From: Alphaproteobacteria bacterium
GTDB lineage: Bacteria; Pseudomonadota; Alphaproteobacteria; CALKHQ01
Direction of reading: 5' to 3'
Length of the DNA stretch: 64,000 bases
NCBI GenBank assembly: GCA_041396705.1
Contig: JAWKYB010000003.1
Span: 28,985 to 92,984, forward strand
In this document: piece after piece, positions 1 through 64,000 of the stretch
Layout of the letters: each line of letters begins with the position of its first letter
Numbering within the stretch: the first letter of the stretch is position 1
The notes under the pieces: model-generated
Seen by the model: only the letters and a program-made list of their open reading frames with translations
What the model was told of the DNA's origin: nothing
Database searches by the model: none
Program-made: the position numbers and the translations under genes

Positions 1-1
1 C

Positions 2-3000
2 GACAACGACGACGACACCATCTCGACGGGCGGCGGCGACGTCACCATCCTGGCCAACGTGCTCACCTTCGCGCAGAGCAACACGCTCAACCCCGGCGAG
101 ATCGTGATCAATGCCGGCAGCGGCAAGGTGCAGTTCGACCGGGTCGACCCGGGCGAGTTCAGCCTGGGCGACGACAACGGCGGCACCCATCTGAGCCAGG
201 CGGAGATCCGCGCGATCCGCGCCGGTGTGCTGGTGGTCGGCGAGGGCGGCGGCGACCAGATCGCCAACCACGACGTGCAGGTCAACCTGATCAACGTCGC
301 CAACGTCAACACGAACCTTAGTAGTGCCATCAGCGGCCAGGTCCGTCTGTACGCGCTGGAGGGCAACAACGGCGACGTCGAGTTCAGCGGCGCCAACACT
401 TTCGTTTCGCTGGCGGCGTTTGCCGACGACAACGTGCTGCTGCTTGACGATGGCATTATCAGCATCACCGGCGGCGTCGGCGCGATCGCCGCACTGGCGG
501 CCGGCGACAACATCGAACTGCGCGCACGCACCTTGGTCACCACGAATGGCGGGGCGGTATCGCTGGGCGCCGGCACCAACGAGTCGACCGACACGGTGCT
601 GCTCGACGGCGACGTCACCACCAACGGCGGCCGGTTCTCGTCTGTGAGCAGGGACTTCATCATCGACGACGACGGCGACACGCTCTCGACCGCCGGTGGC
701 AAGGTCGAGATCCAGACCGACAGTATCGACATCGACAGCAACAACGCCGCGGTGGCGGCGATCGACGCCGGCAACGGCTCGGTCTACTTCTATCGTACCA
801 CGCCGGGCACGGTCGGCCTGGGCCAGGCGGCCGGCCAGTTCCAGCTGACCCAGGGCGAGATCGACCAGATCAACGCCCACGACCTGACCATCGGCGACCC
901 GGACAACGGCATCGTCGGCGACGACCTCAACGGCCACAGCAACCAGATCACCGACATCGCGCTGCTGAACGTCGACTTCACCGACAACGGTGCCAACGAC
1001 CAGGGCATCTCGACGCTGGTGCGGCTGTTCGCGCTGCGCGCGCCGGAGAGCGCCGACATCACGATGACGGGCAACATCATCGTGCCGCAGCTGCGCGCCC
1101 AGGCGAACGATCAGGTCATCGTCAACGCCTCGGGCAACCTCAATCCGGCCCTGCTCAGCGAACTGGGCACGATCCACCTGATCGCCCAGGCCGGCGCCAC
1201 CCAGCCGGGGCTGACGATCAACGGCGCGATCACGGCGGCGACCAACTTCCACGCCGACTCGCAGCAGGTCAGCCTCGACGCCAACATTATCGCCCCGGGC
1301 GGCATCACCGGCAGCGCCCAGCTGGTCACCGTGGTCGGCGCGACCAACGGCGCGCAGATCAACGACGCGCTCGGCATGATCACGACCAGCGCGACACCGG
1401 GCTCGCCGGCGCATGTCAACGTCGGCGACGGCATCTACAACGAAGCCGTGGTGGTGACCAAGAACAACGTGGTCCTGACCGGCGGCCTCGGCGCGATCGT
1501 GCAGCCGGCCAGCCCCGGCTTCACCATCAACGCCACCGGCGTCACCATCGACGGCTTCAGCTATTCCGGCACCGGCGGCGATTCAGCCATTCTGCTCACC
1601 GGAGCGGCGGACGACGTGATCATCCGCAACGGTGCCATCACCGGGACCTCCGGCGCGGCCGCCGCCGGGATCGAAGTCGACGTCACGGTGACAGCAGCGC
1701 TCGACCTGACTGTCGACAACGTGACGATGACCGGCGTTAGCGGTTTCGGGATCAGGATCGACCCGGCGCTGAATGGCGCCAACATTGCGATCACCGGCAG
1801 CACGGTCGCCGGGGCGGCCGACGGCATCCGCTTCGCCAACATCACCGACTCGACGGTGTCGATCGGCGGCCTGCTGCTCGGCGACGGCAACAGCATCACT
1901 GGCGGCGGCACCGGCATCGCCACCGGCAGCATCAGTGGCGGCAGCTTCGTCGTCGCCGGCAACAGCTTGGTGCGCGGCTCCTCGGGCTTTGTCTTCGGCG
2001 CGCTGTCGAACAACGCGCTGGTGGCCATCGTGAACAACAACGAGATCCGCGGGACGGTCGTCGATGGCATTGGCATTCTGCAGGTCACCGACAGCACGGT
2101 GGCCATCGCCGGCAACGCCGGCATCTTCGGCAACGACGACGGCATCTTCGTCAGCAACGCGATCGCCAACTCCAGCTTCACCGTTGGCAGCACGAATGTG
2201 ACGATCGGCGGCACGCCGACGGCCTTCGTCGGCAATGGCACCATCCAGGGCCAGAACGACGGCTTCGACATCGACAGGATCGACAACAGCGTATTCAGGG
2301 TGGCCGACAACACCCTGATCCGCGGCGTCAACGGTGATGGCTTCGAGTTCGACAACCTGATCCAGAACGGCGCGAGCATCGAGATCGTCGGCAACGACGA
2401 GGTTCGCGGCGGCACGCGTGCCATCCATTTCGAGCAGGCGATCACCGACAGCAGCGTCACCATTGCCGGCAACACCACGATGCTGGGCGACGCCAACGAT
2501 GGCATCCGCTTCAGCGGCACGCTGACCGGCGACACCGTGCTGATCGGCGGCTTGGCGGGGTCCGACGCCAACAGCATCCGCGGCGCCCAGGGCGGCATCT
2601 TCGCCGGCAACATCGCCGGCGGCAGCTTCCTCGTCATCGGTAACACCCTGGTCCGCGGCGACACCCAGGAGGGCATCCTGACCGGCGTGCTCTCCGCCGG
2701 CCTGACGTTCGGCATCGCCGGCAATTCCGAGATTCGCGGCGGAATCGACGCCATCGGCATCGGTCAGGTGGTCGGCAGCAGCACGGTGGCGATCGCGGAC
2801 AACTTCCTGATCGAGGGCGAAAGCGGCGACGGCGTGTTCGTCTCGACCGACATCACGGATTCCGTGTTCCGGGTCGGGTCCGCCACCCTCACGGTCGGGG
2901 GCATTCCGACACTGTTCGGCGGCAACGGGACGATCCGCGGACACGAGAACGCCTTCGACATCGACCAGATCGTCAACAGCACGTTCGCGATTACCAACAA

Positions 3001-4942
3001 CGCGCTGGTCCAGGGCGTGACGCAGGAAGCGATCCAGTTCGACAACACGATCGGCGGCGGCGCGAACATCGAGGTCCGGTCGAACACCACGGTCCACGGC
3101 GCCACCGACGGCATCGCCTTCCAGCAGACGGTGACCGACAGCACCGTCACGATTGCCGGCAACGTGATCGCCGGCGACAGCGAGAACGGCATCCGCTTTG
3201 CCGCAGCGCTGACCGGCGACACCGTGCTGATCGGCGGCCTCGGCGCGGGCGATGCCAATAACATCGCTGGCGGCAAGGTCGGCCTCGTCACGGGCAACAT
3301 CGACGGGGGCAGCTTCGTCGTCGCCGGCAACGCGCTGATCAAGGGCACGCTGTTCTCCGGCATCCAGATCGGGGCGCTCAGCAACGGCCTGCTCTTCGGC
3401 ATCGTCGGCAACACCGAGATCCGCGGCGTCGGCCTCGACGGCATCGACGTGCTGCAGGTCAACGGCAGCACGGTCGCCATCGCCGGCAACGACGGGATCT
3501 TCGGCGACGCCGACGACGGCATCTTCATCGGCAATGGAGTCTTCGACTCCACATTCATCGTCGGCACCGCGACGGTGGACGTCGCCGGAACGCCAACCGT
3601 CTTCGGCGGCAACGGCCAGATCGTCGCCAGGAACGACGGCATGGACATCGATCGGATCGACAACAGCACGTTCCGCATCGCCGACAACACGCTGATCCGC
3701 GGCACGGCCGGCGAGGGTCTGGAATTCGACAACACGATCCAGAACGGCGCGGTCGTCGAGGTAGCGGGCAATGTCGACATCCTTGGCGCGACGAGCGGCA
3801 TCGCGTTCCAGGCCAGCATCACCGGTGGCAGCGTGCTGATCGACCGGAACGGGACGGCCGACCAGAACGGGGCGCCCTATGACGGCACCGCACCGGTGGA
3901 CCTGGCAACCTTCGTGCCGACCGGCTCGATTGCCGGCGCCAGCGGCGCGGCCGTGTCGTTCTCCGACATCGCCGGCGATGCGGCGGTGACGGTTTCGCGC
4001 AACATCCTGACCGGCAGCCAGATCGGGGTCCTGTTCGGCACCGTAAGCTCAACCGGTACCACCGCGGTGCACAACAACTTCGTGCTGAACAACCTGTTCG
4101 ACGGCCTGCGCTTCGAAGGCAACGTGACCGGACGGGTCGAGGTGTTCCAGAACTTCATCGCCGACAACATCGATGACGGTATTGAGATCTCCGTCGGCGC
4201 CGATGTCGGCGCCGGCAACCTCGTGATCCAGCAGAACTTCCTGCCCGGCGCCGGTTTCCTCAACGGCAACGGCGGCTTTGCGGTCAAGCACGGCGGCACC
4301 GGCACCATCGACATCGAAGGCAACTGGTGGGGCTCGATCGCGGCCGCCGACATCGCCACCGTGCTGGACAACGTGCCGCTGCCGGCGCTGGTGGTGGCGA
4401 CCGGTGACGATACCAACGTGCCGGGCGTGCTCGGCGTGACCGGGCTGGACCCGTTCGCTTTCCAGAACGCGGTGCTGGTCGGGCCGTTCGTGCCTGGCGG
4501 CGGCGAAGTGCTGGGCTTCCTGGCCCAGGCGCTGCTGGTCGGTGTCCTGGAGCAGTCGTCAGGCGAGGCGACCCCGGGCGACCGCGTCGCCGGCCGGGCC
4601 GGTCCGGATGCCGGCAACGTCTTCACCAACGTGTTCGGCGAGGCCTACAGCCTGTTCGGTGAGGGCAGCCTGGCCGACCTGGCGCCGGCGGCGGGCGGCG
4701 AGGCCTGCACGCTGAGCCCGGTCGAGGGCGGCGTGTCGCTGGGTTGCGGCGCCGGCGGCGGTGGCGGCGGCACCGGCGAGGGCGGCCTGCCGAACCTGGA
4801 GCCGGCCGCGGGCGGTGCGCCGGCAATCGACCCGGGCCTGAACCTGCAGGACCTGCTGAACATGTGGCTGTTCAACTTCGGCACGCCGCTTGACGGCCCG
4901 GTCGCCGGGCTGGACGGGGCGGCGGCGGAGGAGGGCGCCTAA
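2..4942 (+). CDS. Giant secreted-type parallel beta-helix (PbH1/NosD-like) repeat protein, 5' partial. The reading frame is open from the window start; the ORF track begins at 59.
   Basis: 1627+ aa are made almost entirely of about 22-aa beta-helix turns (motifs GNxxIRG, DSTVxIAGN, GIxFxN). The C-terminus is Gly-rich. No stop occurs upstream in frame, so the N-terminus lies outside the window. Confidence 0.75.
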   Translation, partial: DNDDDTISTGGGDVTILANVLTFAQSNTLNPGEIVINAGSGKVQFDRVDPGEFSLGDDNGGTHLSQAEIRAIRAGVLVVGEGGGDQIANHDVQVNLINVANVNTNLSSAISGQVRLYALEGNNGDVEFSGANTFVSLAAFADDNVLLLDDGIISITGGVGAIAALAAGDNIELRARTLVTTNGGAVSLGAGTNESTDTVLLDGDVTTNGGRFSSVSRDFIIDDDGDTLSTAGGKVEIQTDSIDIDSNNAAVAAIDAGNGSVYFYRTTPGTVGLGQAAGQFQLTQGEIDQINAHDLTIGDPDNGIVGDDLNGHSNQITDIALLNVDFTDNGANDQGISTLVRLFALRAPESADITMTGNIIVPQLRAQANDQVIVNASGNLNPALLSELGTIHLIAQAGATQPGLTINGAITAATNFHADSQQVSLDANIIAPGGITGSAQLVTVVGATNGAQINDALGMITTSATPGSPAHVNVGDGIYNEAVVVTKNNVVLTGGLGAIVQPASPGFTINATGVTIDGFSYSGTGGDSAILLTGAADDVIIRNGAITGTSGAAAAGIEVDVTVTAALDLTVDNVTMTGVSGFGIRIDPALNGANIAITGSTVAGAADGIRFANITDSTVSIGGLLLGDGNSITGGGTGIATGSISGGSFVVAGNSLVRGSSGFVFGALSNNALVAIVNNNEIRGTVVDGIGILQVTDSTVAIAGNAGIFGNDDGIFVSNAIANSSFTVGSTNVTIGGTPTAFVGNGTIQGQNDGFDIDRIDNSVFRVADNTLIRGVNGDGFEFDNLIQNGASIEIVGNDEVRGGTRAIHFEQAITDSSVTIAGNTTMLGDANDGIRFSGTLTGDTVLIGGLAGSDANSIRGAQGGIFAGNIAGGSFLVIGNTLVRGDTQEGILTGVLSAGLTFGIAGNSEIRGGIDAIGIGQVVGSSTVAIADNFLIEGESGDGVFVSTDITDSVFRVGSATLTVGGIPTLFGGNGTIRGHENAFDIDQIVNSTFAITNNALVQGVTQEAIQFDNTIGGGANIEVRSNTTVHGATDGIAFQQTVTDSTVTIAGNVIAGDSENGIRFAAALTGDTVLIGGLGAGDANNIAGGKVGLVTGNIDGGSFVVAGNALIKGTLFSGIQIGALSNGLLFGIVGNTEIRGVGLDGIDVLQVNGSTVAIAGNDGIFGDADDGIFIGNGVFDSTFIVGTATVDVAGTPTVFGGNGQIVARNDGMDIDRIDNSTFRIADNTLIRGTAGEGLEFDNTIQNGAVVEVAGNVDILGATSGIAFQASITGGSVLIDRNGTADQNGAPYDGTAPVDLATFVPTGSIAGASGAAVSFSDIAGDAAVTVSRNILTGSQIGVLFGTVSSTGTTAVHNNFVLNNLFDGLRFEGNVTGRVEVFQNFIADNIDDGIEISVGADVGAGNLVIQQNFLPGAGFLNGNGGFAVKHGGTGTIDIEGNWWGSIAAADIATVLDNVPLPALVVATGDDTNVPGVLGVTGLDPFAFQNAVLVGPFVPGGGEVLGFLAQALLVGVLEQSSGEATPGDRVAGRAGPDAGNVFTNVFGEAYSLFGEGSLADLAPAAGGEACTLSPVEGGVSLGCGAGGGGGGTGEGGLPNLEPAAGGAPAIDPGLNLQDLLNMWLFNFGTPLDGPVAGLDGAAAEEGA
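1780..3850 (+). repeat. Three tandem super-repeats of about 690 bp (230 aa) inside the beta-helix gene.
   Basis: Near-identical blocks recur at about 1.8, 2.45 and 3.13 kb, for example TDSTVTIAGN..GDANDGIRFSGTLTGDTVLIGGL and FDIDRIDNS.FR.ADNTLIRG. Confidence 0.7.
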
Positions 4943-5478
4943 GCCGGGTCGCCGGCGATCAGCTTCGCGGCGGCGTCCATCATCCGGCGCAGGTTGCGCG
5001 GCACGATCACCGTGACCACGCTCTCGACGAAGCCGGCGACCTGACGCTCGAGCGGGCCGGCAACGGCCCGCAGGGCGCCGGGCGCCAGCTCGAACCGGCC
5101 GGCGAAGGTGACGCGCGTGCCGCGTCCGCCCATCGCCGGCTCGAACGCCGTGCTGCCATCGCAGCGGATCTTGTCGGGCAGCACCGACGGTTCGATCTGC
5201 CAGCGGCAGATTCGCGCCGCCTCGTCCCAGCTGTTGCGATCGATCCAGCTGACCGCGTCCGCGCCCAGCGGCTTGTGCAGGAAACCGGGGATACGCTGGC
5301 CGGAACGCCAGCGGTTGACCAGGCGGACGCATGCCGGGTCTGCATCGTCGCGTTCGACCACCTCGATGCTGTCGATGTCGTCGATCATCGCCGCCAGCTC
5401 CGGCAGGCGGTCGCGCACGGTGCGCCACAAGGCGTCGGGCGGCTGCTTGACCACGACGGTGTCGCGGAATTCCTTCAT
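4939..5478 (-). CDS. SRPBCC (START/polyketide-cyclase-like) ligand-binding domain protein, 179 aa.
   Basis: The protein begins MKEFRDTVVVKQPPDALWRTV.. with a typical SRPBCC layout. Its ATG overlaps the stop of the upstream epimerase as ATGA. Its stop overlaps the stop of the convergent beta-helix gene. Confidence 0.6.
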   Translation of the reverse strand: MKEFRDTVVVKQPPDALWRTVRDRLPELAAMIDDIDSIEVVERDDADPACVRLVNRWRSGQRIPGFLHKPLGADAVSWIDRNSWDEAARICRWQIEPSVLPDKIRCDGSTAFEPAMGGRGTRVTFAGRFELAPGALRAVAGPLERQVAGFVESVVTVIVPRNLRRMMDAAAKLIAGDPA

Positions 5479-6551
5479 GCCGCACCCGCAGCAGGCAGGG
5501 CCGCGGCAGCCCCGCGATGGCGCACGGCATAGACGTCGTCGTGCAGGCGCAGGCCGGCGCGGACCTCGCGGGAAACATGCGGGCTCGCCGCCAGCCAGGA
5601 GATCGCCTCGGCCAGTGCGGCGCGGGCTGGGTGCGGCCGGTAGCCGAGCGCCCGGGCGCGGGCGTCGTCGTACCAGTACCAGCGGCCAACCATGGCGGCC
5701 TGGTCGCGGGTGGTCAGCGGCCGGCGCCGGCGCGCCCGGGCGACCGCCTCCTCGGTCGCGGCGGCGAGATAGGCGGCGCCGTGGGTGAGGGAAAGCCGGG
5801 GCGGCGCCACGCCGGCCAGCTCGGCGACGAGGCCATGGAGCTGCGGCCATGCCAGGTTCTCGCCGCCGAGGAGATAGGCGGCACCGGGCGTCCCGCGCAG
5901 TGCCAGCAGCCGGTGGCCGGCCGCGACATCGGCCGCCGCGGCGATATTGCAGCCGCCCGGCCAGGTCAGCCGCAGCGGGTCGGCCAGATAGGCGACGACC
6001 AGGCCGTTGCTGGGGCCGAGCGCGGTGCCGTGCGGCCCCACCGTCACGGTCGGGCAGGCCGCGACCAGATCGAGGCCGAGCGCCTCGGCCTGAGCGAAGG
6101 CCCGGGCGTGCTGGCGCACCTTGGCGCGGACATAGGCGTTGGCGTCGCTGTCCTGGGCAAGCGCCGCGGTCTCGTCGCGTGCCGCCAGCCGGTCGCTGTG
6201 GCCGTAGACCACGGACGACGAGGTCAGCACCACGCGGCCGACGCCAGCCCGGCGCGCGGCCGCCAGCACGCTGTCGGTGGCGGCCAGCGCTTCGTCGAGC
6301 TCGCGTTCGCGGCGACGGTCGTAGGTGAAGTGCATCGCGGTGTGGAACAACACGTCGACGCCGGCGAGGGTGGCGGCGAGGGCGTCCGCGTCCGCCAGCG
6401 CCAGCCGGCGGATGTCGACGTCGACGCCGCCAAGCGCGGCAAGGTCGCTGCTCGGTCGGGCAATGGCCAGCACATCGTCGCCGGCGGCCAGCAGGCAGCG
6501 CACCAGGTTGGCGCCGATCAGCCCGCCGGCGCCGGTGACCGCCGCCTTCAT
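5475..6551 (-). CDS. NAD-dependent epimerase/dehydratase family protein (HpnA-like sugar epimerase type), 358 aa.
   Basis: MKAAVTGAGGLIGANLVRCLL is an N-terminal Rossmann GxxGxxG. The SDR-extended fold is present. The gene is translationally coupled on both sides. Confidence 0.8.
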   Translation of the reverse strand: MKAAVTGAGGLIGANLVRCLLAAGDDVLAIARPSSDLAALGGVDVDIRRLALADADALAATLAGVDVLFHTAMHFTYDRRRERELDEALAATDSVLAAARRAGVGRVVLTSSSVVYGHSDRLAARDETAALAQDSDANAYVRAKVRQHARAFAQAEALGLDLVAACPTVTVGPHGTALGPSNGLVVAYLADPLRLTWPGGCNIAAAADVAAGHRLLALRGTPGAAYLLGGENLAWPQLHGLVAELAGVAPPRLSLTHGAAYLAAATEEAVARARRRRPLTTRDQAAMVGRWYWYDDARARALGYRPHPARAALAEAISWLAASPHVSREVRAGLRLHDDVYAVRHRGAAAALPAAGAA

Positions 6552-8722
6552 GTCAACGCCTCCGCCAGCCGGGCCGGCGCCGCGATGCCGTCGCGGGCGA
6601 CAGCGGCGGCAAGGTCGCTGATGAACGCACCGAACGCCGCGACGGCAGCCTGCCATTGCGCCGCTGCGCCGGCCGTGTCCGCCTCCGCGTTCGCCCCGGC
6701 GGGACCGACGAAATGGCGGAATCCATCGTCGTCGATGCGGTCGGGCTCGCCGGCACCGCCCGGCATCGCCAACCCGCCGCGCCGGGCCAGCACGCCCTCC
6801 AGCTTTTCGCCGAGCGCGACCGCGAGCCGTTCGATCGCCTCGGCCGGCAGCGCCTCGGTGTCGCGCGGATGCGCCGGTTCGTGCCAGTCGCGGCCGATGT
6901 GCACCGCGCGGCCTTCGACCAGCGCCTCGAAATTGGCCAGCGTGCGATCGAAGAAGGTCTTGTAGGCGTGGGTGACCAGCGCCGCCTTCAACGCCGGGGC
7001 GAGGTCCAGGTTCACCGCCTGCCAGAACGGCGGCAGCGTGAACAGCTGCCGGCCGGCGATGCGGACGGCGGTGCCGCGGGCGCTGCGGGTGAAGGTGACC
7101 ACGCCGTCGTCGTGGACGGCGGAGCCGTTCGCACTGGCGATGGTCTTCCAGTACATGCGATGGCGATCGGCGCCATAGTCGCAGATCTCGATCTTGCCGA
7201 CGTCGATCGGCTTGCCCTGGTACAGGACCAGGTCGTTGGGCTGCGGCAGGTAGAGATTGCGTTCGACCTGGCGCAGCACGCGCCCCTGGCGGTCGCGCGC
7301 GGTCGGCACCACCACGCCGCCGACATAGTCGTTCATGAACTGGATGGTGCGGGCGACGTCGACCCGGGCGACGAACAGGTCGAACGGAATCGGCAGGTCG
7401 CGCGCGTAGCTGAAAACGGTGGCACCGTCGACCTCGCGCCAGGTCAGGTCCTCCGCCGCCGGCGCGACGCCGTCGAGCAGGGCGGCCAACCGGTCCAGCT
7501 CCGGCCGGATCGCGGCATAGTCGGCGGCGCGGTAGACGGCAGGATCGAAGCCGAGCGGCACGACCCGGCGGCGGATCGCATCCTTGTCGAACAGCACCCG
7601 CCAGCCGTCGAGCCACTGGCCGGCGGCGCTGATGGCGGCATTGGCCAGCACCAGCAGCGACAGCGCCAGCGGGTCGTCGTCGGTGCCGGCGAAGAACCGG
7701 CTGACATGCGGGTTGACCCGGGCGTCGACCACGTTCTTCAAGGGAAACAGCCCGGTATCGAGGGTCTGCAGCCAGGGCGCGACCAGCCGGTCGCCGACCG
7801 GCAGCGCGGCGCGGGCGCGGGCCGCGGCCGTCAGCGCCGGCGGCACGTTGCGCCAGCCCGGCCATGGCGCCAGGCTGCCGTCGACGGTGTAGGGCTCCGG
7901 CAGGCCGATGCCGGCGAACACGCGGTCGGCAAGCGGCGAGCCGTGCGGGTCGAGGCCCATCTTCAGCGCGCCGGCATAGTCGGCGAGGGGCGCGCTGGTG
8001 CTGGCGATCACACAACCGGCGGCGATCGGCTGCGGCGCGCGGGCGCCGCCGCTGCCGTGGGCGGCGGTCACCGCATCGATCACGGCGAAGTGCACCGGCG
8101 TCGCGCGCAGCAGGTCGCAGACCGCGTCACCCGCGTCCATCCGGCGCCGGTAGTAGTGGTCCTTGTCGGCCAACGGTAGCGCGCCGAGCAGGGCGTCGAG
8201 GCACAGTGCATAGGTCTCGCGCTCGTCGGTGCGGGCGCCGGCGACGACGATGCGGAAGCCGGCGTCCAGCCAGCGCCGGGCAAGCGGGCTGCCCCGCAGC
8301 ACGCCGCCGGAAGGGAACGGCGCATCGATCAGGTCCTCGGCCAGGTCGACGACGTCGTAGGCGCGGCCCTGCGGCGTGACATAGCGATAGCCGAGCAGGT
8401 CGGCGCGCACCGCGACGTCGCGGTTCTCGGCCCAGCCGTCGGCGGAATCGGCGGTGCCGCAGAGGGCGACGTCGGTGTAGCCCCGATCGTGCAGCAGGTC
8501 GACCAGGCCCTCGACCAGCGCCGGGTCGGCCGCTGCCGGCGATCCTGCCGCGAAGCCGCCCATGTCGGCGAGGATGAGCACCGGCAAGGCCGCCGGTTCG
8601 ACGGTGCCGTTGCCGCAAACGTCGGCCAGCGCCCGCCACAGTCCCGCCCGCGCGACCGCATCGGCCAGCAGGTCGGACCCCGCCCGGGCCGGGTCCGCGA
8701 CGACGGCGACGGTGGCCGTCAC
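6548..8722 (-). CDS. Large two-domain hypothetical protein, 724 aa. The N-terminal region is DUF362-like.
   Basis: This is a long ORF with a GTG start preceded by AAGGA. It is co-operonic with the epimerase. The domain assignment is tentative. Confidence 0.5.
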   Translation of the reverse strand: MTATVAVVADPARAGSDLLADAVARAGLWRALADVCGNGTVEPAALPVLILADMGGFAAGSPAAADPALVEGLVDLLHDRGYTDVALCGTADSADGWAENRDVAVRADLLGYRYVTPQGRAYDVVDLAEDLIDAPFPSGGVLRGSPLARRWLDAGFRIVVAGARTDERETYALCLDALLGALPLADKDHYYRRRMDAGDAVCDLLRATPVHFAVIDAVTAAHGSGGARAPQPIAAGCVIASTSAPLADYAGALKMGLDPHGSPLADRVFAGIGLPEPYTVDGSLAPWPGWRNVPPALTAAARARAALPVGDRLVAPWLQTLDTGLFPLKNVVDARVNPHVSRFFAGTDDDPLALSLLVLANAAISAAGQWLDGWRVLFDKDAIRRRVVPLGFDPAVYRAADYAAIRPELDRLAALLDGVAPAAEDLTWREVDGATVFSYARDLPIPFDLFVARVDVARTIQFMNDYVGGVVVPTARDRQGRVLRQVERNLYLPQPNDLVLYQGKPIDVGKIEICDYGADRHRMYWKTIASANGSAVHDDGVVTFTRSARGTAVRIAGRQLFTLPPFWQAVNLDLAPALKAALVTHAYKTFFDRTLANFEALVEGRAVHIGRDWHEPAHPRDTEALPAEAIERLAVALGEKLEGVLARRGGLAMPGGAGEPDRIDDDGFRHFVGPAGANAEADTAGAAAQWQAAVAAFGAFISDLAAAVARDGIAAPARLAEALT

Positions 8723-8725
8723 CGT

Positions 8726-9010
8726 TCAGTCCTTGGCGGCCTTCTCGGCCGGCTTGTCGTCGAGGCCGAAGGCGGAGGCGGCCCAGCGCGCATAGTCGAC
8801 CCAGGCCTGCAGCAGGCCCGCTGTCGCCGCCACCGAGCCGCGCACGCCCAGCGCATAGATGTCGCGGGCCAGCGCCTCGGGCGAGGTCTCGCCACGGCCG
8901 AACGCCTGCAACGCGCGGGCATAGGCCTCCAGCGCCTCGCCGCCACGCACGCTGTACGTGCGCAGGCCGTCGCGGCCCACCGTCTTCAGGTCGTCCCAGG
9001 ATGCTGCCAT
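8726..9010 (-). CDS. Small hypothetical protein, 94 aa, first gene of the operon.
   Basis: A strong RBS (GGAGGTG plus 5 nt plus ATG) precedes the start. The stop lies 3 nt before the next GTG start. Confidence 0.5.
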   Translation of the reverse strand: MAASWDDLKTVGRDGLRTYSVRGGEALEAYARALQAFGRGETSPEALARDIYALGVRGSVAATAGLLQAWVDYARWAASAFGLDDKPAEKAAKD

Positions 9011-9086
9011 CGCCCCACCTCCATGTGCCGGTTGCGGGTGCAGGACGGCAAGGTAGCGGGCCGCGGCCGGCTTTCCAACCGGCGCG

Positions 9087-9434
9087 TCAGCGCGCCGCGA
9101 CCACCATCACCTCGACCAGCAGCGTGTCGACCGCCAGCTTCGCCTCGGTGCAGGCCCGCGCCGGCGTGTTGCCGGGTGACACCCAGGCGTCCCACACCGA
9201 GTTCATCGCCGCGAAATCGGCGATGTTGCGCAGCCAGACCTGGGCGCTGAGCAGCTTGGTCTTGTCGGTGCCGGCGGCGGCCAGCAGCCGGTCGACCTTG
9301 GCCAGCACCTGGCGGGTCTGGGTGACCACGTCGGCATTCTGGTCGTCGGCGACCTGGCCGGCGAGATAGACGGTGTCGCCGTGGACGACGCACTGGCTCA
9401 TGCGCGGGCCGACGTCGGATCGCTGGATGGTCAT
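9087..9434 (-). CDS. ridA: RidA/YjgF/TdcF-family reactive-intermediate (imine/enamine) deaminase, 115 aa.
   Basis: MTIQRSDVGPRMSQCVVHGDTVYLAGQVA...VEVMVVAA matches the family. The ATG overlaps the stop of the upstream oxidase as ATGA. Confidence 0.8.
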   Translation of the reverse strand: MTIQRSDVGPRMSQCVVHGDTVYLAGQVADDQNADVVTQTRQVLAKVDRLLAAAGTDKTKLLSAQVWLRNIADFAAMNSVWDAWVSPGNTPARACTEAKLAVDTLLVEVMVVAAR

Positions 9435-10568
9435 GGGTGTTCCTTCCCTTTGGTGGCGGTGATAGTGCGTGTCGCGGCGACCGTCGCGGGGTCGAGCGCC
9501 GGGATCGGATTCGGCCGGCCGGCAAGCAGCGCGGCGACGTAGTCGGCCATGCCGGGCGCCGACTGGATGCCGTAGCCGCCCTGGCCGGCGAGCCAGAAGA
9601 AGCCGTCGACCGCGCCGTCCCAGCCGACCACCGGGTTGCCGTCGCCGACGAAGCTGCGCAGGCCGGCCCACTTGTGCAGCACGCGCCGGACGGCGATGTC
9701 GAGCGCATGCTCCAGCCGGTCGACCGCGACCGCCACGTCGATCTCGTCGGGCTGGGCGTCGCAGGGCTCGACCGGGGTCTGGTCGGCGGGCGAGACCAGC
9801 AGGTCGCCGACCTCGGCCCGGAAGTAGTAGGTTTCGGCCACGTCCGAGACCAGCGGCCAACGGCGCACGTCGTGGCCCGCGGGCGCCGGCACGATGACGG
9901 CGGTGCGGCGCTTCGGCTGCAGGCCGCGCGGGCGGGCGCCGGCCAGTGCGGCGACCCGGTCGGCCCAGGCGCCGGCGGCGTCGACCACGATGTCGGCGGC
10001 GAAATCGCCGGCGGGCGTCTCGATCCGCCAGCCATCGGCCCGCCGCGTCAGCGCGCGCACCCGGGCATCGGTGACGATCCGGCCGCCGAGGGCGCGGAAG
10101 CCGCGCAGATAGCCCTGGTGGATCGCCGCCACGTCCATCGCCATGGCGTCGTTCTCCATCGCCGCGCGGGTCAGCGCGGCGGGGCGCAGCAGCGGCACCA
10201 TGGCGCGCGCCGCCGCGACGCCGATCGCGCTGAGCATCGGATGGCGCGAAAGCTCGGCCTCCAGCAGCGCCTCGTCGCCGGGGGCGGCGACCAGCATCAC
10301 CGGCCGCGGCGTCAGCAGCGGCACCTCGGCGAAGCCCGGCGGCGGCGCCATGAAGAAGGCGCGGCTGGCGCCGGTCAGGGCATTGATCGGCTGCGGCCCG
10401 TAGGACTCCAGGTACATCGCCGCCGACCGACCGGTGGAGTGGTAGCCCGGCTGTGCTTCCGCCTCGACGATCGTGATCGCCGCCGTCGCCGCGGTCGGCC
10501 GCGATGCGCCACGCCGCGGACGCACCGGCGATGCCGCCGCCGACGACGGCGATCCGGGGGTCAGCCAT
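9431..10568 (-). CDS. FAD-dependent oxidoreductase (D-amino-acid oxidase/DAO family) with an apparent 1-nt frameshift near codon 25-30.
   Basis: Frame A from ATG 10568 gives MADPRIAVVGGGIAGASAAWRIAAD, a Rossmann FAD motif. The rest of the protein (ITIVEAEAQPGYHSTGRSAAMY...) is in another frame from about 10490. See findings. Confidence 0.7.
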
Positions 10569-10595
10569 GACGGGCGCCCGCGCCGCGATACACGT

Positions 10596-11234
10596 TCAAT
10601 CGCCGAGCCCCCTGGCCATCGCCTCGATCACGGTGACGGCCGAGGCGGCGCCGGGATCGACATGGCCGCGCGCCCGGTCGCCGAGCCGCATCGCGCGACC
10701 CTTGGTGGCAACCATTGCCTTGGTCGCTTCCGCGCCGCCGCGGGCGGCCTCCAGTGCGGCGGACAGGCCGGCGGCGAAGTCGCGGCCCGCCGCCTGGGCC
10801 TCGGCCATTGCCGCGGCCGCAGGCACCCAGGCGTCGATCATGGTCTTCTCGCCGACCTCGGCCTTGCCGCGGTCCTGGATGCCCTTGGCCATGGCCTGGA
10901 AGGCGGCCGCCATGTCGGCATCGTCGAGCGCCGGCTTGCCCTTGACCGCGGCACCGGCCCGCATGAACGCCGTGGCATAGAGCGGGCCGGAGGACGCGCC
11001 GACGGCGTTGAGGAACGACTTGGCGGCGGCATTGAGCACCGCGGTCGGCTCGCTGCCGGCCTCGAGCTTGCCCAGCGCCTCGCGCACCGCACCGAAACCG
11101 AGTGCCATGGCGATGCCATGGTCGGCGTCGCCGATCACGCCGTCGAGCTGGCACAGGCGCTCCTTGTCCGCCTCGATGGCGGTGGCGATCGCGTCGAACA
11201 TCGCGATCAGGCGGGCGGAGTCGTAGGTTGCCAT
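10596..11234 (-). CDS. dhaL: Dihydroxyacetone kinase ADP-binding subunit DhaL, 212 aa.
   Basis: Conserved DhaL motifs are present, for example DGVIGDADHGIAMALGF. Confidence 0.85.
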   Translation of the reverse strand: MATYDSARLIAMFDAIATAIEADKERLCQLDGVIGDADHGIAMALGFGAVREALGKLEAGSEPTAVLNAAAKSFLNAVGASSGPLYATAFMRAGAAVKGKPALDDADMAAAFQAMAKGIQDRGKAEVGEKTMIDAWVPAAAAMAEAQAAGRDFAAGLSAALEAARGGAEATKAMVATKGRAMRLGDRARGHVDPGAASAVTVIEAMARGLGD

Positions 11235-11248
11235 CCGGTCCCCCGCGG

Positions 11249-12259
11249 TCAGTTGGCGCGGAACATGGCGCAGTCGCAGGGATGGTCCAGCATCTGCTGC
11301 AGCTCGCCGTCAAGGTGGTGCAGCGTGATCGAGGCGCCGGCCATTTCCAGCGAGGTGCAGTAGGGCCCGACCCAGGTGGCGTAGACCTCGACGCCGATGT
11401 CGTCGAGCCGCTGCTTCACCCGCCGGTTCATGATGTAGAGCTCCATCAGCGAGGTGGAGCCGAGCGAGTTGACCAGCACCGCCACCCGGTCGCCGCGCGA
11501 CGGGCTCATCTCGCCGAGGATGGCGTCGAGCATGGTGTCGCTGATCGAATCGGCGCTGGTCAGCTTGCCGCGGGCGATGCCCGGCTCGCCGTGGATGCCC
11601 ATGCCGATCTCCATCTCGTCCGGGCCGATCTCGAAATTCGGCTTGCGGGTCTGCGGCAGCGAGCAGGGGCCGAGCGCGACGCCCATGGTGTAGGTCTGCG
11701 CATTGGCCTTGCGGGCGACGCGCTCGCATTCGTCGAAGTCCATCATCATGTCGCAGGCCGCACCGGCGGCCTTGAAGATGAAGAAGTTGCCGGCGACGCC
11801 GCGCCGGTCGGCGATGCGGTCGCGCGGGGCGGAGGCGACGTCGTCGGTCGACAGCACCGTGCGCACCGCGATGTCGTCCATCGCCGCCATCTCGGCGGCC
11901 ATGTCGAAGTTCATCACGTCGCCGGCGTAGTTGCCGTACATGAACAGCACGCCCGCACCGCCGCTGACCGCCTTGGCGCATTCGAGGATCGGGTCGGGCG
12001 GCGGCGACGCGAACACGTTGCCGATGGCGGCCGCATCGGCGAGACCGCGGCCGACATAGCCGAGGAAGGTCGGCTCGTGGCCGGACCCGCCGCCGATGAC
12101 CAGGCCGACCTTGCCCGGCCGCGGCCCGTCGACCGCGATCACCGAGCGCGGGCTGCCGTCGACCTGGCGCAGGTGGCGCGGATGGGCGGCGACGATGCCC
12201 TCCAGCATCTCCTCGATGACCCGGTCCGGGCCGTTCATGATTTTCTTGGTTTCAGCCAA
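11249..12259 (-). CDS. dhaK: Dihydroxyacetone kinase subunit DhaK, about 336 aa.
   Basis: KKIMNGPDRVIEEMLEGIVAAHP aligns with the E. coli DhaK N-terminus KKLINDVQDVLDEQLAGLAKAHP. The start is taken as a TTG preceded by GGGGGAGG. An alternative ATG lies at 12238. Confidence 0.8.
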   Translation of the reverse strand: MAETKKIMNGPDRVIEEMLEGIVAAHPRHLRQVDGSPRSVIAVDGPRPGKVGLVIGGGSGHEPTFLGYVGRGLADAAAIGNVFASPPPDPILECAKAVSGGAGVLFMYGNYAGDVMNFDMAAEMAAMDDIAVRTVLSTDDVASAPRDRIADRRGVAGNFFIFKAAGAACDMMMDFDECERVARKANAQTYTMGVALGPCSLPQTRKPNFEIGPDEMEIGMGIHGEPGIARGKLTSADSISDTMLDAILGEMSPSRGDRVAVLVNSLGSTSLMELYIMNRRVKQRLDDIGVEVYATWVGPYCTSLEMAGASITLHHLDGELQQMLDHPCDCAMFRAN

Positions 12260-12422
12260 ATGGTCCTCCCCCCGCCGCCGTGCGGCAGCCTTCGATCCGC
12301 GCTTGCGCCGGATGCGAAACATCGCCGATGCGCGCACGGATGTCATGCCCCAGTTCGCCAATCCGCGCGCGAATGCTAAACACACCGGGCGGCACCGGGC
12401 CGCGGCGCGAGGGCAAGGGGAC

Positions 12423-13934
12423 ATGGCGGACTATCTGCTGGGCATCGACAGCGGGCTGACCGTCACCAAGGCGGTGCTGTTCGACTCGGGCGGACGGGTC
12501 GTCGCCGTCGGCCGGCGCGCGGTGCCGCGCATCCAGCCACGTGCGCGCCATGTCGAGCGCGACATGGCCGCACTGTGGCGCGAATCCGCGGCGGCGATCC
12601 GCGATGCGATCGCCCAGGCCGGCGTGGCGCCGGGCGCGGTCGCCGCGATCGGCGTCACCGGCCATGGCGACGGCCTCTATCTGCTCGGCGACGATCTGGC
12701 GCCGCTGGGCAATGCCATCGTCTCGCTCGACACCCGCGCGGCCGAGGTGCTGGACGGCTGGCGGGCCGACGGCACCATGGCGGCGGCGCTGCGGGCGACC
12801 GGGCAGCAGCCCTATGCGGCGGCGCCGGCGGCGCTGCTGGCCTGGCTGCGGCGGCACGAGCCGGAGCGCTACGGCCGCATCCGCTGGGTGCTGTCGTGCA
12901 AGGATTGGCTGCGCTTCTGCCTGGCCGGTGCGATCGCGACCGACCTGACCGAAGCCAGCGTCTCGTTCACCGACTATCGCAGCCAGACTTACAGCGACGA
13001 GGCCTTCGCCCTGTACGGGCTGCCGGCGATGGCACGTGCGACGCCTGAGATGCTGGCGCCGGCGGCGGTCGCCGGGCAGGTGACGGCGGCCGCGGCGGCA
13101 ATGACGGGCCTTGCCGCAGGCACGCCGGTGGTCGCCGGCTTGCACGACGTCACCGCGTCGGCGATCGGCTCCGGTGTCGCCGAGACCGGCCGGCTGTCGA
13201 TCGTCGCCGGCACCTTCAGCATCAACCAGGTCTTCTCCGACCGGCCGCAGCCGTCGACGGAATGGTACTGCCGCAGCGGCTTTGCCCGCAGCCTGTGGCT
13301 GAACATGGCGATCTCGCCGGCCTCCAGCGCCAACATCGACTGGATGGTGCGGACGCTGTGCCCCGACGCGGTCGCGCGCGCCGCGGCGGAGGGCGGCACT
13401 GCCTTCGACCACCTGGAGCCGGAGATCGCGGCGGCATTCGCCGGCGACAGCACCGTCGTCTACCACCCGTTCCTCTATGGCTCGCCGCACGGCGACGACG
13501 CCACCGCCGGCTTTCTCGGCGTGCAGGGCTGGCACGACCGCGGCCACCTGATCCGGGCCCTGTACGAGGGCGTGGTGTTCAACCATCGCACCCATGTGGA
13601 TGCGCTGCGCAGCGCCTTTCCGATGACCTCGGCCCGGCTTTGCGGCGGCGGCGCGCGCAGCTCGCGGCTGTGCCAGCTGTTCGCCGACACGCTGGGACTC
13701 GACATCGAGGTGGTGGATGCGGAGGAGACCGGCGCGCTCGGCGCCGCGCTGTGCGCCGCCGTGGGCGTCGGGCGTTACGGGTCGCTGGCCGAGGCATCCG
13801 CGGCCGCGGTGAAGCTGCAGCGCCGCTACCGCAGCGACCCGGCGCGCGCGGCCGATCTGGACGCCCGCTATGCCCGCTATCGCGGCTCGATCGACGCCGT
13901 GGCGCCGATCTGGAAAAGCCTGCGCGGGCAATAG
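12423..13934 (+). CDS. FGGY-family carbohydrate (pentulose/polyol) kinase, 503 aa.
   Basis: MADYLLGIDSGLTVTKAVLFD is the typical FGGY N-terminus. The second domain carries GGGARS. The gene is divergent from dhaK. Confidence 0.8.
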   Translation: MADYLLGIDSGLTVTKAVLFDSGGRVVAVGRRAVPRIQPRARHVERDMAALWRESAAAIRDAIAQAGVAPGAVAAIGVTGHGDGLYLLGDDLAPLGNAIVSLDTRAAEVLDGWRADGTMAAALRATGQQPYAAAPAALLAWLRRHEPERYGRIRWVLSCKDWLRFCLAGAIATDLTEASVSFTDYRSQTYSDEAFALYGLPAMARATPEMLAPAAVAGQVTAAAAAMTGLAAGTPVVAGLHDVTASAIGSGVAETGRLSIVAGTFSINQVFSDRPQPSTEWYCRSGFARSLWLNMAISPASSANIDWMVRTLCPDAVARAAAEGGTAFDHLEPEIAAAFAGDSTVVYHPFLYGSPHGDDATAGFLGVQGWHDRGHLIRALYEGVVFNHRTHVDALRSAFPMTSARLCGGGARSSRLCQLFADTLGLDIEVVDAEETGALGAALCAAVGVGRYGSLAEASAAAVKLQRRYRSDPARAADLDARYARYRGSIDAVAPIWKSLRGQ

Positions 13935-13943
13935 GCGGTGGCC

Positions 13944-15674
13944 ATGCCGGAGACAGGCGAGACGGGCGCGGCCCGGCGGGCGCGGTTGCTGGCGGCGGCG
14001 CGGGCGCGCGGCCGCTTTCCTGTGGTGATCGTCGGCGCCGGCATCAATGGCCTCGGCACCTTTCGCGACCTCTGCCTGCAGGGAGTCGACTGCCTGATCG
14101 TCGACCGCGGCGACTATTGCTCCGGCACCAGCGCGGCGCCGTCGCGGATGATCCATGGCGGCCTGAAGTACCTGGAGACCGGCGAGTTCCGGCTGGTGGC
14201 GGAATCGGTGCGCGAGCGCAATCGGCTGCTGCGCAACGCCCCGCACCTGGTCCGGCCGCTGGAGATGGTGATCCCGCTGCCGCGTCGGTTCGGCGGCGAG
14301 CTGGCCTCGGCGCTGCGCTTCCTGGGGTTGAAGACGAAGATGCGCCGGCGCGGCAAGCTGATCATCGAGGCCGGGCTGACCGCCTACGACTTCTTCGGCC
14401 GCAAGACCCGGGTGATGCCGCCGCATCGCAGCATCTCGCGCGCCGAGCTCTATGCCACGCTGCCGGATCTGGCCGAGGGCATGATCGGCGGCAGCTCGTA
14501 TTTCGATGCCCAGATCGCGATTCCGGAGCGGCTGGGGGTGGAACTGGCGCTGGACGGGATGGCGGCCAATCCGGCCAGCGTCGCGCTGAACCACGTTGCA
14601 GTGGAGGGCCGCGACGGTACCGCATTGCGGCTGGTCGACCGGATCGGCGGCGACGCCTTCACCGTCCAACCCGACCTCGTGATCAACGCGGCCGGGCCGT
14701 GGATCGACCGCACCAACCGGGCGATGGCGGCCGAAAGCACCCTGATCGGCGGCACCAAGGGCTCGCACCTGCTGCTCGACCTGCCGGCGCTGCGCGACGA
14801 ACTCGGCGACCGCATGGTCTATTTCGATCCCGGCGACGGCCGGCTGCTGCTGGTCGCGCAGCTCGAGGGCCGGGTGCTGCTGGGGTCGACCGACATCCCG
14901 GCCGACGACCCGGACGCCGCGGTCTGCGGCGACGACGAAATCGACTACATGCTGGACGGGCTGCGCGCCGTGTTCCCGCGAATCGGCGCCACCCGTCGGC
15001 ACATCGTCTTCACCTATTGCGGGGTGCGCCCGCTGCCGCGCGGCGACAGCAGCGACCCCGGCGCGATCAGCCGCGACCATTCGATCGCGGTGGCCGAGCC
15101 AGCAGGCGACCGCAGCTTCCCGATCCTGTCGCTGGTCGGCGGCAAGTGGACCACGTTCCGCGCCTTCGCAGAACAGACCGCCGACATGGTCCTCGCGCGG
15201 CTCGGCGCCCCGCGGCGCACGGGCACCCTGGAGCTGGCCATCGGCGGCGGTCACGGGCTTTCCAACCGCGCCGAGGACTGGTCGCGGCTGCACGCCGAGG
15301 TCGCGGAGCGGCTGGGCGGAGACGGCACGCGCGCCTGGGCGCTGGTCCGGCGCTTCGGCGCGCGGTCGCTTGAGGCCGTGCCCTATTGCCGTGGAAGCGC
15401 CGACCCGTTGACCACGCTGCCCGGGATCGGCCGCGGCGAGATCGCGTTCATGGCGGAAACGGAGCAGGTCGAGCACATCGCCGACCTGGCGCTGCGGCGG
15501 ACGTCGATCGCGCTCGCCGGGCACTTGACAAGCGCGGCGGTGCGGGAACTCGCCGAAGTCGTCGGCGAGCTGCGCGGCTGGGACGCGGCGCGGCGGGACG
15601 CCGAGGCCGAGGGCCTGGCCGAGGCGATGCTGCGGCGTCACCGCATCGACATCGCGACCGGTCGGCTGGTATAG
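13944..15674 (+). CDS. glpD: FAD-dependent glycerol-3-phosphate dehydrogenase (GlpD/GlpA-like).
   Basis: FPVVIVGAGINGLGTFRDLCLQGVDCLIVDRGDYCSGTSAAPSRMIHGGLKYLE is the hallmark GlpD N-terminus. Confidence 0.85.
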   Translation: MPETGETGAARRARLLAAARARGRFPVVIVGAGINGLGTFRDLCLQGVDCLIVDRGDYCSGTSAAPSRMIHGGLKYLETGEFRLVAESVRERNRLLRNAPHLVRPLEMVIPLPRRFGGELASALRFLGLKTKMRRRGKLIIEAGLTAYDFFGRKTRVMPPHRSISRAELYATLPDLAEGMIGGSSYFDAQIAIPERLGVELALDGMAANPASVALNHVAVEGRDGTALRLVDRIGGDAFTVQPDLVINAAGPWIDRTNRAMAAESTLIGGTKGSHLLLDLPALRDELGDRMVYFDPGDGRLLLVAQLEGRVLLGSTDIPADDPDAAVCGDDEIDYMLDGLRAVFPRIGATRRHIVFTYCGVRPLPRGDSSDPGAISRDHSIAVAEPAGDRSFPILSLVGGKWTTFRAFAEQTADMVLARLGAPRRTGTLELAIGGGHGLSNRAEDWSRLHAEVAERLGGDGTRAWALVRRFGARSLEAVPYCRGSADPLTTLPGIGRGEIAFMAETEQVEHIADLALRRTSIALAGHLTSAAVRELAEVVGELRGWDAARRDAEAEGLAEAMLRRHRIDIATGRLV

Positions 15675-15686
15675 CGCGGCACACGA

Positions 15687-15703
15687 GCGCGGCCGGCCGC
15701 GCG
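15687..15703 (+). terminator. GC-rich perfect palindrome (CGCGGCCGGCCGCG) immediately after the glpD stop. It may be an attenuator or terminator hairpin. No U-tract follows.
   Basis: The palindrome is seen in the sequence. In a high-GC genome, absence of a T-run is common. Confidence 0.25.
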
Positions 15704-15763
15704 AAACTTGGCGAGTGGCGCAGGCGGCTGCGTCGCTCCGACATCCCAGGCAGGGAGGGCGAG

Positions 15764-16525
15764 GTGGACGGACGCTTCTGGGTCGGCACCAGCTGGAAGA
15801 TGAACAAGACGCTGGCCGAGGCCGAGGCCTTCGCCGATGCGCTGCTGCGCGCGCCGCGACCCGACGATCCGTCGCTGGTCCGCTTCGTGATCCCGCCGTT
15901 CACCGCGGTGCGCGAGGTCAAGCGCCGGCTGGCCGGCAGCGACGTGCTGGTCGGAGCCCAGACCATGCACTGGGACGACTCCGGTGCGTGGACCGGCGAG
16001 ATCTCGCCGGTGATGCTGCGCGACTGCGGCGCCGACCTGGTCGAACTCGGCCACAGCGAACGGCGCACCCACTTCGGCGAGACCGACGAAGCCATCGGGC
16101 GCAAGGTGGCCGCGGCCCTGCGCCACGGCCTGGTGCCGCTGGTCTGCATCGGCGAGACCGCGGCCGAGAAGGACCGGGGCGCGACGGCGTCCGTGCTGGA
16201 GCGCCAGGTGCACGGCGCGCTGGCCGGCGTGGACGCCCTGGCAGCAGGGACGGTGCTGCTGGCCTATGAACCGGTGTGGGCGATCGGCGCCGGCGGCGTG
16301 CCGGCGTCGCCCGACTACGCGCAGGCCCAGCACGCGCTGATCAGGCGGATCGCCGCCGAGGCGTGCGGTGCCGCGCTGCCGGTCCTCTACGGCGGCAGCG
16401 TCACCCTGGAGAATTGCGCCGCGCTGGCGGCACGGCCGGCGATCGACGGCCTGTTCGTCGGCCGCGCGGCCTGGGACGCGGAAGGCTATCTGGCGATCGT
16501 CGACCGGGCGGCCGCCGCGCGCTGA
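15764..16525 (+). CDS. tpiA: Triose-phosphate isomerase.
   Basis: A GTG start is preceded by GGGAGGG. FWVGTSWKMNKT aligns with E. coli LVMGNWKLNGSR. The motifs LGHSERR, CIGE and AYEPVWAIGAG are present. Confidence 0.85.
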   Translation: MDGRFWVGTSWKMNKTLAEAEAFADALLRAPRPDDPSLVRFVIPPFTAVREVKRRLAGSDVLVGAQTMHWDDSGAWTGEISPVMLRDCGADLVELGHSERRTHFGETDEAIGRKVAAALRHGLVPLVCIGETAAEKDRGATASVLERQVHGALAGVDALAAGTVLLAYEPVWAIGAGGVPASPDYAQAQHALIRRIAAEACGAALPVLYGGSVTLENCAALAARPAIDGLFVGRAAWDAEGYLAIVDRAAAAR

Positions 16526-16530
16526 ACGCC

Positions 16531-16560
16531 GGGCTGATGCGTCGGGCTGATGCGTCGGGC
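16531..16560. repeat. Tandem direct repeat, 13 bp x 2.3 (GGGCTGATGCGTC), filling the gap between the convergent tpiA and desulfhydrase stop codons.
   Basis: Seen directly in the sequence. Confidence 0.6.
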
Positions 16561-17556
16561 TCAGGCGGCGCCGAAGGCGGCGTGATAGACGAACAGCGCC
16601 GGCGTGCCGCCGGTGTGGACGAAGACGACGTTCTGGCCGCGGACGAATTCGCCGGCCCTGATCGCGGCGATCAGCCCGGCCATCGCCTTGCCGGTGTAGA
16701 CCGGATCGATGATCAGGCCTTCCAGCCGGGCGCACAGGCCCACCGCCTCGACCATTCCCTCGGTCGGCTGGCCGTAGGCGGGGCCGACGAAGCCGTCGCG
16801 CAGGTCGAGCAGGCCGTCGGCGATCGCCGCGCCGCGGCCGAGCCGGGCCGCGGCCTCGCGGGCGATCCGCATGACCTCCGGGCCAAGCTTGGCGGAGGGA
16901 TCGCCGACGCAGATTCCGACGACCGGCACCTCTCCGCCGATGCCGGCGAGCAGCCCGCCCTGGGTGCCGCCGCTGCCGGAGGCGTGGAACACCGCGTCGA
17001 CCTTCACGCCGCGGGCCTGGGCCTGATCCAGCAGCTCGCGCCCGGCCGCGGCATAGCCCAGCGCGCCGACCGCGTTCGAGCCGCCGATGGGAATGGCGTA
17101 GGGCCGTCCGCCGGCGTTGCGCAGTTCCACCGCCACCCGCGCGATCTGGGCGTCGGCATCGGTGTCGCCGGCGACCATGTGGACACGCGCGCCGGTCAGC
17201 CGGTCGAGCAGGATGTTGCCGGAGTGCATGTAGAGGTCGCGGTCGGCATAGGCGACCTTGTCCTGCAGCACCAGGTGGCAGGCGAGCCCGTGGCGGGCGG
17301 CCGCGGCCGCGGTCTGCCGGCAGTGGTTCGACTGCGGCGCGCCGGCGGTGATCAGCGCGTCGGCCCCTTCCGCCTGCGCCGCGCCGACCAGGAACTCCAG
17401 CTTGCGCGCCTTGTTGCCGCCGAGCGCCAGACCGGTGGCATCGTCGCGCTTGACCCAGATCGACGGCCCGCCGAGATGGGCGCTGAGCCGCGGCAGCGGC
17501 TCCAGCGGGGTCGGCAGGTGGCAGAAGCGGCTGCGGGGAAACTGGTCGAAGTTCAT
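16561..17556 (-). CDS. PLP-dependent D-cysteine desulfhydrase / ACC-deaminase family protein, 331 aa.
   Basis: MNFDQFPRSRFCHLPTPLEPLPRLS...KRDDATGLALGGNKARKLEFL is the family signature. Confidence 0.8.
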   Translation of the reverse strand: MNFDQFPRSRFCHLPTPLEPLPRLSAHLGGPSIWVKRDDATGLALGGNKARKLEFLVGAAQAEGADALITAGAPQSNHCRQTAAAAARHGLACHLVLQDKVAYADRDLYMHSGNILLDRLTGARVHMVAGDTDADAQIARVAVELRNAGGRPYAIPIGGSNAVGALGYAAAGRELLDQAQARGVKVDAVFHASGSGGTQGGLLAGIGGEVPVVGICVGDPSAKLGPEVMRIAREAAARLGRGAAIADGLLDLRDGFVGPAYGQPTEGMVEAVGLCARLEGLIIDPVYTGKAMAGLIAAIRAGEFVRGQNVVFVHTGGTPALFVYHAAFGAA

Positions 17557-17579
17557 GGCGGGCTCCCGTGGGATGGCCG

Positions 17580-18359
<780 letters not shown>

Positions 18360-18401
18360 GTCGGCAAGCTCAATGTTTTCTGTCTTTACAGGATGTTACG
18401 G

Positions 18402-19070
18402 TCAGTACTTGAGATACGCATAGCGCCGCTCCAGCCGTCCGCCCAGCCACGACACGGCATAGCAGATCGCGAAATAGACCACGGCGGCGATCAGATAGAA
18501 CGGGATCGGCTTGTAGGTGCGGCCGATGATCTGCTGGGTGGCGAGCAGCAGCTCGACCACGCCGATCACCGACAGCAGCGACGACGCCTTGATGATCTCG
18601 ACCGCCGTGTTGACCCAGGGCGGCAGGATGCGGCGGGCGGCCTGGGGCAGCACGACGTACCAGACCCGCTGCCAGAAGCCGAGGCCGATCGACTTGGCCG
18701 CCTCGGTCTGGCCGACGGGGATCGAGGCGATGGCCCCGCGCGCCAGCTCGGCGATGTGCGCGGTGCAGAAGCCGGCGAGGGCGACCGCACCGGCCTCGAA
18801 CGCGGCGATGTCGAGGCCGACCAGGCCGAGGCCGTAGAAGCTGAAGAACACCAGCACCAGCACCGGGATGCCGCGCATCACGTCGACATAGGCCCGCGCC
18901 GGTATCCGGACCGCCAGGTTGCCGTAAGCCAGCGCTAGGCCCAGCAGCAGGCCCAGCACCGTACCGATCGCGATCGCGATGGCAGAGACCAGCGCCGTGT
19001 TGGCCAGCCCGTCCAGCATGGCGAACCGCGCCACCCACAGCTGCTCCCAGAAGCCCGGTTGTCCGCCCAC
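18402..19070 (-). CDS. Amino-acid ABC transporter permease (His/Glu/Gln/Arg/opine family).
   Basis: Multi-TM protein with the EAA-like loop ELARGAIASIPVGQTEAAKSIG. Confidence 0.8.
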   Translation of the reverse strand: MGGQPGFWEQLWVARFAMLDGLANTALVSAIAIAIGTVLGLLLGLALAYGNLAVRIPARAYVDVMRGIPVLVLVFFSFYGLGLVGLDIAAFEAGAVALAGFCTAHIAELARGAIASIPVGQTEAAKSIGLGFWQRVWYVVLPQAARRILPPWVNTAVEIIKASSLLSVIGVVELLLATQQIIGRTYKPIPFYLIAAVVYFAICYAVSWLGGRLERRYAYLKY

Positions 19071-19079
19071 CGCCGGCCC

Positions 19080-19745
19080 CTAGCGGATGCTTGCATAGCG
19101 CCGCTCGACCTGGCGCAGCATGAGGGCGATGGCGTAGCAGACGGCGAGATACAGCGCGCTCGCCACCGTCCAGGTCTCGATCACGCGAAAGGTGTTCACG
19201 TTGATCTGGCGCGCCTCGAAGGTCAGCTCCGGCACCGCGATCGCGGCGGCCAGCGAGGTGTCCTTGAACAGCGAGATGAAGTTCGACGACAGCGCCGGCA
19301 GTGTGATGCGGAACATCACCGGCAGCACGACATAGCGCTGGCGCTGCAGCGGCATCAGGCCGATCGCCTTGCCGGCCTCGACATATTGCGTCGGGATCGA
19401 ACCGAGGCCGGCACGGAACACCTCGGTCAGATAGGCGCCGGCATAGAGCGCCAGCGTCAGCATGAACGAATCGTACTTGTCGAGAAAACGGATGCCGATC
19501 TCCGGCAGGCCGAAATAGACGAAGAAGATCAGCAGCAGGATCGGCACGTTGCGGATCGCCTCGACATAGGCGGCGACCGCCCAGCGCAACGGCGCGATCT
19601 GCGAGGTGCGGCCATAGGCGCAGGCCAGCCCGATGACCGCACCGACCAGCAGCGAGATCACCGCCATCAGCAGGCCGAGGCCGAGGCCGCCCAGCAGATT
19701 GTCGAATTCCCGCCAGACGGGATCGAAGTTGAAGTGATAGTCCAC
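19080..19745 (-). CDS. Amino-acid ABC transporter permease, second subunit.
   Basis: TM protein with loop EVFRAGLGSIPTQYVEAGKAIG. Confidence 0.8.
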   Translation of the reverse strand: MDYHFNFDPVWREFDNLLGGLGLGLLMAVISLLVGAVIGLACAYGRTSQIAPLRWAVAAYVEAIRNVPILLLIFFVYFGLPEIGIRFLDKYDSFMLTLALYAGAYLTEVFRAGLGSIPTQYVEAGKAIGLMPLQRQRYVVLPVMFRITLPALSSNFISLFKDTSLAAAIAVPELTFEARQINVNTFRVIETWTVASALYLAVCYAIALMLRQVERRYASIR

Positions 19746-19796
19746 GCCGTGCGCAGGCGGCGGCCGGGCGCGCGGACCGCCCGGCCGCGCAGCTCG

Positions 19797-20708
19797 TCAG
19801 GCGTACTCGACCGGGAAGCCGGTCCGCGGCGGCGGCACGTCGGCGCCGAACCACTTCTTGAACGAAGCCTGGTAGCTGAGGAAATCGACTCCGGTCATCG
19901 CCTCGTGCAGCACCGAGTTGACGAAGTTCAGCCAGACCTGATCGCCGGGTTTGACCGCGGCGGCGTAGGAGTTCGGCATCCAGCCATAGCCCGAATCGAC
20001 ATAGCGGTCCGGGAACTGGGCAAGCAGCCAGCCGATGGTCGACTGGTCCAGCGCCGCCGCGTGGGCGCGGCCGGAGTTGAGCGCCTGGATTTCGGCGTCG
20101 ACGCTCTCATACTGGTCGACCTTGGCATCGGGCAGCGCCAGACGGATCCAGTCCTCGATGAACACGTTCTGCAGCGCGGAGACGGTGATGTCGGCGCCGC
20201 CGGCCTTGAGCTGGTCGTAGGTCTGGATGTCCTCGCCCTTCATGAGCATGAGGCCGACGCCTTCGCGGTAGTACGGAATGGTGAACTCGACCTGCTGGGC
20301 GCGCCCCGCCGTCACCGTCATGAACTGGAAGATCACGTCGACCTTGTCGGTGGCCAGGTTCGGGATGCGGGCGTCGGAGGCGCCGATCACGAACTCCACT
20401 TTCTGGTCGTCGTCGAACAGGCCCTTGGCCAGCAGCCGGGCCATGTCGATGTCCATGCCCTGCAGGCCGCCCGCCGCGTCCTCGAAATGCCAGGGCGGGT
20501 TGGTGCTGCCGGTGCCGACGATCACGTGGCCGCGCTCGAGCACCGCCTGCAGCCGGCCGCCGGCCGTCTGGGCCGCTGCCTTGCGGGCGCTGACCCCGAG
20601 CCCGGCCGCACCGGCGATCGCGGCGGCGCCCGCCACGCCCAGCGACGACAAGGTCAGCATGTCGCGCCTGTTGACGCCGTCTCGGTCACGCTCTGGCTTT
20701 TCGGTCAT
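19797..20708 (-). CDS. Amino-acid ABC transporter substrate-binding protein with a Tat signal.
   Basis: MTEKPERDRDGVNRRDMLTLSSLGVAGAAAIAGAAG is a twin-arginine signal. The mature part has the SBP family 3 fold. Confidence 0.8.
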   Translation of the reverse strand: MTEKPERDRDGVNRRDMLTLSSLGVAGAAAIAGAAGLGVSARKAAAQTAGGRLQAVLERGHVIVGTGSTNPPWHFEDAAGGLQGMDIDMARLLAKGLFDDDQKVEFVIGASDARIPNLATDKVDVIFQFMTVTAGRAQQVEFTIPYYREGVGLMLMKGEDIQTYDQLKAGGADITVSALQNVFIEDWIRLALPDAKVDQYESVDAEIQALNSGRAHAAALDQSTIGWLLAQFPDRYVDSGYGWMPNSYAAAVKPGDQVWLNFVNSVLHEAMTGVDFLSYQASFKKWFGADVPPPRTGFPVEYA

Positions 20709-21344
20709 GGCTGAACCTCCCCTGTCATGCCATTCGCCGCCATGGCCGGCGGCCATCGCCGACAATGCACCGGGCCGCAGCACGCGGCAAGCGCTGCCCG
20801 AGCGGGCCGCACCGGCCGCCGCAGCGCATCGGCCGGAACCCGGTCGCAATGCAGCACTGCGCGCGCGGGACCGCGTCGAGGAAAACCGCGCAATGCTCAA
20901 AATGGATGACCGGCGCGAATACTACCCGATCGGGTAGTTTATCGGTTAACTACGTTGCGGCGTCAGATTGCGCGTGTGGAATGCCACATTTTCACTGCTC
21001 ACATTCGTGTGACATTCGCCTAAAGAAACTGTCATTACGATCTGATAAGGTGTAACACAGCGACGGGGGATTTCGGTTAGCATCCTGACCGCTGGCACGG
21101 TGTCCCGCCCGCGCAAACCGTTGAAATGACGGTATATGCGGGGCGCGGACGCATGATGCACGGTAGCGGAGACGAGCCGGATACCGGGGCAGGGTTCGCA
21201 CATTTCGCGCCCTGCCGAGCCACTGCGAAAGGAGGTGCCATCGCGAGGGCAGTCACGTTCATAAGTACGCCTAAATTGGTCGGTACCGCTGTCGGCGGTG
21301 CCAATTGGCATTGATCGTTCGTTCCCTGGGGGGGGGTACACGCA
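20709..21344. promoter_or_regulatory. 636 bp intergenic region upstream of the ABC operon (leftward) and of the LuxR gene (rightward).
   Basis: An AT-rich patch at 20940-21060 carries the inverted repeat TGTGGaatgCCACA (20975-20988) and direct repeats ACATTCG at 21001 and 21012, plus related ACATTTT and TCATTACG. Confidence 0.4.
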
Positions 21345-22196
21345 ATGCGACAGTTAGTCGTTCTGGAGCCGAGCAGGCTCGTCCGCGAGGGTATCTCGCA
21401 TCTGTTGGCCGAACACGGCTATGCGGTCGTCGAACAGACCGCCGTCAACGATCCGGACCAGGATCCGGTATCCGACGACAGCATCGATCTCGTCCTGAGC
21501 GAGCTGCCCGGTCCGCGCTACGACATGACCGAGTGGCTGAAGCGAATCGCGGCCTTCTATCCGAAGGCCAGGATCGTGCTGTTGACCGGGCGCTGCGACG
21601 ATCCGGACACGTTGCGCGAGGCGCTGGCTTGCGGCGCCTTCGGCTATATCGACAAGGATCTGTCTGCCGACGCGGTATGCGCCACCATCGACGCGGTGCT
21701 GCACGGGCAGATCGTGTATCCGCGCGAGCTGCGCGACTGCCTGGTCGGCGACGGCCGGGCACGGGCAGGGCGGGCGGCGCCTGCGGTCCGCGTTGCGGTC
21801 GGCGAATCGGTGCCGGCCGTGCGCATCGCGGCGGTCGGCAACGTCGTCGACCTGCGCCAGCCGAACGGCACGGCCGTGCATGCCGGTCCTGTGGCAGCCG
21901 AGGCGGCGGCACCGCGGGTGCCGGCGCCGTCGAAACCCGCGTTGGCAGGCGCGGGCAGGTTGCAGCAGTTCGGGCTGTCGCACCGCGAGGACGAGATCCT
22001 GCGTCATGTGGCGCGCGGCCACGCCAACAAGATCATCGCAAACGAGCTGAACATCAGCGAAGCGACGGTGAAGTCCCATCTGAAGAGCCTGCTGCGTAAG
22101 CTCAACTTCACCAACCGCACCCAGGCCGCGATCTGGGCGGTGAGCCAATATGGCAGCGCCGCCGGCGGCATGGATCCCGGTGCGCGCACCGCGTGA
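21345..22196 (+). CDS. LuxR/GerE-family transcriptional regulator with an atypical (aspartate-less) receiver domain.
   Basis: The N-terminus has receiver-like topology but VVLEPS replaces the acidic DD pocket, and DLVLSELPGP lacks the phospho-acceptor Asp. The C-terminal HTH is LSHREDEILRHVARGHANKIIANELNISEATVKSHLKSLLRKLNFTNRTQAAIWA. Confidence 0.75.
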   Translation: MRQLVVLEPSRLVREGISHLLAEHGYAVVEQTAVNDPDQDPVSDDSIDLVLSELPGPRYDMTEWLKRIAAFYPKARIVLLTGRCDDPDTLREALACGAFGYIDKDLSADAVCATIDAVLHGQIVYPRELRDCLVGDGRARAGRAAPAVRVAVGESVPAVRIAAVGNVVDLRQPNGTAVHAGPVAAEAAAPRVPAPSKPALAGAGRLQQFGLSHREDEILRHVARGHANKIIANELNISEATVKSHLKSLLRKLNFTNRTQAAIWAVSQYGSAAGGMDPGARTA

Positions 22197-22345
22197 ACCG
22201 GTCCGGGCCCAGCACCCGGGCGCACGAATCCGAACCGGCCGGACGGGGCCCTTACTGGTTGCCGTCCGGCCGGCGGAGGACGCGGGACATGCAGCGATCC
22301 CGCGTGTGGCGTCGGCCGGCGCCGTGCGCCGGCCTGCGGTCCGGG

Positions 22346-22855
22346 CTAGCGCGACTCGTCGGCCGGGCCGATCTGCAGCACCGCGGCCTGCTGCACCCAG
22401 GCGTTGACCGGCGAGGGCTGGTGGCCGCGCAGGATCCAGCCCTGTGCCGGCACCGGCAGGCCGGAGGCCATCGCGGTCCATGCGTCGATCGAGGCGGCCG
22501 GGTTGGGAATCATGCCGACGCCGATCGAGCCGGTTTCCGCCAGCGCATGGTAGTTCCAGCCGCGCAGGCTGCGGCCGCCGGCGCCGAGAATGGTCGAGGT
22601 GCGCGAGCGGACCACGGCCAGGCCGTTGGCGCCGCGCTGCACGTCGACCAGCGCGCCGCTGGAATCGCGCAGGAAGAACTCCGGCCGGTTGCCGGTCAGC
22701 TGCTCGTCGATGATGGCCTCGCGGTAGCCCGCGCTCATCCCGACCGACCCGCCGCCGCGGCTGAAGTTGAACGGCTCGTTGAACAGCTGGGCCTGCGCGG
22801 GCGCGACCAGCGCGCCGGCCGCCAATGCGATGCCGGCGACAAGGACCTTGAGCAT
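22346..22855 (-). CDS. Secreted protein, 169 aa, with signal peptide MLKVLVAGIALAAGALVAPAQA and a CsgF-like mature N-terminus (paralog A).
   Basis: Strong RBS: AAAGGAG, 7 nt, ATG. The mature protein starts QLFNEPFNFSRGGG. It has curlin-like SxxxxxQxGxxNxxA segments. Confidence 0.6.
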   Translation of the reverse strand: MLKVLVAGIALAAGALVAPAQAQLFNEPFNFSRGGGSVGMSAGYREAIIDEQLTGNRPEFFLRDSSGALVDVQRGANGLAVVRSRTSTILGAGGRSLRGWNYHALAETGSIGVGMIPNPAASIDAWTAMASGLPVPAQGWILRGHQPSPVNAWVQQAAVLQIGPADESR

Positions 22856-23452
22856 GGGGGTACTCCTTTGGTGTGCAATCAGCTCCGGGCTTTGCCGGTT
22901 CCCCCATAGGTATTCAACCAAAGGGGGAGGTTCAAGGAAAATGCAGATCGCAGACCGGCAGGTAATGCGTTCAAAGTGTTAGTGTTTTTATTCTACCGCG
23001 CCACCGGCGAATCCGCGAAGCGCTGAGGAATCAAGGCCCGCCGCCTGATGTGGACGCGCTGCGGCCGAGCGGATTCTCTCACATGAAAAATTCTTACCGC
23101 GGCCGCGGCCCTGCAGCCGGGCGCACCGCGACGGACCCGGATTCGCCGGCCGCGGTGCCCGACCGGCTCCTCGGCCCGTCGGAGGGAGTCATCCCTTGGC
23201 ATGAATGCGGCGATCAGCCTTGAGGGCTAGTCAGCAGCGAGGTCATCTTTTGTAGTACAGATCCGGGTGCATGCCGGATCATCCCTTGCGATTAGTACGT
23301 TATCGAAATTGTACAAACTGTCATGATTGCTATGATAGAAAACGAACACAAGAAAACGGCGAATTTTCCTGGTGTTCCCTGGGTCTTGGTGGGAATTCGC
23401 TCTCACACTGCATGTCGAATATCACGCGACTCAATGCGTGAGGAGAGGTCCG
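22856..23452. promoter_or_regulatory. 597 bp divergent intergenic region between the CsgF-like gene (leftward) and the CsgG-family gene (rightward), with strongly AT-rich patches.
   Basis: Positions 22960-23000 and 23220-23400 are AT-rich in a roughly 70% GC background. Likely promoters and regulator-binding sites. Confidence 0.45.
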
Positions 23453-24280
23453 ATGCGATTTGGATTGAAGATTGTTGGTCTCGTTGGCCTGGGCCTGGTC
23501 GTTGCCGGCTGCGCGCCGCGGGCGATCTATGGCGATAACGGCGTTCAGCCGCAGTACAGCTTTCCGGTGACCAACAACGACACGCCCTACAGCGCCTGCC
23601 TGCGCAACCTGGCGGCGCTGCCCGGCAACAACCTGCCGGTCATCGCGGTCGGCGAGGTCTCCGACAAGACCGGCCAGATCAACTACGAGGAAAACGGCAA
23701 TGCGCTGAGCCAGGGCGCGGCCGAGATGATGACCAGCGCGCTGTTCCTGAGCGGCAAGGCCAATCTGGTCGAGCGCTTCGACCTGCGCGTGCCGCTGGCC
23801 GAGGTGTCGATGGCGGAGCAGGGCCTGCTCAATCGCGGCATCGACAGCTATCGCGGCCAGATCCCGGGCAGCGACTTCATCATCCTGGGGGCGCTGACCG
23901 AGCTCAACTACAACATCACCAGTGACGGTGCCGGCCTGTGGATCATGGGCATGGGCGCCGGTGCAAGGACAGTCGTAATCAACGTGGCGTTGGATGCGCG
24001 GGTGGTCAACTCGCGCAACTTCACCGTTGTTTACGCGAAGTCACTTCAGAAGCAGGTATATGGCTTCGAAGTGGAGGCCAATGTGTTCCGTTTCTTTGGC
24101 AACACCTTGGTCGAGTTTGACGCCGGTTCGGTGCGGAACGAACCGCTCCAGATCGCCGTCCGCTCCGTCGTCGAGATGTTCGTGTACGGCATGATGACGG
24201 AGGCGTTCGGGCTGCCCACCACGCCTGAGTGCGAGCTGGTGTCGCTCGAATATCCGTACACGTTGCAAACGGAGGACTAA
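23453..24280 (+). CDS. CsgG/HfaB-family outer-membrane lipoprotein secretion channel, 275 aa.
   Basis: The lipobox is LVVAGC. Blocks align with E. coli CsgG: VGEVSDKTGQ / VYNIQDETGQ, GFEVEANVFRF / SYEVQAGVFRF and SVRNEPLQIAVRSVVE / YTSNEPVMLCLMSAIE. The RBS is AGGAGAGG. Confidence 0.85.
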   Translation: MRFGLKIVGLVGLGLVVAGCAPRAIYGDNGVQPQYSFPVTNNDTPYSACLRNLAALPGNNLPVIAVGEVSDKTGQINYEENGNALSQGAAEMMTSALFLSGKANLVERFDLRVPLAEVSMAEQGLLNRGIDSYRGQIPGSDFIILGALTELNYNITSDGAGLWIMGMGAGARTVVINVALDARVVNSRNFTVVYAKSLQKQVYGFEVEANVFRFFGNTLVEFDAGSVRNEPLQIAVRSVVEMFVYGMMTEAFGLPTTPECELVSLEYPYTLQTED

Positions 24281-24284
24281 GTCA

Positions 24285-25034
24285 ATGCAGCGTAAGCATC
24301 TGTTGGCCGCGGCGAGCGTGATCACGCTCGCCACGGGCCTGGCGGCGCCGTCCGCCCAGGCTTTCGATAGGGTCTGGTGGGACTGGAACCTCGATGTCGA
24401 CACGAAGGTCGACGTCAGGGTCGACGTCGACATCAACGTCGATCCCAAGGGCGCGGTGATCTCCGAGACCGACCAGTACTTCAAGGGCTCGCAGGAAGCG
24501 ACCGCGAAGATCGGCGACGTCTATGTCGATCCGAAGGGCTATCACCTGGACGGTGCCACCGACCTCGGCGAGGTCAACAACGTGGCGGCCGCGCTCGGCA
24601 ACTCGAACGCGATCACCTCGGACTTCTCCGTGCAGTCCGACGTCGACCAGGATGCCATCGGCACCGCCTGGTACGGCGCCGACTTCGAGGCGACCGCGAA
24701 AGTCTATGACATCGACAATGCGTCGGTCAGCAACGTCGCACAGGCGATCGCGAACTCGAACTCGATCACCGTCGACCCGCTGCGCGAGCATGGCTGGTAC
24801 CACAGCAGCTCCGACGACGCGCTGATCATCAGCAATGTCGAGCAGTCGGCCTATGCCAACGGCAGCGCCTACGCCTCGGTCTACGACGTCACCATCCGTG
24901 GCTTCGGCGACCTCGGCTCCGGTGACAACGAGCTGAACCGGGCTCTGGTCACCAACTCGGCGATCGCCGCCGGCAACGTGAACAACATCACCCTGGTGAA
25001 CGGCGCCATCGCCTTCCCCGATCAGGACAACTGA
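24285..25034 (+). CDS. Secreted curlin-like repeat protein, 249 aa. It is the candidate amyloid or cargo subunit for the CsgG-family channel.
   Basis: The signal peptide ends AQA. Four or more degenerate repeats SNVAQAIANSNSIT, NNVAAALGNSNAIT, TNSAIAAGNVNNIT and SNVEQSAYANGSAY resemble the NxAxxxQ curlin half-repeat. The gene starts 5 nt after the CsgG stop. Confidence 0.55.
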   Translation: MQRKHLLAAASVITLATGLAAPSAQAFDRVWWDWNLDVDTKVDVRVDVDINVDPKGAVISETDQYFKGSQEATAKIGDVYVDPKGYHLDGATDLGEVNNVAAALGNSNAITSDFSVQSDVDQDAIGTAWYGADFEATAKVYDIDNASVSNVAQAIANSNSITVDPLREHGWYHSSSDDALIISNVEQSAYANGSAYASVYDVTIRGFGDLGSGDNELNRALVTNSAIAAGNVNNITLVNGAIAFPDQDN

Positions 25035-25147
25035 TCGCAGGGCTGTTGCTCGCAACGCAAGGGCAGGGGCGGCGTTCGCGCCGCCCCCGTCCGCCAAGAC
25101 AGGGAATCGCGCTCCCGACCGCGCCGACGGCGCAGGGAGCGAACGCA

Positions 25148-25582
25148 ATGGGGGTAATGATGACTGCACATGCGAAGACGCGGGGCCTGACCGCCGTGAC
25201 GGCGGTTGCCGTTCTCGCCGCGAGCGCCCTGTGGGCCGCGCCGGCCTCGGCCCAGATGTTCCGCGAGCCGTTCTCGTTCGGCGCGCGCAGCTCGGCCAGC
25301 CTGGCGATCTTCATGCGTCAGCGCGACGACGCGCTCAGCGCGTCCTCGTCCGGCGTCGGGATCGGCAGCGGCACCTCGCAGGCGCTGGTCTGCGGCAGCA
25401 GCGGCGGCACCACCGCGTCGACTGCGGCCGGCAACATCACCTGCGTGCTCGCCGGCAACAACACCAACGTCGTGGTGAACAGCCACCAGGACTCGACCGG
25501 CGACCAGAATGCCGATGCCAACACGCACCAGACGGCGGCGGAGACCATCGGCGACATCCTGAACGGCGAGCCGAACGGCTAG
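25148..25582 (+). CDS. Secreted protein, 144 aa, with a CsgF-like mature N-terminus (paralog B).
   Basis: RBS: GGGAG, 8 nt, ATG. The signal peptide ends ASA. The mature protein starts QMFREPFSFGARSS and is Gly/Ser/Thr-rich with 2 Cys. Confidence 0.55.
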   Translation: MGVMMTAHAKTRGLTAVTAVAVLAASALWAAPASAQMFREPFSFGARSSASLAIFMRQRDDALSASSSGVGIGSGTSQALVCGSSGGTTASTAAGNITCVLAGNNTNVVVNSHQDSTGDQNADANTHQTAAETIGDILNGEPNG

Positions 25583-25777
25583 CGGTCGTACGCTCGCGGC
25601 CCGCGGCTCGGCGCCGCAGGCAGCATTCGGGTCAGTCCGGCGTCGCGCACGGCACCGCAGGGTGCGGGGGCAGATGGGCGGCAGCGCGGCAATCGGCGCT
25701 GCCGGCGACGACCGGCCGGGCCCGGTACGCAAAGCCGAACCGGGATCGCATGCCCGGAGCACCGGAGGAGGAACCAG

Positions 25778-26173
25778 ATGCGCCAGATCGTCATCCTGTC
25801 CATGCTGCCGCTGCTGGCGGGCTGCGGCCTGCCGCCGGCGGTCGCCATCGCGTCCTATGCGGTCGACGGCGTGCTGCTGGCCGCAACCGGCAAGACCACC
25901 AAGGACCATGCGCTGTCGGTCGCCATGCAGCAGGACTGCAACATGCTTCACGTCATCGCCGGCGAGTCGATCTGCCAGGACTACGAGCCGACCCAGCGTG
26001 CGGCGATGGCGATGGCGTCGAGCGGGCCGGGCGAAGAGGCGCTGACCACCACGTCCGACGGGCGGATCATCCGGGTGGCGGCGCAGCCGACGCCGTCGCT
26101 CGACGGCGGCCTGATCGCGGCGGCGCCGCGTGCCGGCCAGGCTGCCGCCGGCGATGCGGCCGCCGCGCACTAG
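25778..26173 (+). CDS. Small lipoprotein, 131 aa, last gene of the cluster.
   Basis: RBS: GGAGGAGG, 6 nt, ATG. The lipobox is LLAGC. Two further Cys are present. Confidence 0.55.
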   Translation: MRQIVILSMLPLLAGCGLPPAVAIASYAVDGVLLAATGKTTKDHALSVAMQQDCNMLHVIAGESICQDYEPTQRAAMAMASSGPGEEALTTTSDGRIIRVAAQPTPSLDGGLIAAAPRAGQAAAGDAAAAH

Positions 26174-26211
26174 GCGCAGGCAAAGCGAACCGAGCTGGCC
26201 GGGCGGCAAGT

Positions 26212-26586
26212 ATGGAACACAACACGAGAGCGCGGCCGGGACCGTCGGGCGAGGAGCCCCGCCGGTCGCCGGCGCCGGAGAGAGGGGCAATGGGCGCGGG
26301 CGAGGGATCCCGGGCCGAGACGGGGCGCCACCGGCGCTTCACGCCGGAAGAGATCGTCAAGATGCTGCGCGAGGCCGATGTCCGGATCAGCCACGGCGAG
26401 AGGGTCGGCGCCATCTGCGCCGACTTCGGCGTCTCGGAGCAGAGCTACTACCGCTGGCGCCGTCGCTATGGCGGCCTGCGCATCGACCAGGCCCGCCGGA
26501 TGCGGCAGCTGGAGCGGGAGAATACGAGGCTGCGCAAGCTCGTCGCGCTGCTGACTGCCGACCGCGAGCAGCACGGCGGCGCCTGA
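26212..26586 (+). mobile_element. IS3-family (IS407-like) transposase OrfA remnant. There is no OrfB or DDE domain downstream.
   Basis: RRFTPEEIVKMLREADVRISHGERVGAICADFGVSEQSYYRWRRRYGGL...LERENTRLRKLVALL shows the HTH plus leucine zipper typical of IS3 OrfA. The ORF stops and unrelated genes follow. Confidence 0.7.
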
Positions 26587-26614
26587 CGCCAAGGGCAGCC
26601 GGCCCGGCTCGGCA

Positions 26615-27457
26615 TCAGGACAGGGTGATGACCACCCGCCTGTTCGCCGCGTTGCGCACGCCATCGCCGGTGGCCTCGGCCGGCTCGCGCTCGCCGACGG
26701 CATCCATCTGGATCCGGCCGGCGTCGACGCCACGGGCGACCATCAGGTCGCGCACCGCCTCGGCCCGAGCCCGCGACAGCAGCTGGTTGTATTCCGGCGC
26801 GCCGGCGGTGTCGGTATAGCCGACCACCGCGATCGGCAGCGTCGGGTCGGCCAGCGCGGCGACGACGGCCTGCTCGACCACGGCGCGGCCGGCGGTGGTC
26901 AGCGCGGCGCTGTCGAAATCGAACAGGATCACGAAATTCTGCGCGTCCGCCGCGCCCGGGCCGGTCTGCGGCCGGCCGCCTGCCGCCATCAGGCATTCGT
27001 AGAAGCCGTCGCGGCAGACCATGATACGGGAATCGTCCTGGTCCTCTTCGGCTTCGGCGATCCAGCAGTCGTAAAGCGCCTGGCAATGCGCCACCAGCTC
27101 GGGCTGGAAGTCGCGGCCGCCGCTGTACAGGATCGCGACCAACTGGGCCCGCGCCTCGATCAGTTCCTGGACGACCGACTCCGGGACGGCACGCGCGGCG
27201 ACCTCGTCGGGCAGCACCTGCTGTCCGTAAGACGCCGCCAGGCCCTTCAGCGCGAAATAGTCGGCGTCGGTCCAGTCGCCGCGGCCGGCCTCGAACACCG
27301 CCAGGTCCTGATACTCGTCCATCAGCGCCACGTTGTGGCGATGGCCGACTCGCGGGGTCTCCTGCAGCGTCTCGATATTCCAGGCGGTGGTGCAGCCCGA
27401 AGCCAGCAACACCGCCGCGATGGCAAGCACCAGCGGTTGCCACGATCGGATGGACAT
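26615..27457 (-). CDS. OmpA-family lipoprotein with a peptidoglycan-binding OmpA_C domain.
   Basis: The lipobox is LLASGC. The C-terminus reads FDFDSAAL...VVGYTDTAGAPEYNQLLSRARAEAVRDLMVARGV...NRRVVITL. Confidence 0.8.
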   Translation of the reverse strand: MSIRSWQPLVLAIAAVLLASGCTTAWNIETLQETPRVGHRHNVALMDEYQDLAVFEAGRGDWTDADYFALKGLAASYGQQVLPDEVAARAVPESVVQELIEARAQLVAILYSGGRDFQPELVAHCQALYDCWIAEAEEDQDDSRIMVCRDGFYECLMAAGGRPQTGPGAADAQNFVILFDFDSAALTTAGRAVVEQAVVAALADPTLPIAVVGYTDTAGAPEYNQLLSRARAEAVRDLMVARGVDAGRIQMDAVGEREPAEATGDGVRNAANRRVVITLS

Positions 27458-27539
27458 GGCGCCTCTCCCCCTCTGCGACTGCCGATCCTAGCCTGCCTCT
27501 TTTGTTGCCGTCGGATCAACTCGCAAGGCGTGGCGGGCG

Positions 27540-28352
27540 CTATTGCACGCGGGCGCGCAGCCGGTCGGTCAGGTACTCCATTGCCAGCACGACGACGAAG
27601 ATCGCCAGCATGATCGTCGCGGCGTTGGGGTATTGGAACAGATCGAAGGCGACCTTCAGCTCCTGGCCGATTCCGCCGGCGCCGACCAGCCCCAGCACCA
27701 CCGACGATCGCACCGCCTTCTCAAGCGCGAACAGCCCGGTGTTGATCATCGACGGCGCCGCATCGGGCAGGATGGCACCCGTCAGGATCGACAGGCGGTT
27801 GGCGCCGATCGCCGACAGCGCCAGCTGCGAATCCTTGTCGGCATCCTCCATCGCCTCGGCGAAGAACCGGCCGCAGAAGCCGATGGTGTCGACCACGATG
27901 GTCATCGTGCCCGCCGTCGGACCCAGCCCGACCGCGACCACGAACAGCAGCGCCCAGACCAGGTCCGGCACCGTGCGGAACAGCGAGACCAGTGCCTTGC
28001 CCAGATAGGCGAATGGACCGACCGGCGAGACGGCGCGCGCCGACAGCCAAGCGACGGGGACGCTGGCGGCGACGCCGATCGCCGTGCCGACCACGGCGAT
28101 CTGGAAGGTCTCGACCAGCCGGTCGAGGATGCGCAGCAGAAACCCCTCGTCCAGGTTGGGCGGCAGCATCCGGTCGAGCAGCCGCCCCAGGCTGGGCAGG
28201 CCGTCGGCCAGTCGCTGTGGCGACGGCGCGACATCGCCAAGCGACGCGATCACCACGGCGACCGCAGCCAGCAACAGGGTGAAGGCGACCGGCGACGGCG
28301 CGCGCAGCCGCGGCGGCGCGCCTGGCGTCCGGCCGCGCGGAACCTCAGCCAT
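27540..28352 (-). CDS. phnE: Phosphonate ABC transporter permease PhnE.
   Basis: PhnE-type TM protein. The ATG overlaps the phnC stop within ATGGCTGA. Confidence 0.8.
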   Translation of the reverse strand: MAEVPRGRTPGAPPRLRAPSPVAFTLLLAAVAVVIASLGDVAPSPQRLADGLPSLGRLLDRMLPPNLDEGFLLRILDRLVETFQIAVVGTAIGVAASVPVAWLSARAVSPVGPFAYLGKALVSLFRTVPDLVWALLFVVAVGLGPTAGTMTIVVDTIGFCGRFFAEAMEDADKDSQLALSAIGANRLSILTGAILPDAAPSMINTGLFALEKAVRSSVVLGLVGAGGIGQELKVAFDLFQYPNAATIMLAIFVVVLAMEYLTDRLRARVQ

Positions 28353-29145
28353 TGAAGGTGCCCGCGATCATGCGGTCGGTTACGGCCATGGTCGGGCTGT
28401 CGAAGTGCAGTCGGCCGCCCCGCAACGCCAGCACGCGGTCGGAAAAGGCGAGCGCGTGTTCGATGTCGTGGGTGGTGAACAGCAGCGTGATGCCGTGCGT
28501 CCGCGCCAGGGCCGCGAACAGGTCCATGACCTCGCGGCCGGCCGCCGGGTCGAGGCTCGCGGACGGCTCGTCGGCGATCAGCAGTCGCGGCTGGCGCACG
28601 ATCGCCCGAGCGATCGCCACGCGCTGCTGCTGTCCGCCGGACAGGGTGTCGGCCCGGTGACCCGCCCTGTCGGCAAGGCTGACCGCCTCCAGGGCCGCCA
28701 GCGCGTTGCGGCGCCACGCGTATGGCGCGGTCGTCTGGCAGAAGCCGCGCCAACTGCCCGGCGTGCCGAGCATGCCGTGCACGACGTTGGACAGCACCGA
28801 CCGCCGCCGGACCAGCCCGTGGTGCTGGAACACGAAGCCGGTCTGCCGGCGCAGGCGCGCACGCTGGGCGGATGTCGGCGTCGCGCCGAACCGTTCGCCC
28901 AGGGTCTCGACCGTGCCGCGGGAGATCGGCACCAGGCCGATCAGACATTTCAGCAGCGTCGACTTGCCGGACCCGTTCGGCCCGATCAGGGCGACACGTT
29001 CGCCTGCGCCGATGGTCAGGCAGACATCGCGCAGCACCGGCGCGACGCGCCCATAGGCCTTGTCGAGGTTTGCGGTGCTGACGATCGCGCGGTCCGTGGC
29101 GGTCGGGCCCGGTGCGGGCGGTTCCGCCGGCGTGGACAGGCGCAC
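28345..29145 (-). CDS. phnC: Phosphonate ABC transporter ATP-binding protein PhnC.
   Basis: Walker A GPNGSGKSTL, LSGGQQQRVAIARA and LLIADEPSASLDP are present. The start is a GTG at 29145 or 29157. Confidence 0.8.
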   Translation of the reverse strand: MRLSTPAEPPAPGPTATDRAIVSTANLDKAYGRVAPVLRDVCLTIGAGERVALIGPNGSGKSTLLKCLIGLVPISRGTVETLGERFGATPTSAQRARLRRQTGFVFQHHGLVRRRSVLSNVVHGMLGTPGSWRGFCQTTAPYAWRRNALAALEAVSLADRAGHRADTLSGGQQQRVAIARAIVRQPRLLIADEPSASLDPAAGREVMDLFAALARTHGITLLFTTHDIEHALAFSDRVLALRGGRLHFDSPTMAVTDRMIAGTFNG

Positions 29146-29171
29146 CTGCCTGCCCACGCCCGGGGGCGCGT

Positions 29172-30029
29172 TCAGTTGCCGACGAACGCGTCGAAGGTGT
29201 CGACGCCGATGGTGCGATACATCGCGCGGACATATTCGTAGTCGGCGTCGTCGATCGCGGTCAGGAAGAAGCCGCCCCGGTACTTGCCGTTGTCCTCGCC
29301 GGTCAGCACCGCCTGCATCAGGTCGGCGCCTTCGTTGACGAAGGCGTCGCGCACCGTGGCGACGATCGCCGCGTCCAGATCCGCCCGCGCGACCAGGATG
29401 TCGTTGGGCAGGTCGCGGCCGCGGGCGACCACGGTGAACGCCTGGTCGGGGAAGGCCTCGCGGATCGCGGCCAGGTGGGTGAAGTTCATGCCCACAGCGG
29501 CGACGTCGCCACGGATCATCGCCTCGACCGCGACGTTGCGGGCGATGATCTGGGCCTCGTAGTCGACGCCGTACATCAGGCCCAGGTCCGCCAGCGCCTG
29601 CGCCGGCCCGAGATGCTGCGAGGTGGAGCCGACGGAGCCGAAGGTGACGATCTGGCCGCGCAAGTCGGCGACATCCTTGATCGGGCCATCGGCCATCACC
29701 ACCACCTGGGCGAAATAGTCGGGCCGCTGCCAGCCGGCCACGATCTGCGCGTCGGTCAGCTGGCGGATGACGACATATTCGGCCGGGCCGGTCAGCACCA
29801 GATCGGCCTGGCCCGCGACCATCGCCTCGACCGCTGCCGTGCGCGAGTTGACGGGGTAGAGCTCGATGTCGAGGCCGGTCGCCTTTTCCAGGGCCAGTTC
29901 GAACGCGCCGAACTCCTGCTGCAGGACCTCCAGCCCCTCGATGTCGGTCACGGCGAAACTGACCGGCTCGGCCAGGGCCGGGGCGGCGAGCGCCGCCGTT
30001 GCGGCGGCGGCGAGAATGGCGCGGAACAT
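29172..30029 (-). CDS. phnD: Phosphonate ABC transporter substrate-binding protein PhnD.
   Basis: Signal MFRAILAAAATAALAAPALA and the PhnD-family fold. The RBS is GAGGGGAAG. Confidence 0.8.
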   Translation of the reverse strand: MFRAILAAAATAALAAPALAEPVSFAVTDIEGLEVLQQEFGAFELALEKATGLDIELYPVNSRTAAVEAMVAGQADLVLTGPAEYVVIRQLTDAQIVAGWQRPDYFAQVVVMADGPIKDVADLRGQIVTFGSVGSTSQHLGPAQALADLGLMYGVDYEAQIIARNVAVEAMIRGDVAAVGMNFTHLAAIREAFPDQAFTVVARGRDLPNDILVARADLDAAIVATVRDAFVNEGADLMQAVLTGEDNGKYRGGFFLTAIDDADYEYVRAMYRTIGVDTFDAFVGN

Positions 30030-30053
30030 GATGCTTCCCCTCTTCTGCGGCTT

Positions 30054-30061
30054 GTGTATAC
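30054..30061. promoter_or_regulatory. GTGTATAC, which matches the GntR/HutC-subfamily operator core GT-N-TA-N-AC, in the phnD / phnM divergent region.
   Basis: The site is palindromic. It lies 24 nt upstream of the phnD start codon and 85 nt upstream of phnM. Confidence 0.35.
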
Positions 30062-30146
30062 AGGAACCGTTGCGACCGCCCCTGCATAGCGGGATTCGGT
30101 GACAGCGGCGTGACGTTCCCCCAGGGACGGACGGCAGGAGCGGAAG

Positions 30147-31271
30147 GTGAACTGGATCCTCTCGGGAGGCCGGGTCCTGCGCGGAGACGCGCTGGAGCGC
30201 AGCGACCTCCATCTTTGCGACGGGCTGGTGGCCGAGCGGCCGGCCGCGGATGCGCGCCGGTTCGATGCCGGCGGCATGCTGGTCCTGCCTGGCATCGTCG
30301 ACATCCATGGCGACGGTTTCGAGCGCCAGATCATGCCGCGGCCCAAGGTCAGCTTCGACCTGGAGCTGGCGCTGGCCGAGACCGACCGGCAGCTGGTCGC
30401 CAACGGGATCACCACCGCCTTTCATGGCCTGACCGTGTCATGGGAGCCCGGCCTGCGGTGCCTGGACAACGCCCGGACCTTCGTGCCGACGCTGGAGCGG
30501 ATGCGGCCGGGGCTTGCCTGCGACACTCGCCTGCACCTGCGCTGGGAAACCTTCGCCCTCGATGCGATGGCCGATGTCGAAGGCTGGCTCGACCGCGAAC
30601 CGGCCCCGATCCTGGCCTTCAACGACCACACAACCAGCAGCGCGCAGAATGGCCGCCTGGCCAGCAAGCTCGGGCATTGGGCCGCGCGCGCCGGCGTCGG
30701 CGAGGCGGAGTATGTGGCGCTGGTCGACCGGGTCTGGAGCCGGCGCGACGAGGTACCGGCCGCCATCGAGCGGCTGGCAGGCGTGGCGCGCGATCATGGC
30801 GCGATCCTGCTGGCCCACGACGAGGCGACTCCCGACGACAGGCAGCGCTTCCGCGCGCTCGGCGCCCATGCCTCGGAGTTCCCGGTGACGGTCGAGACCG
30901 CGCGGGCGGCGCGAGCGGCCGGCGAGGACGTCATTCTCGGCGCGCCCAACGTGGTGCGCGGCGGCAGCCATACCGGTGCCTTGGATGCGACCGCGGCGGT
31001 GGCCGACGACCTGTGCTCGGTGCTCGCCTCCGACTACTACTATCCGACGCTGGCCGCCGCGGCGTTCAAGCTGGCCGCCGCCGGGCAGCTGCCGTTCCAC
31101 GCCGCCTGGGCGCTGGTCTCGGCCAACCCGGCGCGGGCGGCGGGCCTGCCAGATCGCGGCGCGCTGTCGGCGGGCATGCGCGGCGATGTCATCGTGGTCG
31201 ACGACGGCGGGGCGCAGCCGCGCGTGGTCGCCAGCTTCGTCGCCGGCCGCAAGGTCTATGAGGCCGGCTAG
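30147..31271 (+). CDS. phnM: PhnM, the C-P lyase pathway amidohydrolase (alpha-D-ribose 1-methylphosphonate 5-triphosphate diphosphatase).
   Basis: LPGIVDIHGDGFERQIMPRPKV and ILGAPNVVRGGSHTG...LASDYYYPTLAAAAFKLA align closely with E. coli PhnM. RBS: AGGAG, 6 nt, GTG. Confidence 0.85.
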   Translation: MNWILSGGRVLRGDALERSDLHLCDGLVAERPAADARRFDAGGMLVLPGIVDIHGDGFERQIMPRPKVSFDLELALAETDRQLVANGITTAFHGLTVSWEPGLRCLDNARTFVPTLERMRPGLACDTRLHLRWETFALDAMADVEGWLDREPAPILAFNDHTTSSAQNGRLASKLGHWAARAGVGEAEYVALVDRVWSRRDEVPAAIERLAGVARDHGAILLAHDEATPDDRQRFRALGAHASEFPVTVETARAARAAGEDVILGAPNVVRGGSHTGALDATAAVADDLCSVLASDYYYPTLAAAAFKLAAAGQLPFHAAWALVSANPARAAGLPDRGALSAGMRGDVIVVDDGGAQPRVVASFVAGRKVYEAG

Positions 31272-31272
31272 C

Positions 31273-32049
31273 GTGGATGGACCGGATCTGCTGGCGCGGC
31301 TGGCGCTCGCGGGCGGCCCCGCCTTCCGCCCGCGCGGCGAGCGGGCACTGTGGCTGCAGATCTACGACCTGTTGCGCCGGGAACTGACCAGCGGCCGGCT
31401 GCGCCCAGGATGCCAGCTGCCGGGCGAGAACCAGCTTGCCGAGGCCTTCGGCGTCACCCGGGTGACGCTGCGCCGGGCATTGCGGCGCTTGCAGCAGGAG
31501 GGCGTGCTGGTCGCGCGCAAGGGTGTCGGCGTGTTCCTGCGCAAGCCGCCGAGCGTCTATGTGGTCGCCAGCGACCGCCGTTTCGGCGACGCCCTGGTCG
31601 GCGATCACGGCACCGTCGACACGCGGACACTCGGCCTGCGCCGCCGCAAGGCCGGCCGCACGGCCGGCGAACGGCTGTGCCTGCCGGTGGGGGCGCCGAC
31701 CATCGCGCTTCGCCGGCTGCGCCTGCTCGACGGCCAGCCGGTCTACCTGACCGAGAAGCTGTTCCCGGCGGAGCGTTTCCCCGAGTTCGAGGCGTGCTAT
31801 CGCGAGCGCCAGTCGGTCGCCGCTGTTTATGCAGGCCACGGCATCGCCCGCTTCAGCCGGGTGGAGACACGGGTCAGCGGCGGCTTCGCCACGGCGGCCG
31901 AGGCCGAGGCGCTGGGCCTGACGCCGGCGACACCGGTGCTGCGGACCAGCGCGCTGAATGTCGACGAGGCCGGCATCCCCATCGAGTTCAGCAGCGGCTG
32001 CTGGCCGCTGACCATGGTCGAGCTGGTGTTCCGGCAGGGCACCGGCTGA
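31273..32049 (+). CDS. GntR/HutC-family regulator with a UTRA effector domain (PhnF-like).
   Basis: The N-terminal wHTH reads LAEAFGVTRVTLRRALRRLQQEGVLVARKGVGVFL. A C-terminal UTRA domain follows. The GTG start is 1 nt after the phnM stop. Confidence 0.75.
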   Translation: MDGPDLLARLALAGGPAFRPRGERALWLQIYDLLRRELTSGRLRPGCQLPGENQLAEAFGVTRVTLRRALRRLQQEGVLVARKGVGVFLRKPPSVYVVASDRRFGDALVGDHGTVDTRTLGLRRRKAGRTAGERLCLPVGAPTIALRRLRLLDGQPVYLTEKLFPAERFPEFEACYRERQSVAAVYAGHGIARFSRVETRVSGGFATAAEAEALGLTPATPVLRTSALNVDEAGIPIEFSSGCWPLTMVELVFRQGTG

Positions 32050-32128
32050 GCGCCGCGGCGGTGCCGCATTGACGCCGGGCCCGCCCTCCGCTTGCATCGC
32101 AGGGTGAATCGCACGGGGAGGGCGGATC

Positions 32129-33343
32129 ATGGGCGAATGGAGCGACCCGTTCGGGCGCTGGGGACTGCGGCGGGTGATCAACGCGTCGGGCACGATGACC
32201 GTGCTGGGCGCGTCGCGCGTGGCGCCGGAAGTGATCGAGAGCGTCGCCGGCATGCTGCCGCGCTTCGTGATCATGGACGAGCTGCAGGCGCGCGCCTCGC
32301 GCGTGATTGCGGAGGCGACCGGGGCCGAGGCGGGCTGCGTCGTCCATTGCACCGCCGCGGGAATCACCCTCGGCGTCGCCGCCGCCATCGCGGGCGACGA
32401 CCTGGCCGCCATCGAGGCGCTGCCGGACTGCGGCGGGCGCGAGCGCCGGGTCGCCGTCCAGATGGGCCACATGATCACCTACGGCGCCACCGTGCAGCAG
32501 GCGATCGCGCTGGCCGGAGCCGAGGTCGTGCCGGTGGGCAGCGCCGCCCTGTGCGAGGTCTATCACCTGCGCCGGGCGCTGGATGCCGGCTGCGCCGCCG
32601 CAGTGTACGTGATTTCCCACCACACCGTGCGCGAAGGCGAGCTGCCGCTCGACCTGTTCATCGAGACCTGCGCCGACTACGGCGTGCCGGTGATCGTCGA
32701 CATGGCGGCCGAATACGACATGCACCGCGCGGCGGCATTGGGCGCCGGCGTGGTCATCCACAGCGGCCACAAGTTCCTCGCCGGGCTGACCAGCGGCGTC
32801 GTCGCCGGCAAGCGCGACCTGGTGCGTGCGCTCTATCTGCAGCACCGCGGCATCGGCCGCACGATGAAGGTGCCGAAGGAGGCGATCGTCAGCGTGATGA
32901 CGGCACTGGAACTGTGGTCGAAGCGCGATGCCGCCAAGGCGCGCGCGGCCGAGGAGACGGTGCTGGCGCTGTGGGAAGGTTATCTTGCCGGCCTGGCCGG
33001 CATCGCCATTTCCCGTCACGACGACTGGACCGGCAACCCGGTGACGCGGCTGCGCCTGCACGTCGACGGGCCGGCGGCCGGGCTGCATGCTTGGGAGCTG
33101 GCCGGAAGGCTGGCGGCACGCGACCCCGCCATCGTGGTCCGCGACGACCTGGCCGAGCACGGCCTGCTGTTCCTCGATCCGTGCAACCTGGACCAGGGCG
33201 AGCCGGCAATGGTCGGCGACGCGATCCTGGAGGAAGTGCGCAAGGCGCGCGAGGCGGGCGACGGCTGTCGGATGAGCTGGAGCGACGTCAAGCGCCGCCG
33301 CGCGGTGGCGCCGCTCGACTGGCCCTATGACGGCGGCGGCTGA
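32129..33343 (+). CDS. SelA-like / DgaE-family PLP-dependent enzyme (fold type I).
   Basis: HSGHKFLAGLTSGVVAGKRDLV is the SelA-like PLP-Lys region. RBS: GGAGGG, 6 nt, ATG. Confidence 0.65.
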   Translation: MGEWSDPFGRWGLRRVINASGTMTVLGASRVAPEVIESVAGMLPRFVIMDELQARASRVIAEATGAEAGCVVHCTAAGITLGVAAAIAGDDLAAIEALPDCGGRERRVAVQMGHMITYGATVQQAIALAGAEVVPVGSAALCEVYHLRRALDAGCAAAVYVISHHTVREGELPLDLFIETCADYGVPVIVDMAAEYDMHRAAALGAGVVIHSGHKFLAGLTSGVVAGKRDLVRALYLQHRGIGRTMKVPKEAIVSVMTALELWSKRDAAKARAAEETVLALWEGYLAGLAGIAISRHDDWTGNPVTRLRLHVDGPAAGLHAWELAGRLAARDPAIVVRDDLAEHGLLFLDPCNLDQGEPAMVGDAILEEVRKAREAGDGCRMSWSDVKRRRAVAPLDWPYDGGG

Positions 33344-33349
33344 GGCGTC

Positions 33350-34456
33350 CTAGGCTGCGGTCGTGGGGAAGCCGGCCGGCCTCGCCCCCACGAGCCGTTG
33401 CAGGTCGGCGGAGCATCCGGTGAACGCATGGCCGCTGTGCGGCGGCACGACGAAGCTGTCGCCGGTCGCCAGCGCCTGCGGCGGCGCGCCGTCGACCGCC
33501 AGCGTCATGGCGCCCTGCAGCACGAAATGGAACAGGAATTCGGCGTCGTGGCGCACGCGTACGCTGTCTCCGGCGCCGGTCCGGCGCGCGACGCGGGCAC
33601 CGGCGACGCCGCCGGTGGCGGTTCCGATGCCTGTGTCGCGTGCCGCGAACCCGTCCAGCCGCCATGGATGCCAGGCCGCCTCGGCGGCGACGTGGCGGAC
33701 GAAGCGCTGGCCGCCGAAGTCGCGGTCGGGCAGGACGGCGCCGGTCGGCAGCGTCAGGTCGTGGTCGACGCAGGTCATGTGCTCGGCCGGGCAGCCAACC
33801 TCGATCACTTCCAGCCCGTCGCCGCTTTCCAGCACGCGGTGGCGGATCTGCGGCGGCTGCAGCACGCAGTCGCCGGCCCGCAGCACGAACGGCTCGCCCT
33901 GGTCCTCATAAGCCACCCTGACCCAGCCCCGGTAGCAGTAGATCATCTGGAAACGGATCTTGTGGAAGTGGACGTAGTCCGGCACCGGGCCGGGCTCGAC
34001 GATGCGGATGTGCGAGGCGATGGCGAAGCCGCCCTGGCGGTCGGGCACCAGGTCACGGTAGCGCATGCCGGCGCGGCCGACGCCCCAGCCGGCCTCGTCC
34101 TGCATCCGGGTGACGACCAGCGCCGGCGCCACCGGCGGTACCGCCAGCGGCGGCTCCAGCGGCGCCAGCTCGATGCGCGTGCCGTTGGGCGCGGTCAGGG
34201 TGCGCGTACCGCCGGCGACCGCGTCCGGGTCGGGGCACAGCAGCCGCAGCGCGCCGGGGTCGCCGGTCGCGTCGCGCTGCAGGCGCAGGTGCACGCCATA
34301 GCCGGAGATGTCGGCGATGGCCGGCCGGTCGGCCGGGAAGATCGCGTCGATGCGGAAGCCCAGCGTGTCGGTGAAGAAGGGCAGCGTCGCCTTGAGGTCC
34401 GGGCAGGGCAGCACAACCTCCGCCGCCCGCACCTGCTGCCGGTCGATATGGTTCAT
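33350..34456 (-). CDS. VOC (glyoxalase-like) N-terminal domain plus bicupin protein.
   Basis: Two cupin motifs are present: HFHKIRFQMIYCYRGWVRV...GDCVLQPPQIRH and FLFHFVLQGAMTLAVDG...GDSFVVPPHSGH. Confidence 0.6.
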   Translation of the reverse strand: MNHIDRQQVRAAEVVLPCPDLKATLPFFTDTLGFRIDAIFPADRPAIADISGYGVHLRLQRDATGDPGALRLLCPDPDAVAGGTRTLTAPNGTRIELAPLEPPLAVPPVAPALVVTRMQDEAGWGVGRAGMRYRDLVPDRQGGFAIASHIRIVEPGPVPDYVHFHKIRFQMIYCYRGWVRVAYEDQGEPFVLRAGDCVLQPPQIRHRVLESGDGLEVIEVGCPAEHMTCVDHDLTLPTGAVLPDRDFGGQRFVRHVAAEAAWHPWRLDGFAARDTGIGTATGGVAGARVARRTGAGDSVRVRHDAEFLFHFVLQGAMTLAVDGAPPQALATGDSFVVPPHSGHAFTGCSADLQRLVGARPAGFPTTAA

Positions 34457-34671
34457 CGGCTCGCCCCGTCGCTCCGCGCAGCCGCCTGCCGCGCACGCGC
34501 CGACAGTAGCCCAGGCCGCCGCGGCCGTCATGCGGACCGGGTGGCTCGCGGCACCATATGCGGCTTCCGGGCACGAAGAGTTGAAGCCGCGTCGCGCGCC
34601 GATCGCTCGGCGCTGGCCGCGATTTGGCTATGCTGCGCGCTGGATGCTGCTTTTTGCAGAGGAGGGCGGTC

Positions 34672-35466
34672 ATGCGCTGGCGTTCGTTCCTCGGTCTGGG
34701 CCGTCTCGTGGTCGGGCTGGTATCGGCGGTCGTCCTCGGCGGCGGAGCCGCGGCCAAGTGCCTGCCGATCGCGGCAGCGCCGGGCGCCGCCCAGGTCGTC
34801 CCGGTCTCCGCGCCGGCCGACGGCGAAATCCGGCTCAGCTTCCTCGGCCATTCCAGCTTCCTGATCGAGACGGCCGGCGGCGCCAGCGCGGTCACCGACT
34901 ATTTCGGGCTGCCGCTGCCCTTTCCGCCCGATGTGGCGACGATGAACAACGCCCATTCGTCGCACTACACCGACTTCCCGGACCCGAAGATCGGGCAGGT
35001 ACTGCGCGGCTGGGCGACCGAGGCCGGGATTGCGTCCTACGACGTCACGGTGAAGGACCTGCGGGTCTGGAACGTGCCGACCAACGTGCGCGACTATGGC
35101 GGCACCCGTTTCAACGGCAATTCGATCTTCGTGTTCGAGGCCGACGGGATGTGCATCGCCCATCTCGGCCACCTGCACCACACGCTGACCGACCAGCATC
35201 TGGCCGACCTGGGTCAGATCGACGTGCTGCTGGTGCCGGCCGATGGCAGCTATACCATTTCGCACAGCCTGCTCGTCGAGGTGATCGAGCAGATCGGCCC
35301 GTCGATGATCGTGCCGATGCACTATTTCGGTGCGCTGACGCTGTCCGGCCTGCTCGGCCGATTGGAGGACGACGGCTACGCAATCGACCTGCGCAGCGAG
35401 AGCGCGATCACGGTCTCGCGCCTGACCATGCCGCACCGCACGGTGGTGGTGCTCGGCGACGGGTGA
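34672..35466 (+). CDS. Secreted MBL-fold metallo-hydrolase.
   Basis: RBS is GGAGGG, followed by a signal peptide. HLGHSSFLI...HSSHYTD...HLGH are metal-binding His clusters. Confidence 0.65.
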   Translation: MRWRSFLGLGRLVVGLVSAVVLGGGAAAKCLPIAAAPGAAQVVPVSAPADGEIRLSFLGHSSFLIETAGGASAVTDYFGLPLPFPPDVATMNNAHSSHYTDFPDPKIGQVLRGWATEAGIASYDVTVKDLRVWNVPTNVRDYGGTRFNGNSIFVFEADGMCIAHLGHLHHTLTDQHLADLGQIDVLLVPADGSYTISHSLLVEVIEQIGPSMIVPMHYFGALTLSGLLGRLEDDGYAIDLRSESAITVSRLTMPHRTVVVLGDG

Positions 35467-35495
35467 CGTGCCGGCCGAGCCGAGCGGCCGGCGCA

Positions 35496-36722
35496 TCAGC
35501 CCTTCAGCAGCGCCTTCAGCTTGAATCCCGGGTCGCCCAGGGCGGCCGGGTCGGGCACCGCGCGGCGTTCGATCAGCATCTCTGCCAGCCTGATCTCGCG
35601 GCCGACCTTGCCGATCGCGCCGAGCGCGCTGGCGGCGACCAGCCGGCCGCCGGCCGCCAGGTGGAACAGCATGACGGCGCCGTCGCCGAGGTCGCGCGCG
35701 ACCGTCTCGGTGCCCGCGTCGACCAGGCCGGCGATCTGCAGGCACAGCTCGTACTGGTCGGACCAGAACCACGGCACCGCCGAGACCGGCTCTGCCGCGC
35801 CCAGCATGTTGCGGGCGGCCAGCGCTCCCTGGTCGTGGCTGTTGCGCCAGGCCTCCAGCCGGATGCGCCGGCCGTCGTACAACGGATGCGGGAACGAGCA
35901 GCAGTCGCCGGCGGCCAGGATGTGCGGATCCGCGGTCGCCAGCGTCGCGTCGACCCGGATGCCGTTCTCGACGGCCAGGCCCGCCGCCTCGGCCAGGTCG
36001 GTCCGCGGCACGGCGCCGACGCCGGCGATCGCCGCGTCGCATGGCACGACCGCGCCGTCGCCGAGCATCACGGCGTCGCTGCCGACCTCGGCGATCGTCA
36101 CGCCGGCGCGCAGGTCCACGCCCGCCGCACGGTGGCGTGCAGCCAGCATGTCGGCCAGCGTCTGCGGCACGCCGCGGGTCAGGATGCGCGGCGCGGCCTC
36201 CAGCAGCACCACCGCGGCGCCGCGGATGGCGGCGCTGGCCGCCAGCTCCAGCCCGATGAATCCCCCGCCGATCACCGCCACACGGGCGCCGGGCCGCAGC
36301 GCGGCGCGGATGGCACGCGAATCCTCGTGCCGGCGCAGATAGAGCACGCGGTCGGCGCCGGCACCGTGCAGCGGCAGGCGCCGGGCCTCGGCGCCGGTGG
36401 CCAGCAGCAGGCGGCGATAGCCGACGCCGGTGCCGTCGTCGAGCGCCACCCGCGCGGCGCCGCGGTCGATGGCGACGGCGCGGCGGCCGGCAAGGTGGAC
36501 GATGCCATGCTCGGCGCATTGCGCCTCGCTCAGCGCCAGCTTCGGTCCGGGATGCCCGTCGGCGGTGATCGCGTCCTTCGACAGCGGCGGCCGTTCGTAG
36601 GGAAGGTGCGCCTCTTCGCCGATCAGCGTGACCGGTCCGCGCCAGCCGGCTTCGCGTAGTGTCACGGCTGCGCGCGCGCCGGTCTCGCCGGCGCCGACGA
36701 TCACCATGCCGTCGTCGCTCAT
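35496..36722 (-). CDS. FAD/NAD(P)H ferredoxin reductase (oxygenase-coupled, putidaredoxin/rubredoxin-reductase type).
   Basis: MVIVGAGETGARAA binds FAD and VAVIGGGFIGLELAASA binds NAD. The C-terminal dimerisation domain is present. Confidence 0.85.
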   Translation of the reverse strand: MSDDGMVIVGAGETGARAAVTLREAGWRGPVTLIGEEAHLPYERPPLSKDAITADGHPGPKLALSEAQCAEHGIVHLAGRRAVAIDRGAARVALDDGTGVGYRRLLLATGAEARRLPLHGAGADRVLYLRRHEDSRAIRAALRPGARVAVIGGGFIGLELAASAAIRGAAVVLLEAAPRILTRGVPQTLADMLAARHRAAGVDLRAGVTIAEVGSDAVMLGDGAVVPCDAAIAGVGAVPRTDLAEAAGLAVENGIRVDATLATADPHILAAGDCCSFPHPLYDGRRIRLEAWRNSHDQGALAARNMLGAAEPVSAVPWFWSDQYELCLQIAGLVDAGTETVARDLGDGAVMLFHLAAGGRLVAASALGAIGKVGREIRLAEMLIERRAVPDPAALGDPGFKLKALLKG

Positions 36723-36735
36723 CGCGCCGCGCCGC

Positions 36736-37044
36736 CTAGATGTCGATATAGACGGTGCCGTCCTCGACCTTGGTCGGATAGGTCTTCAGGTCGATGCAGA
36801 CGGGCGCGCCCTTGGCCTGGCCGGTCATGTAGTTGAAGCGGCCGTTGTGCTTCGGACATTCGATGATCTCGTCCATGACCAGACCGTCGGCCAGATGCAC
36901 CTTCTCGTGCGTGCACAGGCCATCGGTGGCGAAATAGCGGTCATCCGGCGACCGGTAGACCGCGAAGGTGCGGCCGCCATGGTCGAAACGGATCACGTCT
37001 TCCTCGTCGATCTCGTCTGCGGCGCAGACCTCGACCCAGCTCAT
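36736..37044 (-). CDS. Rieske [2Fe-2S] ferredoxin, 102 aa.
   Basis: CTHEKVHL...CPKHNGRF is the Rieske CxH...CxxH motif. RBS: GGAGA, 6 nt, ATG. Confidence 0.85.
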   Translation of the reverse strand: MSWVEVCAADEIDEEDVIRFDHGGRTFAVYRSPDDRYFATDGLCTHEKVHLADGLVMDEIIECPKHNGRFNYMTGQAKGAPVCIDLKTYPTKVEDGTVYIDI

Positions 37045-37124
37045 CGGCATTCTCCAGGGCGATTGCAGGCAAACGACCGCGCGGCGGATGCGCCGCGCGG
37101 CCGCGGTCAGGGTATTCCTTTTGC

Positions 37125-38195
37125 CTATTCGGCCGGAACCAGTCCAGCGTCGTCCTTGCCCCCCGGCGGGGCCGGCGGCAGCTTGCGGTCGACCCACCAG
37201 TCCGGATTGCGGTGCTGGCGGATCAGTGCCGGGAAGATCTCCCGATAGGCCGCCAGGGTGCTGGGATAGGGCGGCGGGCAGTCGGCCTTGATCTCCTCGT
37301 GCAGCGCCGGCAGGGCGTGGAACGGCACCATCGGGAACATGTGGTGCTCGATGTGGTAGTTCATGTTCGAATAGAGATAGCGGAACACCGGGTTCATGTA
37401 GACCGTGCGGGTGTTCAGCCGGTGGTCGAGCACGTCGTCGGCCAGCCCGATATGCTGGGTCATGCCGAAGAACAGCACCAGCCAGTGGCCGTAGAACTGC
37501 GGCAGCAGGAACATCACGATCGGCAGCAGCGACCACGCGATCAGCGCCCAGGCGATGATTGCCGCCCAGATCGCGATCCACACCCGCGCGGTCCAGAACA
37601 TCCGGTTCCAGTCGGACTCGGGAATGAAATCGCGCTCGTGGTCGCTTACCTTGCCGGCGGCGTGGGCGAACACGCGCATGATGGTCTGGGTGCCGCCCTT
37701 CAGATTGAAGATGGTCAGCACCAGGCCGAGAAAGTCGGGCGGGCGCGGGGTGATGATCTCCGGGTCGCGGCCGACAATGATGGTGTCGGTGTGGTGGCGC
37801 ACATGGCTCCAGCGCCAGACATCGGGCTCGCGGTACAGGAAGAAGCAGGCGAACTGGTAGACGACGTCGTTCAGCCAGTTGGTCTTGAAGCAGGTGCGGT
37901 GGCCGCACTCGTGCCAGCGCGAATCGGCCGAACCGGTGATCAGCGTGCCGTAGACCGGCAGCGTCAGCAGCAGCCACCAGGTGCCCCAGGACCAGACCAC
38001 CAGCGCGCCGGCGGCGAAGACCAGCGCGAACCACAGCCCCTGCCACCACAGGCCCGGCCAATCGCTGCGCTGCATCAGCTCCTTCATCCGCTTGCGCGGT
38101 ACGTCGCATTTGTACCAGTCGGCCGAGACCAGGCCGCGCTCGAAAGCGCGCACCGTCTCGGCACCGTTCAGGCTGTAGTCGCGTCGCACGGTCAT
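37125..38195 (-). CDS. Membrane fatty-acid-desaturase-family di-iron hydroxylase/desaturase.
   Basis: Three His boxes HECGH, HVRHH and HIEHH, with multiple TM segments. RBS: GGGGAGAG, 6 nt, ATG. Confidence 0.8.
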   Translation of the reverse strand: MTVRRDYSLNGAETVRAFERGLVSADWYKCDVPRKRMKELMQRSDWPGLWWQGLWFALVFAAGALVVWSWGTWWLLLTLPVYGTLITGSADSRWHECGHRTCFKTNWLNDVVYQFACFFLYREPDVWRWSHVRHHTDTIIVGRDPEIITPRPPDFLGLVLTIFNLKGGTQTIMRVFAHAAGKVSDHERDFIPESDWNRMFWTARVWIAIWAAIIAWALIAWSLLPIVMFLLPQFYGHWLVLFFGMTQHIGLADDVLDHRLNTRTVYMNPVFRYLYSNMNYHIEHHMFPMVPFHALPALHEEIKADCPPPYPSTLAAYREIFPALIRQHRNPDWWVDRKLPPAPPGGKDDAGLVPAE

Positions 38196-38352
38196 CGCGC
38201 ACTCTCCCCAGCGTGCGCCTGCCTTCGGCAGGGTCGTCTGTCTAAGTAATAGGCGAAGCCGCCCGCGCAATCAATGCGGCGATGACGGAACCCATCAAAT
38301 CAATCAGCTCTTGACGGCAGGAACCATCAAAAACCATCAGACCGGGCCGGCG

Positions 38353-39300
38353 TCACGCATCGTTGGCGCTGCGCCTGCGCTTGTGGGCGACGAGGGCCAT
38401 CAACTCGCGGTCGCGCCAGCGCGTGCGCGCGGCGATGCGGTCGCGCGGCAGGCTGGCGCTGCGCTCCGCCGCGATCCGTTCGGCCAGGGCGGGGCCCCAG
38501 TCGGGCCGGCGCTGCTGCGACGGCCACAGCCGGACATAGATGTCCTGGTAGCGCTCGACGTAGTCGGTCACGCCGCCGGGGGCGTTCAGGTCGATGGTCT
38601 CGAACGGGCCCATGAAGGCCCAGCGCAGGCCGAGGCCGTCGCGGATCCCGACATCGACGTCCTCGGCGCTGGCATAGCCGTCGTCGACCAGCCGGAATGC
38701 CTCCTGCAGCAACGCGCCCTGCATCCGGTTCATGATGAAGCCGGCGAGTTCCTTCTTCATCACGATCGGCACCTGGCCGATGGCGCGCATCAGGGCCGCG
38801 GTGCGCGCGACCGTCTCCTGCGCGGTCCAGGGCGCGGGCACCACCTCGACCGCCGGCACCAGATAGGGCGGGTTGATCGGGTGGGCGACCACGCAGCGCG
38901 CACCGCCGGACAACCCCTCGGAAAAGGCCGAGGGCAGGATCGCCGAGGTCGAGCTGGCCAGCACCGTCTCCGGCGCCGCCAGCGCGTCGAGTTGCTGCCA
39001 CAGCGGCCGCTTGACCTCCAGCCGCTCCGGGGCGTTCTCCTGCACGTGGTCCGCACCGTCCAGCGCGTCCTCCAGGCTGGCGGCGACGGCGATGCGCTGC
39101 ATCACCTGCGCTTCGGTCTGGCCGTCGAGCAGGTCGGCCGCGGCGAGGTCGGCCAGCATGGCCGGGATCAGCGCCCGCGAGGCCGCGGCGGCGCCGTCGA
39201 CCGGGTCGTACATCGAAACCGCGCAGCCGCCGCGGGCGAAGCTGATCGCCCATGCCCGCCCGATCAGGCCGGCCCCGACCAGTCCGATTTTCTGCACCAT
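38353..39300 (-). CDS. 3-hydroxyacyl-CoA dehydrogenase family protein (L-carnitine dehydrogenase-like).
   Basis: MVQKIGLVGAGLIGRAWAISFA is a Rossmann motif. The 3HCDH C-terminal domain is present. Confidence 0.75.
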   Translation of the reverse strand: MVQKIGLVGAGLIGRAWAISFARGGCAVSMYDPVDGAAAASRALIPAMLADLAAADLLDGQTEAQVMQRIAVAASLEDALDGADHVQENAPERLEVKRPLWQQLDALAAPETVLASSTSAILPSAFSEGLSGGARCVVAHPINPPYLVPAVEVVPAPWTAQETVARTAALMRAIGQVPIVMKKELAGFIMNRMQGALLQEAFRLVDDGYASAEDVDVGIRDGLGLRWAFMGPFETIDLNAPGGVTDYVERYQDIYVRLWPSQQRRPDWGPALAERIAAERSASLPRDRIAARTRWRDRELMALVAHKRRRSANDA

Positions 39301-39371
39301 GCACCTCCGCCAAGGGTCTAGATTTGCGGCGCCTCGCCGTCGCCGCGCACCATGCACCGGGCCCCGTTGCC

Positions 39372-39989
39372 ATGACCAGAGCCTCGACCGCACCCACCGC
39401 CCAGCGCCTGGCCGCCGCCGCGACCGACGCGATCCGGCGTGCCGACTGGCCCAAGGCGGAGGCGACGTTGCGCCGCCTGGTCAAGCTGCGCGATGCGCCG
39501 GCGGAGGCGTCCTACAACCTGGCCCAGGTCCTGCTGCGCGCCGGCAAGCCGGAGCAGGCCGGCAGCTGGCTGCGGCGGGCGGTATCGCTGCGCGCCGACT
39601 ACGGTATCGCCTGGTTCGAACTCGGCCGGTGGCTGGTGGAACAGGGCGAGCCGGCCGAGGCGCGCGACTGCTTTGCCAGGGCCACGGTGCTGCTGCCCGA
39701 GGATACCGATGGCTGGCGCAACCTGGCGCGGCTGGCGGAGCGGCTGGGCGATCCCGCCCAGGCCCGCGACGCCTGGCGCCGGATCGCCGGCGCCGGCTTC
39801 GCCGAGGCCAGGGTCGGCCTGATGCGTGCGCTGCTGGAGCTGCGCGACCCCGAAGGCGAGGTCCTGCGCCGCGCGCTGTGGCGCGAGCCGGCGCTGCGGC
39901 CGCTGGTTCTGCGCGCGGTCACCCGGTCCACCGCCGGCCGCATCGCGCTGGCGGCAGATGGGCCGTCGGCTCAGTCGCCGGAGCGATAG
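39372..39989 (+). CDS. Tetratricopeptide-repeat protein.
   Basis: Three or four TPR units are present (AEASYNLAQVLLRAGKPEQA.., ADYGIAWFELGRWLVEQGEPAEA..). Confidence 0.55.
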   Translation: MTRASTAPTAQRLAAAATDAIRRADWPKAEATLRRLVKLRDAPAEASYNLAQVLLRAGKPEQAGSWLRRAVSLRADYGIAWFELGRWLVEQGEPAEARDCFARATVLLPEDTDGWRNLARLAERLGDPAQARDAWRRIAGAGFAEARVGLMRALLELRDPEGEVLRRALWREPALRPLVLRAVTRSTAGRIALAADGPSAQSPER

Positions 39990-40678
39990 TCTTTGCGATA
40001 GACCCCGCGCTCGTCCTGCAGCCGTTGCTGCAGTTCGCGGGTGGCGGCCTGGTGCGCGGCGTCCATCGTCTCGACCGTCAGAGCGATGCGGTCGCGCGGC
40101 AGCGGGATCGCCTGCGCCACCGGCGTGCCGGCCGGGATGGTGCCGACGAAGGCGGGATCGGTCCACAGCGCCGGAAAATGGACGTAGCCATCGGCGTAGC
40201 TGTCGCAGTCGACCAGGCCGGTCAGCGTGTGGAACGGCGTCGTCGGCCGGCCGAACGGGTGGGTGAACAGCACCGACCAGCCCGGCGGCGCCTGCAGGGT
40301 CCAGAAGTTCATGAACTTGACCACGAAGCGCCCGGTGATGGCGAGCGGCGCGCCGCTGGCCTGTTCCGGCGCGTGCACGCCGATCGGCGCCCGACTGGTC
40401 AGCTGGTCCGGCAGCGCCGGCGGATTCCAGTCCCAGGCGATCTCGCCGTCGGCGACGTGCAGGTCGCATGCGAGCGGCATCAGCAGGCCGAGCCCGAGGG
40501 CGTCGACCAGCGGCGGGCAGTGCTTCAGCGTGCGCATAGGGATGCCGCCCAGGCTGTCGGCCGGCACCTCCGCCGGCATGTCGCGCAGCCAGTCCGGCCG
40601 GGCCTCGCGCGCCGGCACCGGCCGCGGCAGGATCGGCTGCAGCGCCGGGTGGCAACGGGCCGTCAGCGCCACGCTCAC
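39971..40678 (-). CDS. Hypothetical protein, 235 aa, last gene of the ABC operon.
   Basis: The ORF lies 4 nt after the permease stop. It overlaps the convergent TPR gene by 19 nt. The start codon is uncertain. Confidence 0.4.
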   Translation of the reverse strand: MSVALTARCHPALQPILPRPVPAREARPDWLRDMPAEVPADSLGGIPMRTLKHCPPLVDALGLGLLMPLACDLHVADGEIAWDWNPPALPDQLTSRAPIGVHAPEQASGAPLAITGRFVVKFMNFWTLQAPPGWSVLFTHPFGRPTTPFHTLTGLVDCDSYADGYVHFPALWTDPAFVGTIPAGTPVAQAIPLPRDRIALTVETMDAAHQAATRELQQRLQDERGVYRKDYRSGD

Positions 40679-40682
40679 GCGC

Positions 40683-41543
40683 TCAGCCCGTCTTGCGCGC
40701 GGCCTCGCGCCGCAATGCGAGGGTGTGGGTCACCGCGGCGGCGACAGTCAGCACCACGATGATGGCGCCGATCGCGTTGATCACCGGCGGGTGGCCGTTC
40801 GGGTTGCGCACCATCGCCCCGATCTCGGTGGAGAAGGTGCAGGCGCCGCCCTTGGCGAACATGGTGGTGTTGTAGTTCTCGAACGACGACATGAAGGCGA
40901 TCACCGCGGCGCTGGCCAGCGCCGGCAGCAGATAGGGCAGGGTGATGCGCCGGAACACCCGCCAGGGCGAGGCGCCGAGGTCGAGCGCCGCTTCCTCGTG
41001 CTCCGGCGGCTGGCGCTGCAGGCGGGCCATCACCACCAGCATCGGATAGCCGGCAATGAAGGTGGTCTGGGCGATGATCACCGTGGTCAGCCCGGCGCTG
41101 ACGCCCATGCCGTTCCACAGGATCATGGTCGACAGCCCGAGCACGATGCCCGGCGCCAGCATCGGCGACAGCAGCACCCACCACAGGAAGCTGTTGAAGC
41201 GGGTCTGCCAGCGGGTCAGCATCACCGCGCCCGCCAGCCCCAGCACCAGCGACAGCGGCACGACGAAGGCGGCGACGATCATCGAGTTGCCGAAGCAGTC
41301 GTACAGCCGGGGCCGGTCCAGGCTGCGCAGCACCGGGTCGGCGCGGAGCCCGGTCTCGTCCATCCACAGGAAGGCGTACCACTTGCCGGTCAGGCCCTGC
41401 CAGTCGGTGACGCTGGGCGGCGAGACGTCGTTGAACGAGGCGACGATCAGCAGCAGCAGCGGCAGGAACATGAACAGCAGGAACAGCCAGGTGTAGCCGC
41501 GCAGCAGGCGCGCGCTGAACCGATGCGTCGCGGCGGCGCTCAT
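40683..41543 (-). CDS. ABC transporter permease (PotC/PotI-like).
   Basis: TM protein with EEAALDLGASPWRVFRRITLP, an EAA motif. The ATG overlaps the upstream stop as ATGA. Confidence 0.8.
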   Translation of the reverse strand: MSAAATHRFSARLLRGYTWLFLLFMFLPLLLLIVASFNDVSPPSVTDWQGLTGKWYAFLWMDETGLRADPVLRSLDRPRLYDCFGNSMIVAAFVVPLSLVLGLAGAVMLTRWQTRFNSFLWWVLLSPMLAPGIVLGLSTMILWNGMGVSAGLTTVIIAQTTFIAGYPMLVVMARLQRQPPEHEEAALDLGASPWRVFRRITLPYLLPALASAAVIAFMSSFENYNTTMFAKGGACTFSTEIGAMVRNPNGHPPVINAIGAIIVVLTVAAAVTHTLALRREAARKTG

Positions 41544-42934
41544 GCCCGCACGAAGTCCTTCAGCCGCGCGCGCACCGCCCACATGAACACGCCGACAATG
41601 GCGAAGCAGATGAACATGTAGGCGAAGGCGTAGGCCGAGCCGAGGTTGCTGTTCTGCGATTCGAAGAACTTGTTGTAGATGGTCTGGCTGAACCATTCGC
41701 CCTGCAGGCCGCGCGAGATGATGCGCGGCACCGAGAAGGCGCCCGCCGACAGCATGAAGGTGGCGATGCAGCCGACCGCGATGCCCGGCTTGGCGTGCGG
41801 GACGATGATGCGGCGGTGGATGCGCCAGGTGCTGGCGCCGAGGTCGTGGGCCGCCTCGATCTGGTTGCGGTCCAGCGTCGCCATCACGTTGTACAGCGGG
41901 AACACCATGAACAGGATGTAGGTGTAGACGATCACCACGAAGACGGTGATCGGGCTGCGCTTGAACGCGATCGCCTCGTCGGCGGCGAGGTCGAGCACGC
42001 CGAGCCAGTCGAGGATCTGGTTGAACACGCCGTTGGCGTCGATCAGCGCCACCCAGGCGTAGATCCGCATCAGCTCGACCGTCGCATAGGGGATGATCAG
42101 CGCCAGGAACAGCCAGACGGCGCGCTGCGGCGTGGCCACCAGCGCCAGGTTGTAGGCGATCGGATAGCAGGCGATGAGCGCGAGCCCGGTGGCGAGCACC
42201 GCGAACAGGATCGTGCGCATCAGGGTGGTCAGCGTGATCCGCTCATAGACCGTGCCGTCGCGCTCGAACCGCAGGCCGATCCATTCCTGCAGCTGGCTGC
42301 CGAACTCGGCATCGGCGCGGGCCTTGGCCTCCTCGGTCAGCGGGATCGCCCGCGGCTCGAAGATGAAGGCGAAGTTGGCCAGACCGTGCGAGCTTGCCGA
42401 GGCTTCCGCCTGCAGCAGTTGCGCGCGCAGCGCCTCGGCGGCGTCCTGCACCGCCTGCGCCTGGGCGAGTTGGGTTTCGAGGTCGGCGCTGCCGTCGACC
42501 GCCAGGGTCGCGATGCCGTATTCGAGATCGAGCCAGGCCTGCTCGCCCTCGTCGCGGGCCAGCATCTGGTGGGTGGTGGCGCGGTCGCACTGGATGATGT
42601 AGGGCAGGCCGCTGCCGCCGGGGCTGGGCGCGGCCATGATCGAAGGCGACGGCGACGGCGAGGGGGACGGCGTGATCGAGGGGATCGCCAGCCCGCCGCC
42701 GTCCTGGTCTGCGCCCGTATCGTCGCGATAGGATTCGAGGACGGTGCGACAGGTGTGCGCATCCTGCCCGACGGCGTAGGCGATGGAGGAGTCGAGCTGG
42801 CGCAGCGGCGTGCGCAGGGCGCTGTCCAGCATGCTGACCTGCGGCAGGATGATCAGCAGTACGCCCCACAGCGCGGTCACCGAGACGAACAGTGCCGTCA
42901 GGCCGTGGCCGTAGGCCTGGATCAGCCTACGCAT
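41540..42934 (-). CDS. ABC transporter permease (PotB/PotH-like) with an insertion of about 200 aa between TM1 and TM2.
   Basis: The EAA motif is IEAAHDLGASTWRIHRRIIVP. The insertion contains PSPSPSPSPS and coiled-coil-like Ala/Gln-rich segments. Confidence 0.75.
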   Translation of the reverse strand: MRRLIQAYGHGLTALFVSVTALWGVLLIILPQVSMLDSALRTPLRQLDSSIAYAVGQDAHTCRTVLESYRDDTGADQDGGGLAIPSITPSPSPSPSPSIMAAPSPGGSGLPYIIQCDRATTHQMLARDEGEQAWLDLEYGIATLAVDGSADLETQLAQAQAVQDAAEALRAQLLQAEASASSHGLANFAFIFEPRAIPLTEEAKARADAEFGSQLQEWIGLRFERDGTVYERITLTTLMRTILFAVLATGLALIACYPIAYNLALVATPQRAVWLFLALIIPYATVELMRIYAWVALIDANGVFNQILDWLGVLDLAADEAIAFKRSPITVFVVIVYTYILFMVFPLYNVMATLDRNQIEAAHDLGASTWRIHRRIIVPHAKPGIAVGCIATFMLSAGAFSVPRIISRGLQGEWFSQTIYNKFFESQNSNLGSAYAFAYMFICFAIVGVFMWAVRARLKDFVRA

Positions 42935-44048
42935 TCTCGGCCATGTCGCGGCCGGTGGCGGCCAGGGCGCCGGCGGGCAGCACGATCGCGTCCTCGCAGG
43001 CGAAGCCGATGCGCTGCGGGCCGGCCATGTCGCGCCCGGCGTTGCCGGTATTGGTCAGGTGCATCGTCACCTCGCGCTGCCCGGCGCGTAGCAGCACGTT
43101 GACGAACGGACCCTCCAGGTCGCGACGCTCGACCGCGGCATCGAGCTCGTTGCCGTAGCGATCGCCCGGCTGCTGCGCGGCGAGGCCGACATGTTCGGGC
43201 CGCACGAACACCATCGCCTCGGCGCCGACCGGCAGGTTGCCCGGATTGCGGCCGAGGAACCGGCCGAGCGGGGTCTCGACATAGGCCATGCCGTCTTCCA
43301 GCGCGGCGACGCTGCCCGGAAACACGTTGGTCTCGCCGACGAAGCTGGCGACGAAGGCGGTGGCCGGGTTGCCATAGACCTCGTCCGCCGGACCGACCTG
43401 CTCGATCACGCCCTCGCGCATCACCGCGACGCGGTCCGACATGGTCAGGGCCTCGCCCTGGTCGTGGGTGATGTAGATGAAGGTGACGCCGGTCTTGCGC
43501 TGGATCGCGCGCAGCTCCGCCCGCATGTGCTGGCGCAGCTTGAGGTCCAGCGCCGACAGCGGCTCGTCCAGCAGCAGCACCGACGGCTCGACCGCCAGCG
43601 CCCGCGCGATCGCCACCCGCTGGCGCTGGCCGCCGGACAGCTCGGTCGGCTTCTTCTCGCCCTGACCGGTCAGCGCGACCAGGTCGAGCAGTTCCATCGC
43701 CCGCTTGCGGCGGGAACGCCGGTCGACGCCGCGCGCTTCCAAACCGAAGGCGACGTTCTCCCACACCGTCATCAGCGGGAACAGCGCGAGGTTCTGGAAG
43801 ATCAGCGCCGTCGGCCGCGCGTTCGGGCCGGAGCGGCCCATGTCGACGCCGCCGATCAGGATGCGGCCTGCCGACGGCTGCACGAAACCGGAGACGGCGC
43901 GAAGGATGGTGGTCTTGCCGCAGCCGGAGGGGCCGAGGATCGAGAAGAACTCGCCCGCCTCGATGGTCAGCGAGGTCGGCTGGACCGCCGTGAAGCCGTT
44001 GGGATAGGTGATCCGGAGCTGGTCCAGGACCACGTCCTTGCCGTGCAT
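42927..44048 (-). CDS. ABC transporter ATP-binding protein (PotA-like, with a C-terminal TOBE/MOP-like domain).
   Basis: GPSGCGKTT, LSGGQRQRVAIARA and LLLDEPLSALD are present. Confidence 0.85.
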   Translation of the reverse strand: MHGKDVVLDQLRITYPNGFTAVQPTSLTIEAGEFFSILGPSGCGKTTILRAVSGFVQPSAGRILIGGVDMGRSGPNARPTALIFQNLALFPLMTVWENVAFGLEARGVDRRSRRKRAMELLDLVALTGQGEKKPTELSGGQRQRVAIARALAVEPSVLLLDEPLSALDLKLRQHMRAELRAIQRKTGVTFIYITHDQGEALTMSDRVAVMREGVIEQVGPADEVYGNPATAFVASFVGETNVFPGSVAALEDGMAYVETPLGRFLGRNPGNLPVGAEAMVFVRPEHVGLAAQQPGDRYGNELDAAVERRDLEGPFVNVLLRAGQREVTMHLTNTGNAGRDMAGPQRIGFACEDAIVLPAGALAATGRDMAENA

Positions 44049-44124
44049 GGCCGCTGCACTCGTGGCGCGGGCGCAGGCGGGCCGGCCGCGGGCGACGTGC
44101 CCGGCGGCCGGCCCGCAGCGGCCG

Positions 44125-45255
44125 TCAGGCGTTGGTGATGATCTCGACGAACTCGTCGCGCACCGGCGCGAAGAAAGCCGTGTCGGCCTGCCACCACCAC
44201 ATGTTGTTCAGCACCTCGGCGGTGTAGGTCTCGTTGAACTGGCGCTTGAACTCGTCGGAGGCGAAATCGGCGGCGCCGGCCACGGCGGAGTTGTAGCCGG
44301 TGTTGTTGGAGAACATGCCGCCGATCTCCGGCTTCAGCACGAAGTTGATGAAGGCGTAGGCCTGGTCGGCGTTGGCGACCCCCGACGGGATGCCGATCGA
44401 ATCGAGCCAGGTGATGATGCCGTCCTTCGGCGCCCGGTAGACGAAGTTCGGGTCCTCGCGGTTCAGCAGCAGCCCGGTGGTGTCCCAGGTCTGGCCGATG
44501 ACGCAGCCCGCGTCCTTGAACGCGCCGGTCGCCTCGGTGGCGTTGTTCCAGAAGGCGCCGAAATTCGCCTTGTGCTCGATGATGAACTGGGTGACCGCGC
44601 CCCAGACCCGGCGCGCATCGTCCTCGGACTTGTAGACGTCGAGCATGCGGTTCGACGGCACCTCGCCGGTGGCGTCGAGATAGAGGCCGGTGCCCATGAT
44701 CGCGGATTTCTGGCGGAACGCCGCCGCGCCCTCGGCCTCCGACCGCCACAGGTCGCCGAACGACAGGTCCGCGTCGCTGATGTTCAGCGCGCCGCGGTTC
44801 AGGGTGATGCCCTCGGTGCCCCAGTCGAACGGGATCAGATAGCGCTTGCCGTTATAGGTGGCGCCGAGCTGCACGGAATCGCGCAGGAACGACGGAATCA
44901 CCGAGTCGAGATTGGCCTTCGCCTCGTCGATCGGTGCCAGCCAGATGCCGTCCGGTGCGTTCGGGTCCTCATAGCCGGCCCGGTTGGTGATCGAGGGCAT
45001 GATGACGTCGAAGCCCTTGCCGCCGTTGGCGCGCAGGGTCGATTCCGCCTCGTCGTTGGAGCCATAGGTGGTCAGGTTCAGGGTGATGCCGGTCTCGGCC
45101 TCGAACGCCTCGGCGATGTTGGGCTGGACGTAGTCCTGCCAGGCGAAGACGTTGACGGAGCCCGACGTGGCGAGCGCGTCATGGGCGCGCAGGACGGCGG
45201 GTGCAGCGACGGCCGCGGCCGCGCCCTTGAGGACGGAACGGCGTGAAATGGGCAT
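44125..45255 (-). CDS. Periplasmic substrate-binding protein (PotD/PotF family) with a Tat signal.
   Basis: MPISRRSVLKGAAAAVAAPAV is the Tat signal. RBS: AGGGAG, 6 nt, ATG. Confidence 0.8.
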   Translation of the reverse strand: MPISRRSVLKGAAAAVAAPAVLRAHDALATSGSVNVFAWQDYVQPNIAEAFEAETGITLNLTTYGSNDEAESTLRANGGKGFDVIMPSITNRAGYEDPNAPDGIWLAPIDEAKANLDSVIPSFLRDSVQLGATYNGKRYLIPFDWGTEGITLNRGALNISDADLSFGDLWRSEAEGAAAFRQKSAIMGTGLYLDATGEVPSNRMLDVYKSEDDARRVWGAVTQFIIEHKANFGAFWNNATEATGAFKDAGCVIGQTWDTTGLLLNREDPNFVYRAPKDGIITWLDSIGIPSGVANADQAYAFINFVLKPEIGGMFSNNTGYNSAVAGAADFASDEFKRQFNETYTAEVLNNMWWWQADTAFFAPVRDEFVEIITNA

Positions 45256-45473
45256 CGGAAACTCCCTGTGCATTGCTTGCGGTCTTCTTGGGCATCTACC
45301 AGCGTCGCATGCCACCCCGATTACGGTTCGATGACGGTCTTGTGACACTCCGGAATCGCGACCGAATCGGGCGCTCTGGCGCCATTCTGGTGACATGGCT
45401 GACGGCTAGAGACGCTACGGTAGCGCCGCACGATGCGGCGGGCGAGTCGAAAAAGCGCGGCGAGGGAACGGCG

Positions 45474-47012
45474 ATGAACGTGCTGTTGATCACCTGCGAC
45501 CAGTGGCGAGGCGACTGCCTGTCGGCGCGCGGCCATCCGGTCGCCCGCACGCCGGCCGCCGATGCGCTGGCGGCGCGCGGCGTGCTGTTCGCCAGGCATT
45601 ACTGCCAGGCGGCACCGTGCTCGCCGGCACGGGCGTCGCTGCTGACCGGCCTCTACCAGATGAACCACCGGGTCTGCCGCAACGGCACCCCGCTGGACGA
45701 CCGGCACGACAACATCGCCCGCGCCGCCCGGCGCCTGGGCTACGAGCCGGTGCTGTTCGGCTATACCGACACCGGCATCGACCCGCGCGGGCTCGATCCG
45801 GCCGACCCGCGCACCCGCACCTATGAAGGCGTCCTGCCGGGATTCGTCCAGCGCCGCCCGTTGCCGGAGGAATCCGGGCCCTGGCTGCAGTGGCTGCGCC
45901 GCCACGGCGTCGCGGTGCCGGATTGCGGCCTCGATGTCTACCTGCCGGCGGAGGGCCCAGCCGACCCGCCGTCGGGCGCGCCGGCGCGCTTTCCGGCCGA
46001 CCGGTCGGAGGCCGCATTCCTGGCGGAGGGGTTCATCGACTACGCCAGCGAAATGGGCGCGAGCCCCTGGTTCGCCCATGTCAGCTTCCTGCGCCCGCAT
46101 CCGCCGTTCATCGCCCCGGCGCCCTACAACGCGCTGGTGAAGCCGGAGGCGGTGCCGGACTTCGTGCGCGCGCCCTCGCTGGCGCAGGAGCGGGCAGGGC
46201 ACCCGTTCCTTGCCTATGCGCTGGCCGGCCAGCGCAAGGGCGATTTCGTCTATGGCGCCGAGGGCCTGGCCACCGACTGGGACGACGCGGCCCGGCGCCG
46301 GATCAGGGCGACCTACTACGGCCTGCTGGCCGAGGTCGACGCGCAGGTCGGCCGCATGATCGCGCATCTCGAGCGGATCGGCCGCCTGGACGACACGCTG
46401 GTCGTGCTGACCACCGACCATGGCGAGATGCTGGGCGACCATTATCTGTTCGGCAAGCTGGGCTATTTCGACCAGAGCTTCCACATCCCGCTGATCGTCG
46501 CCGGTCCCGGTGTGGTCGGCGGCCGCAGGGTCGAGGCCTTCACCGAATCGGTCGACGTGATGCCCACGGTGATCGACCTGCTCGGCGCCGCGGTGCCGCG
46601 CGCGGTCGACGGCCGCTCGCTGCGGCCGTTCCTGCAGGGACGGGACGCGGAAGGCTGGCGGGATGCGGCGCATTGGGAGTTCGATTTCCGCGAGGTGGCG
46701 ACCGGCGCGGCGCAGCGCGCGCTCGGGCTGGATCTGGACGACTGCGCGCTCGGCGTGCTGCGCGACGACGCGTTCAAGTACGTGCACTTCACGGCACTGC
46801 CGCCGTTGCTGTTCGACCTCGCCCGCGACCCCGGCGAGCTGTGCAACCGGGCGGAGGATCCGGACTATGCCGCGGTGCGGCTGCGCTATGCCGAGCGCAT
46901 GCTGGCGTGGCGCGCCCGCCACCTCGACCGCACGCTCAGCGGGATCGAGTTGCACCCGTCCGGCATGGTCGCCGCCGGGCGGGCCGAAACGAACCAATTT
47001 GGGCCCAATTGA
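45474..47012 (+). CDS. Cys-type sulfatase / phosphonate-monoester-hydrolase-family enzyme (alkaline phosphatase superfamily).
   Basis: CSPARASLLTG is the C-x-P-x-R formylglycine signature. The 512 aa protein is cytoplasmic with no signal peptide. Confidence 0.75.
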   Translation: MNVLLITCDQWRGDCLSARGHPVARTPAADALAARGVLFARHYCQAAPCSPARASLLTGLYQMNHRVCRNGTPLDDRHDNIARAARRLGYEPVLFGYTDTGIDPRGLDPADPRTRTYEGVLPGFVQRRPLPEESGPWLQWLRRHGVAVPDCGLDVYLPAEGPADPPSGAPARFPADRSEAAFLAEGFIDYASEMGASPWFAHVSFLRPHPPFIAPAPYNALVKPEAVPDFVRAPSLAQERAGHPFLAYALAGQRKGDFVYGAEGLATDWDDAARRRIRATYYGLLAEVDAQVGRMIAHLERIGRLDDTLVVLTTDHGEMLGDHYLFGKLGYFDQSFHIPLIVAGPGVVGGRRVEAFTESVDVMPTVIDLLGAAVPRAVDGRSLRPFLQGRDAEGWRDAAHWEFDFREVATGAAQRALGLDLDDCALGVLRDDAFKYVHFTALPPLLFDLARDPGELCNRAEDPDYAAVRLRYAERMLAWRARHLDRTLSGIELHPSGMVAAGRAETNQFGPN

Positions 47013-47062
47013 TGGCAATTAATGGATTGAAGCGGCCCGAAATCTGAGGCTAGGTTGCCTCG

Positions 47063-48726
47063 ATGGGAACCAATCGCGGTTACAGCCACATCATCGTCGG
47101 TGCCGGTTCCGCCGGCTGCGCGCTGGCCAATCGGCTGTCGGCCGACCCGGCGACGCGGGTGCTGCTGGTCGAGGCCGGCGGCTGGGACCGCGACCCGCTG
47201 ATCCACGTGCCGCTGGGCTGGGGCAAGATCCTGCAGCGCCGCCTGCACGACTGGATGTACTTCAGCGAGCCGGAGGACTCGGTCGGCGGCCGCCGCATCG
47301 AATGCGCGCGCGGCAAAGTGATCGGCGGATCGTCGTCGGTGAACGCGATGGCCTATGTCCGCGGCAACCGCGCCGACTATGACGGTTGGGCCGAGGCCGG
47401 GCTCGACCGCTGGTCCTATGCCCATGCGCTGCCCTATTTCCGCCGTCAGGAAAGCTGGGCCGGCGGCGCCGACGCCTATCGCGGCGATTCCGGACCGCTC
47501 GCGACCCAACCCTGCCGCTATCAGGACCCGCTGGTCGAGGCCTTCGCCGACGCCGGGCGCGAGGCCGGACACGGCTGGACCGACGACTACAACGGCGCGC
47601 AGCAGGAGGGCTTCGCCCGCCTGCAGATGACCATCCGCAACGGCCGGCGCTGCAGTGGCGCCACCGCCTATCTGCGTCCCGTCCTCAAGCGGTCGAACCT
47701 CGACGTGATGGTCGGCGCGCAGGCGACGCAGGTGCTGCTCGAGGGCCCGCCGCGCCGTCGGCATCGAGCTGGCGCGCGGCGGAATCCGCGAGGAAATCCG
47801 CGCCGACAGCGAAGTGATCCTGGCCGGCGGCGTGATCAACTCGCCACAGCTGCTGCTGTTGTCGGGTATCGGCGATCCGGCGGCGCTGGCGCGGCACGGG
47901 ATCGCGGTCAAGGCGGCGCTGCCCGGGGTCGGCGCCAACCTGCAGGACCACGTCTCGGTCATCCTGATGTATCAGCGCAAGGAGCCGGGACCGTTCCACC
48001 GGCTGATGCGCCTCGACCGCGTCGGCACGGCGATGGCACGGGCCTATCTGACCGGAACCGGGCCCGCGGCCGACGTTCCCGGCGGCATCACCGCCTTCCT
48101 GCGCAGCGATGCCGGCCTCGCGCTGCCTGACATCCAATTTCTGTTCACGGCGGCGCCGCTGGGCGCATGGCCCTACCTGCAGCCGTTCAAGGCACCGTTC
48201 GCCGACGGATTCGCCAGCCGCATCGTGATGCTGCAGCCGGAAAGCGAAGGCACCGTCGCGCTGGCCGGACCGGACCCGCTGGCCAAGCCGCTGATCCGCT
48301 CGAATTTCCTGGCGACCGACGCCGACTGGCGCACGTTGCGCCGCGGCGTCGAAGATGGCCCGCGCGGTCGCCGCGCAGCCGGCGCTGCGTCCGTTCATCG
48401 CCAGCGAGATCGCGCCGGGCCTCGACAAGACCACGCCGGACGCAATCGATGCGCATATACGCAGCACGGCGATCACCGTGCATCACCCGCTGGGCACCTG
48501 CCGGATGGGCCCGGACGACGACCCGCTGGCGGTGGTGGACCAGGACCTGCGGGTGCGCGGGGTCGACGGGCTGCGGGTGGTCGACGCCTCGGTGATGCCG
48601 CGGCTGGTGCGCGGCAACATCAATGCGGCGGTGGTGATGATCGCCGAAAAGGCGTCGGACCTGATCCTGGGCAAGACCCCGCTGGCGCCGGCCGCATCGG
48701 TGGCACCGGGCGCGGCCGCCGCCTGA
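47063..48726 (+). pseudogene. GMC-family FAD oxidoreductase (choline-dehydrogenase-like) broken by two +1 frameshifts.
   Basis: The N-terminal third ([16 protein letters not shown]..) is in one frame, the middle third in a second and the C-terminal third (..[40 protein letters not shown]..) in a third. Shift points lie near a C-run at 47746-47748 and at GAAGATG 48346-48352. Confidence 0.65.
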
Positions 48727-48728
48727 GA

Positions 48729-49475
48729 CTACTCGGCGGCGATGCTCTCCCGCCGAGCGCGATAGCCGGTCGGCAGCGCGTCCGCGAACAGGCTCTGGTG
48801 CACGTCGCTCAGATGCTCGTGCATCAACTGCTCGGCACGGGCGCCGTCGCGTGCCGCGATCGCGGCGACGATCGCCTCATGAAAGGCCGCATGGGCCGAC
48901 TGCCGCTTGAAGCAGTGCCCGCTCTCGCCGAAGCGCGCCATCGCCTCCTCGCGCAGCGCGCCGCTGAACGCGTCGAAGAACATCAGGAACAGCGCGTTGT
49001 GCGACAGTTCCGCGATGAAGCGGTGCAGGGCGGTATCGGCGGCCTGGTAGGCGGTATGCTCGGCGGCATCGCGGGTGCGCTGGGCGAGCCTGCGCAGGCG
49101 CTGCACATCCTGCTGCGAAGCATAGAGCGCCGCGCGCCGTGCCATGATCGGCTCGATGATCAGCCGCAGCTCGATCATCTCCACCGGGTTGGCGCGCTGC
49201 GCCAGCCAGCGCCAGTCGTCCTGTACGGGGACCTCGCCGCGTCGCGGCGCCGGTGCCGCCTTGTCGACGACGAAGGTACCGCGGCCCTGGTGGCGCTGGA
49301 CGACGCCTTCCTCCTCCAACTCGGCCAGCGCACGACGCAGCACCCGGCGGCCGGTACCGAGCTGTTCGGCCAGCACGCGTTCCGGCGGGACCCGCCCGTC
49401 CGATTGCTGCGCCCAGCTGCCGATCATCTGCCGCAGCGACGCCAGCGTGTTCTGATAGCGCTCCATTCCAGCCAT
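48729..49475 (-). CDS. GntR/FadR-family transcriptional regulator (FCD domain).
   Basis: ERVLAEQLGTGRRVLRRALAELEEEGVVQRHQGRGTFVV is a wHTH. A C-terminal FCD helical domain follows. Confidence 0.8.
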   Translation of the reverse strand: MAGMERYQNTLASLRQMIGSWAQQSDGRVPPERVLAEQLGTGRRVLRRALAELEEEGVVQRHQGRGTFVVDKAAPAPRRGEVPVQDDWRWLAQRANPVEMIELRLIIEPIMARRAALYASQQDVQRLRRLAQRTRDAAEHTAYQAADTALHRFIAELSHNALFLMFFDAFSGALREEAMARFGESGHCFKRQSAHAAFHEAIVAAIAARDGARAEQLMHEHLSDVHQSLFADALPTGYRARRESIAAE

Positions 49476-49901
49476 CCGAAATCGCCGCGGCCGCCTGCCG
49501 TGGCCGCACTTCGCGCGCGCCTGCCTGCACGCCGTCGTTCTGCATACACCAGCCGGAGCGCATTGGTCCACACGCCAGCATGCACGCGGGGCCTGCACGC
49601 CGGACGGCGGCGACCGCAGTCGGTTGACAACCGCCGGCGGAGTGGTGTCATCTGATGGCGGAATTGGTGCGCTCGTTGGGTTGGATGCAACCAATTTGGT
49701 TCGCATCCGTCTTGCGGGCGCTGCTGGGCTCGGGGGAGGAGCGGCCACCGCCAGTTGTGTCCGCTTTGCTGGCGCGGCCCGTGCACAGGTGTCATTCTGG
49801 CGCCTGGGCACGGGCCAACCGGCACGTGATCGACGAAGCAAGGCCTGCGCCCGGCCGCGTCGGCGCGGGCAACAAGGGCGAGGTTGTTCAGGAGGGCGAT
49901 G

Positions 49902-50963
49902 ATGAAGCATTTCGATCCGAAGTCGACCAAACTGCGTGCGGGCCTGCTGGCGAGCGCGCTGACCGGGGCGATGCTGGCGTTGCAGCCGGCCCTGGCGGCG
50001 GACGTGACCAGCATCGCCATCTTGGTGCCGGAGCAGGGCACCGACTATGGCTGGAACCAGCAGGGGGTCGACGCGGCGCGCGCGGTGGCGGAGACCTACG
50101 GGCTCGAGTTCCTGCCGGCCGAGGGCCTGGGCTACGGCGACGTCCGGCCGACCCTGCGCGAACTGGCCGAGGAAGGCGCCAGCCTGATGATCGCCCACGC
50201 CAGCGGCTACAACACCGCGGCGCCGGAGATCGCGGCGGAGACCGGCGTGCCGGTGGCGATCGTCGACCGGCCCGACGACATCCAGGCCGGCCTGGTCGCC
50301 GACTACACGCTGCACGGCCACACCGGCGCCTATCTGGCCGGCGCCATGGCGGCGATGATGACCCGCACCGGCACGGTCGGCGTGGTGGTGTCCGGCGAGC
50401 CGCCGTCGTGGAACTCGCAGTCGGCCGGTTTCGCCCAGGGCGTGCGGGCGACCAATGCCAACGTCAAGATCGTCTATGCCGTGATCGGCCCGGCCGCCTA
50501 CAGCGACGCGGCCGGCGGCCGCCGGGTCACCGAATCGGTGATCGCCGCAGGCGCCGACATCGTGTTCGGCCAGGGCAACGGCTCCAGCTTCGGCATGATC
50601 GAGGCGGTGGAGACGACGCCTGCGGTCGATGGCGGTCAGGCCTGGTTCATCGACGTCATCGGCGACAAGTCGGAGCTCGACAAGGGCTTCCTGCTGTCGT
50701 CGGTGCTGTGGAACATGGTGCCGGTCTACTCCGCCATGGTCGAGGACCTGCGGGCCGATACCTTCGGCACCAAGAGTTACACCATCCAGCTGGCCGACGA
50801 TTCGGTGCAGCTGCTGCAGACGGACCATATTCCGGCCGATGTCTGGACCGCGGTGATGCAGATCCGCGACCAGATCATCGACGGCACCGTGACCGTCGAC
50901 CTGATCACCGATGCCCAGGCCGTGCGCGACCTGATGACGTCGGTGGAGATCGGCGAGGAGTAA
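49902..50963 (+). CDS. BMP-family (PnrA-like) ABC transporter substrate-binding protein.
   Basis: RBS: GGAGGG, 5 nt, ATG. The signal peptide ends ALA. The BMP fold is present. Confidence 0.75.
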   Translation: MKHFDPKSTKLRAGLLASALTGAMLALQPALAADVTSIAILVPEQGTDYGWNQQGVDAARAVAETYGLEFLPAEGLGYGDVRPTLRELAEEGASLMIAHASGYNTAAPEIAAETGVPVAIVDRPDDIQAGLVADYTLHGHTGAYLAGAMAAMMTRTGTVGVVVSGEPPSWNSQSAGFAQGVRATNANVKIVYAVIGPAAYSDAAGGRRVTESVIAAGADIVFGQGNGSSFGMIEAVETTPAVDGGQAWFIDVIGDKSELDKGFLLSSVLWNMVPVYSAMVEDLRADTFGTKSYTIQLADDSVQLLQTDHIPADVWTAVMQIRDQIIDGTVTVDLITDAQAVRDLMTSVEIGEE

Positions 50964-51109
50964 TCCTCCCGCCGCGCCGCCTGCGGCGGTGCGATCCCAG
51001 CCTTGTCCGGGGCTGCGGCCGTCCATGCGACCGGCCGGTTGCAGCCCCGGCGCCATTTCTGCTTTGAATCGGCGACGGCCGGGGCCGGCATGACCGGCAG
51101 ACGGAACAT

Positions 51110-52720
51110 ATGACGATGGACGCGGTGCAGCGCGACGGAACGGCGGCGATCGCCCTTACCGGAATCACCAAGCGTTTTCCCGGCGTGCTGGCCAATGACA
51201 ACATCTCGCTGCAGTTCAACCGCGGCGAGGTGCACGCGCTGCTCGGCGAGAACGGCGCCGGCAAGTCCACCCTGATCGGCATCATGGCCGGGATGCAGCA
51301 GCCCGACGCCGGCCAGATCGCGGTCGAAGGCCACGCGGTCAGGCTCGGCGCACCGCACGACGCGCTGGCGCGCGGCATCGGCACGGTCTACCAGCACGTC
51401 CTGCTGATCCCCAGCCTGACCGTGCTCGAGAACCTGATGCTGGGGTCGCCCTGGTACCGGCCCTACAGCCGCGCGCGCACCCTGGCCCGGTTCCGCGAGC
51501 TGTGCGCGCTGCTGGCGATCACCCTGGACCCCGACGCACCGGTCGGCCGGCTTTCGCTCGGCGAGCAGCAGCAGGTCGAGATCGTGCGCGCCCTGTGGCA
51601 CGGCCAACTGGTGCTGATCCTCGACGAGCCGACCTCGATGCTGACGCCGAAGGGGGTCGAGGAGCTGATCACCGTGGTGCGGCGGCTGCGCGACCACGGG
51701 CTGGCGGTGGTGTTCATCACCCACAAGCTGCGCGAGGCCTACCAGTTGGCCGACCGCATCAGCGTGCTGCGCCAGGGACGCGTGGTCGGCGAACTGGCTC
51801 CGGACCGCCTGCGCGGGATGAGCGAGCACGCGGTCATCGACGCGGTGGTCGCGATGATGTTCGGACGGGCCGAGGCCGACGCCGACCTGGAGGAGGTGCT
51901 TGTCGGCGAGGCCCGCGCGCACGAGGCACTGCGGCCGGTCGACCGCACCGGCCCCGCCAAGCTGACCATTGCGGGGCTGTCGACGGTCGGCGAGCGCGGC
52001 GAGTGCGCGCTGACCGACGTCGGCTTCGCCGTGTGGCCGGGCGAGATCCTCGGCATCGCCGGCGTCGACGGCAACGGCCAGAAGCATCTGGCCGAGGCGC
52101 TGGCCGGCCAGCGTCACGCAACGGCGGGTACGATCCTGCTGAACGATGCCGACATCACCCGGATGGGCGTGCCGCAACGGCGCGAGGCCGGGGTCCGCTA
52201 TGTCACCGACGAACGGCTGGACGAGGGTACCGCCGGCGGCCACTCCGTGGCGGTCAACCTGATCCTGAAGGACATGGGGCAGGCGCCGTTCTGGCGCGCC
52301 GGGCTAACCCGCTGGGGCGCGATCAACGGCCATGCCCGCGCGCAGATCGCGGCACACGACGTGCGTACGCCGTCGGAGCGGACGGCGATCGGCAAGCTGT
52401 CGGGCGGCAACATCCAGAAGGTGCTGCTGGCACGGGAGCTCTCGCGCTCGGCCCAGCTGGTGGTGTTCAACAAGCCGACCTACGGCCTCGACCTGCAGAC
52501 GACGCAACTGGCGCGCAGCCGCATCCGCCAGGGCGCCGGCACCGAGGACGCCGCGCTGGTGGTGATCTCGACCGAGCTGGACGAGCTGTTCGAGGTCTGC
52601 CACCGCATCGCCGTGCTCGATCGCGGCCGGCTGGCCGGCATCGTCGACAACCGCGCCGGCGCCGAGACGGAGATCGGCCGCCTGATGACCGGCACGGCCG
52701 GCAAGGCGGCGCCGCAATGA
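51110..52720 (+). CDS. ABC transporter ATP-binding protein with two fused NBDs.
   Basis: GENGAGKST and LSLGEQQQVEIVRAL are present, plus a second NBD. Confidence 0.85.
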   Translation: MTMDAVQRDGTAAIALTGITKRFPGVLANDNISLQFNRGEVHALLGENGAGKSTLIGIMAGMQQPDAGQIAVEGHAVRLGAPHDALARGIGTVYQHVLLIPSLTVLENLMLGSPWYRPYSRARTLARFRELCALLAITLDPDAPVGRLSLGEQQQVEIVRALWHGQLVLILDEPTSMLTPKGVEELITVVRRLRDHGLAVVFITHKLREAYQLADRISVLRQGRVVGELAPDRLRGMSEHAVIDAVVAMMFGRAEADADLEEVLVGEARAHEALRPVDRTGPAKLTIAGLSTVGERGECALTDVGFAVWPGEILGIAGVDGNGQKHLAEALAGQRHATAGTILLNDADITRMGVPQRREAGVRYVTDERLDEGTAGGHSVAVNLILKDMGQAPFWRAGLTRWGAINGHARAQIAAHDVRTPSERTAIGKLSGGNIQKVLLARELSRSAQLVVFNKPTYGLDLQTTQLARSRIRQGAGTEDAALVVISTELDELFEVCHRIAVLDRGRLAGIVDNRAGAETEIGRLMTGTAGKAAPQ

Positions 52721-53781
52721 GCGAGGCGGCGCTGCAGCGGACGCCGGCAATGGCGGCGCGTCTCGGCGGGCTGGTCCGCATCCTGGTGCCGGTGCTTCTG
52801 GCGCTGGTCGCCGGCGGGCTGCTGCTGCTGGCCTGGGACATCGACCCGCTGGCCTACTATGGCTACGTCATCGACCGCGGCCTGTTCAGCGCCACCGGGC
52901 TCGAGGGCTCGATCACCCGCACCGCGCCGCTGCTGCTGATCGCGGCCGGCCTGATCGTGGCGTTCCGCGCCGGGCTGTGGAACCTGGGGGTCGACGGCCA
53001 GTTCCTGTTGGCCACCGTCTGCGTCGCCGCGCTGGCGCCGGCGCTGGCGCCGCATGTGCCGCTGCTGCTGATGGACCTGATCTGCTTCGCGGTCGCCTTC
53101 GCGGTGGCGGCGGCATGGTCGCTGATCCCCGCCTTCCTCAAGGCGGTGCACGGCATCAACGAGATCATCTCGACGCTGATGATGAGCTTCCTCGGCGTCA
53201 GCCTGGCCAACATCCTGATCAAGACCGCGTTCAACGACCCGTCGACGACCGTGCCGCAGACCGCCACCCTGGAGGTGGCCGACCGCCTGGGCCGACTCGG
53301 CGATTCCACCGTGCACTGGGGCGTGCTGCTGGCGGTGGCGGCGGTGATCGGCGTCCACCTGATGATGGAATACACCGCCTTCGGGCTGCGGCTGCAGGTC
53401 GTCGGCGCCAACCCGCGCACCGCGGTGCACGCCGGGCTGAACCTGCGGCTGCTGACCTTTCTGGCCTTCGGCATCAGCGCCGGCCTCGCCGGCATCGGCG
53501 GCGCGGTCGACACCGTCGGCGTGCTCGGCACCATCCGGGCCGACTGGAACCCGGCCTACGGCATCCTGGTGATCCCGCTGGTGTTCCTCGCCCGCTTCAA
53601 CGGCTTCGGTGTCATCGCCTTCGTGTTTTTCTTCGCGGTGCTGATGATCGGCGGCGAGAGCGCGGCCCGGCGGCTGGGCGTGCCGAACTTCTTCGTCCTG
53701 GTGCTGGTGGCGCTGCTGCTGCTGTTCCTGGCCGTGGTCGAGTATCTCGACCAGGAATGGCGCCGGCGCAGGATGGCCTGA
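52717..53781 (+). CDS. ABC transporter permease.
   Basis: Polytopic TM protein. The ATG overlaps the upstream stop as ATGA. Confidence 0.8.
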   Translation: MSEAALQRTPAMAARLGGLVRILVPVLLALVAGGLLLLAWDIDPLAYYGYVIDRGLFSATGLEGSITRTAPLLLIAAGLIVAFRAGLWNLGVDGQFLLATVCVAALAPALAPHVPLLLMDLICFAVAFAVAAAWSLIPAFLKAVHGINEIISTLMMSFLGVSLANILIKTAFNDPSTTVPQTATLEVADRLGRLGDSTVHWGVLLAVAAVIGVHLMMEYTAFGLRLQVVGANPRTAVHAGLNLRLLTFLAFGISAGLAGIGGAVDTVGVLGTIRADWNPAYGILVIPLVFLARFNGFGVIAFVFFFAVLMIGGESAARRLGVPNFFVLVLVALLLLFLAVVEYLDQEWRRRRMA

Positions 53782-53784
53782 GCG

Positions 53785-54720
53785 ATGGACGCGCTGCTGA
53801 CCGAGGTGTTCATCGGCTCGCTGCTGTTCGGCGCGGTGACGGCGGCGGTGCCGCTGCTGCTGGCCGGCCTGGGCGAGCAGGTCTCCGAGAAGGCCGGGGT
53901 ACTCAACATCGGCATCGAGGGCATGATGCTGCTCGGCGCCTTCGTCGGCTTCGCGGTGACCTACAAGGAGGATTCCTTCTGGCTGGGCTTCCTGGCCGGC
54001 GGTGCCGCCGGAATGGCCGCTGCCGCGCTGATGGTGGTTTTCTGCGTCTTCGCCGGGATGAACCAGATCGTCGTCGGCATCGCCATCACCCTGGGTGCGG
54101 AGGGGCTGACCGCACTGCTGCACCATTTCGAGTTCAGCCGCAGCTATCCGCGCCTGCCCAAGACCGAGACGTTGCCGATCCCGGGCCTCAGCGATCTGCC
54201 GGCTGTCGGTACGGCGTTCTTCGACCGCAACCCGATCGTCTATCTGGCGGTGCTGCTGGCCTTCTTCCTGGTCTGGTTGTTCCGCAAGACCCATATCGGG
54301 CTGAACCTACAGGCGGCGGGCGACAAGCCGGCGGCGCTGGACGCGGCCGGCGTCAGCGTCCGCACCACCCGCGCGGCCGCCGTACTGACCACCGGCTTCC
54401 TCGCCGGCGTCGGCGGCGCCTTCCTGTCGTCGGTGGGCGGCGGGCTGTTCCTGCCGTTCATGACCGGCGGCGCCGGCTTCATCGCCATCGTCCTGGCCAT
54501 GCTGGCCCGCGGCAAGCCGACCTGGGTGCTGATCGGCGCGTTCCTGTTCGGCATCAGCCTGTCGCTGACCACCGCGATGCAGGTCGCCGGCATCAACGTG
54601 CCGACCGACCTGATCCAGATGCTGCCTTTCGCGATGGTGATCCTCGTGCTGGTGGCATTCGGCCGCAACAGCCGGCTGCCGCCCGCGCTGGGCTTGCCCT
54701 ATCGCCGCGGCGCGCGTTGA
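53785..54720 (+). CDS. ABC transporter permease.
   Basis: Polytopic TM protein, 4 nt after the preceding stop. Confidence 0.8.
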   Translation: MDALLTEVFIGSLLFGAVTAAVPLLLAGLGEQVSEKAGVLNIGIEGMMLLGAFVGFAVTYKEDSFWLGFLAGGAAGMAAAALMVVFCVFAGMNQIVVGIAITLGAEGLTALLHHFEFSRSYPRLPKTETLPIPGLSDLPAVGTAFFDRNPIVYLAVLLAFFLVWLFRKTHIGLNLQAAGDKPAALDAAGVSVRTTRAAAVLTTGFLAGVGGAFLSSVGGGLFLPFMTGGAGFIAIVLAMLARGKPTWVLIGAFLFGISLSLTTAMQVAGINVPTDLIQMLPFAMVILVLVAFGRNSRLPPALGLPYRRGAR

Positions 54721-54746
54721 ATGCCCTGAAACGACGGAGAGAGCCC

Positions 54747-55544
54747 ATGGCCGAGACCAAGGTCTATTTGCTGGACGGCGGCACGCTGGTGATCGACGGC
54801 TTCCACGCCTTCTGGAACCGCGGGCCGGGCGGCGAGCTGCGCTTTCCCTGCTATTCCGTCCTGGTCGAGCATGCCGACGGCCTCTACATCTTCGACACCG
54901 GCTACGACTTCGACCACGTGATGAAGGTGCTGCCGTTCGAGAAGCCGATCCAGGACCCGGCGCAGACCATTCCCGGCGCGCTGGCCGCGATCGGCAAGAA
55001 GCCGGAAGACATCAACTACGTCATCAACTCGCACTACCACTTCGACCATTGCGGCGGGAACAAGCACCTGACCGCCGCCTGCACGGTCTGCCACGCCAAG
55101 GAGCTGGAGGCCTGCAGCTGCCACCAGCCGTTCGAGCACCTGGGCTACTCCGACCTCAGCTTCGCGCCGGAGCTGGCGGCGAAGAAGGCCGGCACCGAGC
55201 CGGCGCTCGACATCTACACGCCGAAGTTCGAGACCGTGACCGGCGACCAGGAGATCGCCAAGGGCCTGTGGCTGTTCGAGACGCCGGGCCACACCGCCGG
55301 CCACTATTCGATGATGGTGGAGCTGGCGAACCGGCGGCCGATGCTGTTCACCGCCGATGCCTGCTACTCCAAGAAGAACATGGACATGATGTGCATCTCC
55401 AGCTTCCACCTCGACCCGACCGCGAGCCTGCGCTCGATGGTGCGGCTGAAGGAACTGGCCGAGAAGCACGATGCCGAGCTGTTCTACTCCCACGACCCCG
55501 ACAGCTTCGGCGACTACATCAAGGCGCCCGGCTACTATTCCTGA
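54747..55544 (+). CDS. MBL-fold metallo-hydrolase of the N-acyl-homoserine-lactonase / 4-pyridoxolactonase type.
   Basis: HYHFDHCGG is the HxHxDH motif. The protein is 265 aa and cytoplasmic. RBS is GGAGAGAG. Confidence 0.75.
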   Translation: MAETKVYLLDGGTLVIDGFHAFWNRGPGGELRFPCYSVLVEHADGLYIFDTGYDFDHVMKVLPFEKPIQDPAQTIPGALAAIGKKPEDINYVINSHYHFDHCGGNKHLTAACTVCHAKELEACSCHQPFEHLGYSDLSFAPELAAKKAGTEPALDIYTPKFETVTGDQEIAKGLWLFETPGHTAGHYSMMVELANRRPMLFTADACYSKKNMDMMCISSFHLDPTASLRSMVRLKELAEKHDAELFYSHDPDSFGDYIKAPGYYS

Positions 55545-55565
55545 CCGCCCCCGGCACGCGCCGCC

Positions 55566-55767
55566 GTGCGTCCTTCGAGACGCCGCCCTGCGGGCGGCTC
55601 CTCAGGATGAGGGGCGGGGGTGTTTGGCAGCGACGATTGGAACGCGGCGGCGATTGCGCTCGCTCGCGCGAAATGTGCGTGCGCCGATCGGCGCAAGACC
55701 GATGGAGCCGCACCGCCCTTCCTCATCCTGAGGAGGCGCGCAGAGCGCGCCGTCTCGAAGGACGCAC
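55566..55767. repeat. Palindromic MITE/REP-like element of about 200 bp. Two imperfect 57 bp inverted arms flank an 88 bp core. Each arm contains its own internal hairpin.
   Basis: Arm 1 is GTGCGTCCTTCGAGACG..CTCCTCAGGATGAGG..GTG. Arm 2 is its reverse complement with compensatory changes: CCGCCCTGCGGGCGG versus GCGCGCTCTGCGCGC. Confidence 0.65.
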
Positions 55768-55775
55768 CCTGTTCG

Positions 55776-56954
55776 CTATCCGGCCGCGTCGATCACGGCC
55801 ATCGCAGCCGCCACGCCTGCGGGCACGTCGGCGCGGAAGCCGAGGCGGTTGAGGGCGCCGCCGAGGGCGGCGATGGCGACGACGGCGTAGATCGGTTCGG
55901 CGGTCGGGCCCATGTGGCCGATGCGGATCAGCTTGCCGAGGGTCTCGCCGCGGCCGACCGACAGCATCACGCCATAGCCGTTGCGGGCGGCAGCGATGAT
56001 GTCGCCGTCGCGCAGACCCTCGGGCACCGCGACCGCGGTGGTGGTCGGCGAGGCAATGGCCTCGTCGGCGGCCCACAGCCGGCAGCCCATCGCCTTGACG
56101 CCGGCACGGCACGCGGCAGCGGTCAGCGCGTGGCGGCGCCAGACATTCTCCGGGCCTTCGGCCAGATAGACGTCGATCGCGGCCGACAGGCCGGCGATCT
56201 CCGAAACCGACGGCGTGAACGGGAACGGTGAGTCCTTGCTCCAGGCGTGCTGCCAGTCCCGCAGGCTGAGGATCGAGGCGGTGGGGCAGTCGGGGTTGGC
56301 CGCCATCTGCGCCCACGCCGCCTGGCTGACCGCGATGACGGTCACGCCCGGCGTGCCGCCCAGGCACTTGCCCGGCCCGGTGATGAACACGTCGGCATGG
56401 CAGTCGGCCGGGTGCACGTCCATGCCGCCGAACGACGACACCGCGTCGACCAGCAGCAACGCACCGTGATCGTGGACGATGCGGCCGATCTCGTTCAGCG
56501 GGTTGACGGTGCCGGACGGGGTGTCGTGATGGACGACGGAGACGATCCTGATGTCCGGCCGCTGCTTGAACGCGCGGGCGACGTCGGCCGGGTCGATCGC
56601 CGCGTTGTACGGCACCTCGATTTCGACCATGTCGCCGTGATAGCGCGCCGACCAGTATCCGAAGCCCTTGCCGTAGACGCCTGAGGCGAGGTTGAGCACG
56701 GTATCGTTGCGGCCGATCAGCGAGGCCGCGGCGGCCTCGATCGCCACCGCCGGCTCGGCCTGGATGATCAGCGCCGGGTCCGGCCAGCGCATCGCCTCGG
56801 CGCAGCGGCGCGCCACCTGCTCATAGAAGTGCAGGAAGCTGGGGTCGTAGTCGTAGCCGAGCGGCCGGGCCATCGCGAGCAGCACCTCGGGATAGCCCTG
56901 CACCGGGCCGGAGGTCAGCGTGATCACCGCCTTCTTGATCGGTGCGTCGCTCAT
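55776..56954 (-). CDS. Class V aminotransferase (alanine-glyoxylate / serine-pyruvate / pyridoxamine-pyruvate type).
   Basis: GPGKCLGG carries the PLP-Lys. RBS: AGGGAG, 6 nt, ATG. Confidence 0.8.
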   Translation of the reverse strand: MSDAPIKKAVITLTSGPVQGYPEVLLAMARPLGYDYDPSFLHFYEQVARRCAEAMRWPDPALIIQAEPAVAIEAAAASLIGRNDTVLNLASGVYGKGFGYWSARYHGDMVEIEVPYNAAIDPADVARAFKQRPDIRIVSVVHHDTPSGTVNPLNEIGRIVHDHGALLLVDAVSSFGGMDVHPADCHADVFITGPGKCLGGTPGVTVIAVSQAAWAQMAANPDCPTASILSLRDWQHAWSKDSPFPFTPSVSEIAGLSAAIDVYLAEGPENVWRRHALTAAACRAGVKAMGCRLWAADEAIASPTTTAVAVPEGLRDGDIIAAARNGYGVMLSVGRGETLGKLIRIGHMGPTAEPIYAVVAIAALGGALNRLGFRADVPAGVAAAMAVIDAAG

Positions 56955-57039
56955 CGTCTTCTCCCTATTGGTCCCGCCGCGCGGAACCATGATAGGGTCC
57001 GATCATGAACGACGCCACGGGGAAGCGCAGGCAGCGCCG

Positions 57040-58617
57040 ATGACGCAGGGCCGCACCGCGTATGATTTCGTCGTGGTCGGGGCCGGCACCGCCGGCTGTG
57101 TGCTGGCCGCGCGGCTGAGCGAGGATCGGCACGCCAGGGTGGCCCTGGTCGAGGCTGGGCGCGCGGCCAGCGACCCCGCCATCGCCGACCCGCTGGCTTG
57201 GCCGGCCCTGCAGGGCTCCGCCGTCGACTGGGGCTATGCGACCGTGCCGCAGGCGGCGGGGCGGCGGCACGCGTGGCCGCGCGGGCGCGTGCTCGGCGGG
57301 TCCTCGGCGATCAACGCGATGGCGCATGTGCGCGGCCACCCCGACGACTTCGACCGGTGGGCGGCGGCCGGTTGCCGCGGCTGGGGCTATGCCGACCTGA
57401 TGCCCTACTTCCGGCGCAGCGAGGATTCGCCGCTGGCGCCGTCGCCCTACCATGCCGCCGGCGGACCGATCCGGCTGATGCGGCCGGAGGCGCCGCATCC
57501 GATCACCGAGGCCTATCGGGCGGCCGGTGCGGAACGTGGGCTGGCGCCGACAGCGGACCATAATGGTTCGCAGATGGCCGGGCCGACGCTGAACACGCTG
57601 ACCATCGACCGCGGCCGCCGGCAAACGGTGGCCGACGCCTATCTGACCGAGGCCGTGCGCGCGCGGCCGAACCTGGCGCTGCTGACCGGCCTGCTGGTCG
57701 ACCGGCTGGCGCTGGAGCCGGACGGCCGGTGCACAGGGATCGCCGTCGTCGACCAGTCCGGCACGCGCACGATCCGCGCCGACCGCGCGGTGGTGCTGGC
57801 CGCCGGCGCGATCGGCTCGCCGGCCATCCTGCTGCGTTCCGGCATCGGCCCGGCCGACGAACTGGCGGCGCTGGGCATCCGGCCGCTGGTGCCGCTGGCC
57901 GGCGTCGGCGCCAACCTGCACGATCATCTGCTGTCGGGCGGCAATGTCTATCGCGCGCGCCGGCCGGTGCCGCCGTCGCGCTACCAGCATTCCGAGTCGC
58001 TGATGTACATCGCGGGCGAGGGTGCCGACCCGGCGCCGCAGCTGGTGCTGGCCTGCGTGATTGCACCGGTGACGACCGAGGCCTTCACGGCGCCGGAAGC
58101 CGGCAGCGCCTACACCGTCATGTTCGGCTTCACCCATCCGCGCAGCCGCGGCACGCTGCGGCTGGCTTCGGCCGACCCGCTGGCGCAGCCGCTGCTCGAT
58201 CCGGCCTATCTGTCCGATCCGGCCGACCGCGCCCGTTATGCCGAGGCGCTGGACTGGGCGCGGGCGGTGGGCGGCGCGCAGGCGCTGGACGACTGGCGGG
58301 CCGACGAGCTGCTGCCGACGCCGGCCGATCTGGCCGACGAGGCCGCGCGTCAGACATTCCTGGCCCGGGCCGCCTATACCCACCACCACCCGGTCGGCAC
58401 GTGCCGCATGGGCACCGGCGCGGATGCGGTGGTTGGCCCGGACCTGGCGGTGCGCGGTTGCGAGGGCCTGTATGTGGCCGACGCGGCGGTGATGCCCTCG
58501 ATCACCACCGGCCCGGTCAACGCGGCCATCCTGGCGATCGCCGAGCGCGCCAGCGACCTGATCGCGGGACGCGATCCGCTTCCGCCCTACGATCCGCGGA
58601 CGGTGGTGCAGCCGTGA
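57040..58617 (+). CDS. GMC-family FAD oxidoreductase (choline dehydrogenase / pyridoxine 4-oxidase-like).
   Basis: YDFVVVGAGTAGCVLAARLSED binds FAD. The C-terminus HHPVGTCRMG...DLAVRGCEGLYVADAAVMP is the GMC signature. Confidence 0.85.
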   Translation: MTQGRTAYDFVVVGAGTAGCVLAARLSEDRHARVALVEAGRAASDPAIADPLAWPALQGSAVDWGYATVPQAAGRRHAWPRGRVLGGSSAINAMAHVRGHPDDFDRWAAAGCRGWGYADLMPYFRRSEDSPLAPSPYHAAGGPIRLMRPEAPHPITEAYRAAGAERGLAPTADHNGSQMAGPTLNTLTIDRGRRQTVADAYLTEAVRARPNLALLTGLLVDRLALEPDGRCTGIAVVDQSGTRTIRADRAVVLAAGAIGSPAILLRSGIGPADELAALGIRPLVPLAGVGANLHDHLLSGGNVYRARRPVPPSRYQHSESLMYIAGEGADPAPQLVLACVIAPVTTEAFTAPEAGSAYTVMFGFTHPRSRGTLRLASADPLAQPLLDPAYLSDPADRARYAEALDWARAVGGAQALDDWRADELLPTPADLADEAARQTFLARAAYTHHHPVGTCRMGTGADAVVGPDLAVRGCEGLYVADAAVMPSITTGPVNAAILAIAERASDLIAGRDPLPPYDPRTVVQP

Positions 58618-59036
58618 AGCACGCGCTTGCCGTTGCCGGCGTGCTGGTCCTGGCCGGCTGCACCGCCGGCGGTTCGCCGCCGACCGCGGCTCCGCCCGCC
58701 ACCGTTACGATCGCGATCGACAACCGCAGCGGCGCGACCCTGTTCTGCACCGCCGTGCTGGCGCACTTCATCACGCGCGATACCGGGCCGATCCCTTCCG
58801 GCGCGCGTGTCGCGCTCGAGTTCGACCGGCCCGACGACCGCGGCACGCTTGCCTACGGCACCCACAACGGCGCGCCGATGTACGTCGAGAACCTGCTGTG
58901 CGGCCGGGAAGGGGCGTGGGACGCGACCCGGGTCGACATCGACCTGCGCCCGGCGCGCAGCGGCACGGCGGAGCGCTATGCGTTGCGTTGTACGGACGGC
59001 GAACCGCTCGCCTGCGCGCTCGAACCGCAACCCTGA
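58614..59036 (+). CDS. Cys-rich lipoprotein, 141 aa. The GTG start overlaps the GMC stop.
   Basis: The lipobox is VLVLAGC. The mature part contains four Cys. Confidence 0.5.
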   Translation: MKHALAVAGVLVLAGCTAGGSPPTAAPPATVTIAIDNRSGATLFCTAVLAHFITRDTGPIPSGARVALEFDRPDDRGTLAYGTHNGAPMYVENLLCGREGAWDATRVDIDLRPARSGTAERYALRCTDGEPLACALEPQP

Positions 59037-59051
59037 GCGGCCCGCGCCGGC

Positions 59052-60119
59052 TCAGCCCGCCTTGCGTCCGTGCAGCACCATGTTGAAGGCGGAGGCGGTG
59101 GCCAGCGAGAGATCGTCGAACCCGGCCCGCTGTGCGACGACCCGCAGCCGCGCCGGCCCCGCCTGCGCGCCCAGCGCCGCGCCGACCTCCTGGCTCATCG
59201 ACGCCGGGGTGCAGACGCAGGTCGAGCCGGAATAGTAGAGCCGGCCGACCGGCGTCAGGTTGTCGGCCAACCGGTCGTTGGCGAAGGGCTCGACCAGCAT
59301 GACGATGCCGCCGGGCTTCAGCGCGGCATGGGCGTGGGCCATGGCGCCGACCGGGTCGCCCATGTCGTGCAGGCAGTCGAAGAAGGCGATCACGTCGAAA
59401 TCGCGCTCGGCATAGCCCTTTGCCGCGGCCACCTCGAAGCGTGTGTTGTGCAGACCCGCCTCCGCCGCTGTCTCGCGGGCGCGGTCGATCGAGGGGCCGT
59501 GGAAGTCGTAGCCGACGAAGTTCGCATTCGGGAACGCCTCGGCCATCAGCGCGGTCGAGATGCCGTAGCCGCAGCCGACGTCCGCCACCTTGGCGCCGGC
59601 ACGCAGCCGCTCGGCCAGCCCGACCACCGCCGGGATCCAGTGCTCGACCAGGTTGGCGATGTAGGCCGGGCGGAAGAACCGCTCGGTGCCGCAGAACAGG
59701 CAGCTGTGGCGGTCGCCCCAGGGCACGCCTCTGCCGGAATGGAAGGCCTCGGCGATGCGGTCGAGGTCGTGGATCATCGACGCGGTCGACAGGAAGAAGC
59801 CCTGCAGGTTGTCGGGGCTGTCGTCGTCGGCGAACACCAGCGCCTGCTCCGGCGTCAGCGTGAAGCTCGGGATCGCCGGGTCGCAGTCGATCCAACCGGC
59901 CGCGGCCAGCGCGTTCAGCCATTCGCGCACCATCCGCTCGGCACAGCCGGTGCGCGCGGCCAGCTCGGCGGAGGTCAGCGGCCCGGCGCCCGCCATCGCC
60001 TTGAACAGCCCGGTCTTGTCGCCGAGCATGGCGACCACCATCGACGCCGCCCCGCCCAGCTCGGGCATCAGCCGCGCCTTGAAGGCCTCGAGTTTCGCCG
60101 GATCCGCTGCGGTCGCCAT
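59052..60119 (-). CDS. Class I SAM-dependent (O-)methyltransferase with an N-terminal winged-helix dimerisation domain.
   Basis: VADVGCGYG is motif I. The overall architecture is O-methyltransferase-like. Confidence 0.75.
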   Translation of the reverse strand: MATAADPAKLEAFKARLMPELGGAASMVVAMLGDKTGLFKAMAGAGPLTSAELAARTGCAERMVREWLNALAAAGWIDCDPAIPSFTLTPEQALVFADDDSPDNLQGFFLSTASMIHDLDRIAEAFHSGRGVPWGDRHSCLFCGTERFFRPAYIANLVEHWIPAVVGLAERLRAGAKVADVGCGYGISTALMAEAFPNANFVGYDFHGPSIDRARETAAEAGLHNTRFEVAAAKGYAERDFDVIAFFDCLHDMGDPVGAMAHAHAALKPGGIVMLVEPFANDRLADNLTPVGRLYYSGSTCVCTPASMSQEVGAALGAQAGPARLRVVAQRAGFDDLSLATASAFNMVLHGRKAG

Positions 60120-60169
60120 CGCCTTCCTCCCCAGAAGCGCAGTGGCGGCAGCTTACGCCGGGACGGCCC

Positions 60170-60931
60170 TCAGATCGATCCCGCCTCGACCATGTAGTTG
60201 TTGGCGGTGCACATCGCGCCGTCGTCGGAGGCGAGGAACAGCACCATGCGTGCGAGATAGACCGGCTCGATCAGGTCGGGCAGGCACTGGTTCTGCCGAT
60301 GGCGCTCCAGCGCCTCGGGCGTGGCCCACAGCGTCTTCTGCCGCTCGGTCATCACCCAGCCGGGCACCACGGTGTTCACCCGGATGCGATGCTTGCCGAG
60401 GTCGCGCGCCATGCCGCGGGTCAGGCCGTGCACGGCCGCCTTGGCTGTGGTGTAGACCGGCATGCCGCTGGCCTTCTCCCACCAGCTGTTCGAGCCGAAG
60501 TTGACGATCGCGCCCTTGCCGGCCCGGATCATCCCCGGCGCCACCGCCTGGATGGCGAAGAACATGTGGCGCAGATTTGTGGCGATCCGCTCGTCGTAAT
60601 ATTCGGGCGTCACGTCCTCCCAGCCGTGCCGGTCGTCGCGCGCCGCGTTGTTGACCAGCACGCCGGCCGGCCCGAGCGCCGCCTCCATGCCGGCAAAGGC
60701 GCGCTTCAGCGCCTCGATGTCGCGCAGATCGGCCGCCTCGAAATGCACCTTGGTGCCCCCGGCCTTCAGATCGTCGGCCAGCGCGGTGCCGCGGGCCGCG
60801 TCCATGTCGACAAACCCGATGTGCGAGCCCTGGCCGGCGAATGCGCGAACGATCTCCTCACCGATGCCGGAAGCGCCGCCGGTGACGAAGACGACGACGT
60901 CCTTCAGGCTCGGATAGTTTGCGAAGCTCAT
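60170..60931 (-). CDS. SDR-family oxidoreductase.
   Basis: TGGASGIG is the glycine motif. Y..K is present in YTTAKAAV. Confidence 0.85.
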   Translation of the reverse strand: MSFANYPSLKDVVVFVTGGASGIGEEIVRAFAGQGSHIGFVDMDAARGTALADDLKAGGTKVHFEAADLRDIEALKRAFAGMEAALGPAGVLVNNAARDDRHGWEDVTPEYYDERIATNLRHMFFAIQAVAPGMIRAGKGAIVNFGSNSWWEKASGMPVYTTAKAAVHGLTRGMARDLGKHRIRVNTVVPGWVMTERQKTLWATPEALERHRQNQCLPDLIEPVYLARMVLFLASDDGAMCTANNYMVEAGSI

Positions 60932-61059
60932 CGCGCGTTCCCCTCGTTGCTGCCGGCGGTGGCATGGGTGTTGAGCATTCGCGGGCCGCCGTCAAGGCTT
61001 CACCGTCCGTCCCGCGATGCTATGGTGCCGGCCGATTCGATGGAGCGAAGGGGGAAGCG

Positions 61060-61908
61060 GTGAGCGATCATCCGGCACTGGCGGCGGGCAACGTCGCGGT
61101 CATCACCGGGGCGGCAAGCGGCATCGGCCTGGCCGCCGCCGAGCGCTTCGCGTCACGCGGCATGCAGGTGTGCCTGGCCGACGTGACCGCCGACGCGCTG
61201 GCCGCCGCGTCGGCCAAGGTTGCCGGCTTGGCCCGCGATCCGGCGGACGTCATGCACATGGTCACCGACGTCGCCAACGAGACCGCCCTGCAGCGGCTTA
61301 AGGATGCGGCCTATGCCCGTTTCGGCGCCGTCCACGTGCTGATGGCCAATGCCGGTGTCGAGCCGGTCGGCCGTGCGCTGGAGGCCGGCGCGGCCTGGAC
61401 CCGCATCATCGAGATCAACCTGTGGGGCGTGATCCGCACGGTCCAGACATTCGCCCCGGCGATGATCGGGCAGGGCAGCGCCGGCGCGATCGTCAGCACC
61501 GGCTCGAAGCAGGGCATCACCACGCCGCCCGGCAACACCGCCTACAATGTCGCCAAGGCCGGGGTGAAGGTGTTCACCGAGGCGGTGGCGCACGAGCTGC
61601 GCGAGCAGCCGGGCTGCCGGATCACCGCGCACCTGTTGGTGCCGGGCTTCACCTTCACCGGCTTCACCCGCGCGCGCACCCAGACCAAGCCGGCCGGCGC
61701 CTGGATGCCGGAGCAGGTGATCGATTTCATGATGGCGCGGATGGCGGAAGGCGACTTCTACATCCTCTGCCCCGACAACGACGTCACGCGCGAGATGGAC
61801 AACAAGCGGATGCTGTGGGCCGCCCAGGACCTGATCGAGAACCGGCCGGCGCTGTCGCGCTGGCATCCCGACTGGAAGGACGCCTTCGCCCGCTTCATGC
61901 AGTCATAG
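61060..61908 (+). CDS. SDR-family oxidoreductase.
   Basis: TGAASGIG and YNVAKAGV are present. GTG start. Confidence 0.8.
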   Translation: MSDHPALAAGNVAVITGAASGIGLAAAERFASRGMQVCLADVTADALAAASAKVAGLARDPADVMHMVTDVANETALQRLKDAAYARFGAVHVLMANAGVEPVGRALEAGAAWTRIIEINLWGVIRTVQTFAPAMIGQGSAGAIVSTGSKQGITTPPGNTAYNVAKAGVKVFTEAVAHELREQPGCRITAHLLVPGFTFTGFTRARTQTKPAGAWMPEQVIDFMMARMAEGDFYILCPDNDVTREMDNKRMLWAAQDLIENRPALSRWHPDWKDAFARFMQS

Positions 61909-61917
61909 GGTCGCCGG

Positions 61918-63030
61918 TCAGGCGGTGCCGAAGAAGGCCGCCATCTCGTCGATCAGCTGGCGGTGGAACTGCCGCACGCGCTCGCGCGGCTGCTGGTATG
62001 CCAGCCGCGGGCCGAGCGGATCCGGCGCCTCGATGGCGGAGCCGGCCATCGCCGCGATCACCGCATGGCCGCAGAACGGGACATGCACCTCGGCATAGCC
62101 GCCCTCGTGGGCCATCGCCAGCCGGCCGTCGCAGATCTCGTCGCAGAGCGCAAGCAGGCGCCGCGTCATCGCGCCGAACGTCTCCGCCGACGCCAGCGTG
62201 CGCGACAGCGGATCGACGCCGGAGGCATCGAAGCCGCAGGCGACGACGACGCAGTCGGGCCGGAACCGACGCAAGGCGGGCTCGACGATCCGTTCGAAGG
62301 CGTGGAGATAGGCATCGTGGCCAGCGCCAGGCGGCAGCGGCACATTGATGTTGCAGCCTGCGCCGGCGCCGCTGCCGCGCACCTCCGCCCCGCCGCTGTC
62401 TGGCGGATAGTTGTTGTCCTGGTGCAGCGAGACGGTCAGCACGTCGCCGCGCTCCAGGAAGATCGCCTCGGTGCCGTTGCCGTGATGCACGTCCCAATCG
62501 ACCACCGCCACGCGCTCGGCCTTGCCGGCGGCGCGCGCCGCCTCGACCGCGATGGCGATGTTCGCCAGCAGGCAGAAGCCCATCGGCGTCGCCGGCAGGC
62601 AGTGGTGGCCCGGCGGGCGGCTGAGGGCATAGGCGTTGCGGACCCGGCCATCCAGCACGTCGAACAGGGCGGCCTTGACCAGGCCTGCAGACAGCGCGGC
62701 GATCTCGAAGCCGCCGGGCCCGAAGGGCGTGCGCTGGCCCAACTCGCCGCCCTGCGCGTCACTGAGCGCCTTGAAGCGTGCGATGTAGTCGCGGTCGTGG
62801 ACGCGCAGCAGGTCCTCGTCGGTGGCCGGCTCGGCCGAGCGCATGTCGAGCGCTGCGGCCAGGCCGGTCACCTCGATCAGATTCTTCAGCCGGCGCTTTC
62901 CCTCCGGGTGCTCGGGCAGGCCCGGGCCGGCCAGCGGCTGCACCAGTCCGCCGACCGGGGCGAGGAACGCATAGCGGTCGGCCGAGTGCCAGAAGCAGCG
63001 TTCGTCAGAGAAAAAAGCCGTTCGTGCCAT
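61918..63030 (-). CDS. Histone-deacetylase-family (acetoin-utilisation / acetylpolyamine amidohydrolase-like) protein.
   Basis: PPGHHC, the DWDVHHGNG metal-binding motif, and GGYA are present. Confidence 0.8.
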   Translation of the reverse strand: MARTAFFSDERCFWHSADRYAFLAPVGGLVQPLAGPGLPEHPEGKRRLKNLIEVTGLAAALDMRSAEPATDEDLLRVHDRDYIARFKALSDAQGGELGQRTPFGPGGFEIAALSAGLVKAALFDVLDGRVRNAYALSRPPGHHCLPATPMGFCLLANIAIAVEAARAAGKAERVAVVDWDVHHGNGTEAIFLERGDVLTVSLHQDNNYPPDSGGAEVRGSGAGAGCNINVPLPPGAGHDAYLHAFERIVEPALRRFRPDCVVVACGFDASGVDPLSRTLASAETFGAMTRRLLALCDEICDGRLAMAHEGGYAEVHVPFCGHAVIAAMAGSAIEAPDPLGPRLAYQQPRERVRQFHRQLIDEMAAFFGTA

Positions 63031-63154
63031 GAATTACCGAGGCCTCGCAAAGGGGACAACAGGCTGGCCATAGACCACCCCTTGACGTAACATTGCAACC
63101 GCAAAGCGGTCGCAGGCCGCCGCGCCAAGTGGGGAAAGAAAAACTGTGGCAGGT

Positions 63155-64000
63155 ATGGTGTTCCGGGCTGACCATGTTGGCAGCCTGTTGCGTCCCACGC
63201 AACTAGTGGCGGCGCGCCGGGATCATCGCGCGGGCCGTGTCGACCGCGACGACCTCAGACGCATCGAGAATGACTGCATCGCGCAGGCAGTACGCCGGCA
63301 GGAGCAGGTCGGCCTGGCCGTGGTGACCGACGGCGACTTCCGGCGCGAGAACTGGTGGATCGATTTCGTCCGCAAGATTCCCGGCGTCGCGATCGGGCGG
63401 TCCGACGGAAACGCCGCATTCGCCGGCCATTCCCACGTCCCGCTGCACGTTGCGGTCAACGGTCGCATCGGCTGGGACGGGTCGATCCTGGCCGACGATG
63501 CGGCGCGTCTGCTGGCGATGACGGCCGCGACCGCCAAGGTGACGCTGCCGTCGCCGACGCGGATCCACTTCCACGGCGGCGACGCCGCGGTCGCGCAGGA
63601 GGCCTATGCCGACATCGCCGCCTTCTGGGACGATGTCGCCGCCTTCTATCGCCGGGAGATCGCGGCGCTTGAGACGGTCGGCTGCCGCTACATCCAGATC
63701 GACGACCCGATGATGAGCTATTTCGTCGACGACTTTCATCGGGCCAACATGCTGGCGCGCGGCCTGGATCCTGATAGCACGCTGGCGCGTTATGTCAGTG
63801 TGATCAACGCGTGCGTCGCGGCACGCGGGCCCGACACCAGGCTGGCACTGCACATCTGCCGCGGCAACGCCCGCAGTTCGTGGGTGGCGACCGGCGTCTA
63901 CGCCCGCATCGCCGACATCGTCTTTCCGGAGCTCGACGTCGACGCGCTGCTGCTGGAATACGACGACGACCGGTCGGGAGACTTCGCGCCGCTCAAGCTG
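63155..64000 (+). CDS. Cobalamin-independent methionine-synthase-like (MetE C-terminal domain family) protein, 3' partial.
   Basis: YIQIDDP and HICRGN match the MetE-like zinc/homocysteine site. The ORF runs off the window end. Confidence 0.6.
   Translation, partial: MVFRADHVGSLLRPTQLVAARRDHRAGRVDRDDLRRIENDCIAQAVRRQEQVGLAVVTDGDFRRENWWIDFVRKIPGVAIGRSDGNAAFAGHSHVPLHVAVNGRIGWDGSILADDAARLLAMTAATAKVTLPSPTRIHFHGGDAAVAQEAYADIAAFWDDVAAFYRREIAALETVGCRYIQIDDPMMSYFVDDFHRANMLARGLDPDSTLARYVSVINACVAARGPDTRLALHICRGNARSSWVATGVYARIADIVFPELDVDALLLEYDDDRSGDFAPLKL

Follow-up and report, generated by a model that had tools for sequence, protein, structure and literature searches.

Organization of the locus

The window analysed here, a 64,000-nucleotide stretch of a 539-kb contig from an alphaproteobacterial metagenome-assembled genome, carries a cluster in which the gene for a 249-residue secreted protein directly follows that of a CsgG/HfaB-family lipoprotein (Table 1). 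The protein is identical to the NCBI entry 'hypothetical protein R3F55_03565 [Alphaproteobacteria bacterium]', and is referred to below as R3F55_03565. Its forward-strand frame is taken as the coding frame because it has a GC3 of 0.87 and conserved homologues. The possibility that the gene is an artefact of an antisense ORF at 24282..25169 was rejected on these two grounds and on the NCBI gene call, in agreement with the gene as originally predicted. The CsgG-family gene that the same prediction placed upstream is also borne out by its Pfam match, and its product carries a lipobox.

The two genes are separated by 4 nt between stop and start codons (TAA gtca ATG), one fewer than first reported, and the Shine-Dalgarno sequence of the second lies within the 3' end of the first. 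The stop-start spacing suggests a single transcript with coupled translation. No sigma-70 promoter-like site was found around the cluster, and terminator-like sites there were not above chance.

Table 1. Genes and sequence features of the R3F55_03565 cluster, with positions counted from the first nucleotide of the window.
Feature	Position	Strand	Evidence and remarks
LuxR/FixJ-type response regulator, receiver and GerE HTH	21345..22196	+	Pfam GerE 1.6e-19, Response_reg 3e-9
sec169, 169-aa secreted protein of a family without a name	22346..22855	-	Mature N-terminus AQLFNEPFNF
CsgG/HfaB-family outer-membrane lipoprotein, putative secretion channel	23453..24280	+	Lipobox LVVAGC; Pfam CsgG 1.6e-30
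Shine-Dalgarno sequence of R3F55_03565, GGAGGA	24271..24276	+	8 nt 5' of the ATG, within the terminal part of the HfaB-like gene
R3F55_03565, 249-aa secreted acidic three-module beta-repeat protein	24285..25034	+	Unnamed family
Signal peptide, aa 1-26	24285..24362	+	Cleavage after AQA; read from sequence
Conserved mature N-terminus, aa 27-56	24363..24452	+	AFD-x-V-x-W-x-W, alternating Asp/Val, DP-x-G
Module 1, aa 57-112	24453..24620	+	Strand a (Q64), turn (G68), strand b, variable loop, strand c (N106)
Module 2, aa 115-163	24627..24773	+	Strand a (Q122), strand b, strand c (N157)
Module 3, aa 181-237	24825..24995	+	Strand a (Q187), strand b, variable loop, strand c (N231)
HfaA-like 144-aa secreted protein, two Cys	25148..25582	+	NCBIfam HfaA 9.1e-5, 22.8 bits (cutoff 50)
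131-aa lipoprotein of a family without a name	25778..26173	+	LLAGC; conservation limited to the nearest relatives (L001, L002, JGI contig)
Small HTH_Tnp_1-like ORF, start uncertain	26290..26586	+	Homologue at the equal position in L001, L002, and the JGI contig
OmpA-family peptidoglycan-binding lipoprotein	26615..27457	-	Pfam OmpA 4.2e-19; equal position in the JGI relative

R3F55_03565 is a secreted three-module repeat protein

The N-terminus of R3F55_03565, read directly from the sequence without a predictor, has the form of a Sec signal peptide, with MQRK followed by a hydrophobic core and a cleavage site between AQA and FD; A24 and A26 are nearly invariant among 71 relatives, which supports the earlier description of the protein as secreted. 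The mature protein comprises 223 residues, lacks cysteine, and is strongly acidic, with a pI of 4.05 and 35 Asp and Glu residues to 11 Lys and Arg. Its first thirty residues form a conserved segment in which W32 is invariant and F27, W34, and G56 are nearly invariant across the 71 sequences, making this segment (aa 27-56) a candidate for export or docking. No N22-like Gly-rich segment is present, as previously noted.

Self-comparison of the protein gives a best off-diagonal Smith-Waterman score of 92, against 37.7 +/- 7.6 in 200 shuffled sequences, none of which reaches 92, and the repeats thus withstand the shuffled-sequence test. The original prediction described at least four copies of a 14-15 aa unit, and the four 14-mers are found at residues 98, 149, 183, and 223 (u1 to u4). 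Three of these, u1, u2, and u4, are indeed copies of one element: they score 46, 33, and 29 against one another, where the 99.9th percentile of the null is 17, and follow the pattern N-x-A-x-A-x-x-N-x-N-x-I-T of a strand designated c. The remaining unit, u3 (SNVEQSAYANGSAY), scores only 3, 16, and -4 against them and is a different element, namely the Gln-bearing a-strand of the third module, homologous to SETDQYFKGSQEAT and SDVDQDAIGT.

The true repeat is a module of ~45-60 aa that occurs three times and contains three strands (a-b-c). When the modules were cut from the alignment of 71 relatives (aa 57-112, 115-163, and 181-237) and compared profile to profile with hhalign, all pairs aligned with a probability of 97-97.5% and E values of 8e-12 to 5e-11. 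Strand a has the consensus x-S-x-V-x-Q, strand b A-x-A-x-V-x-D-V, and strand c V-x-N-x-A-x-A-x-x-N-x-x-x-I-T. Eight columns are invariant in the 71 sequences (W32, G68, Q64, Q122, Q187, N106, N157, and N231), six of which are the a-strand glutamines (Q64, Q122, Q187) and the c-strand asparagines (N106, N157, N231). Asn and Gln positions thus recur in every module. Both of the VDPKG elements said to precede the repeats are present, at residues 52 and 81, but the family conserves only the first (D53, P54, G56), and the second belongs to a variable loop. Length ranges from 222 to 584 aa among the relatives inspected, and this variation falls in the loops between strands.

The modules do not support the curlin-like label under which the protein was first described. 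Pfam PF07012 (Curlin_rpt), the model against which a search had been proposed, matches neither R3F55_03565 (E<=1) nor any of its 71 relatives (E<=0.01), and the motifs Q-x-G-x-x-N and N-x-A-x-x-x-Q are both absent from the protein. The profile of the 71 relatives likewise gave no hhalign alignment with an approximate sequence of E. coli CsgA. The repeating unit is a three-strand module of ~50 aa rather than a half-repeat of ~11 aa or the two-strand, 19-23 aa repeat of curlins, and the minimal curlin motif is missing. Judged on sequence, the label is wrong and R3F55_03565 is not a curli subunit; that it could be a genuine but divergent CsgA/CsgB homologue in a curli operon is very improbable.

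An unannotated family with a broad distribution

A word-seeded search with the single protein retrieved 9 close relatives only. When the representatives of 1.84 billion clusters (50% identity) were searched with a HMMER profile, 267 related clusters were obtained at E<=1e-3, 199 of them at E<=1e-10. R3F55_03565 has no Pfam or NCBIfam match at E<=1 beyond chance, and 71 family members give chance matches only. Precomputed Pfam matches for 120 relatives comprise PF27294 in three and PF27277 in one, two entries outside the Pfam set searched here, and 'unnamed family' is to be read with that limit. Among PDB sequences, the single protein finds only chance matches, and the 71-member profile, searched against all of them, finds nothing at E<=10 except two chance matches. 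The source names seen for relatives are all 'hypothetical protein', and a literature search found no paper on the cluster or the family. A match to a known non-amyloid family had been named as a result that would count against an amyloid role; no known family is matched.

A pattern scan built from a 16-sequence alignment and applied to one genome per species across 185,579 species located 76 loci. The alphaproteobacterial carriers include Ferrovibrio, Inquilinus, Thalassobaculum, Pelagibius, Oceanibaculum, Tagaea, Aquibaculum, and Algihabitans, together with Micropepsaceae, Micavibrio, Parvibaculum, Tianweitania, and Oricola. Halomonadaceae are represented by Halomonas, Modicisalibacter, and Vreelandella. 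Caulobacterales appear neither among the 76 loci nor in a search of plasmids. The plasmid search located the bare three-gene cassette of channel gene, R3F55_03565 homologue, and small secreted protein on five Vibrio alginolyticus plasmids and one Photobacterium plasmid (Vibrionaceae), where RefSeq labels the genes, in order, 'CsgG/HfaB family protein', 'hypothetical protein', and 'hypothetical protein'. Alphaproteobacteria and Halomonadaceae thus carry the cassette widely, and on Vibrionaceae plasmids it is mobile.

Linkage to a putative HfaB-like channel

The product of the upstream gene has an identical NCBI entry, named 'CsgG/HfaB family protein'. Against the NCBIfam HfaB equivalog model it reaches 170 bits (E 4.1e-50; cutoff 300), against the model for E. 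coli CsgG 45 bits (E 9e-12; cutoff 505), and it shares 27% identity with E. coli CsgG over 207 aa. A homologue search with the HfaB-like protein returned close orthologues only among the matches listed. By these comparisons, the ancestry of the channel is nearer HfaB than CsgG, and its low score on the CsgG model is a further point against placing R3F55_03565 in a curli operon.

Gene context was counted over 77 loci, comprising the 76 from the scan and one metagenome locus (L001), by searching six-frame ORFs with the proteins of the window. In 72 of them, an HfaB-like gene lies directly upstream of the R3F55_03565 homologue, on the same strand and ending within 300 nt. Of the five exceptions, two lie on truncated contigs and three (L029, L042, and L070) have no adjacent HfaB-like gene; two of these three carry tandem R3F55_03565 paralogues. 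Pairwise distances in the two families are correlated (Mantel r=0.775, a value reached by 0 of 999 permutations), and the co-variation with the CsgG homologue that the original prediction proposed to examine is thus present. The functional tie it drew between a secreted repeat protein and a CsgG-family gene is likewise upheld by the 72 loci. Mean identity is 42% for R3F55_03565 homologues and 62% for their HfaB-like partners, showing that the repeat protein evolves faster. Because it is nearly always encoded just 3' of the channel gene, R3F55_03565 is most likely the cargo of the adjacent HfaB/CsgG-type channel. Overall, it represents an unannotated, widespread family tightly coupled to such a channel.

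Other proteins of the cluster

The response regulator is the likely regulator of the cluster, and a homologue (E<1e-10) is present at 66 of the 77 loci. The 144-aa protein encoded downstream of R3F55_03565 is matched by its family HMM at 70 loci. Its relation to HfaA is a weak link, in that just 2 of 24 orthologues match the HfaA model at E<0.01. The 144-aa family contains one hairpin, ATAxGN...I...Q-x-S-x-G-x-Q, that aligns weakly with the hairpin formed by strands c and a of R3F55_03565 (hhalign 53%, E 1.3e-4). The protein may be a partner or nucleator of R3F55_03565. The HfaB-like channel, R3F55_03565, and the HfaA-like protein form a conserved, co-inherited, and apparently co-transcribed cassette.

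The sec169 protein, present at 41 of the 77 loci, has no match in Pfam or NCBIfam, and its family gave no hhalign match with an approximate sequence of E. coli CsgF. It has an N-terminal region in common with the HfaA-like protein (hhalign 96.6%), and the two share the mature start AQ-x4-P-[FWY]-x-F. Aromatic residues are also conserved at the mature N-terminus of R3F55_03565 (F27, W32, and W34). No Pfam match to CsgE or CsgF was found in the neighbouring proteins. A sample of ten other ORFs from the window, taken between positions 2 and 39480, consists of metabolic or unassigned genes and includes no polysaccharide-synthesis genes; among them there is therefore nothing obvious for R3F55_03565 to anchor.

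The shared aromatic motif and the strict linkage to the channel gene would also be expected if R3F55_03565 were a periplasmic or channel-associated accessory that plugs, caps, or adapts the pore or chaperones its substrate, much as CsgE or CsgF do; the real cargo would then be the HfaA-like protein. The N-terminus of CsgF docks in CsgG. Several features of R3F55_03565 nevertheless make an accessory role improbable: its size, threefold repeat, and large loop insertions (up to 584 aa) are typical of exposed structural proteins, it has no similarity to CsgE or CsgF, and it evolves faster than the channel, as is usual for surface-exposed cargo.

Predicted structure

An AlphaFold2 model built with 71 sequences has a pLDDT of 77.5 and a pTM of 0.68. 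A model from only 9 sequences reached a pLDDT of 61 and gave no informative Foldseek matches. In the 71-sequence model, the core (aa 57-237) is all beta, mostly at a pLDDT above 84, with strands predicted at residues 57-67, 69-80, 95-112, 115-125, 132-144, 146-163, 181-203, and 222-237. Confidence is low for residues 27-56 and for the C-terminal 10 residues, and no capping elements are predicted at the ends.

Foldseek comparison with solved structures, among them the FapC entries 9u4u and 9nqd, gave no significant match (all E>0.3, TM<0.15). The weak matches are almost all beta-helix or solenoid proteins, FapC and a CsgA included. A role as an ice-binding protein was rejected, given that the Foldseek matches are only weak. 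Turns of only 1-2 residues connect several of the paired strands, an arrangement that would fit an antiparallel meander too. The threefold homology of the modules, the invariant residues, and the character of the weak structural matches point tentatively to three stacked rungs with putative Gln/Asn ladders. The about ten long predicted strands and short turns would also suit an integral outer-membrane beta-barrel; this reading was considered and set aside as highly unlikely.

The same beta-rich fold could belong to a monomeric, non-polymerizing surface beta-helix that is exported by the HfaB-like channel and acts in adhesion, or binds or anchors calcium or polysaccharide. HfaD has been described as S-layer- or adhesin-like. 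We regard this as unlikely, although it is the chief rival of the model set out below. A helix of three rungs with no predicted caps would be very short and leave its edges exposed, the strict invariance of a Gln and an Asn in each module is more typical of stacking ladders, and the HfaA and HfaD proteins of Caulobacter do form SDS-resistant multimers.

A model for export and assembly

Our working model is that R3F55_03565 is the cargo of the HfaB/CsgG-type channel and a three-rung solenoid that polymerizes or anchors at the cell surface, and we give this combination roughly even chances of being correct. CsgG is the outer-membrane channel for unfolded curli subunits. In the proposed scheme, R3F55_03565 would first cross the outer membrane, probably unfolded, through the lipoprotein channel encoded 4 nt upstream. 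At the cell surface, its three modules would then stack as a three-rung beta-solenoid in which Q64, Q122, and Q187 of the a-strands and N106, N157, and N231 of the c-strands form ladders. Uncapped ends would allow head-to-tail addition of subunits, and the small HfaA-like protein may assist assembly. Assembly would yield a stable fibre or anchor on the cell surface that serves adhesion or tethers matrix. We infer each of these elements (export through the channel, solenoid stacking, polymerization, and the part played by the HfaA-like protein) from sequence, gene context, and predicted structure, and a polymerizing, amyloid-like role is plausible.

More tentatively, the cassette could represent a third type of extracellular fibre or anchor system that depends on a CsgG/HfaB protein, apart from curli and the Caulobacter holdfast anchor, in which the subunit belongs to a new family of long-rung, three-layer solenoids with Gln/Asn ladders. 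As a whole, this wider reading is possible but rather doubtful.

Comparison with curli, holdfast anchors, and Fap

Curli are encoded in E. coli by the csgBAC and csgDEFG loci, and their CsgA and CsgB subunits are secreted by CsgG. In both curli and the cluster described here, a CsgG-family lipoprotein channel adjoins its presumed cargo, the cargo is a Sec-exported repeat protein with recurring Gln and Asn, and a LuxR-family regulator is adjacent. Nucleation could fall here to a smaller related protein, as it does to CsgB in curli. The differences lie in the subunit and the accessory genes. R3F55_03565 lacks curlin repeats by both HMM and motif, has units of ~50 aa and three strands against ~22 aa and two in curli, and has no N22 Gly-rich segment; the cluster has no CsgE, CsgF, or CsgC; and its channel is only 27% identical to CsgG. 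Curlin repeats of ~19-23 aa follow the pattern S-x5-Q-x-G-x-G-N-x-A-x3-Q, or minimally x6-Q-x-G-x2-N-x10 (PMC3521004). Many curli-bearing Alphaproteobacteria lack CsgE and CsgF genes too, as reported by Dueholm et al. (PMC3521004).

The best named match of the channel gene is HfaB (4.1e-50), and one gene of the cassette encodes a small secreted protein that weakly matches HfaA. The holdfast anchor system of Caulobacter consists of HfaA, HfaB, and HfaD, with HfaE. R3F55_03565 lies directly 3' of the hfaB-like gene, as hfaD does of hfaB, a likeness of position. In Caulobacter, HfaB is needed for the surface display of HfaA and HfaD, which depend on each other and both form SDS-resistant multimers that anchor the holdfast (10.1101/2022.07.20.500906; PMC6707917), and hfaD is located directly downstream of hfaB (10.1101/2022.07.20.500906). 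Nevertheless, the two systems differ in several respects. The gene order is channel, R3F55_03565, and HfaA-like protein, as opposed to hfaA-hfaB-hfaD; both recognizable components score below the equivalog cutoffs (170 of 300 bits for HfaB and 22.8 of 50 bits for HfaA); Caulobacterales are missing from the 76 loci found in 185,579 species; and no holdfast synthesis genes occur among the ten further ORFs sampled from the window (2 to 39480).

In subunit architecture, R3F55_03565 is closest to FapC, given its three homologous modules and the loop insertions found across the family. FapC has three imperfect repeats with variable linkers, and Fap secretion uses the FapF barrel. No sequence homology to FapC or FapB is detected when the 71-member profile is compared with all PDB sequences, and the cluster uses a CsgG/HfaB-type lipoprotein instead of FapF and has no other fap genes. 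Compared with the fap operon, its neighbours are the CsgG/HfaB-type lipoprotein, the HfaA-like protein, an OmpA-type lipoprotein, and a LuxR regulator. By analogy, the logic of the cassette would be of the curli or holdfast-anchor type.

Plasmids of Variovorax and Brucella carry related arrangements, in which a small protein and an HfaB-like gene are followed by an 'S-layer family protein' or a 287-aa beta-rich protein. These clusters retain the hfaA-hfaB-hfaD order and therefore suggest a broader family of triads with interchangeable beta-rich components, built on a scheme of small protein, HfaB-like channel, and beta-rich protein. To our knowledge, the cargo of non-curli CsgG-family channels is essentially unknown, HfaB excepted. 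Only 26% of Pfam CsgG matches are in curli systems (PMC3521004), and most CsgG-family genes lie outside curli operons. One large clade of these channels is now tied to a specific, conserved, and unannotated family of candidate cargo whose architecture resembles that of a polymerizing subunit, and for which culturable and plasmid-borne examples exist. Should R3F55_03565 form fibres or anchors, it would widen the range of sequences that take the CsgG route and add a new type of functional-amyloid-like subunit.

The cassette and its variants

Plasmids of the Vibrionaceae (Table) carry a three-gene cassette consisting of an HfaB-like gene (a CsgG/HfaB-family lipoprotein and putative channel), a homologue of the 249-aa three-module beta-repeat protein (the target), and an HfaA-like gene. 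In V. alginolyticus, repB-parAB adjoins the cassette, after which comes an Hpt-domain gene. This location on plasmids, in one case beside replication and partition genes, suggests that the cassette is a self-sufficient module that has spread horizontally.

Related loci vary around this arrangement. In the two closest relatives, L001 and L002, an additional HfaB-like paralogue lies just 5' of the cassette. The paralogue in L001 is followed by a 132-aa protein with two cysteines and by a gene of the Acetyltransf_6 (PF13480) type; no such additional set is present in the window. Two Tagaea loci encode two target-family paralogues in tandem and an Algihabitans locus encodes a single copy, and an adjacent HfaB-like or HfaA-like gene is absent in all three. 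In Halomonas ventosae, a sigma-54-type activator precedes the cassette, replacing the LuxR regulator, and the neighbours include a gene for a sugar transferase and one resembling an O-antigen ligase, all tentatively assigned from reading translations.

Table. Coordinates of cassettes, related clusters and associated features
Feature	Source	Position	Strand	Remark
169-aa secreted protein	window	22346..22855	-	
HfaA-like protein	window	25148..25582	+	
1646-aa open frame	window	2..4939	+	
HTH_Tnp_1 ORF	window	about 26290..26586	+	
Cassette (L078)	Vibrio alginolyticus plasmid NZ_CP082309.1	6959..8891		
Cassette (L079)	Photobacterium ganghwense pPGC22	7016..9029		
Cassette region (L012)	Halomonas ventosae	3308..6648		
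Extra HfaB-like paralogue region	L001	4144..6722		
Extra HfaB-like paralogue region	L002	4199..about 6700		
Tandem target-family paralogues	Tagaea, L029	6664..8786		
Tandem target-family paralogues	Tagaea, L042	7758..10069		
Single target-family copy	Algihabitans, L070	6891..8339		
HfaB-like cluster (L080)	Variovorax paradoxus plasmid	3370..8717		
HfaB-like cluster (L081)	Brucella pseudintermedia plasmid	3528..6976		
Hydrophobic insert	family alignment A3	columns about 250-297		in module 2, separating strand a from strand b; P0020-P0023, P0029, P0035, P0095

Sequence features of the secreted proteins

The HfaA-like and 169-aa secreted proteins have in common a signal peptide and a mature-chain start, AQ-x4-P-[FWY]-x-F (hhalign 96.6%), and conserved aromatics (F27, W32 and W34) are also present at the mature N-terminus of the target. 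This N-terminal motif may serve as a common export or docking signal for the HfaB-like channel.

Within the target family, four relatives have precomputed Pfam accessions (P0019, P0035, P0323 and P0331), three with PF27294.1 and one with PF27277.1. Many larger members possess a hydrophobic, helix-like insert in module 2, N-L-H-T-x-L-A-x-L-x-T-L-G-A-x-x-G-x-L, which is absent from the window protein.

Other features of the window

In the window, as in L001, L002 and one JGI contig, a small HTH_Tnp_1 (IS3 orfA-like) ORF lies 3' of the lipoprotein gene. This ORF may have been domesticated as a regulator instead of being the remnant of a transposase. The 1646-aa open frame (GC3 0.92), which has no Pfam match at 1e-4, extends past the 5' end of the window and probably encodes a very large protein. 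G+C content is 0.54-0.66 in the HfaB-like and target genes (window 23200..25000), lower than the 0.70-0.75 of flanking genes.

Comparison with Caulobacter hfa

HfaB-like clusters also occur on Variovorax and Brucella plasmids, where a small Asn/Ser/Thr-rich protein with two cysteines is encoded first and the HfaB-like protein second. The third product is either a 287-aa beta-rich protein containing TVAAGAVNTG repeats or an 'S-layer family protein'. Searching with the family HMM revealed no homology of these clusters to the target; their gene order matches the hfaA-hfaB-hfaD order of Caulobacter hfa.

Follow-up and report, generated by a model that had tools for sequence, protein, structure and literature searches.

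A Divergent Importer–PhnM2 Cassette with Its Own PhnF-Type Regulator, Probably an Accessory Module of the C-P Lyase System, in an Alphaproteobacterial Genome

Results

Gene Content and Layout of the Locus

The window investigated here is a 64-kb stretch of alphaproteobacterial DNA, and positions 27540–32049 of it contain the genes and candidate regulatory sites listed in table 1. The initial annotation had recognized a phnDCE-like importer, a phnM-like gene, and a GntR regulator, the latter two divergent from the importer, and all five genes were indeed present at the coordinates given. Each of the five open reading frames was intact, and their GC3 values (0.86–0.89) were of the coding type. 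The start of phnE2 and the stop of phnC2 overlap by 8 nt. According to the codon table, phnC2, which stops at 28345, has two start candidates (GTG 29157 and GTG 29145), while phnF2 starts either at GTG 31273, one base past the phnM2 stop, or at an alternative ATG at 31258. The name "PhnM2" is introduced here for a deep paralogous family of PhnM.

Table 1. Features of the Cassette (coordinates counted from the first nucleotide of the window)
Feature	Coordinates	Strand	Description
phnE2	27540..28352	-	270 aa, single permease of the importer; TIGR01097 PhnE, Pfam BPD_transp_1
phnC2	28345..~29157	-	ABC ATPase; TIGR02315 best match, Pfam ABC_tran
phnD2	29172..30029	-	285 aa, periplasmic substrate-binding protein, Pfam PF12974; signal peptide MFRAILAAAATAALAAPALA
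Putative PhnF2 operator	30052..30063	.	TTGTGTATACAG, core palindrome TGTATACA
Pho box-like direct repeat	30099..30115	-	Oriented toward phnD2C2E2
phnM2	30147..31271	+	374 aa, PhnM-paralogue amidohydrolase, GTG start
phnF2	31273..32049	+	258 aa, GntR/HutC-type regulator; Pfam GntR + UTRA

The Amidohydrolase Falls in a Paralogous PhnM Family

The phnM2 protein shared only 30% identity with Escherichia coli PhnM and 29% with Sinorhizobium meliloti PhnM, whereas identity between these two reaches 46%. Its score against the TIGR02318 equivalog (322.9 bits) fell below the cutoff of 390.55, and six other PhnM2 members reached 314–388 bits, compared with 557 for E. coli PhnM and 523.5 for S. meliloti PhnM. 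Against NF011987 (PRK15446.2-3 subfamily), it scored 418.6, well above the cutoff of 253, which places it in PhnM2. In a neighbor-joining tree, the PhnM2 loci split from 17 canonical PhnM sequences as a separate deep family, in which the window phnM2 grouped with those of Minwuia, Rhizobiaceae, and Ancylobacter in a stand-alone subclade. Judging from these scores and the tree, the amidohydrolase is best classed not as a canonical PhnM but as a PhnM2 paralogue inside the PhnM superfamily. The strong PhnM homology claimed in the initial annotation thus holds at the superfamily level and not for canonical PhnM. Its authors had also named clustering outside PhnM as grounds for rejecting their reading; given its deep branch of its own in the tree, the protein does cluster outside in the narrow sense, while still belonging to the superfamily.

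Inspection of the PhnM metal and active-site residues, as the initial annotation had advised, found them intact. All 38 of the 38 positions conserved in both the PhnM and PhnM2 clades were retained, including H54, D56, E59, R65, R132, E134, D160-H161, H224-D225, E244, N268, R271, S274-H275, and S295-D296-Y297, and only six positions were fixed differently between the two families. The AlphaFold model (pLDDT 91.7) showed an amidohydrolase fold. In the literature searched, we found no biochemical or genetic data for any PhnM2, and the role of a second phnM-like gene has been termed undefined (PMC3840354).

An Importer with a Divergent Binding Protein

The permease phnE2 proved to be a PhnE equivalog (TIGR01097, 245.5 bits; cutoff 216.7) and was 62–76% identical to the permeases of stand-alone cassettes in the window's subclade and 54–69% identical to those of other stand-alone cassettes. 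The ATPase phnC2 was 43% identical to E. coli PhnC, and TIGR02315 was its best match, yet the score (226.9 bits) stayed under the equivalog cutoff (266.1). The only family threshold passed by phnD2 was that of PF12974 (Phosphonate-bd, 116 bits). With 68.6 bits against TIGR03431 PhnD (cutoff 261.1), 86.8 against TIGR01098 (cutoff 112.05), and 23% identity to E. coli PhnD, it is a distant relative, so that the label phnD given earlier is right for the superfamily and too specific as an equivalog assignment.

An alignment of the binding pocket (n = 26, PhnD numbering) revealed that Y93 and S127-T128-S129 were kept, as was D205 in 26 of 26; Y47 was replaced by Arg in 26 of 26 and H157 by Arg in 22 of 26, and Glu177 was lost. 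The phnD2 protein is without two of the six residues that contact phosphonate in E. coli PhnD. It resembles PhnD and PtxB in the PF12974 fold and family, the Ser-Thr-Ser loop, and the Tyr93-equivalent binding the phosphorus head group. The specificity positions differ, being Arg/Arg/Asp in phnD2, Tyr/His plus Glu177/Asp205 in PhnD, and Tyr/His plus an aromatic residue in PtxB; the tail pair is also unlike the Arg223/Thr247 of GpxB (PMC12718374).

The three best solved relatives of phnD2 were phosphite-binding PtxB proteins (5jvb, 5o2j, and 5lv1; E 2e-15 to 1e-10), ahead of E. coli PhnD (3p7i; E only 1.5e-4). This ranking would fit uptake of phosphite or hypophosphite in the manner of PtxABC or HtxBCDE, feeding either the phosphite-oxidizing side activity of C-P lyase or an unlinked oxidase, a reading that we regard as very unlikely. 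PtxB, HtxB, and marine PhnD use an aromatic residue for a P-H...pi contact (PMC12718374), and that residue, assumed to be the conserved Tyr of the PtxB PQYPW motif, appears aligned with the invariant Asp of phnD2. In PhnD, this place is taken by Asp205, the residue responsible for binding the 2-aminoethylphosphonate amine. Moreover, two head-group ligands are now Arg, the identity between phnD2 and PtxB is low, and no ptxD- or htxA-like gene was found in or adjoining the cassette, either in the window or in annotated relatives.

Regulator and Regulatory Motifs

The regulator phnF2 exceeded the TIGR02325 PhnF cutoff (163.5 vs. 156.8) and contained both PF00392 and PF07702, as a PhnF protein should. 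It shared 47–54% identity with the equivalently placed regulators of 11 related cassettes and ~30% with E. coli PhnF, as with the PhnF proteins linked to a core. A CTGT-N4-ACAG palindrome was found in each of the 10 related intergenic regions whose cassette has a PhnF gene, but the 13 regions lacking that gene had no copy. The window copy, which lies ~25–35 nt upstream of the phnD2 ATG, carries one mismatch. The palindrome, which co-varies with the presence of a phnF2-type gene, is a candidate PhnF2 operator.

A Pho box-like repeat, located 70–86 nt upstream of the phnD2 ATG, reads GTGACAG-CGGC-GTGACG on the plus strand, hence CGTCAC-GCCG-CTGTCAC on the minus strand. The pattern RTGACR-N5-RTGACR occurred twice in the window against 0.13 occurrences expected. 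At the matching place and orientation, it was exact in 12 of 24 orthologous intergenic regions (0.01 expected from shuffles) and present with at most one mismatch in 20 of 24 (0.15 expected). The E. coli PHO box has the core CTGTCAT in two direct repeats with an 11-nt period (PMC4415409). In silico, the operon appears to have the correctly placed upstream PHO box by which members of the Pho regulon are recognized. The combination of a Pho box with a palindrome that depends on a PhnF gene matches the PhoB-box and PhnF-box logic dissected experimentally at the Agrobacterium tumefaciens PphnG promoter (PMC11494704). The five genes form a cassette of an importer, a second-type hydrolase, and its own presumed repressor, most likely under phosphate-starvation control; many Alphaproteobacteria have such a cassette, either within their C-P lyase genes or apart from them.

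Core Genes and Surroundings in the Window

When E. coli PhnG, H, I, J, K, and L were used as tblastn queries, no phnGHIJKL gene was detected in the whole window; the sole match was between PhnK and an unrelated ABC ATPase near 51962 (26% identity). The same queries recovered alphaproteobacterial orthologues (~28–79% identity) in 44 other loci. Pfam scans of most other large open reading frames, inside and outside 27540–32049, identified no phn core gene either. Because both searches were negative, the core is missing for 27.5 kb on one side of the cassette and 32 kb on the other, in agreement with the initial annotation.

Downstream of the cassette, there are genes for a DgaE/SelA-like PLP enzyme, a bicupin, a Lactamase_B_3 hydrolase, a ferredoxin reductase, and an FA_desaturase-type oxygenase. 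Among 86 related loci, none had counterparts of the DgaE-like, bicupin, and metallo-beta-lactamase (MBL) genes beside the cassette; these genes do not belong to it, as the initial annotation had stated. A few kilobases upstream of it, at ~18–26.6 kb, we observed an IS3-type transposase fragment and a lower-GC stretch.

Distribution of PhnM2 and Its Genomic Contexts

The contexts of PhnM2-type genes were surveyed in 80 species representatives (47–64% identity). Adjacency to phnGHIJKL, a mark of canonical PhnM, is lacking in the window, while 44 of the 80 genes lay inside such a cluster. A canonical PhnM was also present in the stretch read in 15 of these 44 loci, and many of the remainder ended at phnL, the position where another locus (L023) has its canonical phnM. 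Where both types share a cluster, their functions are presumably nonredundant, so PhnM2 need not perform the exact PhnM reaction. The divergent importer/PhnM2 cassette without a core nearby was found in 16 species, seven genes, on short contigs, had canonical phnCDE or DUF1045 for a neighbor, and 13 had no phn neighbor at all, some of them following urease accessory genes, luciferase-like monooxygenases, or TctA.

The divergent phnE2-C2-D2/phnM2 unit abutted the core in five loci (L029, L032, L082, L083, and L084). A compact order, phnN / DUF1045-phnLKJIHG / phnF / phnE2C2D2 / phnM2, was seen in L084, where a further PhnM or importer was lacking for 10 kb around, and L082 had the same order up to the contig end. 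The window's subclade consisted only of stand-alone cassettes, in unrelated flanks, and one orphan gene. In the other 14 cassette loci (this subclade plus Peteryoungia and Ciceribacter), no core genes were found within 10 kb. A stand-alone cassette and an unlinked phnF-phnGHIJKL cluster occurred together in two MAGs of Shinella, both of them bins and not closed genomes: GCA_033795365.1 (cassette on JARYGU010000007.1, cluster on JARYGU010000025.1) and GCA_034285035.1 (JASWJH010000054.1 and JASWJH010000315.1). In fact, scattered phn genes are the normal state in Rhizobiaceae. The surroundings of the phnCDEE-DUF1045-phnM-phnN unit of S. meliloti pSymB are free of core genes for 12 kb in both directions, and DUF1045-phnM-phnN stands alone on plasmid p1_Teo12 of Shinella zoogloeoides, with no other phn gene within 14–15 kb.

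The absence of the core, together with the transposase fragment and the lower-GC stretch, would also be expected of a decaying, functionless remnant of a once complete phn operon whose core was lost or translocated. This is extremely improbable. The reading frames are intact and coding in composition, PhnM2 retains every family-invariant residue, and the unit is conserved with the same regulatory motifs and 50–76% protein identity across Rhizobiaceae, Ancylobacter, Terrihabitans, and Minwuia. Its conservation in such differing contexts therefore indicates purifying selection on the detached unit.

Discussion

A Detached Accessory Module of the C-P Lyase System

We propose, with a probability of roughly 0.6, that this self-regulated locus is an accessory module of the C-P lyase (phn/Pho) system, detached from the phnGHIJKL core, and not a new pathway. 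The initial annotation had left two alternatives, a core encoded elsewhere or recruitment of PhnM to another pathway. For this MAG, the comparative data favor the former, because more than half of the PhnM2 genes (44/80) are embedded in core clusters, five cassettes abut the core, and cassette and core co-occur unlinked in Shinella; recruitment to an unrelated pathway is disfavored. Under phosphate limitation, PhoB would bind the Pho box and phnD2-C2-E2 would be transcribed, with a PhnF-type repressor occupying the palindrome just downstream of the phnD2 promoter until it is released by an effector. The importer, whose specificity would be unlike that of canonical PhnD, would then take in a phosphonate or some close phosphorus relative of one; its pocket is richer in Arg and retains the amine-binding Asp. 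PhnM2 would hydrolyze the 5'-triphosphate of the ribosyl-phosphonate adduct that PhnI makes, in the PhnM reaction, which converts RPnTP to PRPn and pyrophosphate, or in a substrate-class variant of it, and its product would pass to PhnJ, presumably encoded elsewhere in the genome. On the other hand, no core lies within 27–32 kb in the window, the co-occurrence comes from two binned Shinella genomes, some family members are without phn neighbors, and phnD2 has lost phosphonate contacts.

An alternative is self-contained phosphorus scavenging without C-P lyase, in which the importer takes an organophosphorus ester, an anhydride, or an anionic aminophosphonate, and a PhnM2 step other than RPnTP hydrolysis frees phosphate or an assimilable product. 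In its favor, the four to five genes shift as a unit between unrelated contexts with their own regulator and Pho box, none of the window's subclade lies by a core, 13 of the 80 family members lack any phn neighbor, and the phnD2 pocket is unlike the characterized PhnD and PtxB aligned here. The phnF/phnDCE genes of Mycobacterium smegmatis serve phosphate import. PhnD-family importers that operate without C-P lyase have further precedents in GpxB, which takes up glycerol-1/3-phosphate (PMC12718374), and in picocyanobacterial PhnD1 (PMC10284923). Nevertheless, we consider such scavenging unlikely, given that most PhnM2 genes reside within C-P lyase clusters, that five lineages have an identically built cassette right next to the core, that cassette and core occur together in Shinella, and that the full catalytic and phosphate-binding signature of PhnM is kept with only six family-specific substitutions. 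A narrower version, which appears less probable still, is that the stand-alone subclade is independent of C-P lyase and couples import of an unrecognized anionic organophosphorus compound to a new PhnM2 hydrolysis. Given the Arg/Arg/Asp pocket, such a ligand might be an anhydride or else an amino- and carboxy- or diphospho-substituted phosphonate. If this were true, a two-step phosphorus-acquisition route, gated by Pho and by an effector, would be mis-annotated as "PhnM" across Alphaproteobacteria.

Comparison with Known Phn Systems

Escherichia coli PhnM is the alpha-D-ribose 1-methylphosphonate 5-triphosphate diphosphatase encoded in phnCDEFGHIJKLMNOP. PhnM2 belongs with it to one amidohydrolase-superfamily family (COG3454/PRK15446), shares the residues fixed in both clades, including the HxD motif, and bears the identical NCBI product name. 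However, the window phnM2 adjoins neither phnL nor phnN; unlike E. coli phnM, it stands divergent from a set of importer genes and has a PhnF paralogue of its own directly behind it.

The accessory module proposed here has a close parallel in the split phn regulon of rhizobia, which consists of phnFGHIJKL(O) and phnCDE1E2-DUF1045-phnM-phnN (S. meliloti pSymB, A. tumefaciens CHLDO, and Shinella oryzae pZ25). In both, a PhnM-type gene accompanies the importer and not the core, transcription units may lie apart, and expression is governed by a PhoB box together with a PhnF box (PMC11494704). The genes of the rhizobial unit all run in one direction and encode a canonical PhnM (the Shinella and S. 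meliloti proteins share 79% identity), a true PhnD with two permeases, DUF1045, and PhnN, whereas the window unit has PhnM2, one permease, a divergent binding protein, and its own PhnF in a divergent arrangement, and is without DUF1045 and PhnN. The Bradyrhizobium/Rhodoplanes type, phnEEDC divergent from phnM2-DUF1045, encodes PhnM2 proteins 48–58% identical to that of the window. The fosmid-borne "phnM1" of Martinez et al., one of the second phnM-like genes known from alphaproteobacterial and marine C-P lyase clusters, is probably another case of the same phenomenon. Second phnM-like genes published so far sit in or beside the core cluster, whereas those of the window's subclade are detached from it and are accompanied by a dedicated importer and regulator.

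Gene Content of the Cassette

Considering that the G+C content of the window is ~70%, its reading frames were picked by third-position GC. Five intact genes were found at 27540-32049 (see table), three on the minus strand followed by a 117-bp gap and two on the plus strand, with the start of the regulator one base past the amidohydrolase stop. With all five genes intact, gene decay is hardly credible as an explanation of the arrangement. The initial annotation had described phnDCE, phnM and a GntR regulator without the C-P lyase core, and this was confirmed: no phnG-L core gene was detected by tblastn with E. coli PhnG to PhnL across the 64 kb, and Pfam scans of most other large window ORFs agreed. 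The same queries did find alphaproteobacterial orthologues in other loci, at about 28-79% identity. Elsewhere in the window, a 1627-residue ORF of clear coding type (59-4942, plus strand; GC3 0.92) had no Pfam match at E<=1e-6.

Genes of the cassette and sequence elements of its intergenic region
Feature	Position	Strand	Evidence
PhnE permease	27540-28352	-	TIGR01097 245.5, above cutoff 216.7
PhnC-like ATPase	28345 to ~29157	-	TIGR02315 best match, 226.9, below cutoff 266.1
Binding protein with signal peptide	29172-30029	-	Pfam PF12974 only; TIGR03431 PhnD 68.6, far below cutoff 261.1
Candidate PhnF2 operator, CTGT-N4-ACAG palindrome	30052-30063		Window copy TTGTGTATACAG
Pho box-like direct repeat	30099-30115		GTGACAGCGGCGTGACG, 70-86 nt upstream of phnD2 ATG
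PhnM-like amidohydrolase	30147-31271	+	NF011987 subfamily 418.6, above 253; TIGR02318 322.9, below 390.55
GntR/UTRA regulator	31273-32049	+	TIGR02325 PhnF 163.5, above cutoff 156.8

PhnM2 Is a Separate Family

The PhnM homology of the amidohydrolase had been called strong, and this stood for the conserved residues but not for overall similarity. All 38 positions conserved in both the canonical and the PhnM2 family are kept in the window protein, including the HxD motif, E134, D160-H161, H224-D225, S274-H275 and S295-D296-Y297, and the PhnM active-site check thus came out in favor of an intact site. Only six positions are fixed differently between the families (I50/L, G55/T, F70/W, H93/D, N159/M and R232/V). 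The PhnM proteins of E. coli and S. meliloti share 46% identity (BLASTP); the window protein shares 30% with the former and 29% with the latter, encoded on pSymB (both about 28-29% in the plasmid-record search). The TIGR02318 equivalog cutoff (390.55) was passed by E. coli PhnM (557 bits) and S. meliloti PhnM (523.5) and failed by the window protein and six other PhnM2 members (314-388), all seven of which match NCBI PRK15446.2-x models instead. A neighbor-joining tree of 101 sequences split cleanly into the canonical and PhnM2 families and placed the window protein in the latter, so that its assignment to PhnM proper did not hold. Judged from its sequence, the window "PhnM" is a paralogue of canonical PhnM.

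The window PhnM2 is 100% identical to an NCBI protein from an Alphaproteobacteria bacterium MAG, and its next relatives reach only 66%; among plasmid records, 233 of 235 matches were below 60% identity. Its AlphaFold model is confident (pLDDT 91.7) and has the amidohydrolase fold. No PDB chain matched the sequence at E<=1e-3, and a fold search with the model returned only generic amidohydrolases (dihydroorotase, allantoinase and NagA) at 12-17% identity.

Genomic Settings of the PhnM2 Family

One scan of GTDB species genomes yielded 80 PhnM2 loci (47-64% identity), each of which was mapped by comparison with the proteins of the window, those of the E. coli phn genes and those of S. meliloti phnCDEE-DUF1045-phnM-phnN. 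In 39 loci, PhnM2 lies within a phnGHIJKL cluster without a divergent window-type importer beside the gene, typically in the Bradyrhizobium order phnLKJIHG / phnF / phnEEDC <-> phnM2-DUF1045. The window-type cassette, with phnE2-C2-D2 divergent from phnM2, directly abuts the core in 5 loci and has no core within the locus in 16, two of which abut DUF1045-phnM-phnN. Seven loci, on short contigs, have PhnM2 next to a canonical importer or DUF1045, and the remaining 13 have no phn neighbor. Moreover, canonical PhnM also occurs within the stretch read in 15 of the 44 core-cluster loci, and many of the others end at phnL, the site of canonical phnM in one of the loci compared (L023). PhnM2 is defined here as a family of its own, whose genes are habitually present as second copies in the phn clusters of Alphaproteobacteria. 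The compact C-P lyase cluster of one locus (L084, 1-11113), ordered phnN / DUF1045-phnLKJIHG / phnF / phnE2C2D2 / phnM2, has PhnM2 and the window-type importer as its sole PhnM and importer within 10 kb, and another (L082, 1-10628) keeps the same gene order to the end of its contig. These two clusters suggest that PhnM2 can act as the sole PhnM of the pathway.

PhnM2 genes without a phn neighbor were seen in L069 and L078 (both Bosea) as well as in L061, L076 and L015, the gene starting near 10001 in each. In Bosea it is preceded by genes for urease accessory functions (ureF, ureG and hupE/ureJ). The orphan of two unrelated loci stands immediately behind a luciferase-like monooxygenase gene, and that of one locus follows a TctA transporter gene. 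Such neighbors hint that the family has roles beyond phosphonate metabolism.

In the neighbor-joining tree, the window protein shares a subclade with sequences from Minwuia, Rhizobiaceae, Ancylobacter and Terrihabitans. All members of this subclade are stand-alone cassettes except L015, a PhnM2 gene without importer. This shows that one PhnM2 subclade moves together with an importer, a predicted repressor and a predicted Pho box of its own. The flanks of these cassettes differ between genomes and are unrelated, and none of the window's downstream genes recurs beside any other cassette; the unit therefore comprises four or five genes. The downstream genes had been regarded as an unrelated set, and this was borne out: the SelA/DgaE-like, bicupin and MBL genes were rejected as pathway members since no homologue adjoins any other cassette, and together with the oxygenase genes they are accidental neighbors. 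A PehA-like sulfatase was likewise rejected as a partner. It lies 13 kb downstream here and 5 kb off in Minwuia, and its proximity is taken as a coincidence, because it was found in these two loci only and the pair is just 32% identical. On the phnE side, the C-terminal part (~26300-26586) of a plus-strand ORF at 25231-26586 resembles the helix-turn-helix OrfA of an IS3-family transposase, and the 8 kb before it (18000-26000) have a G+C content of 0.65-0.67 versus 0.70-0.73. An insertion-element remnant may thus lie ~1 kb from the phnE end of the cassette, with an OmpA-like lipoprotein gene between.

Predicted Regulation

In 24 aligned orthologous intergenic regions, a direct repeat RTGACR-N5-RTGACR was found at a constant distance from phnD2, with its orientation unchanged throughout. 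The match is exact in 12 regions and has at most one mismatch in 20 (0.01 and 0.15, respectively, in shuffles). The window copy is one of only two matches to the pattern in 64 kb, where 0.13 were expected. Read on the phnD2 strand, the element consists of CTGTCAC-type repeats with an 11-nt period, and CTGTCA-type direct repeats of this period are the form of the PHO box (PMC4415409). Between the Pho box and the ATG, the CTGT-N4-ACAG palindrome was present in all 10 regions from cassettes that encode a PhnF paralogue; the 13 from cassettes without one lack it. We infer from these elements that phosphate limitation would activate the cassette and that PhnF2 would repress it until an effector is present. 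A scan of the region for sigma-70 consensus promoters found nothing, which is expected of PhoB-dependent promoters and uninformative.

The other Pho box-like repeat of the window, ATGACGGTCTTGTGACA (45331-45347), lies in the divergent region 45256-45473 between a PotABCD/PhnSTUV-like ABC importer (41540-45255, minus strand), whose binding protein has a TAT-type signal and its true ATG at 45255, and a hydrolase of the PehA-like phosphonate monoester/sulfatase family (45474-47012, plus strand; true ATG 45474; NF045661 598 bits, below the cutoff of 900). Its orientation is that of the cassette repeat, at a similar distance (76-92 nt) from the minus-strand ATG. Importer and hydrolase look like a further scavenging pair under predicted phosphate-starvation control, 13 kb from the cassette. 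Between the two predicted Pho-controlled units, a minus-strand run (35496-40678) carries genes for a ferredoxin reductase, a membrane FA_desaturase/AlkB-type oxygenase, a PRK06129-type 3-hydroxyacyl-CoA (carnitine-dehydrogenase-like) dehydrogenase and a 235-residue protein without family match; it is not conserved beside the cassette elsewhere.

Binding Protein Pocket

By sequence, the solved structures closest to PhnD2 are those of phosphite-binding PtxB proteins (E 2e-15 to 1e-10), with E. coli PhnD more distant (1.5e-4), and a phosphite uptake system was considered on this ground. When the contact residues of E. coli PhnD were mapped onto 26 cassette-type binding proteins, Tyr93, Ser127-Thr128-Ser129 and Asp205, which binds the amine of 2-aminoethylphosphonate, were invariant; Tyr47 was replaced by Arg in all 26 and His157 by Arg in 22, and Glu177 was lost. 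At the Asp205 position, PtxB instead has the conserved Tyr of PQYPW, taken as the aromatic P-H...pi residue, and phosphite uptake is considered very unlikely. The binding-protein family covers binders of hypophosphite, phosphite, methylphosphonate, 2-AEP and glycerol phosphate (PMC12718374), and at the positions compared the cassette-type combination has no equal among these types. Rather than phosphite, the pocket would suit a phosphorus compound that is more anionic and possibly bears an amine.

Location of the Core and Role of the Cassette

The core was sought in relatives with PhnI of Shinella oryzae, whose cluster has the canonical order phnF / phnGHIJKL ... phnCDEE-DUF1045-phnM-phnN. All 120 matches listed from the protein collection were at least 81% identical, and none of them came from Minwuia, Ciceribacter, Ancylobacter or Starkeya chromosomes. 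Two Shinella MAGs carry both the stand-alone cassette and phnF-phnGHIJKL, on separate contigs: GCA_033795365.1 (JARYGU010000007.1 and JARYGU010000025.1, respectively) and GCA_034285035.1 (JASWJH010000054.1 and JASWJH010000315.1). Plasmid p1_Teo12 of Shinella zoogloeoides has DUF1045-phnM-phnN alone, and the 12 kb to each side of the importer-phnM unit of S. meliloti pSymB are free of core genes. It is usual in this group for phn units to be scattered. The cassette-bearing chromid of Peteryoungia has only one PhnM-type place and hence no canonical PhnM on that replicon. The linked cases, the co-occurrence in Shinella and the scattered units together favor, by analogy with these relatives, a lyase core encoded elsewhere in the genome.

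As the best-supported model, we consider it reasonably probable (about 0.6) that the cassette is an accessory module of the C-P lyase pathway, detached from the core and gated by Pho and PhnF. Its second importer, of altered specificity, would feed that pathway, PhnM2 would serve as a PhnM isozyme working on the PhnI product, and the core would be encoded elsewhere. The main alternative, that the stand-alone subclade operates without C-P lyase and with a different PhnM2 chemistry, agrees with the autonomy of the unit, the unusual pocket and the existence of orphans in the family; it is rather unlikely, given how strongly the family is embedded in lyase clusters and that the PhnM signature is conserved.

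Significance and Comparison with Known Systems

Databases give one name and one EC function to two deeply diverged families, which are consequently lumped together in surveys that count phnM as a marker of C-P lyase. A marine survey found that phnM co-occurs less with phnI and phnJ (PMC9381506), and second phnM copies were noticed earlier, their role being left undefined (PMC3840354; PMC9381506, citing a review). In the literature, we found no description of the PhnM2 paralogue as a distinct family, nor of a cassette that joins importer, PhnM2 and PhnF2 to a predicted Pho box, a candidate operator and an altered binding pocket. Many sequenced genomes already contain this cassette, to which the window adds a further example, and the finding contradicts nothing in current understanding. 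If the module merely serves C-P lyase, it amounts to an ordinary split regulon and an annotation caveat, a useful one that comes with a clear experimental handle. The cassette is a concrete, testable unit for the phosphorus compounds that these soil and marine bacteria use beyond canonical PhnD substrates, and a handle on why many clusters retain two PhnM enzymes. Its predicted two-box layout mirrors the phnG promoter of A. tumefaciens, whose control by a PhoB-box and a PhnF-box has been dissected by experiment (PMC11494704).

Follow-up and report, generated by a model that had tools for sequence, protein, structure and literature searches.

How does a membrane enzyme of the desaturase family receive its electrons when its neighbouring genes encode a Rieske ferredoxin and a ferredoxin reductase, and is such a combination new? 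The question is raised by three genes in a 64-kb stretch of DNA (the window, meaning the whole stretch analysed) from an uncultured alphaproteobacterial MAG. An earlier note on this DNA had regarded the combination as an uncommon wiring for a membrane hydroxylase or desaturase. The gene content that it proposed is borne out: Pfam and motif evidence identifies three minus-strand genes for a His-box protein, a Rieske ferredoxin and a ferredoxin reductase, and the claimed boxes HECGH, HVRHH and HIEHH are all present in the first of these proteins. In order of transcription, the genes are:

37125..38195, minus strand: MocD-like integral-membrane di-iron oxygenase of the FA_desaturase family, 356 aa, the presumed terminal oxygenase
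36736..37047, minus strand: MocE-family Rieske [2Fe-2S] ferredoxin, 103 aa, the proposed direct electron donor to MocD
35496..36722, minus strand: MocF-like NAD(P)H:ferredoxin reductase, 408 aa, with FAD and a glutathione-reductase fold

Positions 35496-38195 are the exact limits of the triad: the stop codon of the reductase gene lies at one end and the ATG of the desaturase-like gene at the other. Its intergenic gaps are short (77 nt between D and E, 13 nt between E and F), and the D-E-F order, common direction and close spacing amount to a MocDEF-type arrangement. The window has about 70% GC, and the three frames are favoured over many overlapping spurious ORFs because of their GC3 of 0.91-0.92. 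The ferredoxin ATG at 37047 has a GGAGA Shine-Dalgarno-like sequence 6 nt ahead of it; an ATG at 37053 is an alternative start.

The family matches of the three proteins are strong and are not chance matches to motifs. The MocD-like protein matches Pfam PF00487 (FA_desaturase) with an E-value of 2.7e-39 and 135.9 bits, against a cut-off of 29.7. Its His boxes lie at residues 95 (HECGH), 131 (HVRHH) and 281 (HIEHH), and all eight of their histidines, together with H248, H293 and H299, are invariant across 26 homologs. Two long hydrophobic blocks each form a helical hairpin in the AF2 model (pLDDT 80.8), giving four predicted transmembrane (TM) helices. Members of the family are still deposited under the name 'fatty acid desaturase family protein'. 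The ferredoxin carries the Rieske ligand motifs CTH (residue 45) and CPKH (residue 64), and matches Pfam Rieske (E 1.1e-19); it also passes the NCBIfam model TIGR02377 ('MocE family 2Fe-2S type ferredoxin'), whose curated cut-off is 136.15 bits, with a score of 182.7. The reductase has a Pyr_redox_2 domain (7.1e-62) followed by Reductase_C (8.6e-21), and GxGxxG motifs at residues 10 and 152.

These families, in this order, point to a known system. Bahar et al. are said to have given the genetic description of mocDEF in rhizobia in 1998. Passages in later papers present mocDEF as a 'hydrocarbon oxygenase' MocD, a ferredoxin MocE and a ferredoxin reductase MocF (PMC10107442, PMC5132102, PMC11387232, PMC13434037). 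Such passages describe an oxygenase system that demethylates 3-O-methyl-scyllo-inosamine and is encoded in one rhizopine-inducible transcription unit, refer to the three proteins as the "ferredoxin oxygenase complex" of rhizopine catabolism, and trace the demethylase role to the 1998 genetics, which is known here through these citing papers. The window proteins are homologous to the moc-locus proteins over their full length and collinear with them. Identity to the complete moc-type locus of Phyllobacterium zundukense is 52% for D (339 aa, gap-free), 83% for E and 56% for F (over 405 aa); for the mocDEF genes on S. meliloti pSymB the values are 50%, 80% and 57%. The pSymB protein in the MocD position falls in the same 90% cluster as UniProt Q92VY9, 'MocD'.

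The arrangement is also widespread. Relatives occur in at least 593 species genomes of several phyla. In a sample of 80 loci, the MocD-like gene has a MocE-like gene immediately downstream in 62 of 77, and both MocE and MocF follow in 29 of 74. The D-E-F order of the window recurs on rhizobial megaplasmids and is found in loci L001, L002, L003 and L084. Covalent fusions tell a similar story: FA_desaturase and Rieske domains are naturally fused in seven of ten long representatives tested, and one FA_desaturase-Rieske-reductase fusion was found besides these two-domain proteins. The fusion proteins share 28-59% identity with one another and have Pro/Ala-rich linkers. Some distant MocD relatives are followed by a Rieske protein and then by an FNR-type reductase. 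The triad co-evolves as a unit; the identities between the window and L084 are 74/86/73% for D/E/F.

Judged by sequence and gene order, the three genes are thus a copy of the known and widespread MocDEF system, and their wiring is genuine and not new. The contrast with AlkB and XylM drawn in the earlier note is real, since a separate Rieske ferredoxin and a glutathione-reductase-type reductase do adjoin the membrane His-box enzyme. That the wiring is uncommon, or undescribed, is not supported, given the frequency of the triad in other genomes, the MocE-model match and the report of mocDEF in 1998. As to novelty, the triad does belong to a well-described family, although that description is genetic and not biochemical: our literature searches returned no in-vitro reconstitution of a MocDEF-type enzyme, and nothing relevant on biochemical characterisation, a pinitol demethylase or desaturase plus Rieske-ferredoxin systems. 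Searches of all PDB chains by sequence and profile found no solved structure for the MocD enzyme class.

We therefore read the genes as encoding a MocDEF-type three-component membrane monooxygenase, and give the full explanation that follows a probability of roughly 0.75. The MocF-like FAD reductase would take electrons from NAD(P)H and hand them on singly to the MocE-family ferredoxin, a small soluble protein. The ferredoxin would dock on the cytoplasmic face of the four-helix di-iron enzyme, which would activate O2 and hydroxylate its substrate. If rhizobial MocDEF is a guide, the enzyme most likely hydroxylates an O-methyl group on a methylated cyclitol or sugar-like molecule that is small and polar; the hemiacetal so formed would collapse to formaldehyde and the free alcohol, a net O-demethylation. 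The parts of this explanation differ in strength. That the triad is a MocDEF-type electron-transfer system is very probable, and the chances that it O-demethylates a methylated cyclitol or sugar, as the analogy predicts, are about even.

Support for this substrate class comes from the genomic surroundings of relatives. The nearest ones (80% and 74% identity) adjoin genes for LacI, a CUT2 sugar ABC transporter, Gfo/Idh/MocA and AP_endonuc_2 proteins. C1-handling genes also follow the triad in some loci (PanB-like in 13 of 80, PurU in 5 of 80), which fits the release of formaldehyde. The window itself has a different setting. The linkage typical of moc loci, with mocA (Gfo/Idh/MocA), mocB (sugar-binding), mocC (TIM-barrel) and mocR/LacI, is not seen in its 64 kb: tblastn with the partner proteins of L002, L003 and L084 detected no LacI, CUT2 binding protein, Gfo/Idh/MocA, AP_endonuc_2, PanB or PurU there. 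In a neighbour-joining tree the MocD-like protein lies in a clade separate from rhizobial MocD. Since identity to rhizobial MocD is only 50-52% and the clade is separate, the identity of the substrate is not transferable from it; because the usual moc partners are also absent, the substrate is not necessarily rhizopine.

If the triad is one transcription unit, as is most likely, it would be expressed from its own promoter and operator in the 157-nt spacer that precedes the MocD-like gene. The candidate elements in and around the triad are:

38246..38297, minus strand: probable promoter/operator of the triad, within the 157-nt spacer
38297..38283, minus strand: operator-like near-palindrome TGATGGGTTCCGTCA, with 3 mismatches to the consensus
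38274..38269, minus strand: -35-like element TTGATT, separated by a 17-nt spacer from the -10-like element
38251..38246, minus strand: -10-like element TATTAC of the putative promoter
37073..37104, minus strand: GC-rich 14-bp hairpin with no U-tract, in the MocD-MocE spacer

The promoter proposal is based on alignment with relatives and not on a generic sigma-70 scan, which returned no site at its threshold in the spacer; two weak terminator-like hairpins were the only other signals there. The spacer can be aligned with the corresponding upstream DNA of L084, L087 and S. meliloti, and the same 23-nt offset separates palindrome and TTGAT in the window, L084, L085 and L087. Many LacI-linked loci also have the consensus TGATAGAAACTATC(A/T) ahead of their MocD-like genes. 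These likenesses make 38246..38297 the probable promoter/operator of the triad; a LacI-type repressor whose gene lies elsewhere in the genome probably controls the triad. The hairpin between D and E is more probably an RNA structure within the operon than a terminator. The region 37124..37048 folds with -35 kcal/mol (z -2.45 against shuffles), and the terminator scan did not flag the hairpin. GC hairpins also occur in the D-E spacers of L084 and L087, where they are not significant against shuffles.

The position of this spacer bears on an alternative in which the triad acts together with the gene upstream of it. That gene (39300..38353) encodes a PRK06129-type 3-hydroxyacyl dehydrogenase and is co-directional with the triad, 157 nt away. 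Further upstream on the same strand lies a PotD/PotA/PotB/PotC-type importer (45396..40683). A small molecule other than a cyclitol might then be imported by the PotABCD-type transporter, hydroxylated or demethylated by the triad and oxidised by the dehydrogenase; the absence of the usual cyclitol partners from the window would agree with such a two-step route. If true, the route would be catabolically new and would add a substrate class to the MocD family. It is nevertheless improbable. The dehydrogenase adjoins the triad in 0 of 80 loci and in none of the close relatives; its own relatives on plasmids adjoin SDR and BKACE genes, not MocDEF; the spacer holds the conserved promoter/operator-like region of the triad; and a divergent TPR gene (approximately 39372..39989, plus strand) lies between the ABC operon and the dehydrogenase gene. 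The genes that flank the window triad are unlike those at any of the 80 sampled loci. The dehydrogenase, 235-aa protein, TPR, MBL-fold, bicupin, DgaE-like and PotD-like genes were each considered as partners and rejected, as none recurs beside the triad in the sample (0/80).

We consider two further alternatives very improbable. The family name suggests a lipid-modifying enzyme, that is, an acyl-lipid or acyl-CoA desaturase or a lipid hydroxylase with the Rieske ferredoxin as donor. The Pfam assignment and the HX3H / HX2HH / HX2HH boxes with four TM helices do follow the membrane desaturase pattern, and the Delta(10) desaturase DesB of NCBIfam gives a weak match (E 1.3e-9). That match, the best to a curated lipid desaturase, has 37.8 bits against a cut-off of 500, and membership of the lipid desaturases is rejected. 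The nearest homologs, and the subfamily as a whole, lie in sugar/cyclitol catabolic clusters with LacI and ABC importers, not in clusters for lipid synthesis, and the named members of the family are genes of rhizopine catabolism.

The name 'hydrocarbon oxygenase MocD' implies instead an AlkB/XylM-like hydroxylase of hydrocarbons (alkane, xylene or cymene) with a swapped carrier. Ferredoxin reductases of this kind and rubredoxin reductase belong to the same fold class, which speaks for this alternative, as do the shared superfamily and a fold search (Foldseek) in which AlkB (8f6t) was one of three meaningful matches. The literature on mocDEF also repeatedly likens it to XylMA. Against this, the AlkB match is distant (TM 0.50, 15% identity, E 0.055), and sequence and profile searches of all PDB chains with the MocD-like protein gave no match, AlkB included. 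The protein has four TM helices, not six. The genes around its own include none for alcohol or aldehyde dehydrogenases or for aromatic pathways, and relatives lie near sugar-type ABC transporters and LacI. Because the fold matches reach only the distant superfamily, no inference of the substrate from structure is possible.

Least credible of all is that the ferredoxin and reductase, which resemble HcaC/HcaD and AndAb/AndAa components, serve another oxygenase elsewhere and lie beside the His-box gene incidentally: those matches are under their curated cut-offs while the MocE model is passed, D and E stay adjacent in 62 of 77 loci from different phyla, MocD is in some proteins fused covalently to a Rieske domain and in one to Rieske and reductase domains, and a six-frame scan of the window found the CxH...CxxH Rieske motif in the ferredoxin only, with no Rieske oxygenase for it to serve.

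The reading as a MocDEF-type oxygenase has consequences for annotation. A desaturase-family gene followed by genes for a MocE-family ferredoxin and a ferredoxin reductase is best read in this way; it should not be taken for a lipid desaturase or an alkane hydroxylase, nor for a new kind of redox wiring. The window locus itself adds little; it is the MocDEF family that merits attention, with its presence in at least 593 species, its fusions and no solved structure. If MocDEF enzymes generally O-demethylate plant methyl-inositols, pinitol among them, as genomic context suggests they may, they would carry out a widespread and little-noticed step in the turnover of soil carbon.

How the system relates to other three-component oxygenases can now be summarised. 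As in AlkB-AlkG-AlkT, electrons would pass from NAD(P)H through a flavoprotein of glutathione-reductase fold and a small iron carrier to a membrane His-box oxygenase. AlkB belongs to the same superfamily (Pfam FA_desaturase) and is a detectable structural neighbour of the window protein. The window carrier, however, is a Rieske [2Fe-2S] protein and not a rubredoxin, AlkB has six TM helices where the MocD-like protein has four, and the genomic contexts of relatives indicate polar sugar or cyclitol substrates rather than alkanes. The adjacent Rieske carrier, the four helices, and the low identity and TM score led us to reject AlkB membership.

In XylM/XylA and CymAa/CymAb, which the literature treats as analogues of mocDEF, the oxygenase is likewise a membrane His-box hydroxylase and its target a methyl group. 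Partners of the XylA type combine a plant-type ferredoxin and an FNR-type reductase in one polypeptide. In the window, ferredoxin and reductase are separate proteins, the first a Rieske protein and the second of the Pyr_redox_2, glutathione-reductase type. A XylA-type fusion partner is absent, so that membership of the XylM/CymAa group is rejected as well.

The electron-transfer proteins are closest, outside the MocE family, to those of ring-hydroxylating dioxygenases. HcaC/HcaD and AndAb/AndAa have the same folds and sizes and are the best non-MocE matches, but the scores stay under the equivalog cut-offs: AndAb, the second-best model for the ferredoxin, gives 82.7 against 150, and the reductase, similar to HcaD and AndAa, gives 341 against 450. 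Unlike in the dioxygenases, the client is a membrane di-iron enzyme, and the window encodes no alpha subunit of a Rieske oxygenase.

For the proposed substrate, GntB, the L-arginine gamma-hydroxylase of the guanitoxin pathway, offers a precedent as a membrane enzyme of the FA_desaturase superfamily that acts on a small hydrophilic molecule. It is the best NCBIfam match of the MocD-like protein, but the match is weak (E 3.5e-11, 43 bits against a cut-off of 380) and confined to the C-terminal third, and the window protein is not a member.

The closest likeness is to the rhizobial MocDEF of Sinorhizobium meliloti L5-30 and Rhizobium leguminosarum; S. meliloti 1021 has the homologs SM_b20818-20820. 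The window differs in its host, in the clade of its MocD, and in the absence of mocA/B/C/R, LacI, sugar-ABC and inositol-type genes from its 64 kb. It shares with the rhizobial system the same three families in the same order and orientation, a ferredoxin that passes the MocE-family model and, as in the S. meliloti moc region, a similar promoter/operator-like architecture upstream.

The window has a GC content of about 70%, and long spurious open reading frames therefore overlap every real gene. Third-position GC (0.91-0.92) and the frame plot resolve three consecutive minus-strand genes (the triad D, E and F), which exactly fill 35496-38195:

38195..37125, minus strand, MocD-like membrane di-iron protein, 356 aa (Pfam FA_desaturase, E 2.7e-39)
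37047..36736, minus strand, MocE-family Rieske ferredoxin, 103 aa (Pfam Rieske, E 1.1e-19)
36722..35496, minus strand, MocF-like reductase, 408 aa (Pyr_redox_2, 7.1e-62; Reductase_C, 8.6e-21)

Pfam domains and coding statistics confirm the set read here by the earlier note, a desaturase-family protein, a Rieske ferredoxin and a reductase. The three His boxes it had quoted are all found in the MocD-like protein (HECGH at residue 95, HVRHH at 131 and HIEHH at 281), and their eight histidines are invariant across 26 homologs. The ferredoxin has the Rieske ligand motifs CTH (residue 45) and CPKH (residue 64), and the reductase two GxGxxG dinucleotide-binding motifs.

Other frames of the window deserve mention. 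One of at least 1,646 aa (2..4942, plus strand) is cut by the left edge of the window and matches no Pfam family; its composition, with abundant Gly, Ala, Val, Ile, Thr, Asp and Asn, is like that of large secreted or surface proteins with a beta-helical fold, and it lies in a region of lower GC (0.66-0.67) and strong positive AT skew. A short frame at 48355..48726 (plus strand) matches the GMC oxidoreductase family over its C-terminal part only (profile positions 50-139), and is perhaps a pseudogene or a gene fragment; the window also encodes a full-length GMC oxidoreductase (56920..58617).

On homology, the triad is a member of a system type described 25 years ago, MocDEF, and we put the probability of this assignment at about 0.9. 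It follows from a curated ferredoxin model, from the homology of all three proteins to moc loci, and from a shared UniProt cluster. At 182.7 bits, the ferredoxin passes the cut-off (136.15) of TIGR02377, the NCBI curated model 'MocE family 2Fe-2S type ferredoxin'; models of ring-hydroxylating dioxygenase ferredoxins come next and score under their cut-offs. Used as query against the proteins of annotated plasmids, the MocD-like protein matched 287 records, most of them from Rhizobium and Sinorhizobium, with identities of about 50-54% across 94-99% of its length. In all three records inspected (S. meliloti pSymB, Phyllobacterium zundukense Tri-48 and Acidiphilium multivorum pACMV1), the next two genes after the match are annotated 'MocE family 2Fe-2S type ferredoxin' and 'FAD-dependent oxidoreductase', in that order. 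The Phyllobacterium locus, with MocR-type, sugar-binding-protein and Gfo/Idh/MocA neighbours, is 52% (339 aa, gap-free), 83% and 56% identical to the window in D, E and F, respectively. The S. meliloti protein at the MocD position belongs to a 90% cluster common to UniProt Q92VY9 'MocD' and 'putative hydrocarbon oxygenase MocD'.

In S. meliloti 1021 the genes are annotated as SM_b20818 ('hydrocarbon oxygenase mocD'), SM_b20819 (ferredoxin mocE) and SM_b20820 (ferredoxin reductase mocF), and adjoin a LacI-family regulator gene (PMC11387232). Rhizopine catabolism comprises four transcription units, of which mocDEF is one, with its own rhizopine-inducible promoter (PMC10107442). Passages of PMC13434037 and PMC5132102 describe the mocDEF products, after Bahar et al. 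1998, as an oxygenase system demethylating 3-O-methyl-scyllo-inosamine. In deposited records, family members still go by generic names of the kind 'fatty acid desaturase family protein'.

Desaturase, carotene-hydroxylase and GntB identities of the MocD-like protein are dismissed, their curated NCBIfam scores lying far under the cut-offs. An AlkB/XylM-type enzyme was weighed on structure. The AlphaFold model (pLDDT 80.8, pTM 0.80) has two transmembrane helical hairpins, or four transmembrane helices, and in Foldseek matches distant superfamily members only, among them desaturase-like subunits of the chloroplast Ycf2/Orf2971-FtsHi complexes. AlkB (8f6t) is matched at a TM score of 0.50 with 15% identity, and sequence and profile searches of the PDB chains found no match, so this identity is rejected too. 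By sequence and predicted fold, the MocD-like protein is neither of the AlkB/XylM type nor a recognised lipid desaturase, and belongs to a MocD subfamily of its own; the earlier note rightly set the triad apart from AlkB and XylM. The PDB chains include no solved structure of the MocD family, and no reconstitution was found in the open-access literature.

The same note had taken the combination for an uncommon electron-transfer wiring. This view is untenable, as mocDEF is already in the literature and relatives occur in at least 593 genomes (scan, one genome per species), among the matches listed in Alpha-, Beta- and Gammaproteobacteria, Acidobacteria, Verrucomicrobia, Paenibacillus, Cohnella and Solirubrobacterales. 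Gene context was counted in the best 80 loci of these at least 593 genomes. Sought in this sample, the triad recurs: a MocE-like gene lies directly 3' of the MocD-like gene in 62/77 loci with enough room, and a MocE-like and then a MocF-like gene in 29/74. In loci lacking MocF, its place is taken sometimes by an unrelated enzyme and sometimes by a reductase of another class (FNR-type, FAD_binding_6 plus NAD_binding_1). The latter, of about 270-290 aa, follows the MocE-like gene in an acidobacterial locus (L043:11378-12250) and a verrucomicrobial one (L049:4603-5421), and probably replaces MocF in the sampled loci L055, L058, L071, L079 and L083 too. With the reductase varying and MocE kept, the reductase class is, as judged from these gene orders, interchangeable, and the MocD-Rieske pair is the conserved core.

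Natural fusions point the same way. An exhaustive search of 1.84 billion protein cluster representatives gave 313 MocD-like ones with E <=1e-30. Seven of the ten unusually long representatives tested carry a Rieske domain C-terminal to FA_desaturase (456-498 aa), and one of 760 aa joins FA_desaturase, Rieske and FNR-type reductase domains in the order of the operon (P0169, P0170, P0173, P0181, P0182, P0193, P0196 and P0225, including the three-domain protein; all outside the window). Because their pairwise identity is only 28-59% and their linkers are Pro/Ala-rich, the fusions are taken to be real and old, not gene-calling artefacts. They look like self-sufficient versions of the MocD-Rieske system, and constitute the strongest available support, short of biochemistry, for the Rieske protein as the probable direct donor to MocD.

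We infer an electron flow, a chemistry and a substrate class for the triad. NAD(P)H would reduce the MocF-like FAD reductase, which would pass electrons to the Rieske ferredoxin and thence to the membrane di-iron centre, where O2 would be activated and the substrate hydroxylated. Hydroxylation of the methyl of an O-methyl group would yield a hemiacetal from which formaldehyde is lost, resulting in O-demethylation. The likeliest chemistry, at roughly even odds, is that a methylated cyclitol or sugar-like compound is O-demethylated; this reading draws on the rhizobial analogy, on the sugar/cyclitol setting of the nearest relatives and on the PanB-like or PurU C1-handling genes found after the triad in some loci. 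A PanB-like gene (3-methyl-2-oxobutanoate hydroxymethyltransferase family) comes right after the triad in 13 of the best 80 loci (of at least 593 genomes), and PurU (formyl-THF deformylase) follows the triad in 5 of the same 80; loci with either include L001, L002, L022, L026, L032, L046, L054, L072 and L074. Both genes are present in S. meliloti pSymB and Phyllobacterium, and both are absent from the window. Their linkage to the triad suggests that the C1 unit set free on demethylation is handled by a folate-linked route.

The triad would form a single transcription unit with its own promoter and operator. Intergenic gaps are 77 nt (D-E) and 13 nt (E-F), and Shine-Dalgarno-like sequences precede D and E. 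The D-E spacer contains a 14-bp GC hairpin that lacks a U-tract and on which the terminator scan is silent. The 157-nt spacer 5' of D is less GC-rich, and can be aligned with the sequence upstream of D in S. meliloti and in the closest relatives; a generic sigma-70 scan found no site at threshold in it. It holds the near-palindrome TGATGGGTTCCGTCA (38283..38297), 23 nt before TTGATT-N17-TATTAC, and this spacing is repeated in the relatives L084, L085 and L087. In many loci where a LacI-family gene is divergent, a consensus palindrome, TGATAGAAACTATC(A/T), recurs some 100-150 nt 5' of the MocD-like gene, and is a candidate operator (L028, L032, L046-L048, L050, L054, L057, L065, L067, L068, L070, L072-L075, L078, L081, L084 and L085). 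LacI-mocD gene pairs appear in Sullivan et al. 2013 (PMC3538637). The window palindrome is a degenerate copy with no LacI gene nearby, and a TGATAGAAACTATCA-like motif is the candidate operator of the triad.

The triad is flanked by the following genes:

45396..39971, minus strand, PotD/A/B/C-type ABC importer and a 235-aa protein, upstream beyond the TPR gene
39252..39989, plus strand, TPR-repeat gene (probable start 39372), divergent, separating the dehydrogenase gene from the ABC operon
39300..38353, minus strand, PRK06129 3-hydroxyacyl-CoA dehydrogenase family (466 bits against a cut-off of 347), upstream
34624..35466, convergent, MBL-fold gene, downstream
beyond the MBL-fold gene, bicupin and DgaE-like PLP enzyme, downstream

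The TPR gene, detected solely by its codon-position GC pattern, shares 19 nt with the end of the upstream minus-strand gene and interrupts an apparent long leftward operon. The 235-aa protein (39971..40678, minus strand), last of the PotABCD-type operon, has good coding statistics and no Pfam or NCBIfam match. A phosphonate-type cluster on mixed strands (26615..33343: PhnE-like permease, ABC ATPase, phosphonate-binding protein, PhnM-family amidohydrolase and DgaE-family PLP ammonia-lyase) lies a few kb to the left, its link to the triad not evident, and an Rv2258c-like methyltransferase is encoded at 59052..60119, 21 kb from the triad.

The flanking genes listed above, from the ABC importer to the DgaE-like PLP enzyme, accompany MocD-like genes in 0 of the best 80 loci (of at least 593 genomes) and are ruled out as conserved partners; relatives of the dehydrogenase adjoin SDR and BKACE genes instead. 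The usual partners, counted in the 61 of those 80 loci with full flanks, are LacI (35), the CUT2 sugar-binding protein (33), Gfo/Idh/MocA (32), PanB-like (11), AP_endonuc_2 (10) and PurU (3), all absent from the whole 64-kb window. In a neighbour-joining tree without support values, the MocD-like protein groups with those of two sampled loci, L087 and L084, well apart from the rhizobial MocD clade. In L087 (80% identity) a CUT2 ABC transporter precedes the MocD-like gene; L084 (74%) has the full triad with LacI, a CUT2 ABC transporter, PhyH, Gfo/Idh/MocA, AP_endonuc_2 and DeoC. The window and L084 triads are 74/86/73% identical in D/E/F, which argues that the module moved as a unit, apparently along with its promoter region. 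The MocD-like genes of the next-closest clade (L004, L005 and L086; 66-69% identity) are 'orphans', lacking a Rieske ferredoxin gene beside them; the one in L086 has an EamA transporter gene after it and, before it, genes for a PhyH-family dioxygenase and an Rv2258c-like methyltransferase. The triad's own, unusual 'orphan' setting resembles the mocDEF-only clusters of Pseudomonas syringae (PMC5132102).

Follow-up and report, generated by a model that had tools for sequence, protein, structure and literature searches.

A probable REP-like doublet from a palindromic repeat family of Alphaproteobacteria lies between two convergent genes

The stretch of DNA analyzed here (64,000 nt, in the following called the window) carries at positions 53785-58617 genes for a lactonase, an aminotransferase, and a GMC oxidoreductase beside a branched-chain-type ABC permease. 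Because the GMC oxidoreductase gene adjoins those of the lactonase and the aminotransferase, this region looks like a cluster for vitamin B6 (pyridoxine) degradation in which the GMC oxidoreductase would probably be pyridoxine 4-oxidase; homologues of the aminotransferase are named pyridoxamine--pyruvate transaminase in their source annotations. The lactonase and aminotransferase genes converge, and a preliminary description of this DNA correctly placed a structured palindromic element between their 3' ends. The element consists of two inverted copies of a 47-nt unit, of which the left one begins 21 nt past the lactonase stop codon (gene end 55544) and the right one ends 8 nt from the stop of the minus-strand aminotransferase gene (55776). 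The features of the locus are as follows, with scores from R1, a covariance model of the unit built only from other genomes, i.e., with the window excluded:

54747..55544, + strand: 4-pyridoxolactonase gene, metallo-beta-lactamase fold (Pfam Lactamase_B; PDB 3AJ3, E 3e-106)
55566..55612, + strand: left unit, 47 nt (R1 56.8 bits, E 5e-12, full model 1-45)
55566-55574, + strand: left unit, 5' strand of the basal stem plus T
55575-55576, + strand: left unit, TC bulge
55577-55579, + strand: left unit, GAG
55580-55581, + strand: left unit, AC
55582-55598, + strand: left unit, apical hairpin G-CCGCCC-TGC-GGGCGG-C
55599-55600, + strand: left unit, TC
55601-55603, + strand: left unit, CTC
55604-55612, + strand: left unit, A plus 3' strand of the basal stem, GGATGAGG
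55613..55720, no strand: spacer between the unit tails, 108 nt, present just once in the window and absent from all loci compared
55721..55767, - strand: right unit, 47 nt, inverted (R1 53.7 bits, E 3e-11, full model)
within 55721..55767, - strand: right unit, apical hairpin G-GCGCGC-TCT-GCGCGC-C
55776..56957, - strand: pyridoxamine-pyruvate aminotransferase gene, class V (Pfam Aminotran_5; PDB 2Z9U, E 9e-156)

The two units lie within inverted-repeat arms of 57 nt each (55566-55622 and 55711-55767) that are 82% complementary and 88 nt apart; scanning the full window revealed no longer inverted repeat and no other strong local one. Both the repeat search and a reading of the sequence agree with the earlier claim of 57-bp inverted arms whose ends are identical at 17/17 and 15/15 positions, as the blocks GTGCGTCCTTCGAGACG (17/17) and CTCCTCAGGATGAGG (15/15) are exact on both arms. 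With up to two mismatches allowed, the 15-mer CTCCTCAGGATGAGG has only two sites in the 64 kb, i.e., the two arms, compared to 0.11 expected by chance, and neither conserved box of the arms was found elsewhere in the window. The arms owe their length of 57 nt to partial complementarity between the outer 10 nt at each end of the spacer. This spacer also holds a 16-nt perfect palindrome, TGCGCCGATCGGCGCA (55680-55695), and folds about as well as its shuffled versions (z = 0.15 and -0.93). Folding of both strands, which the preliminary description had suggested, revealed strong structure for the 236-nt intergenic spacer as a whole, which lies far below its shuffles on either strand (z = -5.5 and -6.0) with 0 of 200 shuffles folding as well. 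The folding energy of the whole region is -145.8 kcal/mol on the plus strand and -142.7 kcal/mol on the minus strand, and each unit folded alone adopts the structure characteristic of the family described below (-31.5 kcal/mol for the left unit, -24.9 kcal/mol for the right one).

The inner palindromes of the two arms are indeed self-complementary, as had been proposed, though the left one was written as CCGCCC-TG-CGGGCGG and actually reads CCGCCC-TGC-GGGCGG, i.e., a stem of 6 bp (7 with the closing G-C) around a 3-nt loop. The 15-nt hairpin inserts of the arms differ at six positions, namely at two base pairs flipped from C-G to G-C and at two loop bases, compared to no difference at all among the 32 flanking box positions (hypergeometric p ~5e-4). 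Compensatory change between the arms, another part of the original proposal, is therefore real, and the two pair flips match the covariation seen across the family.

When R1 was run on the window with filters off, nothing in the 64 kb other than the two arms scored above 13 bits. Beyond the window, the exact pattern TCGAGACG-N10-25-CTCCTCAGGATGAGG occurs at at least 120 genome loci (on contigs from one genome per species), and almost all of the matches listed are from Alphaproteobacteria. The taxa that carry it include Bradyrhizobium, Bosea, Reyranella, Methylocystis, Rhodopseudomonas, Tardiphaga, Afipia, and Pseudolabrys as well as Microvirga, Devosia, Parvibaculum, Methylobrevis, Brucella rhizosphaerae, Rhodospirillales MAGs, and others, and the same exact pattern is present in 69 IMG/VR stretches (L147-L215) from contigs classed as viral. 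A relaxed pattern scan yielded 243 units, and R1 detected 218 units over 805 kb of the matched loci, with the window arms in the middle of the score range. BLAST with a consensus unit against 72,556 PLSDB plasmid records (E <=10) returned full-length matches in unannotated DNA of large replicons of Rhizobium, Methylobacterium, and Roseibium, with no Sinorhizobium meliloti replicon among the matches, and the whole 216-nt element had no match among the plasmids at E <=1e-3. The preliminary description had named single-copy occurrence combined with a lack of structural conservation in relatives as the finding that would speak against its reading; the unit and its structure instead recur in well over 200 copies elsewhere. 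The doublet itself is single in the window and missing at the same locus in relatives; the copies seen in the source genome are the two units within the 64 kb examined.

From base to tip, a unit is composed of a basal stem, a TC bulge, a GAG/CTC helix, an AC/TC internal loop, and an apical hairpin. In the basal stem, C(A/G)TCC-T pairs with A-GGATG, and roughly one unit in two has a longer stem, CCTCATCC / GGATGAGG. The GAG/CTC helix is invariant, the internal loops (TTCGAGAC / TCCTCA) are nearly so, and unpaired nucleotides hardly vary across several orders. The apical hairpin is GC-rich and free in sequence and length, mostly with a TTC or TGC triloop, and some units carry structured insertions of 30-70 nt at this position. 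Partner units from outside the exact-pattern selection retain the TTCGAGAC and CTCCTCA loops. In three cases (L024 3449-3555, L072 1736-1845, and L021 2144-2221), the apical hairpin is replaced by 30-70 nt with small palindromes that may be other REP types nested in the unit.

We tested this structure with 59 units of equal length which align without gaps, so that the alignment is free of structural bias. The proposed pairs are formed in 89.9% of cells compared to 77.8% in shuffles, and sliding the partners by one to three columns as a control reduced this value to 39-51%. Double-change cells number 107 where 33.9 are expected, with each of the apical pairs 18-30 to 22-26 contributing 4-31 double changes, and RNAalifold independently arrives at the same fold. 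The basal stem covaries as well (TCC/GGA, TGG/CCA, TGC/GCA, and CCC/GGG, with ACAC/GTGT in L058). Mismatches of the G:T and A:C type are balanced in the apical stem (10 and 14, respectively), and the working strand and molecule, RNA or DNA, can therefore not be assigned from them.

Readings of parts of the unit as known motifs failed. A CsrA-type GGA hairpin site was rejected since GGA is swapped for CCA, GCA, GGG, or GTG along with its upstream partner, and a K-turn reading of the bulge would disrupt the invariant GAG/CTC helix. Likewise, reading TTCGAGA as a tRNA T-arm and T-loop fails given that the covariation partner of position 8 is position 38, not position 16. Apart from this test, we observed that the invariant TTCGAGA (55574-55580 and 55753-55759) equals the tRNA T-loop consensus and that the CCAT-type head GGTTCGAGAC found in other units resembles a T-arm; a tRNA-derived origin of the repeat family is conceivable.

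Among 140 groups of units, 96 are inverted doublets, composed of 63 head-to-head and 33 tail-to-tail arrangements, while 40 units are apparently single and tandem copies are rare; several of the apparent singles have diverged partners when searched with R1. The doublet in the window is of the tail-to-tail type, and its 108-nt spacer is the longest of the 33 such doublets (median 23 nt). None of 114 unit groups lies inside a gene. They are enriched between convergent genes (38% of groups vs 19% of background gene pairs) and depleted between divergent genes (10% vs 18%), with a median distance of 48 nt between a unit and the preceding stop codon. Single units show no preference for the sense or antisense orientation relative to the upstream gene (6 vs 9), which argues against a strictly sense-strand RNA function, and the neighbors of units are unrelated transport, metabolic, and housekeeping genes with no shared gene function.

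Units come with different heads. In Bradyrhizobium-type loci (e.g., L004, L014, L025, L084, and L093), heterodimers of a GGAT-type and a CCAT-type unit are common and have lower complementarity between their arms. In the window, by contrast, both units are of the GGAT type, and the hairpin of this homodimer is unusually long as a result. Its unit head, GTGCGTCC, is also that of L018 and L100, where tail-to-tail doublets have a 28-nt spacer in common.

In L045, three doublets are ca. 92% identical over ca. 125 nt, spacer and extended inverted termini included, and they separate unrelated genes within 2.8 kb; doublets of Bosea have heads and spacer in common. Judged by such sequence similarity, the whole doublet is evidently the copied entity in other genomes, as it is with REPINs. 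The L045 sequence (1-2806) is a small Bradyrhizobium contig on which the three elements of ca. 125-160 nt with the termini ATCnGTnTTGCnGCCCAT... occupy consecutive intergenic spacers, and one of the copies is conserved except for its apical hairpin, which differs and is longer. Bradyrhizobium liv-type operons were also compared for orthologous doublets, though these operons may be paralogues.

The gene order GMC oxidoreductase, aminotransferase, lactonase, and permease is kept in four loci (L121-L124) with aminotransferases that are 80-86% identical to that in the window; the closest relative is at 86%, the named relatives are Tistlia and Dongia, and the best relative from the metagenome scan reaches 78%. 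The two stop codons are separated by 24 nt in L122 and by 8 nt in L123 and L124, and another gene lies between them in L121. No unit was found in any of 26 related loci, i.e., these four and 22 loci from metagenomes. Since these loci lack the unit and three of them have intergenic spacers of only 8-24 nt, the doublet was gained by insertion in the lineage of the window, and the comparison shows it to be a lineage-specific insertion between convergent genes of vitamin B6 catabolism. Given that all 26 related loci do without it, the B6 genes do not need the doublet. A target-site duplication, which the preliminary description proposed to look for, is not apparent: the flanks ...CGCCGCC / CCTGTTCG... 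(...GCCGCC / CCTGTT...) contain no direct repeat. In L121 (5215-6768), the locus with the aminotransferase of 86% identity, a PLP-dependent decarboxylase-like gene of ca. 1.5 kb takes the place of the doublet; gene calling split it into two parts, perhaps owing to a frameshift. The intergenic position of the doublet thus seems, from these sequences, to be a recurrent site of gain.

The preliminary description had left open whether the element is REP-like, a miniature mobile element, a terminator, or a small structured RNA. We consider it likely that it is a tail-to-tail doublet of ca. 47-nt REP-like units from a family dispersed in alphaproteobacterial intergenic DNA which was inserted at this site and probably has a passive effect as a hairpin. 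It belongs to a dispersed, intergenic, and palindromic family and shows the general traits of REP-like repeats, i.e., a stem-loop palindrome and frequent inverted dimers. The more specific alternatives are not supported. For a MITE in the strict sense, there is no target-site duplication and we could find no parent IS, and for an intrinsic terminator a U-tract is lacking; no terminator-like site was predicted on either strand within 54600-57100, and the sequence that follows GGATGAGG is G-rich. A stand-alone gene for a small RNA is not supported either, as there is no sigma-70-like promoter near the element, units occur in both orientations relative to their neighbors, and a search of the whole window against Rfam 15 at gathering thresholds gave no match. 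For the region 55450-55900, Rfam hits at E <=10 comprised only a chance plant miRNA (20.7 bits vs a threshold of 268) and an IRES.

The family shares several features with the REP/BIME repeats of enterobacteria, which are likewise short, imperfect intergenic palindromes that are mostly located at gene 3' ends, occur in alternating inverted copies, and often pair two unit types, as the GGAT-type is paired with the CCAT-type here. However, the unit has another sequence without a GTAG tag and, instead of a simple conserved stem-loop, forms a bulged hairpin of three helices with invariant loops and a variable apical stem. An analogy in architecture, and in architecture only, exists with the attC sites of integrons, which likewise fold as single strands into hairpins whose base is conserved, which contain extrahelical or unpaired bases, and whose terminal structure varies freely in length. 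Unlike attC sites, the family lacks a RYYYAAC/GTTRRRY core and is not arrayed as cassettes in a single orientation; an integrase is absent nearby, and the units form inverted doublets. RIMEs of Sinorhizobium and Rhizobium, reportedly described by Osteras et al. in 1995 and cited in PMC2573895, are mosaic repeats between rhizobial genes that consist of large palindromes. The family resembles them in this, but its membership among the RIMEs is unsupported, with no S. meliloti replicon among the PLSDB matches of the consensus unit.

Closer parallels exist with the REPs of Alphaproteobacteria themselves. In a survey by Di Nocera et al. (2013; PMC3733652), tagged REP superfamilies are defined by an unpaired GTAG or CGTC at one end of a stem-loop of 5-13 bp, and the CGTC REPs among them are described as predominating in Alphaproteobacteria, mainly as inverted dimers, in intergenic regions, and with no dedicated transposase; their stems measure 8-9 bp and their loops 4-5 nt, and they carry CGTC as a terminal tag and CCA as a tail. 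Taxon, inverted dimers, intergenic location, and lack of a transposase all match our family. Its units end in (C)CTCATCC... and ...GGATGAGG (or GTGCGTCC in the window), though, and therefore carry neither a GTAG/CGTC tag nor a CCA tail. Br-REP1 and Br-REP2 of Bradyrhizobium japonicum (Hahn et al. 2016; PMC5082802) are REPs located where the 3'-UTRs of convergent genes overlap, in Bradyrhizobium as well as in Rhodopseudomonas, and are transcribed within 3'-UTR-derived RNAs, but their consensus (CCGGAATCTCGAGATTCCGG; CGAGATTCCGGGTTCGGCTCTT-CGAGCCGCCCCGGAATGA) is unlike the unit (PMC5082802). The motifs of the unit are absent from the supplements of PMC5082802 and from the available portion of the supplementary text of PMC3733652, and literature searches returned nothing for the 15-mer and only unrelated primers for TTCGAGACG. 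We could not find this REP-like family under any name in these two REP surveys or in Rfam 15.

Enterobacterial REPs are known to act at the RNA level as barriers to 3' exonucleases and in termination. By analogy, both convergent transcripts at the locus in the window would run into a very stable hairpin directly past their stop codons, and this hairpin could shield their 3' ends from exonucleases and limit transcription into the opposing gene. We infer such a role at RNA 3' ends, as a hairpin or an insulator, and the effect of the doublet at this locus is likely a passive one. For the spread of the family, the substrate of the enzyme is probably the folded single strand, in which the invariant loops at the hairpin base would be the site recognized.

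Which enzyme this might be is best discussed with the REPIN-RAYT systems of Pseudomonas and enterobacteria, in which two inverted REPs and a spacer form one long hairpin (PMC3116915, PMC3337134) that, as in our family, is copied whole and leaves no target-site duplication. A REPIN in the strict sense, i.e., a REP doublet which a RAYT (Y1 HUH) from a single-copy gene elsewhere in the genome would excise and insert in single-stranded form, would explain the architecture of the family with its many inverted doublets, the copying of doublet and spacer together in L045 and Bosea, and the absence of a target-site duplication, as expected of HUH transposition; we also infer a resemblance of the invariant unpaired bases below the variable hairpin to Y1 targets. 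Nevertheless, we regard this explanation as unlikely. No RAYT was found with the family in the loci examined, where the genes beside or between units include neither a Y1-like gene nor any other transposase gene, and a scan of 1.69 Mb of loci plus the window for a RAYT-like motif found no match, which is a weak negative. The units have no GTAG tag, and the apical hairpins differ between otherwise near-identical doublets; moreover, the family forms both head-to-head and tail-to-tail doublets and spans several alphaproteobacterial orders, unlike REPINs with their restriction to one lineage. The literature points in the same direction, with CGTC REPs of Alphaproteobacteria lacking a dedicated transposase (PMC3733652) and Y1 transposase genes being absent or scarce in Alphaproteobacteria with small and large genomes alike (PMC6006769).

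A related idea, which we think is unlikely, is that the unit could be an undescribed, order-spanning, structure-specific recognition module of Alphaproteobacteria whose invariant TTCGAGAC/TCCTCA platform, below a hairpin of any sequence and size, would be read in the form of single-stranded DNA or RNA by a conserved host or mobile-element protein other than a RAYT. If true, this would be a new system for the mobilization or processing of dispersed bacterial repeats, akin in logic to attC/IntI and REP/RAYT but distinct from both.

Alternatively, the unit could be a functional RNA or single-stranded DNA motif under selection whose invariant loops are bound by a conserved host protein, which would make the doublet a regulatory or processing site in the mRNAs of B6 genes and not selfish DNA. 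Strong covariation in two helices, nearly invariant unpaired nucleotides across several orders, an apical position that tolerates any hairpin or insertions of 30-70 nt, and the proximity of units to stop codons are all in line with this view. We nonetheless find it quite unlikely given that units are tied neither to an orientation nor to any gene function, that no Rfam family or promoter-like site was detected, and that the gene pair lacks the doublet in 26 of 26 related loci. Compensatory change can also arise in DNA palindromes without selection through hairpin-templated repair (quasi-palindrome mutagenesis).

As a MITE, the element would be a deleted derivative of an insertion sequence with the 57-nt arms as terminal inverted repeats for a DDE transposase acting in trans. 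The long inverted termini, the size of ca. 200 bp, and the intergenic insertion that is missing in relatives would fit, as would the family-specific extended termini in L045 and in L100/L018. However, besides the missing duplication at 55566/55767 and the lack of a transposase gene bounded by units in the loci examined, each arm folds independently as a covarying module, and single units as well as head-to-head and tail-to-tail pairings are common, unlike in elements defined by terminal inverted repeats; we therefore deem a MITE very unlikely. A locally evolved bidirectional terminator or chance palindrome without any repeat family, which the GC-rich hairpin between convergent genes could suggest, can be dismissed: the unit recurs at at least 120 genome loci with 218 units, both arms match the model from other genomes at E ~1e-11, no shuffled sequence folds as well, there is no U-tract, and orthologous spacers lack the hairpin.

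With the REP-like doublet as the preferred reading, the locus itself carries little weight, as a lineage-specific insertion that is absent from all 26 related loci. The family is of broader interest because many Alphaproteobacteria, among them rhizobia of agronomic importance, carry it in abundance, and it combines textbook covariation and nearly invariant unpaired bases with absence from Rfam 15 and no linked transposase that we could find. Naming and modeling it would remove recurrent spurious small ORFs and small-RNA predictions, and a family model would serve as a marker for strain typing. The family also is a tractable case for studying how REPs of Alphaproteobacteria spread without RAYTs.

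Far from the doublet, the window contains at 300-4800 a large gene with internal tandem repeats of ca. 687 nt (families D1-D3 and D8) that probably encodes a repeat-rich secreted or surface protein.
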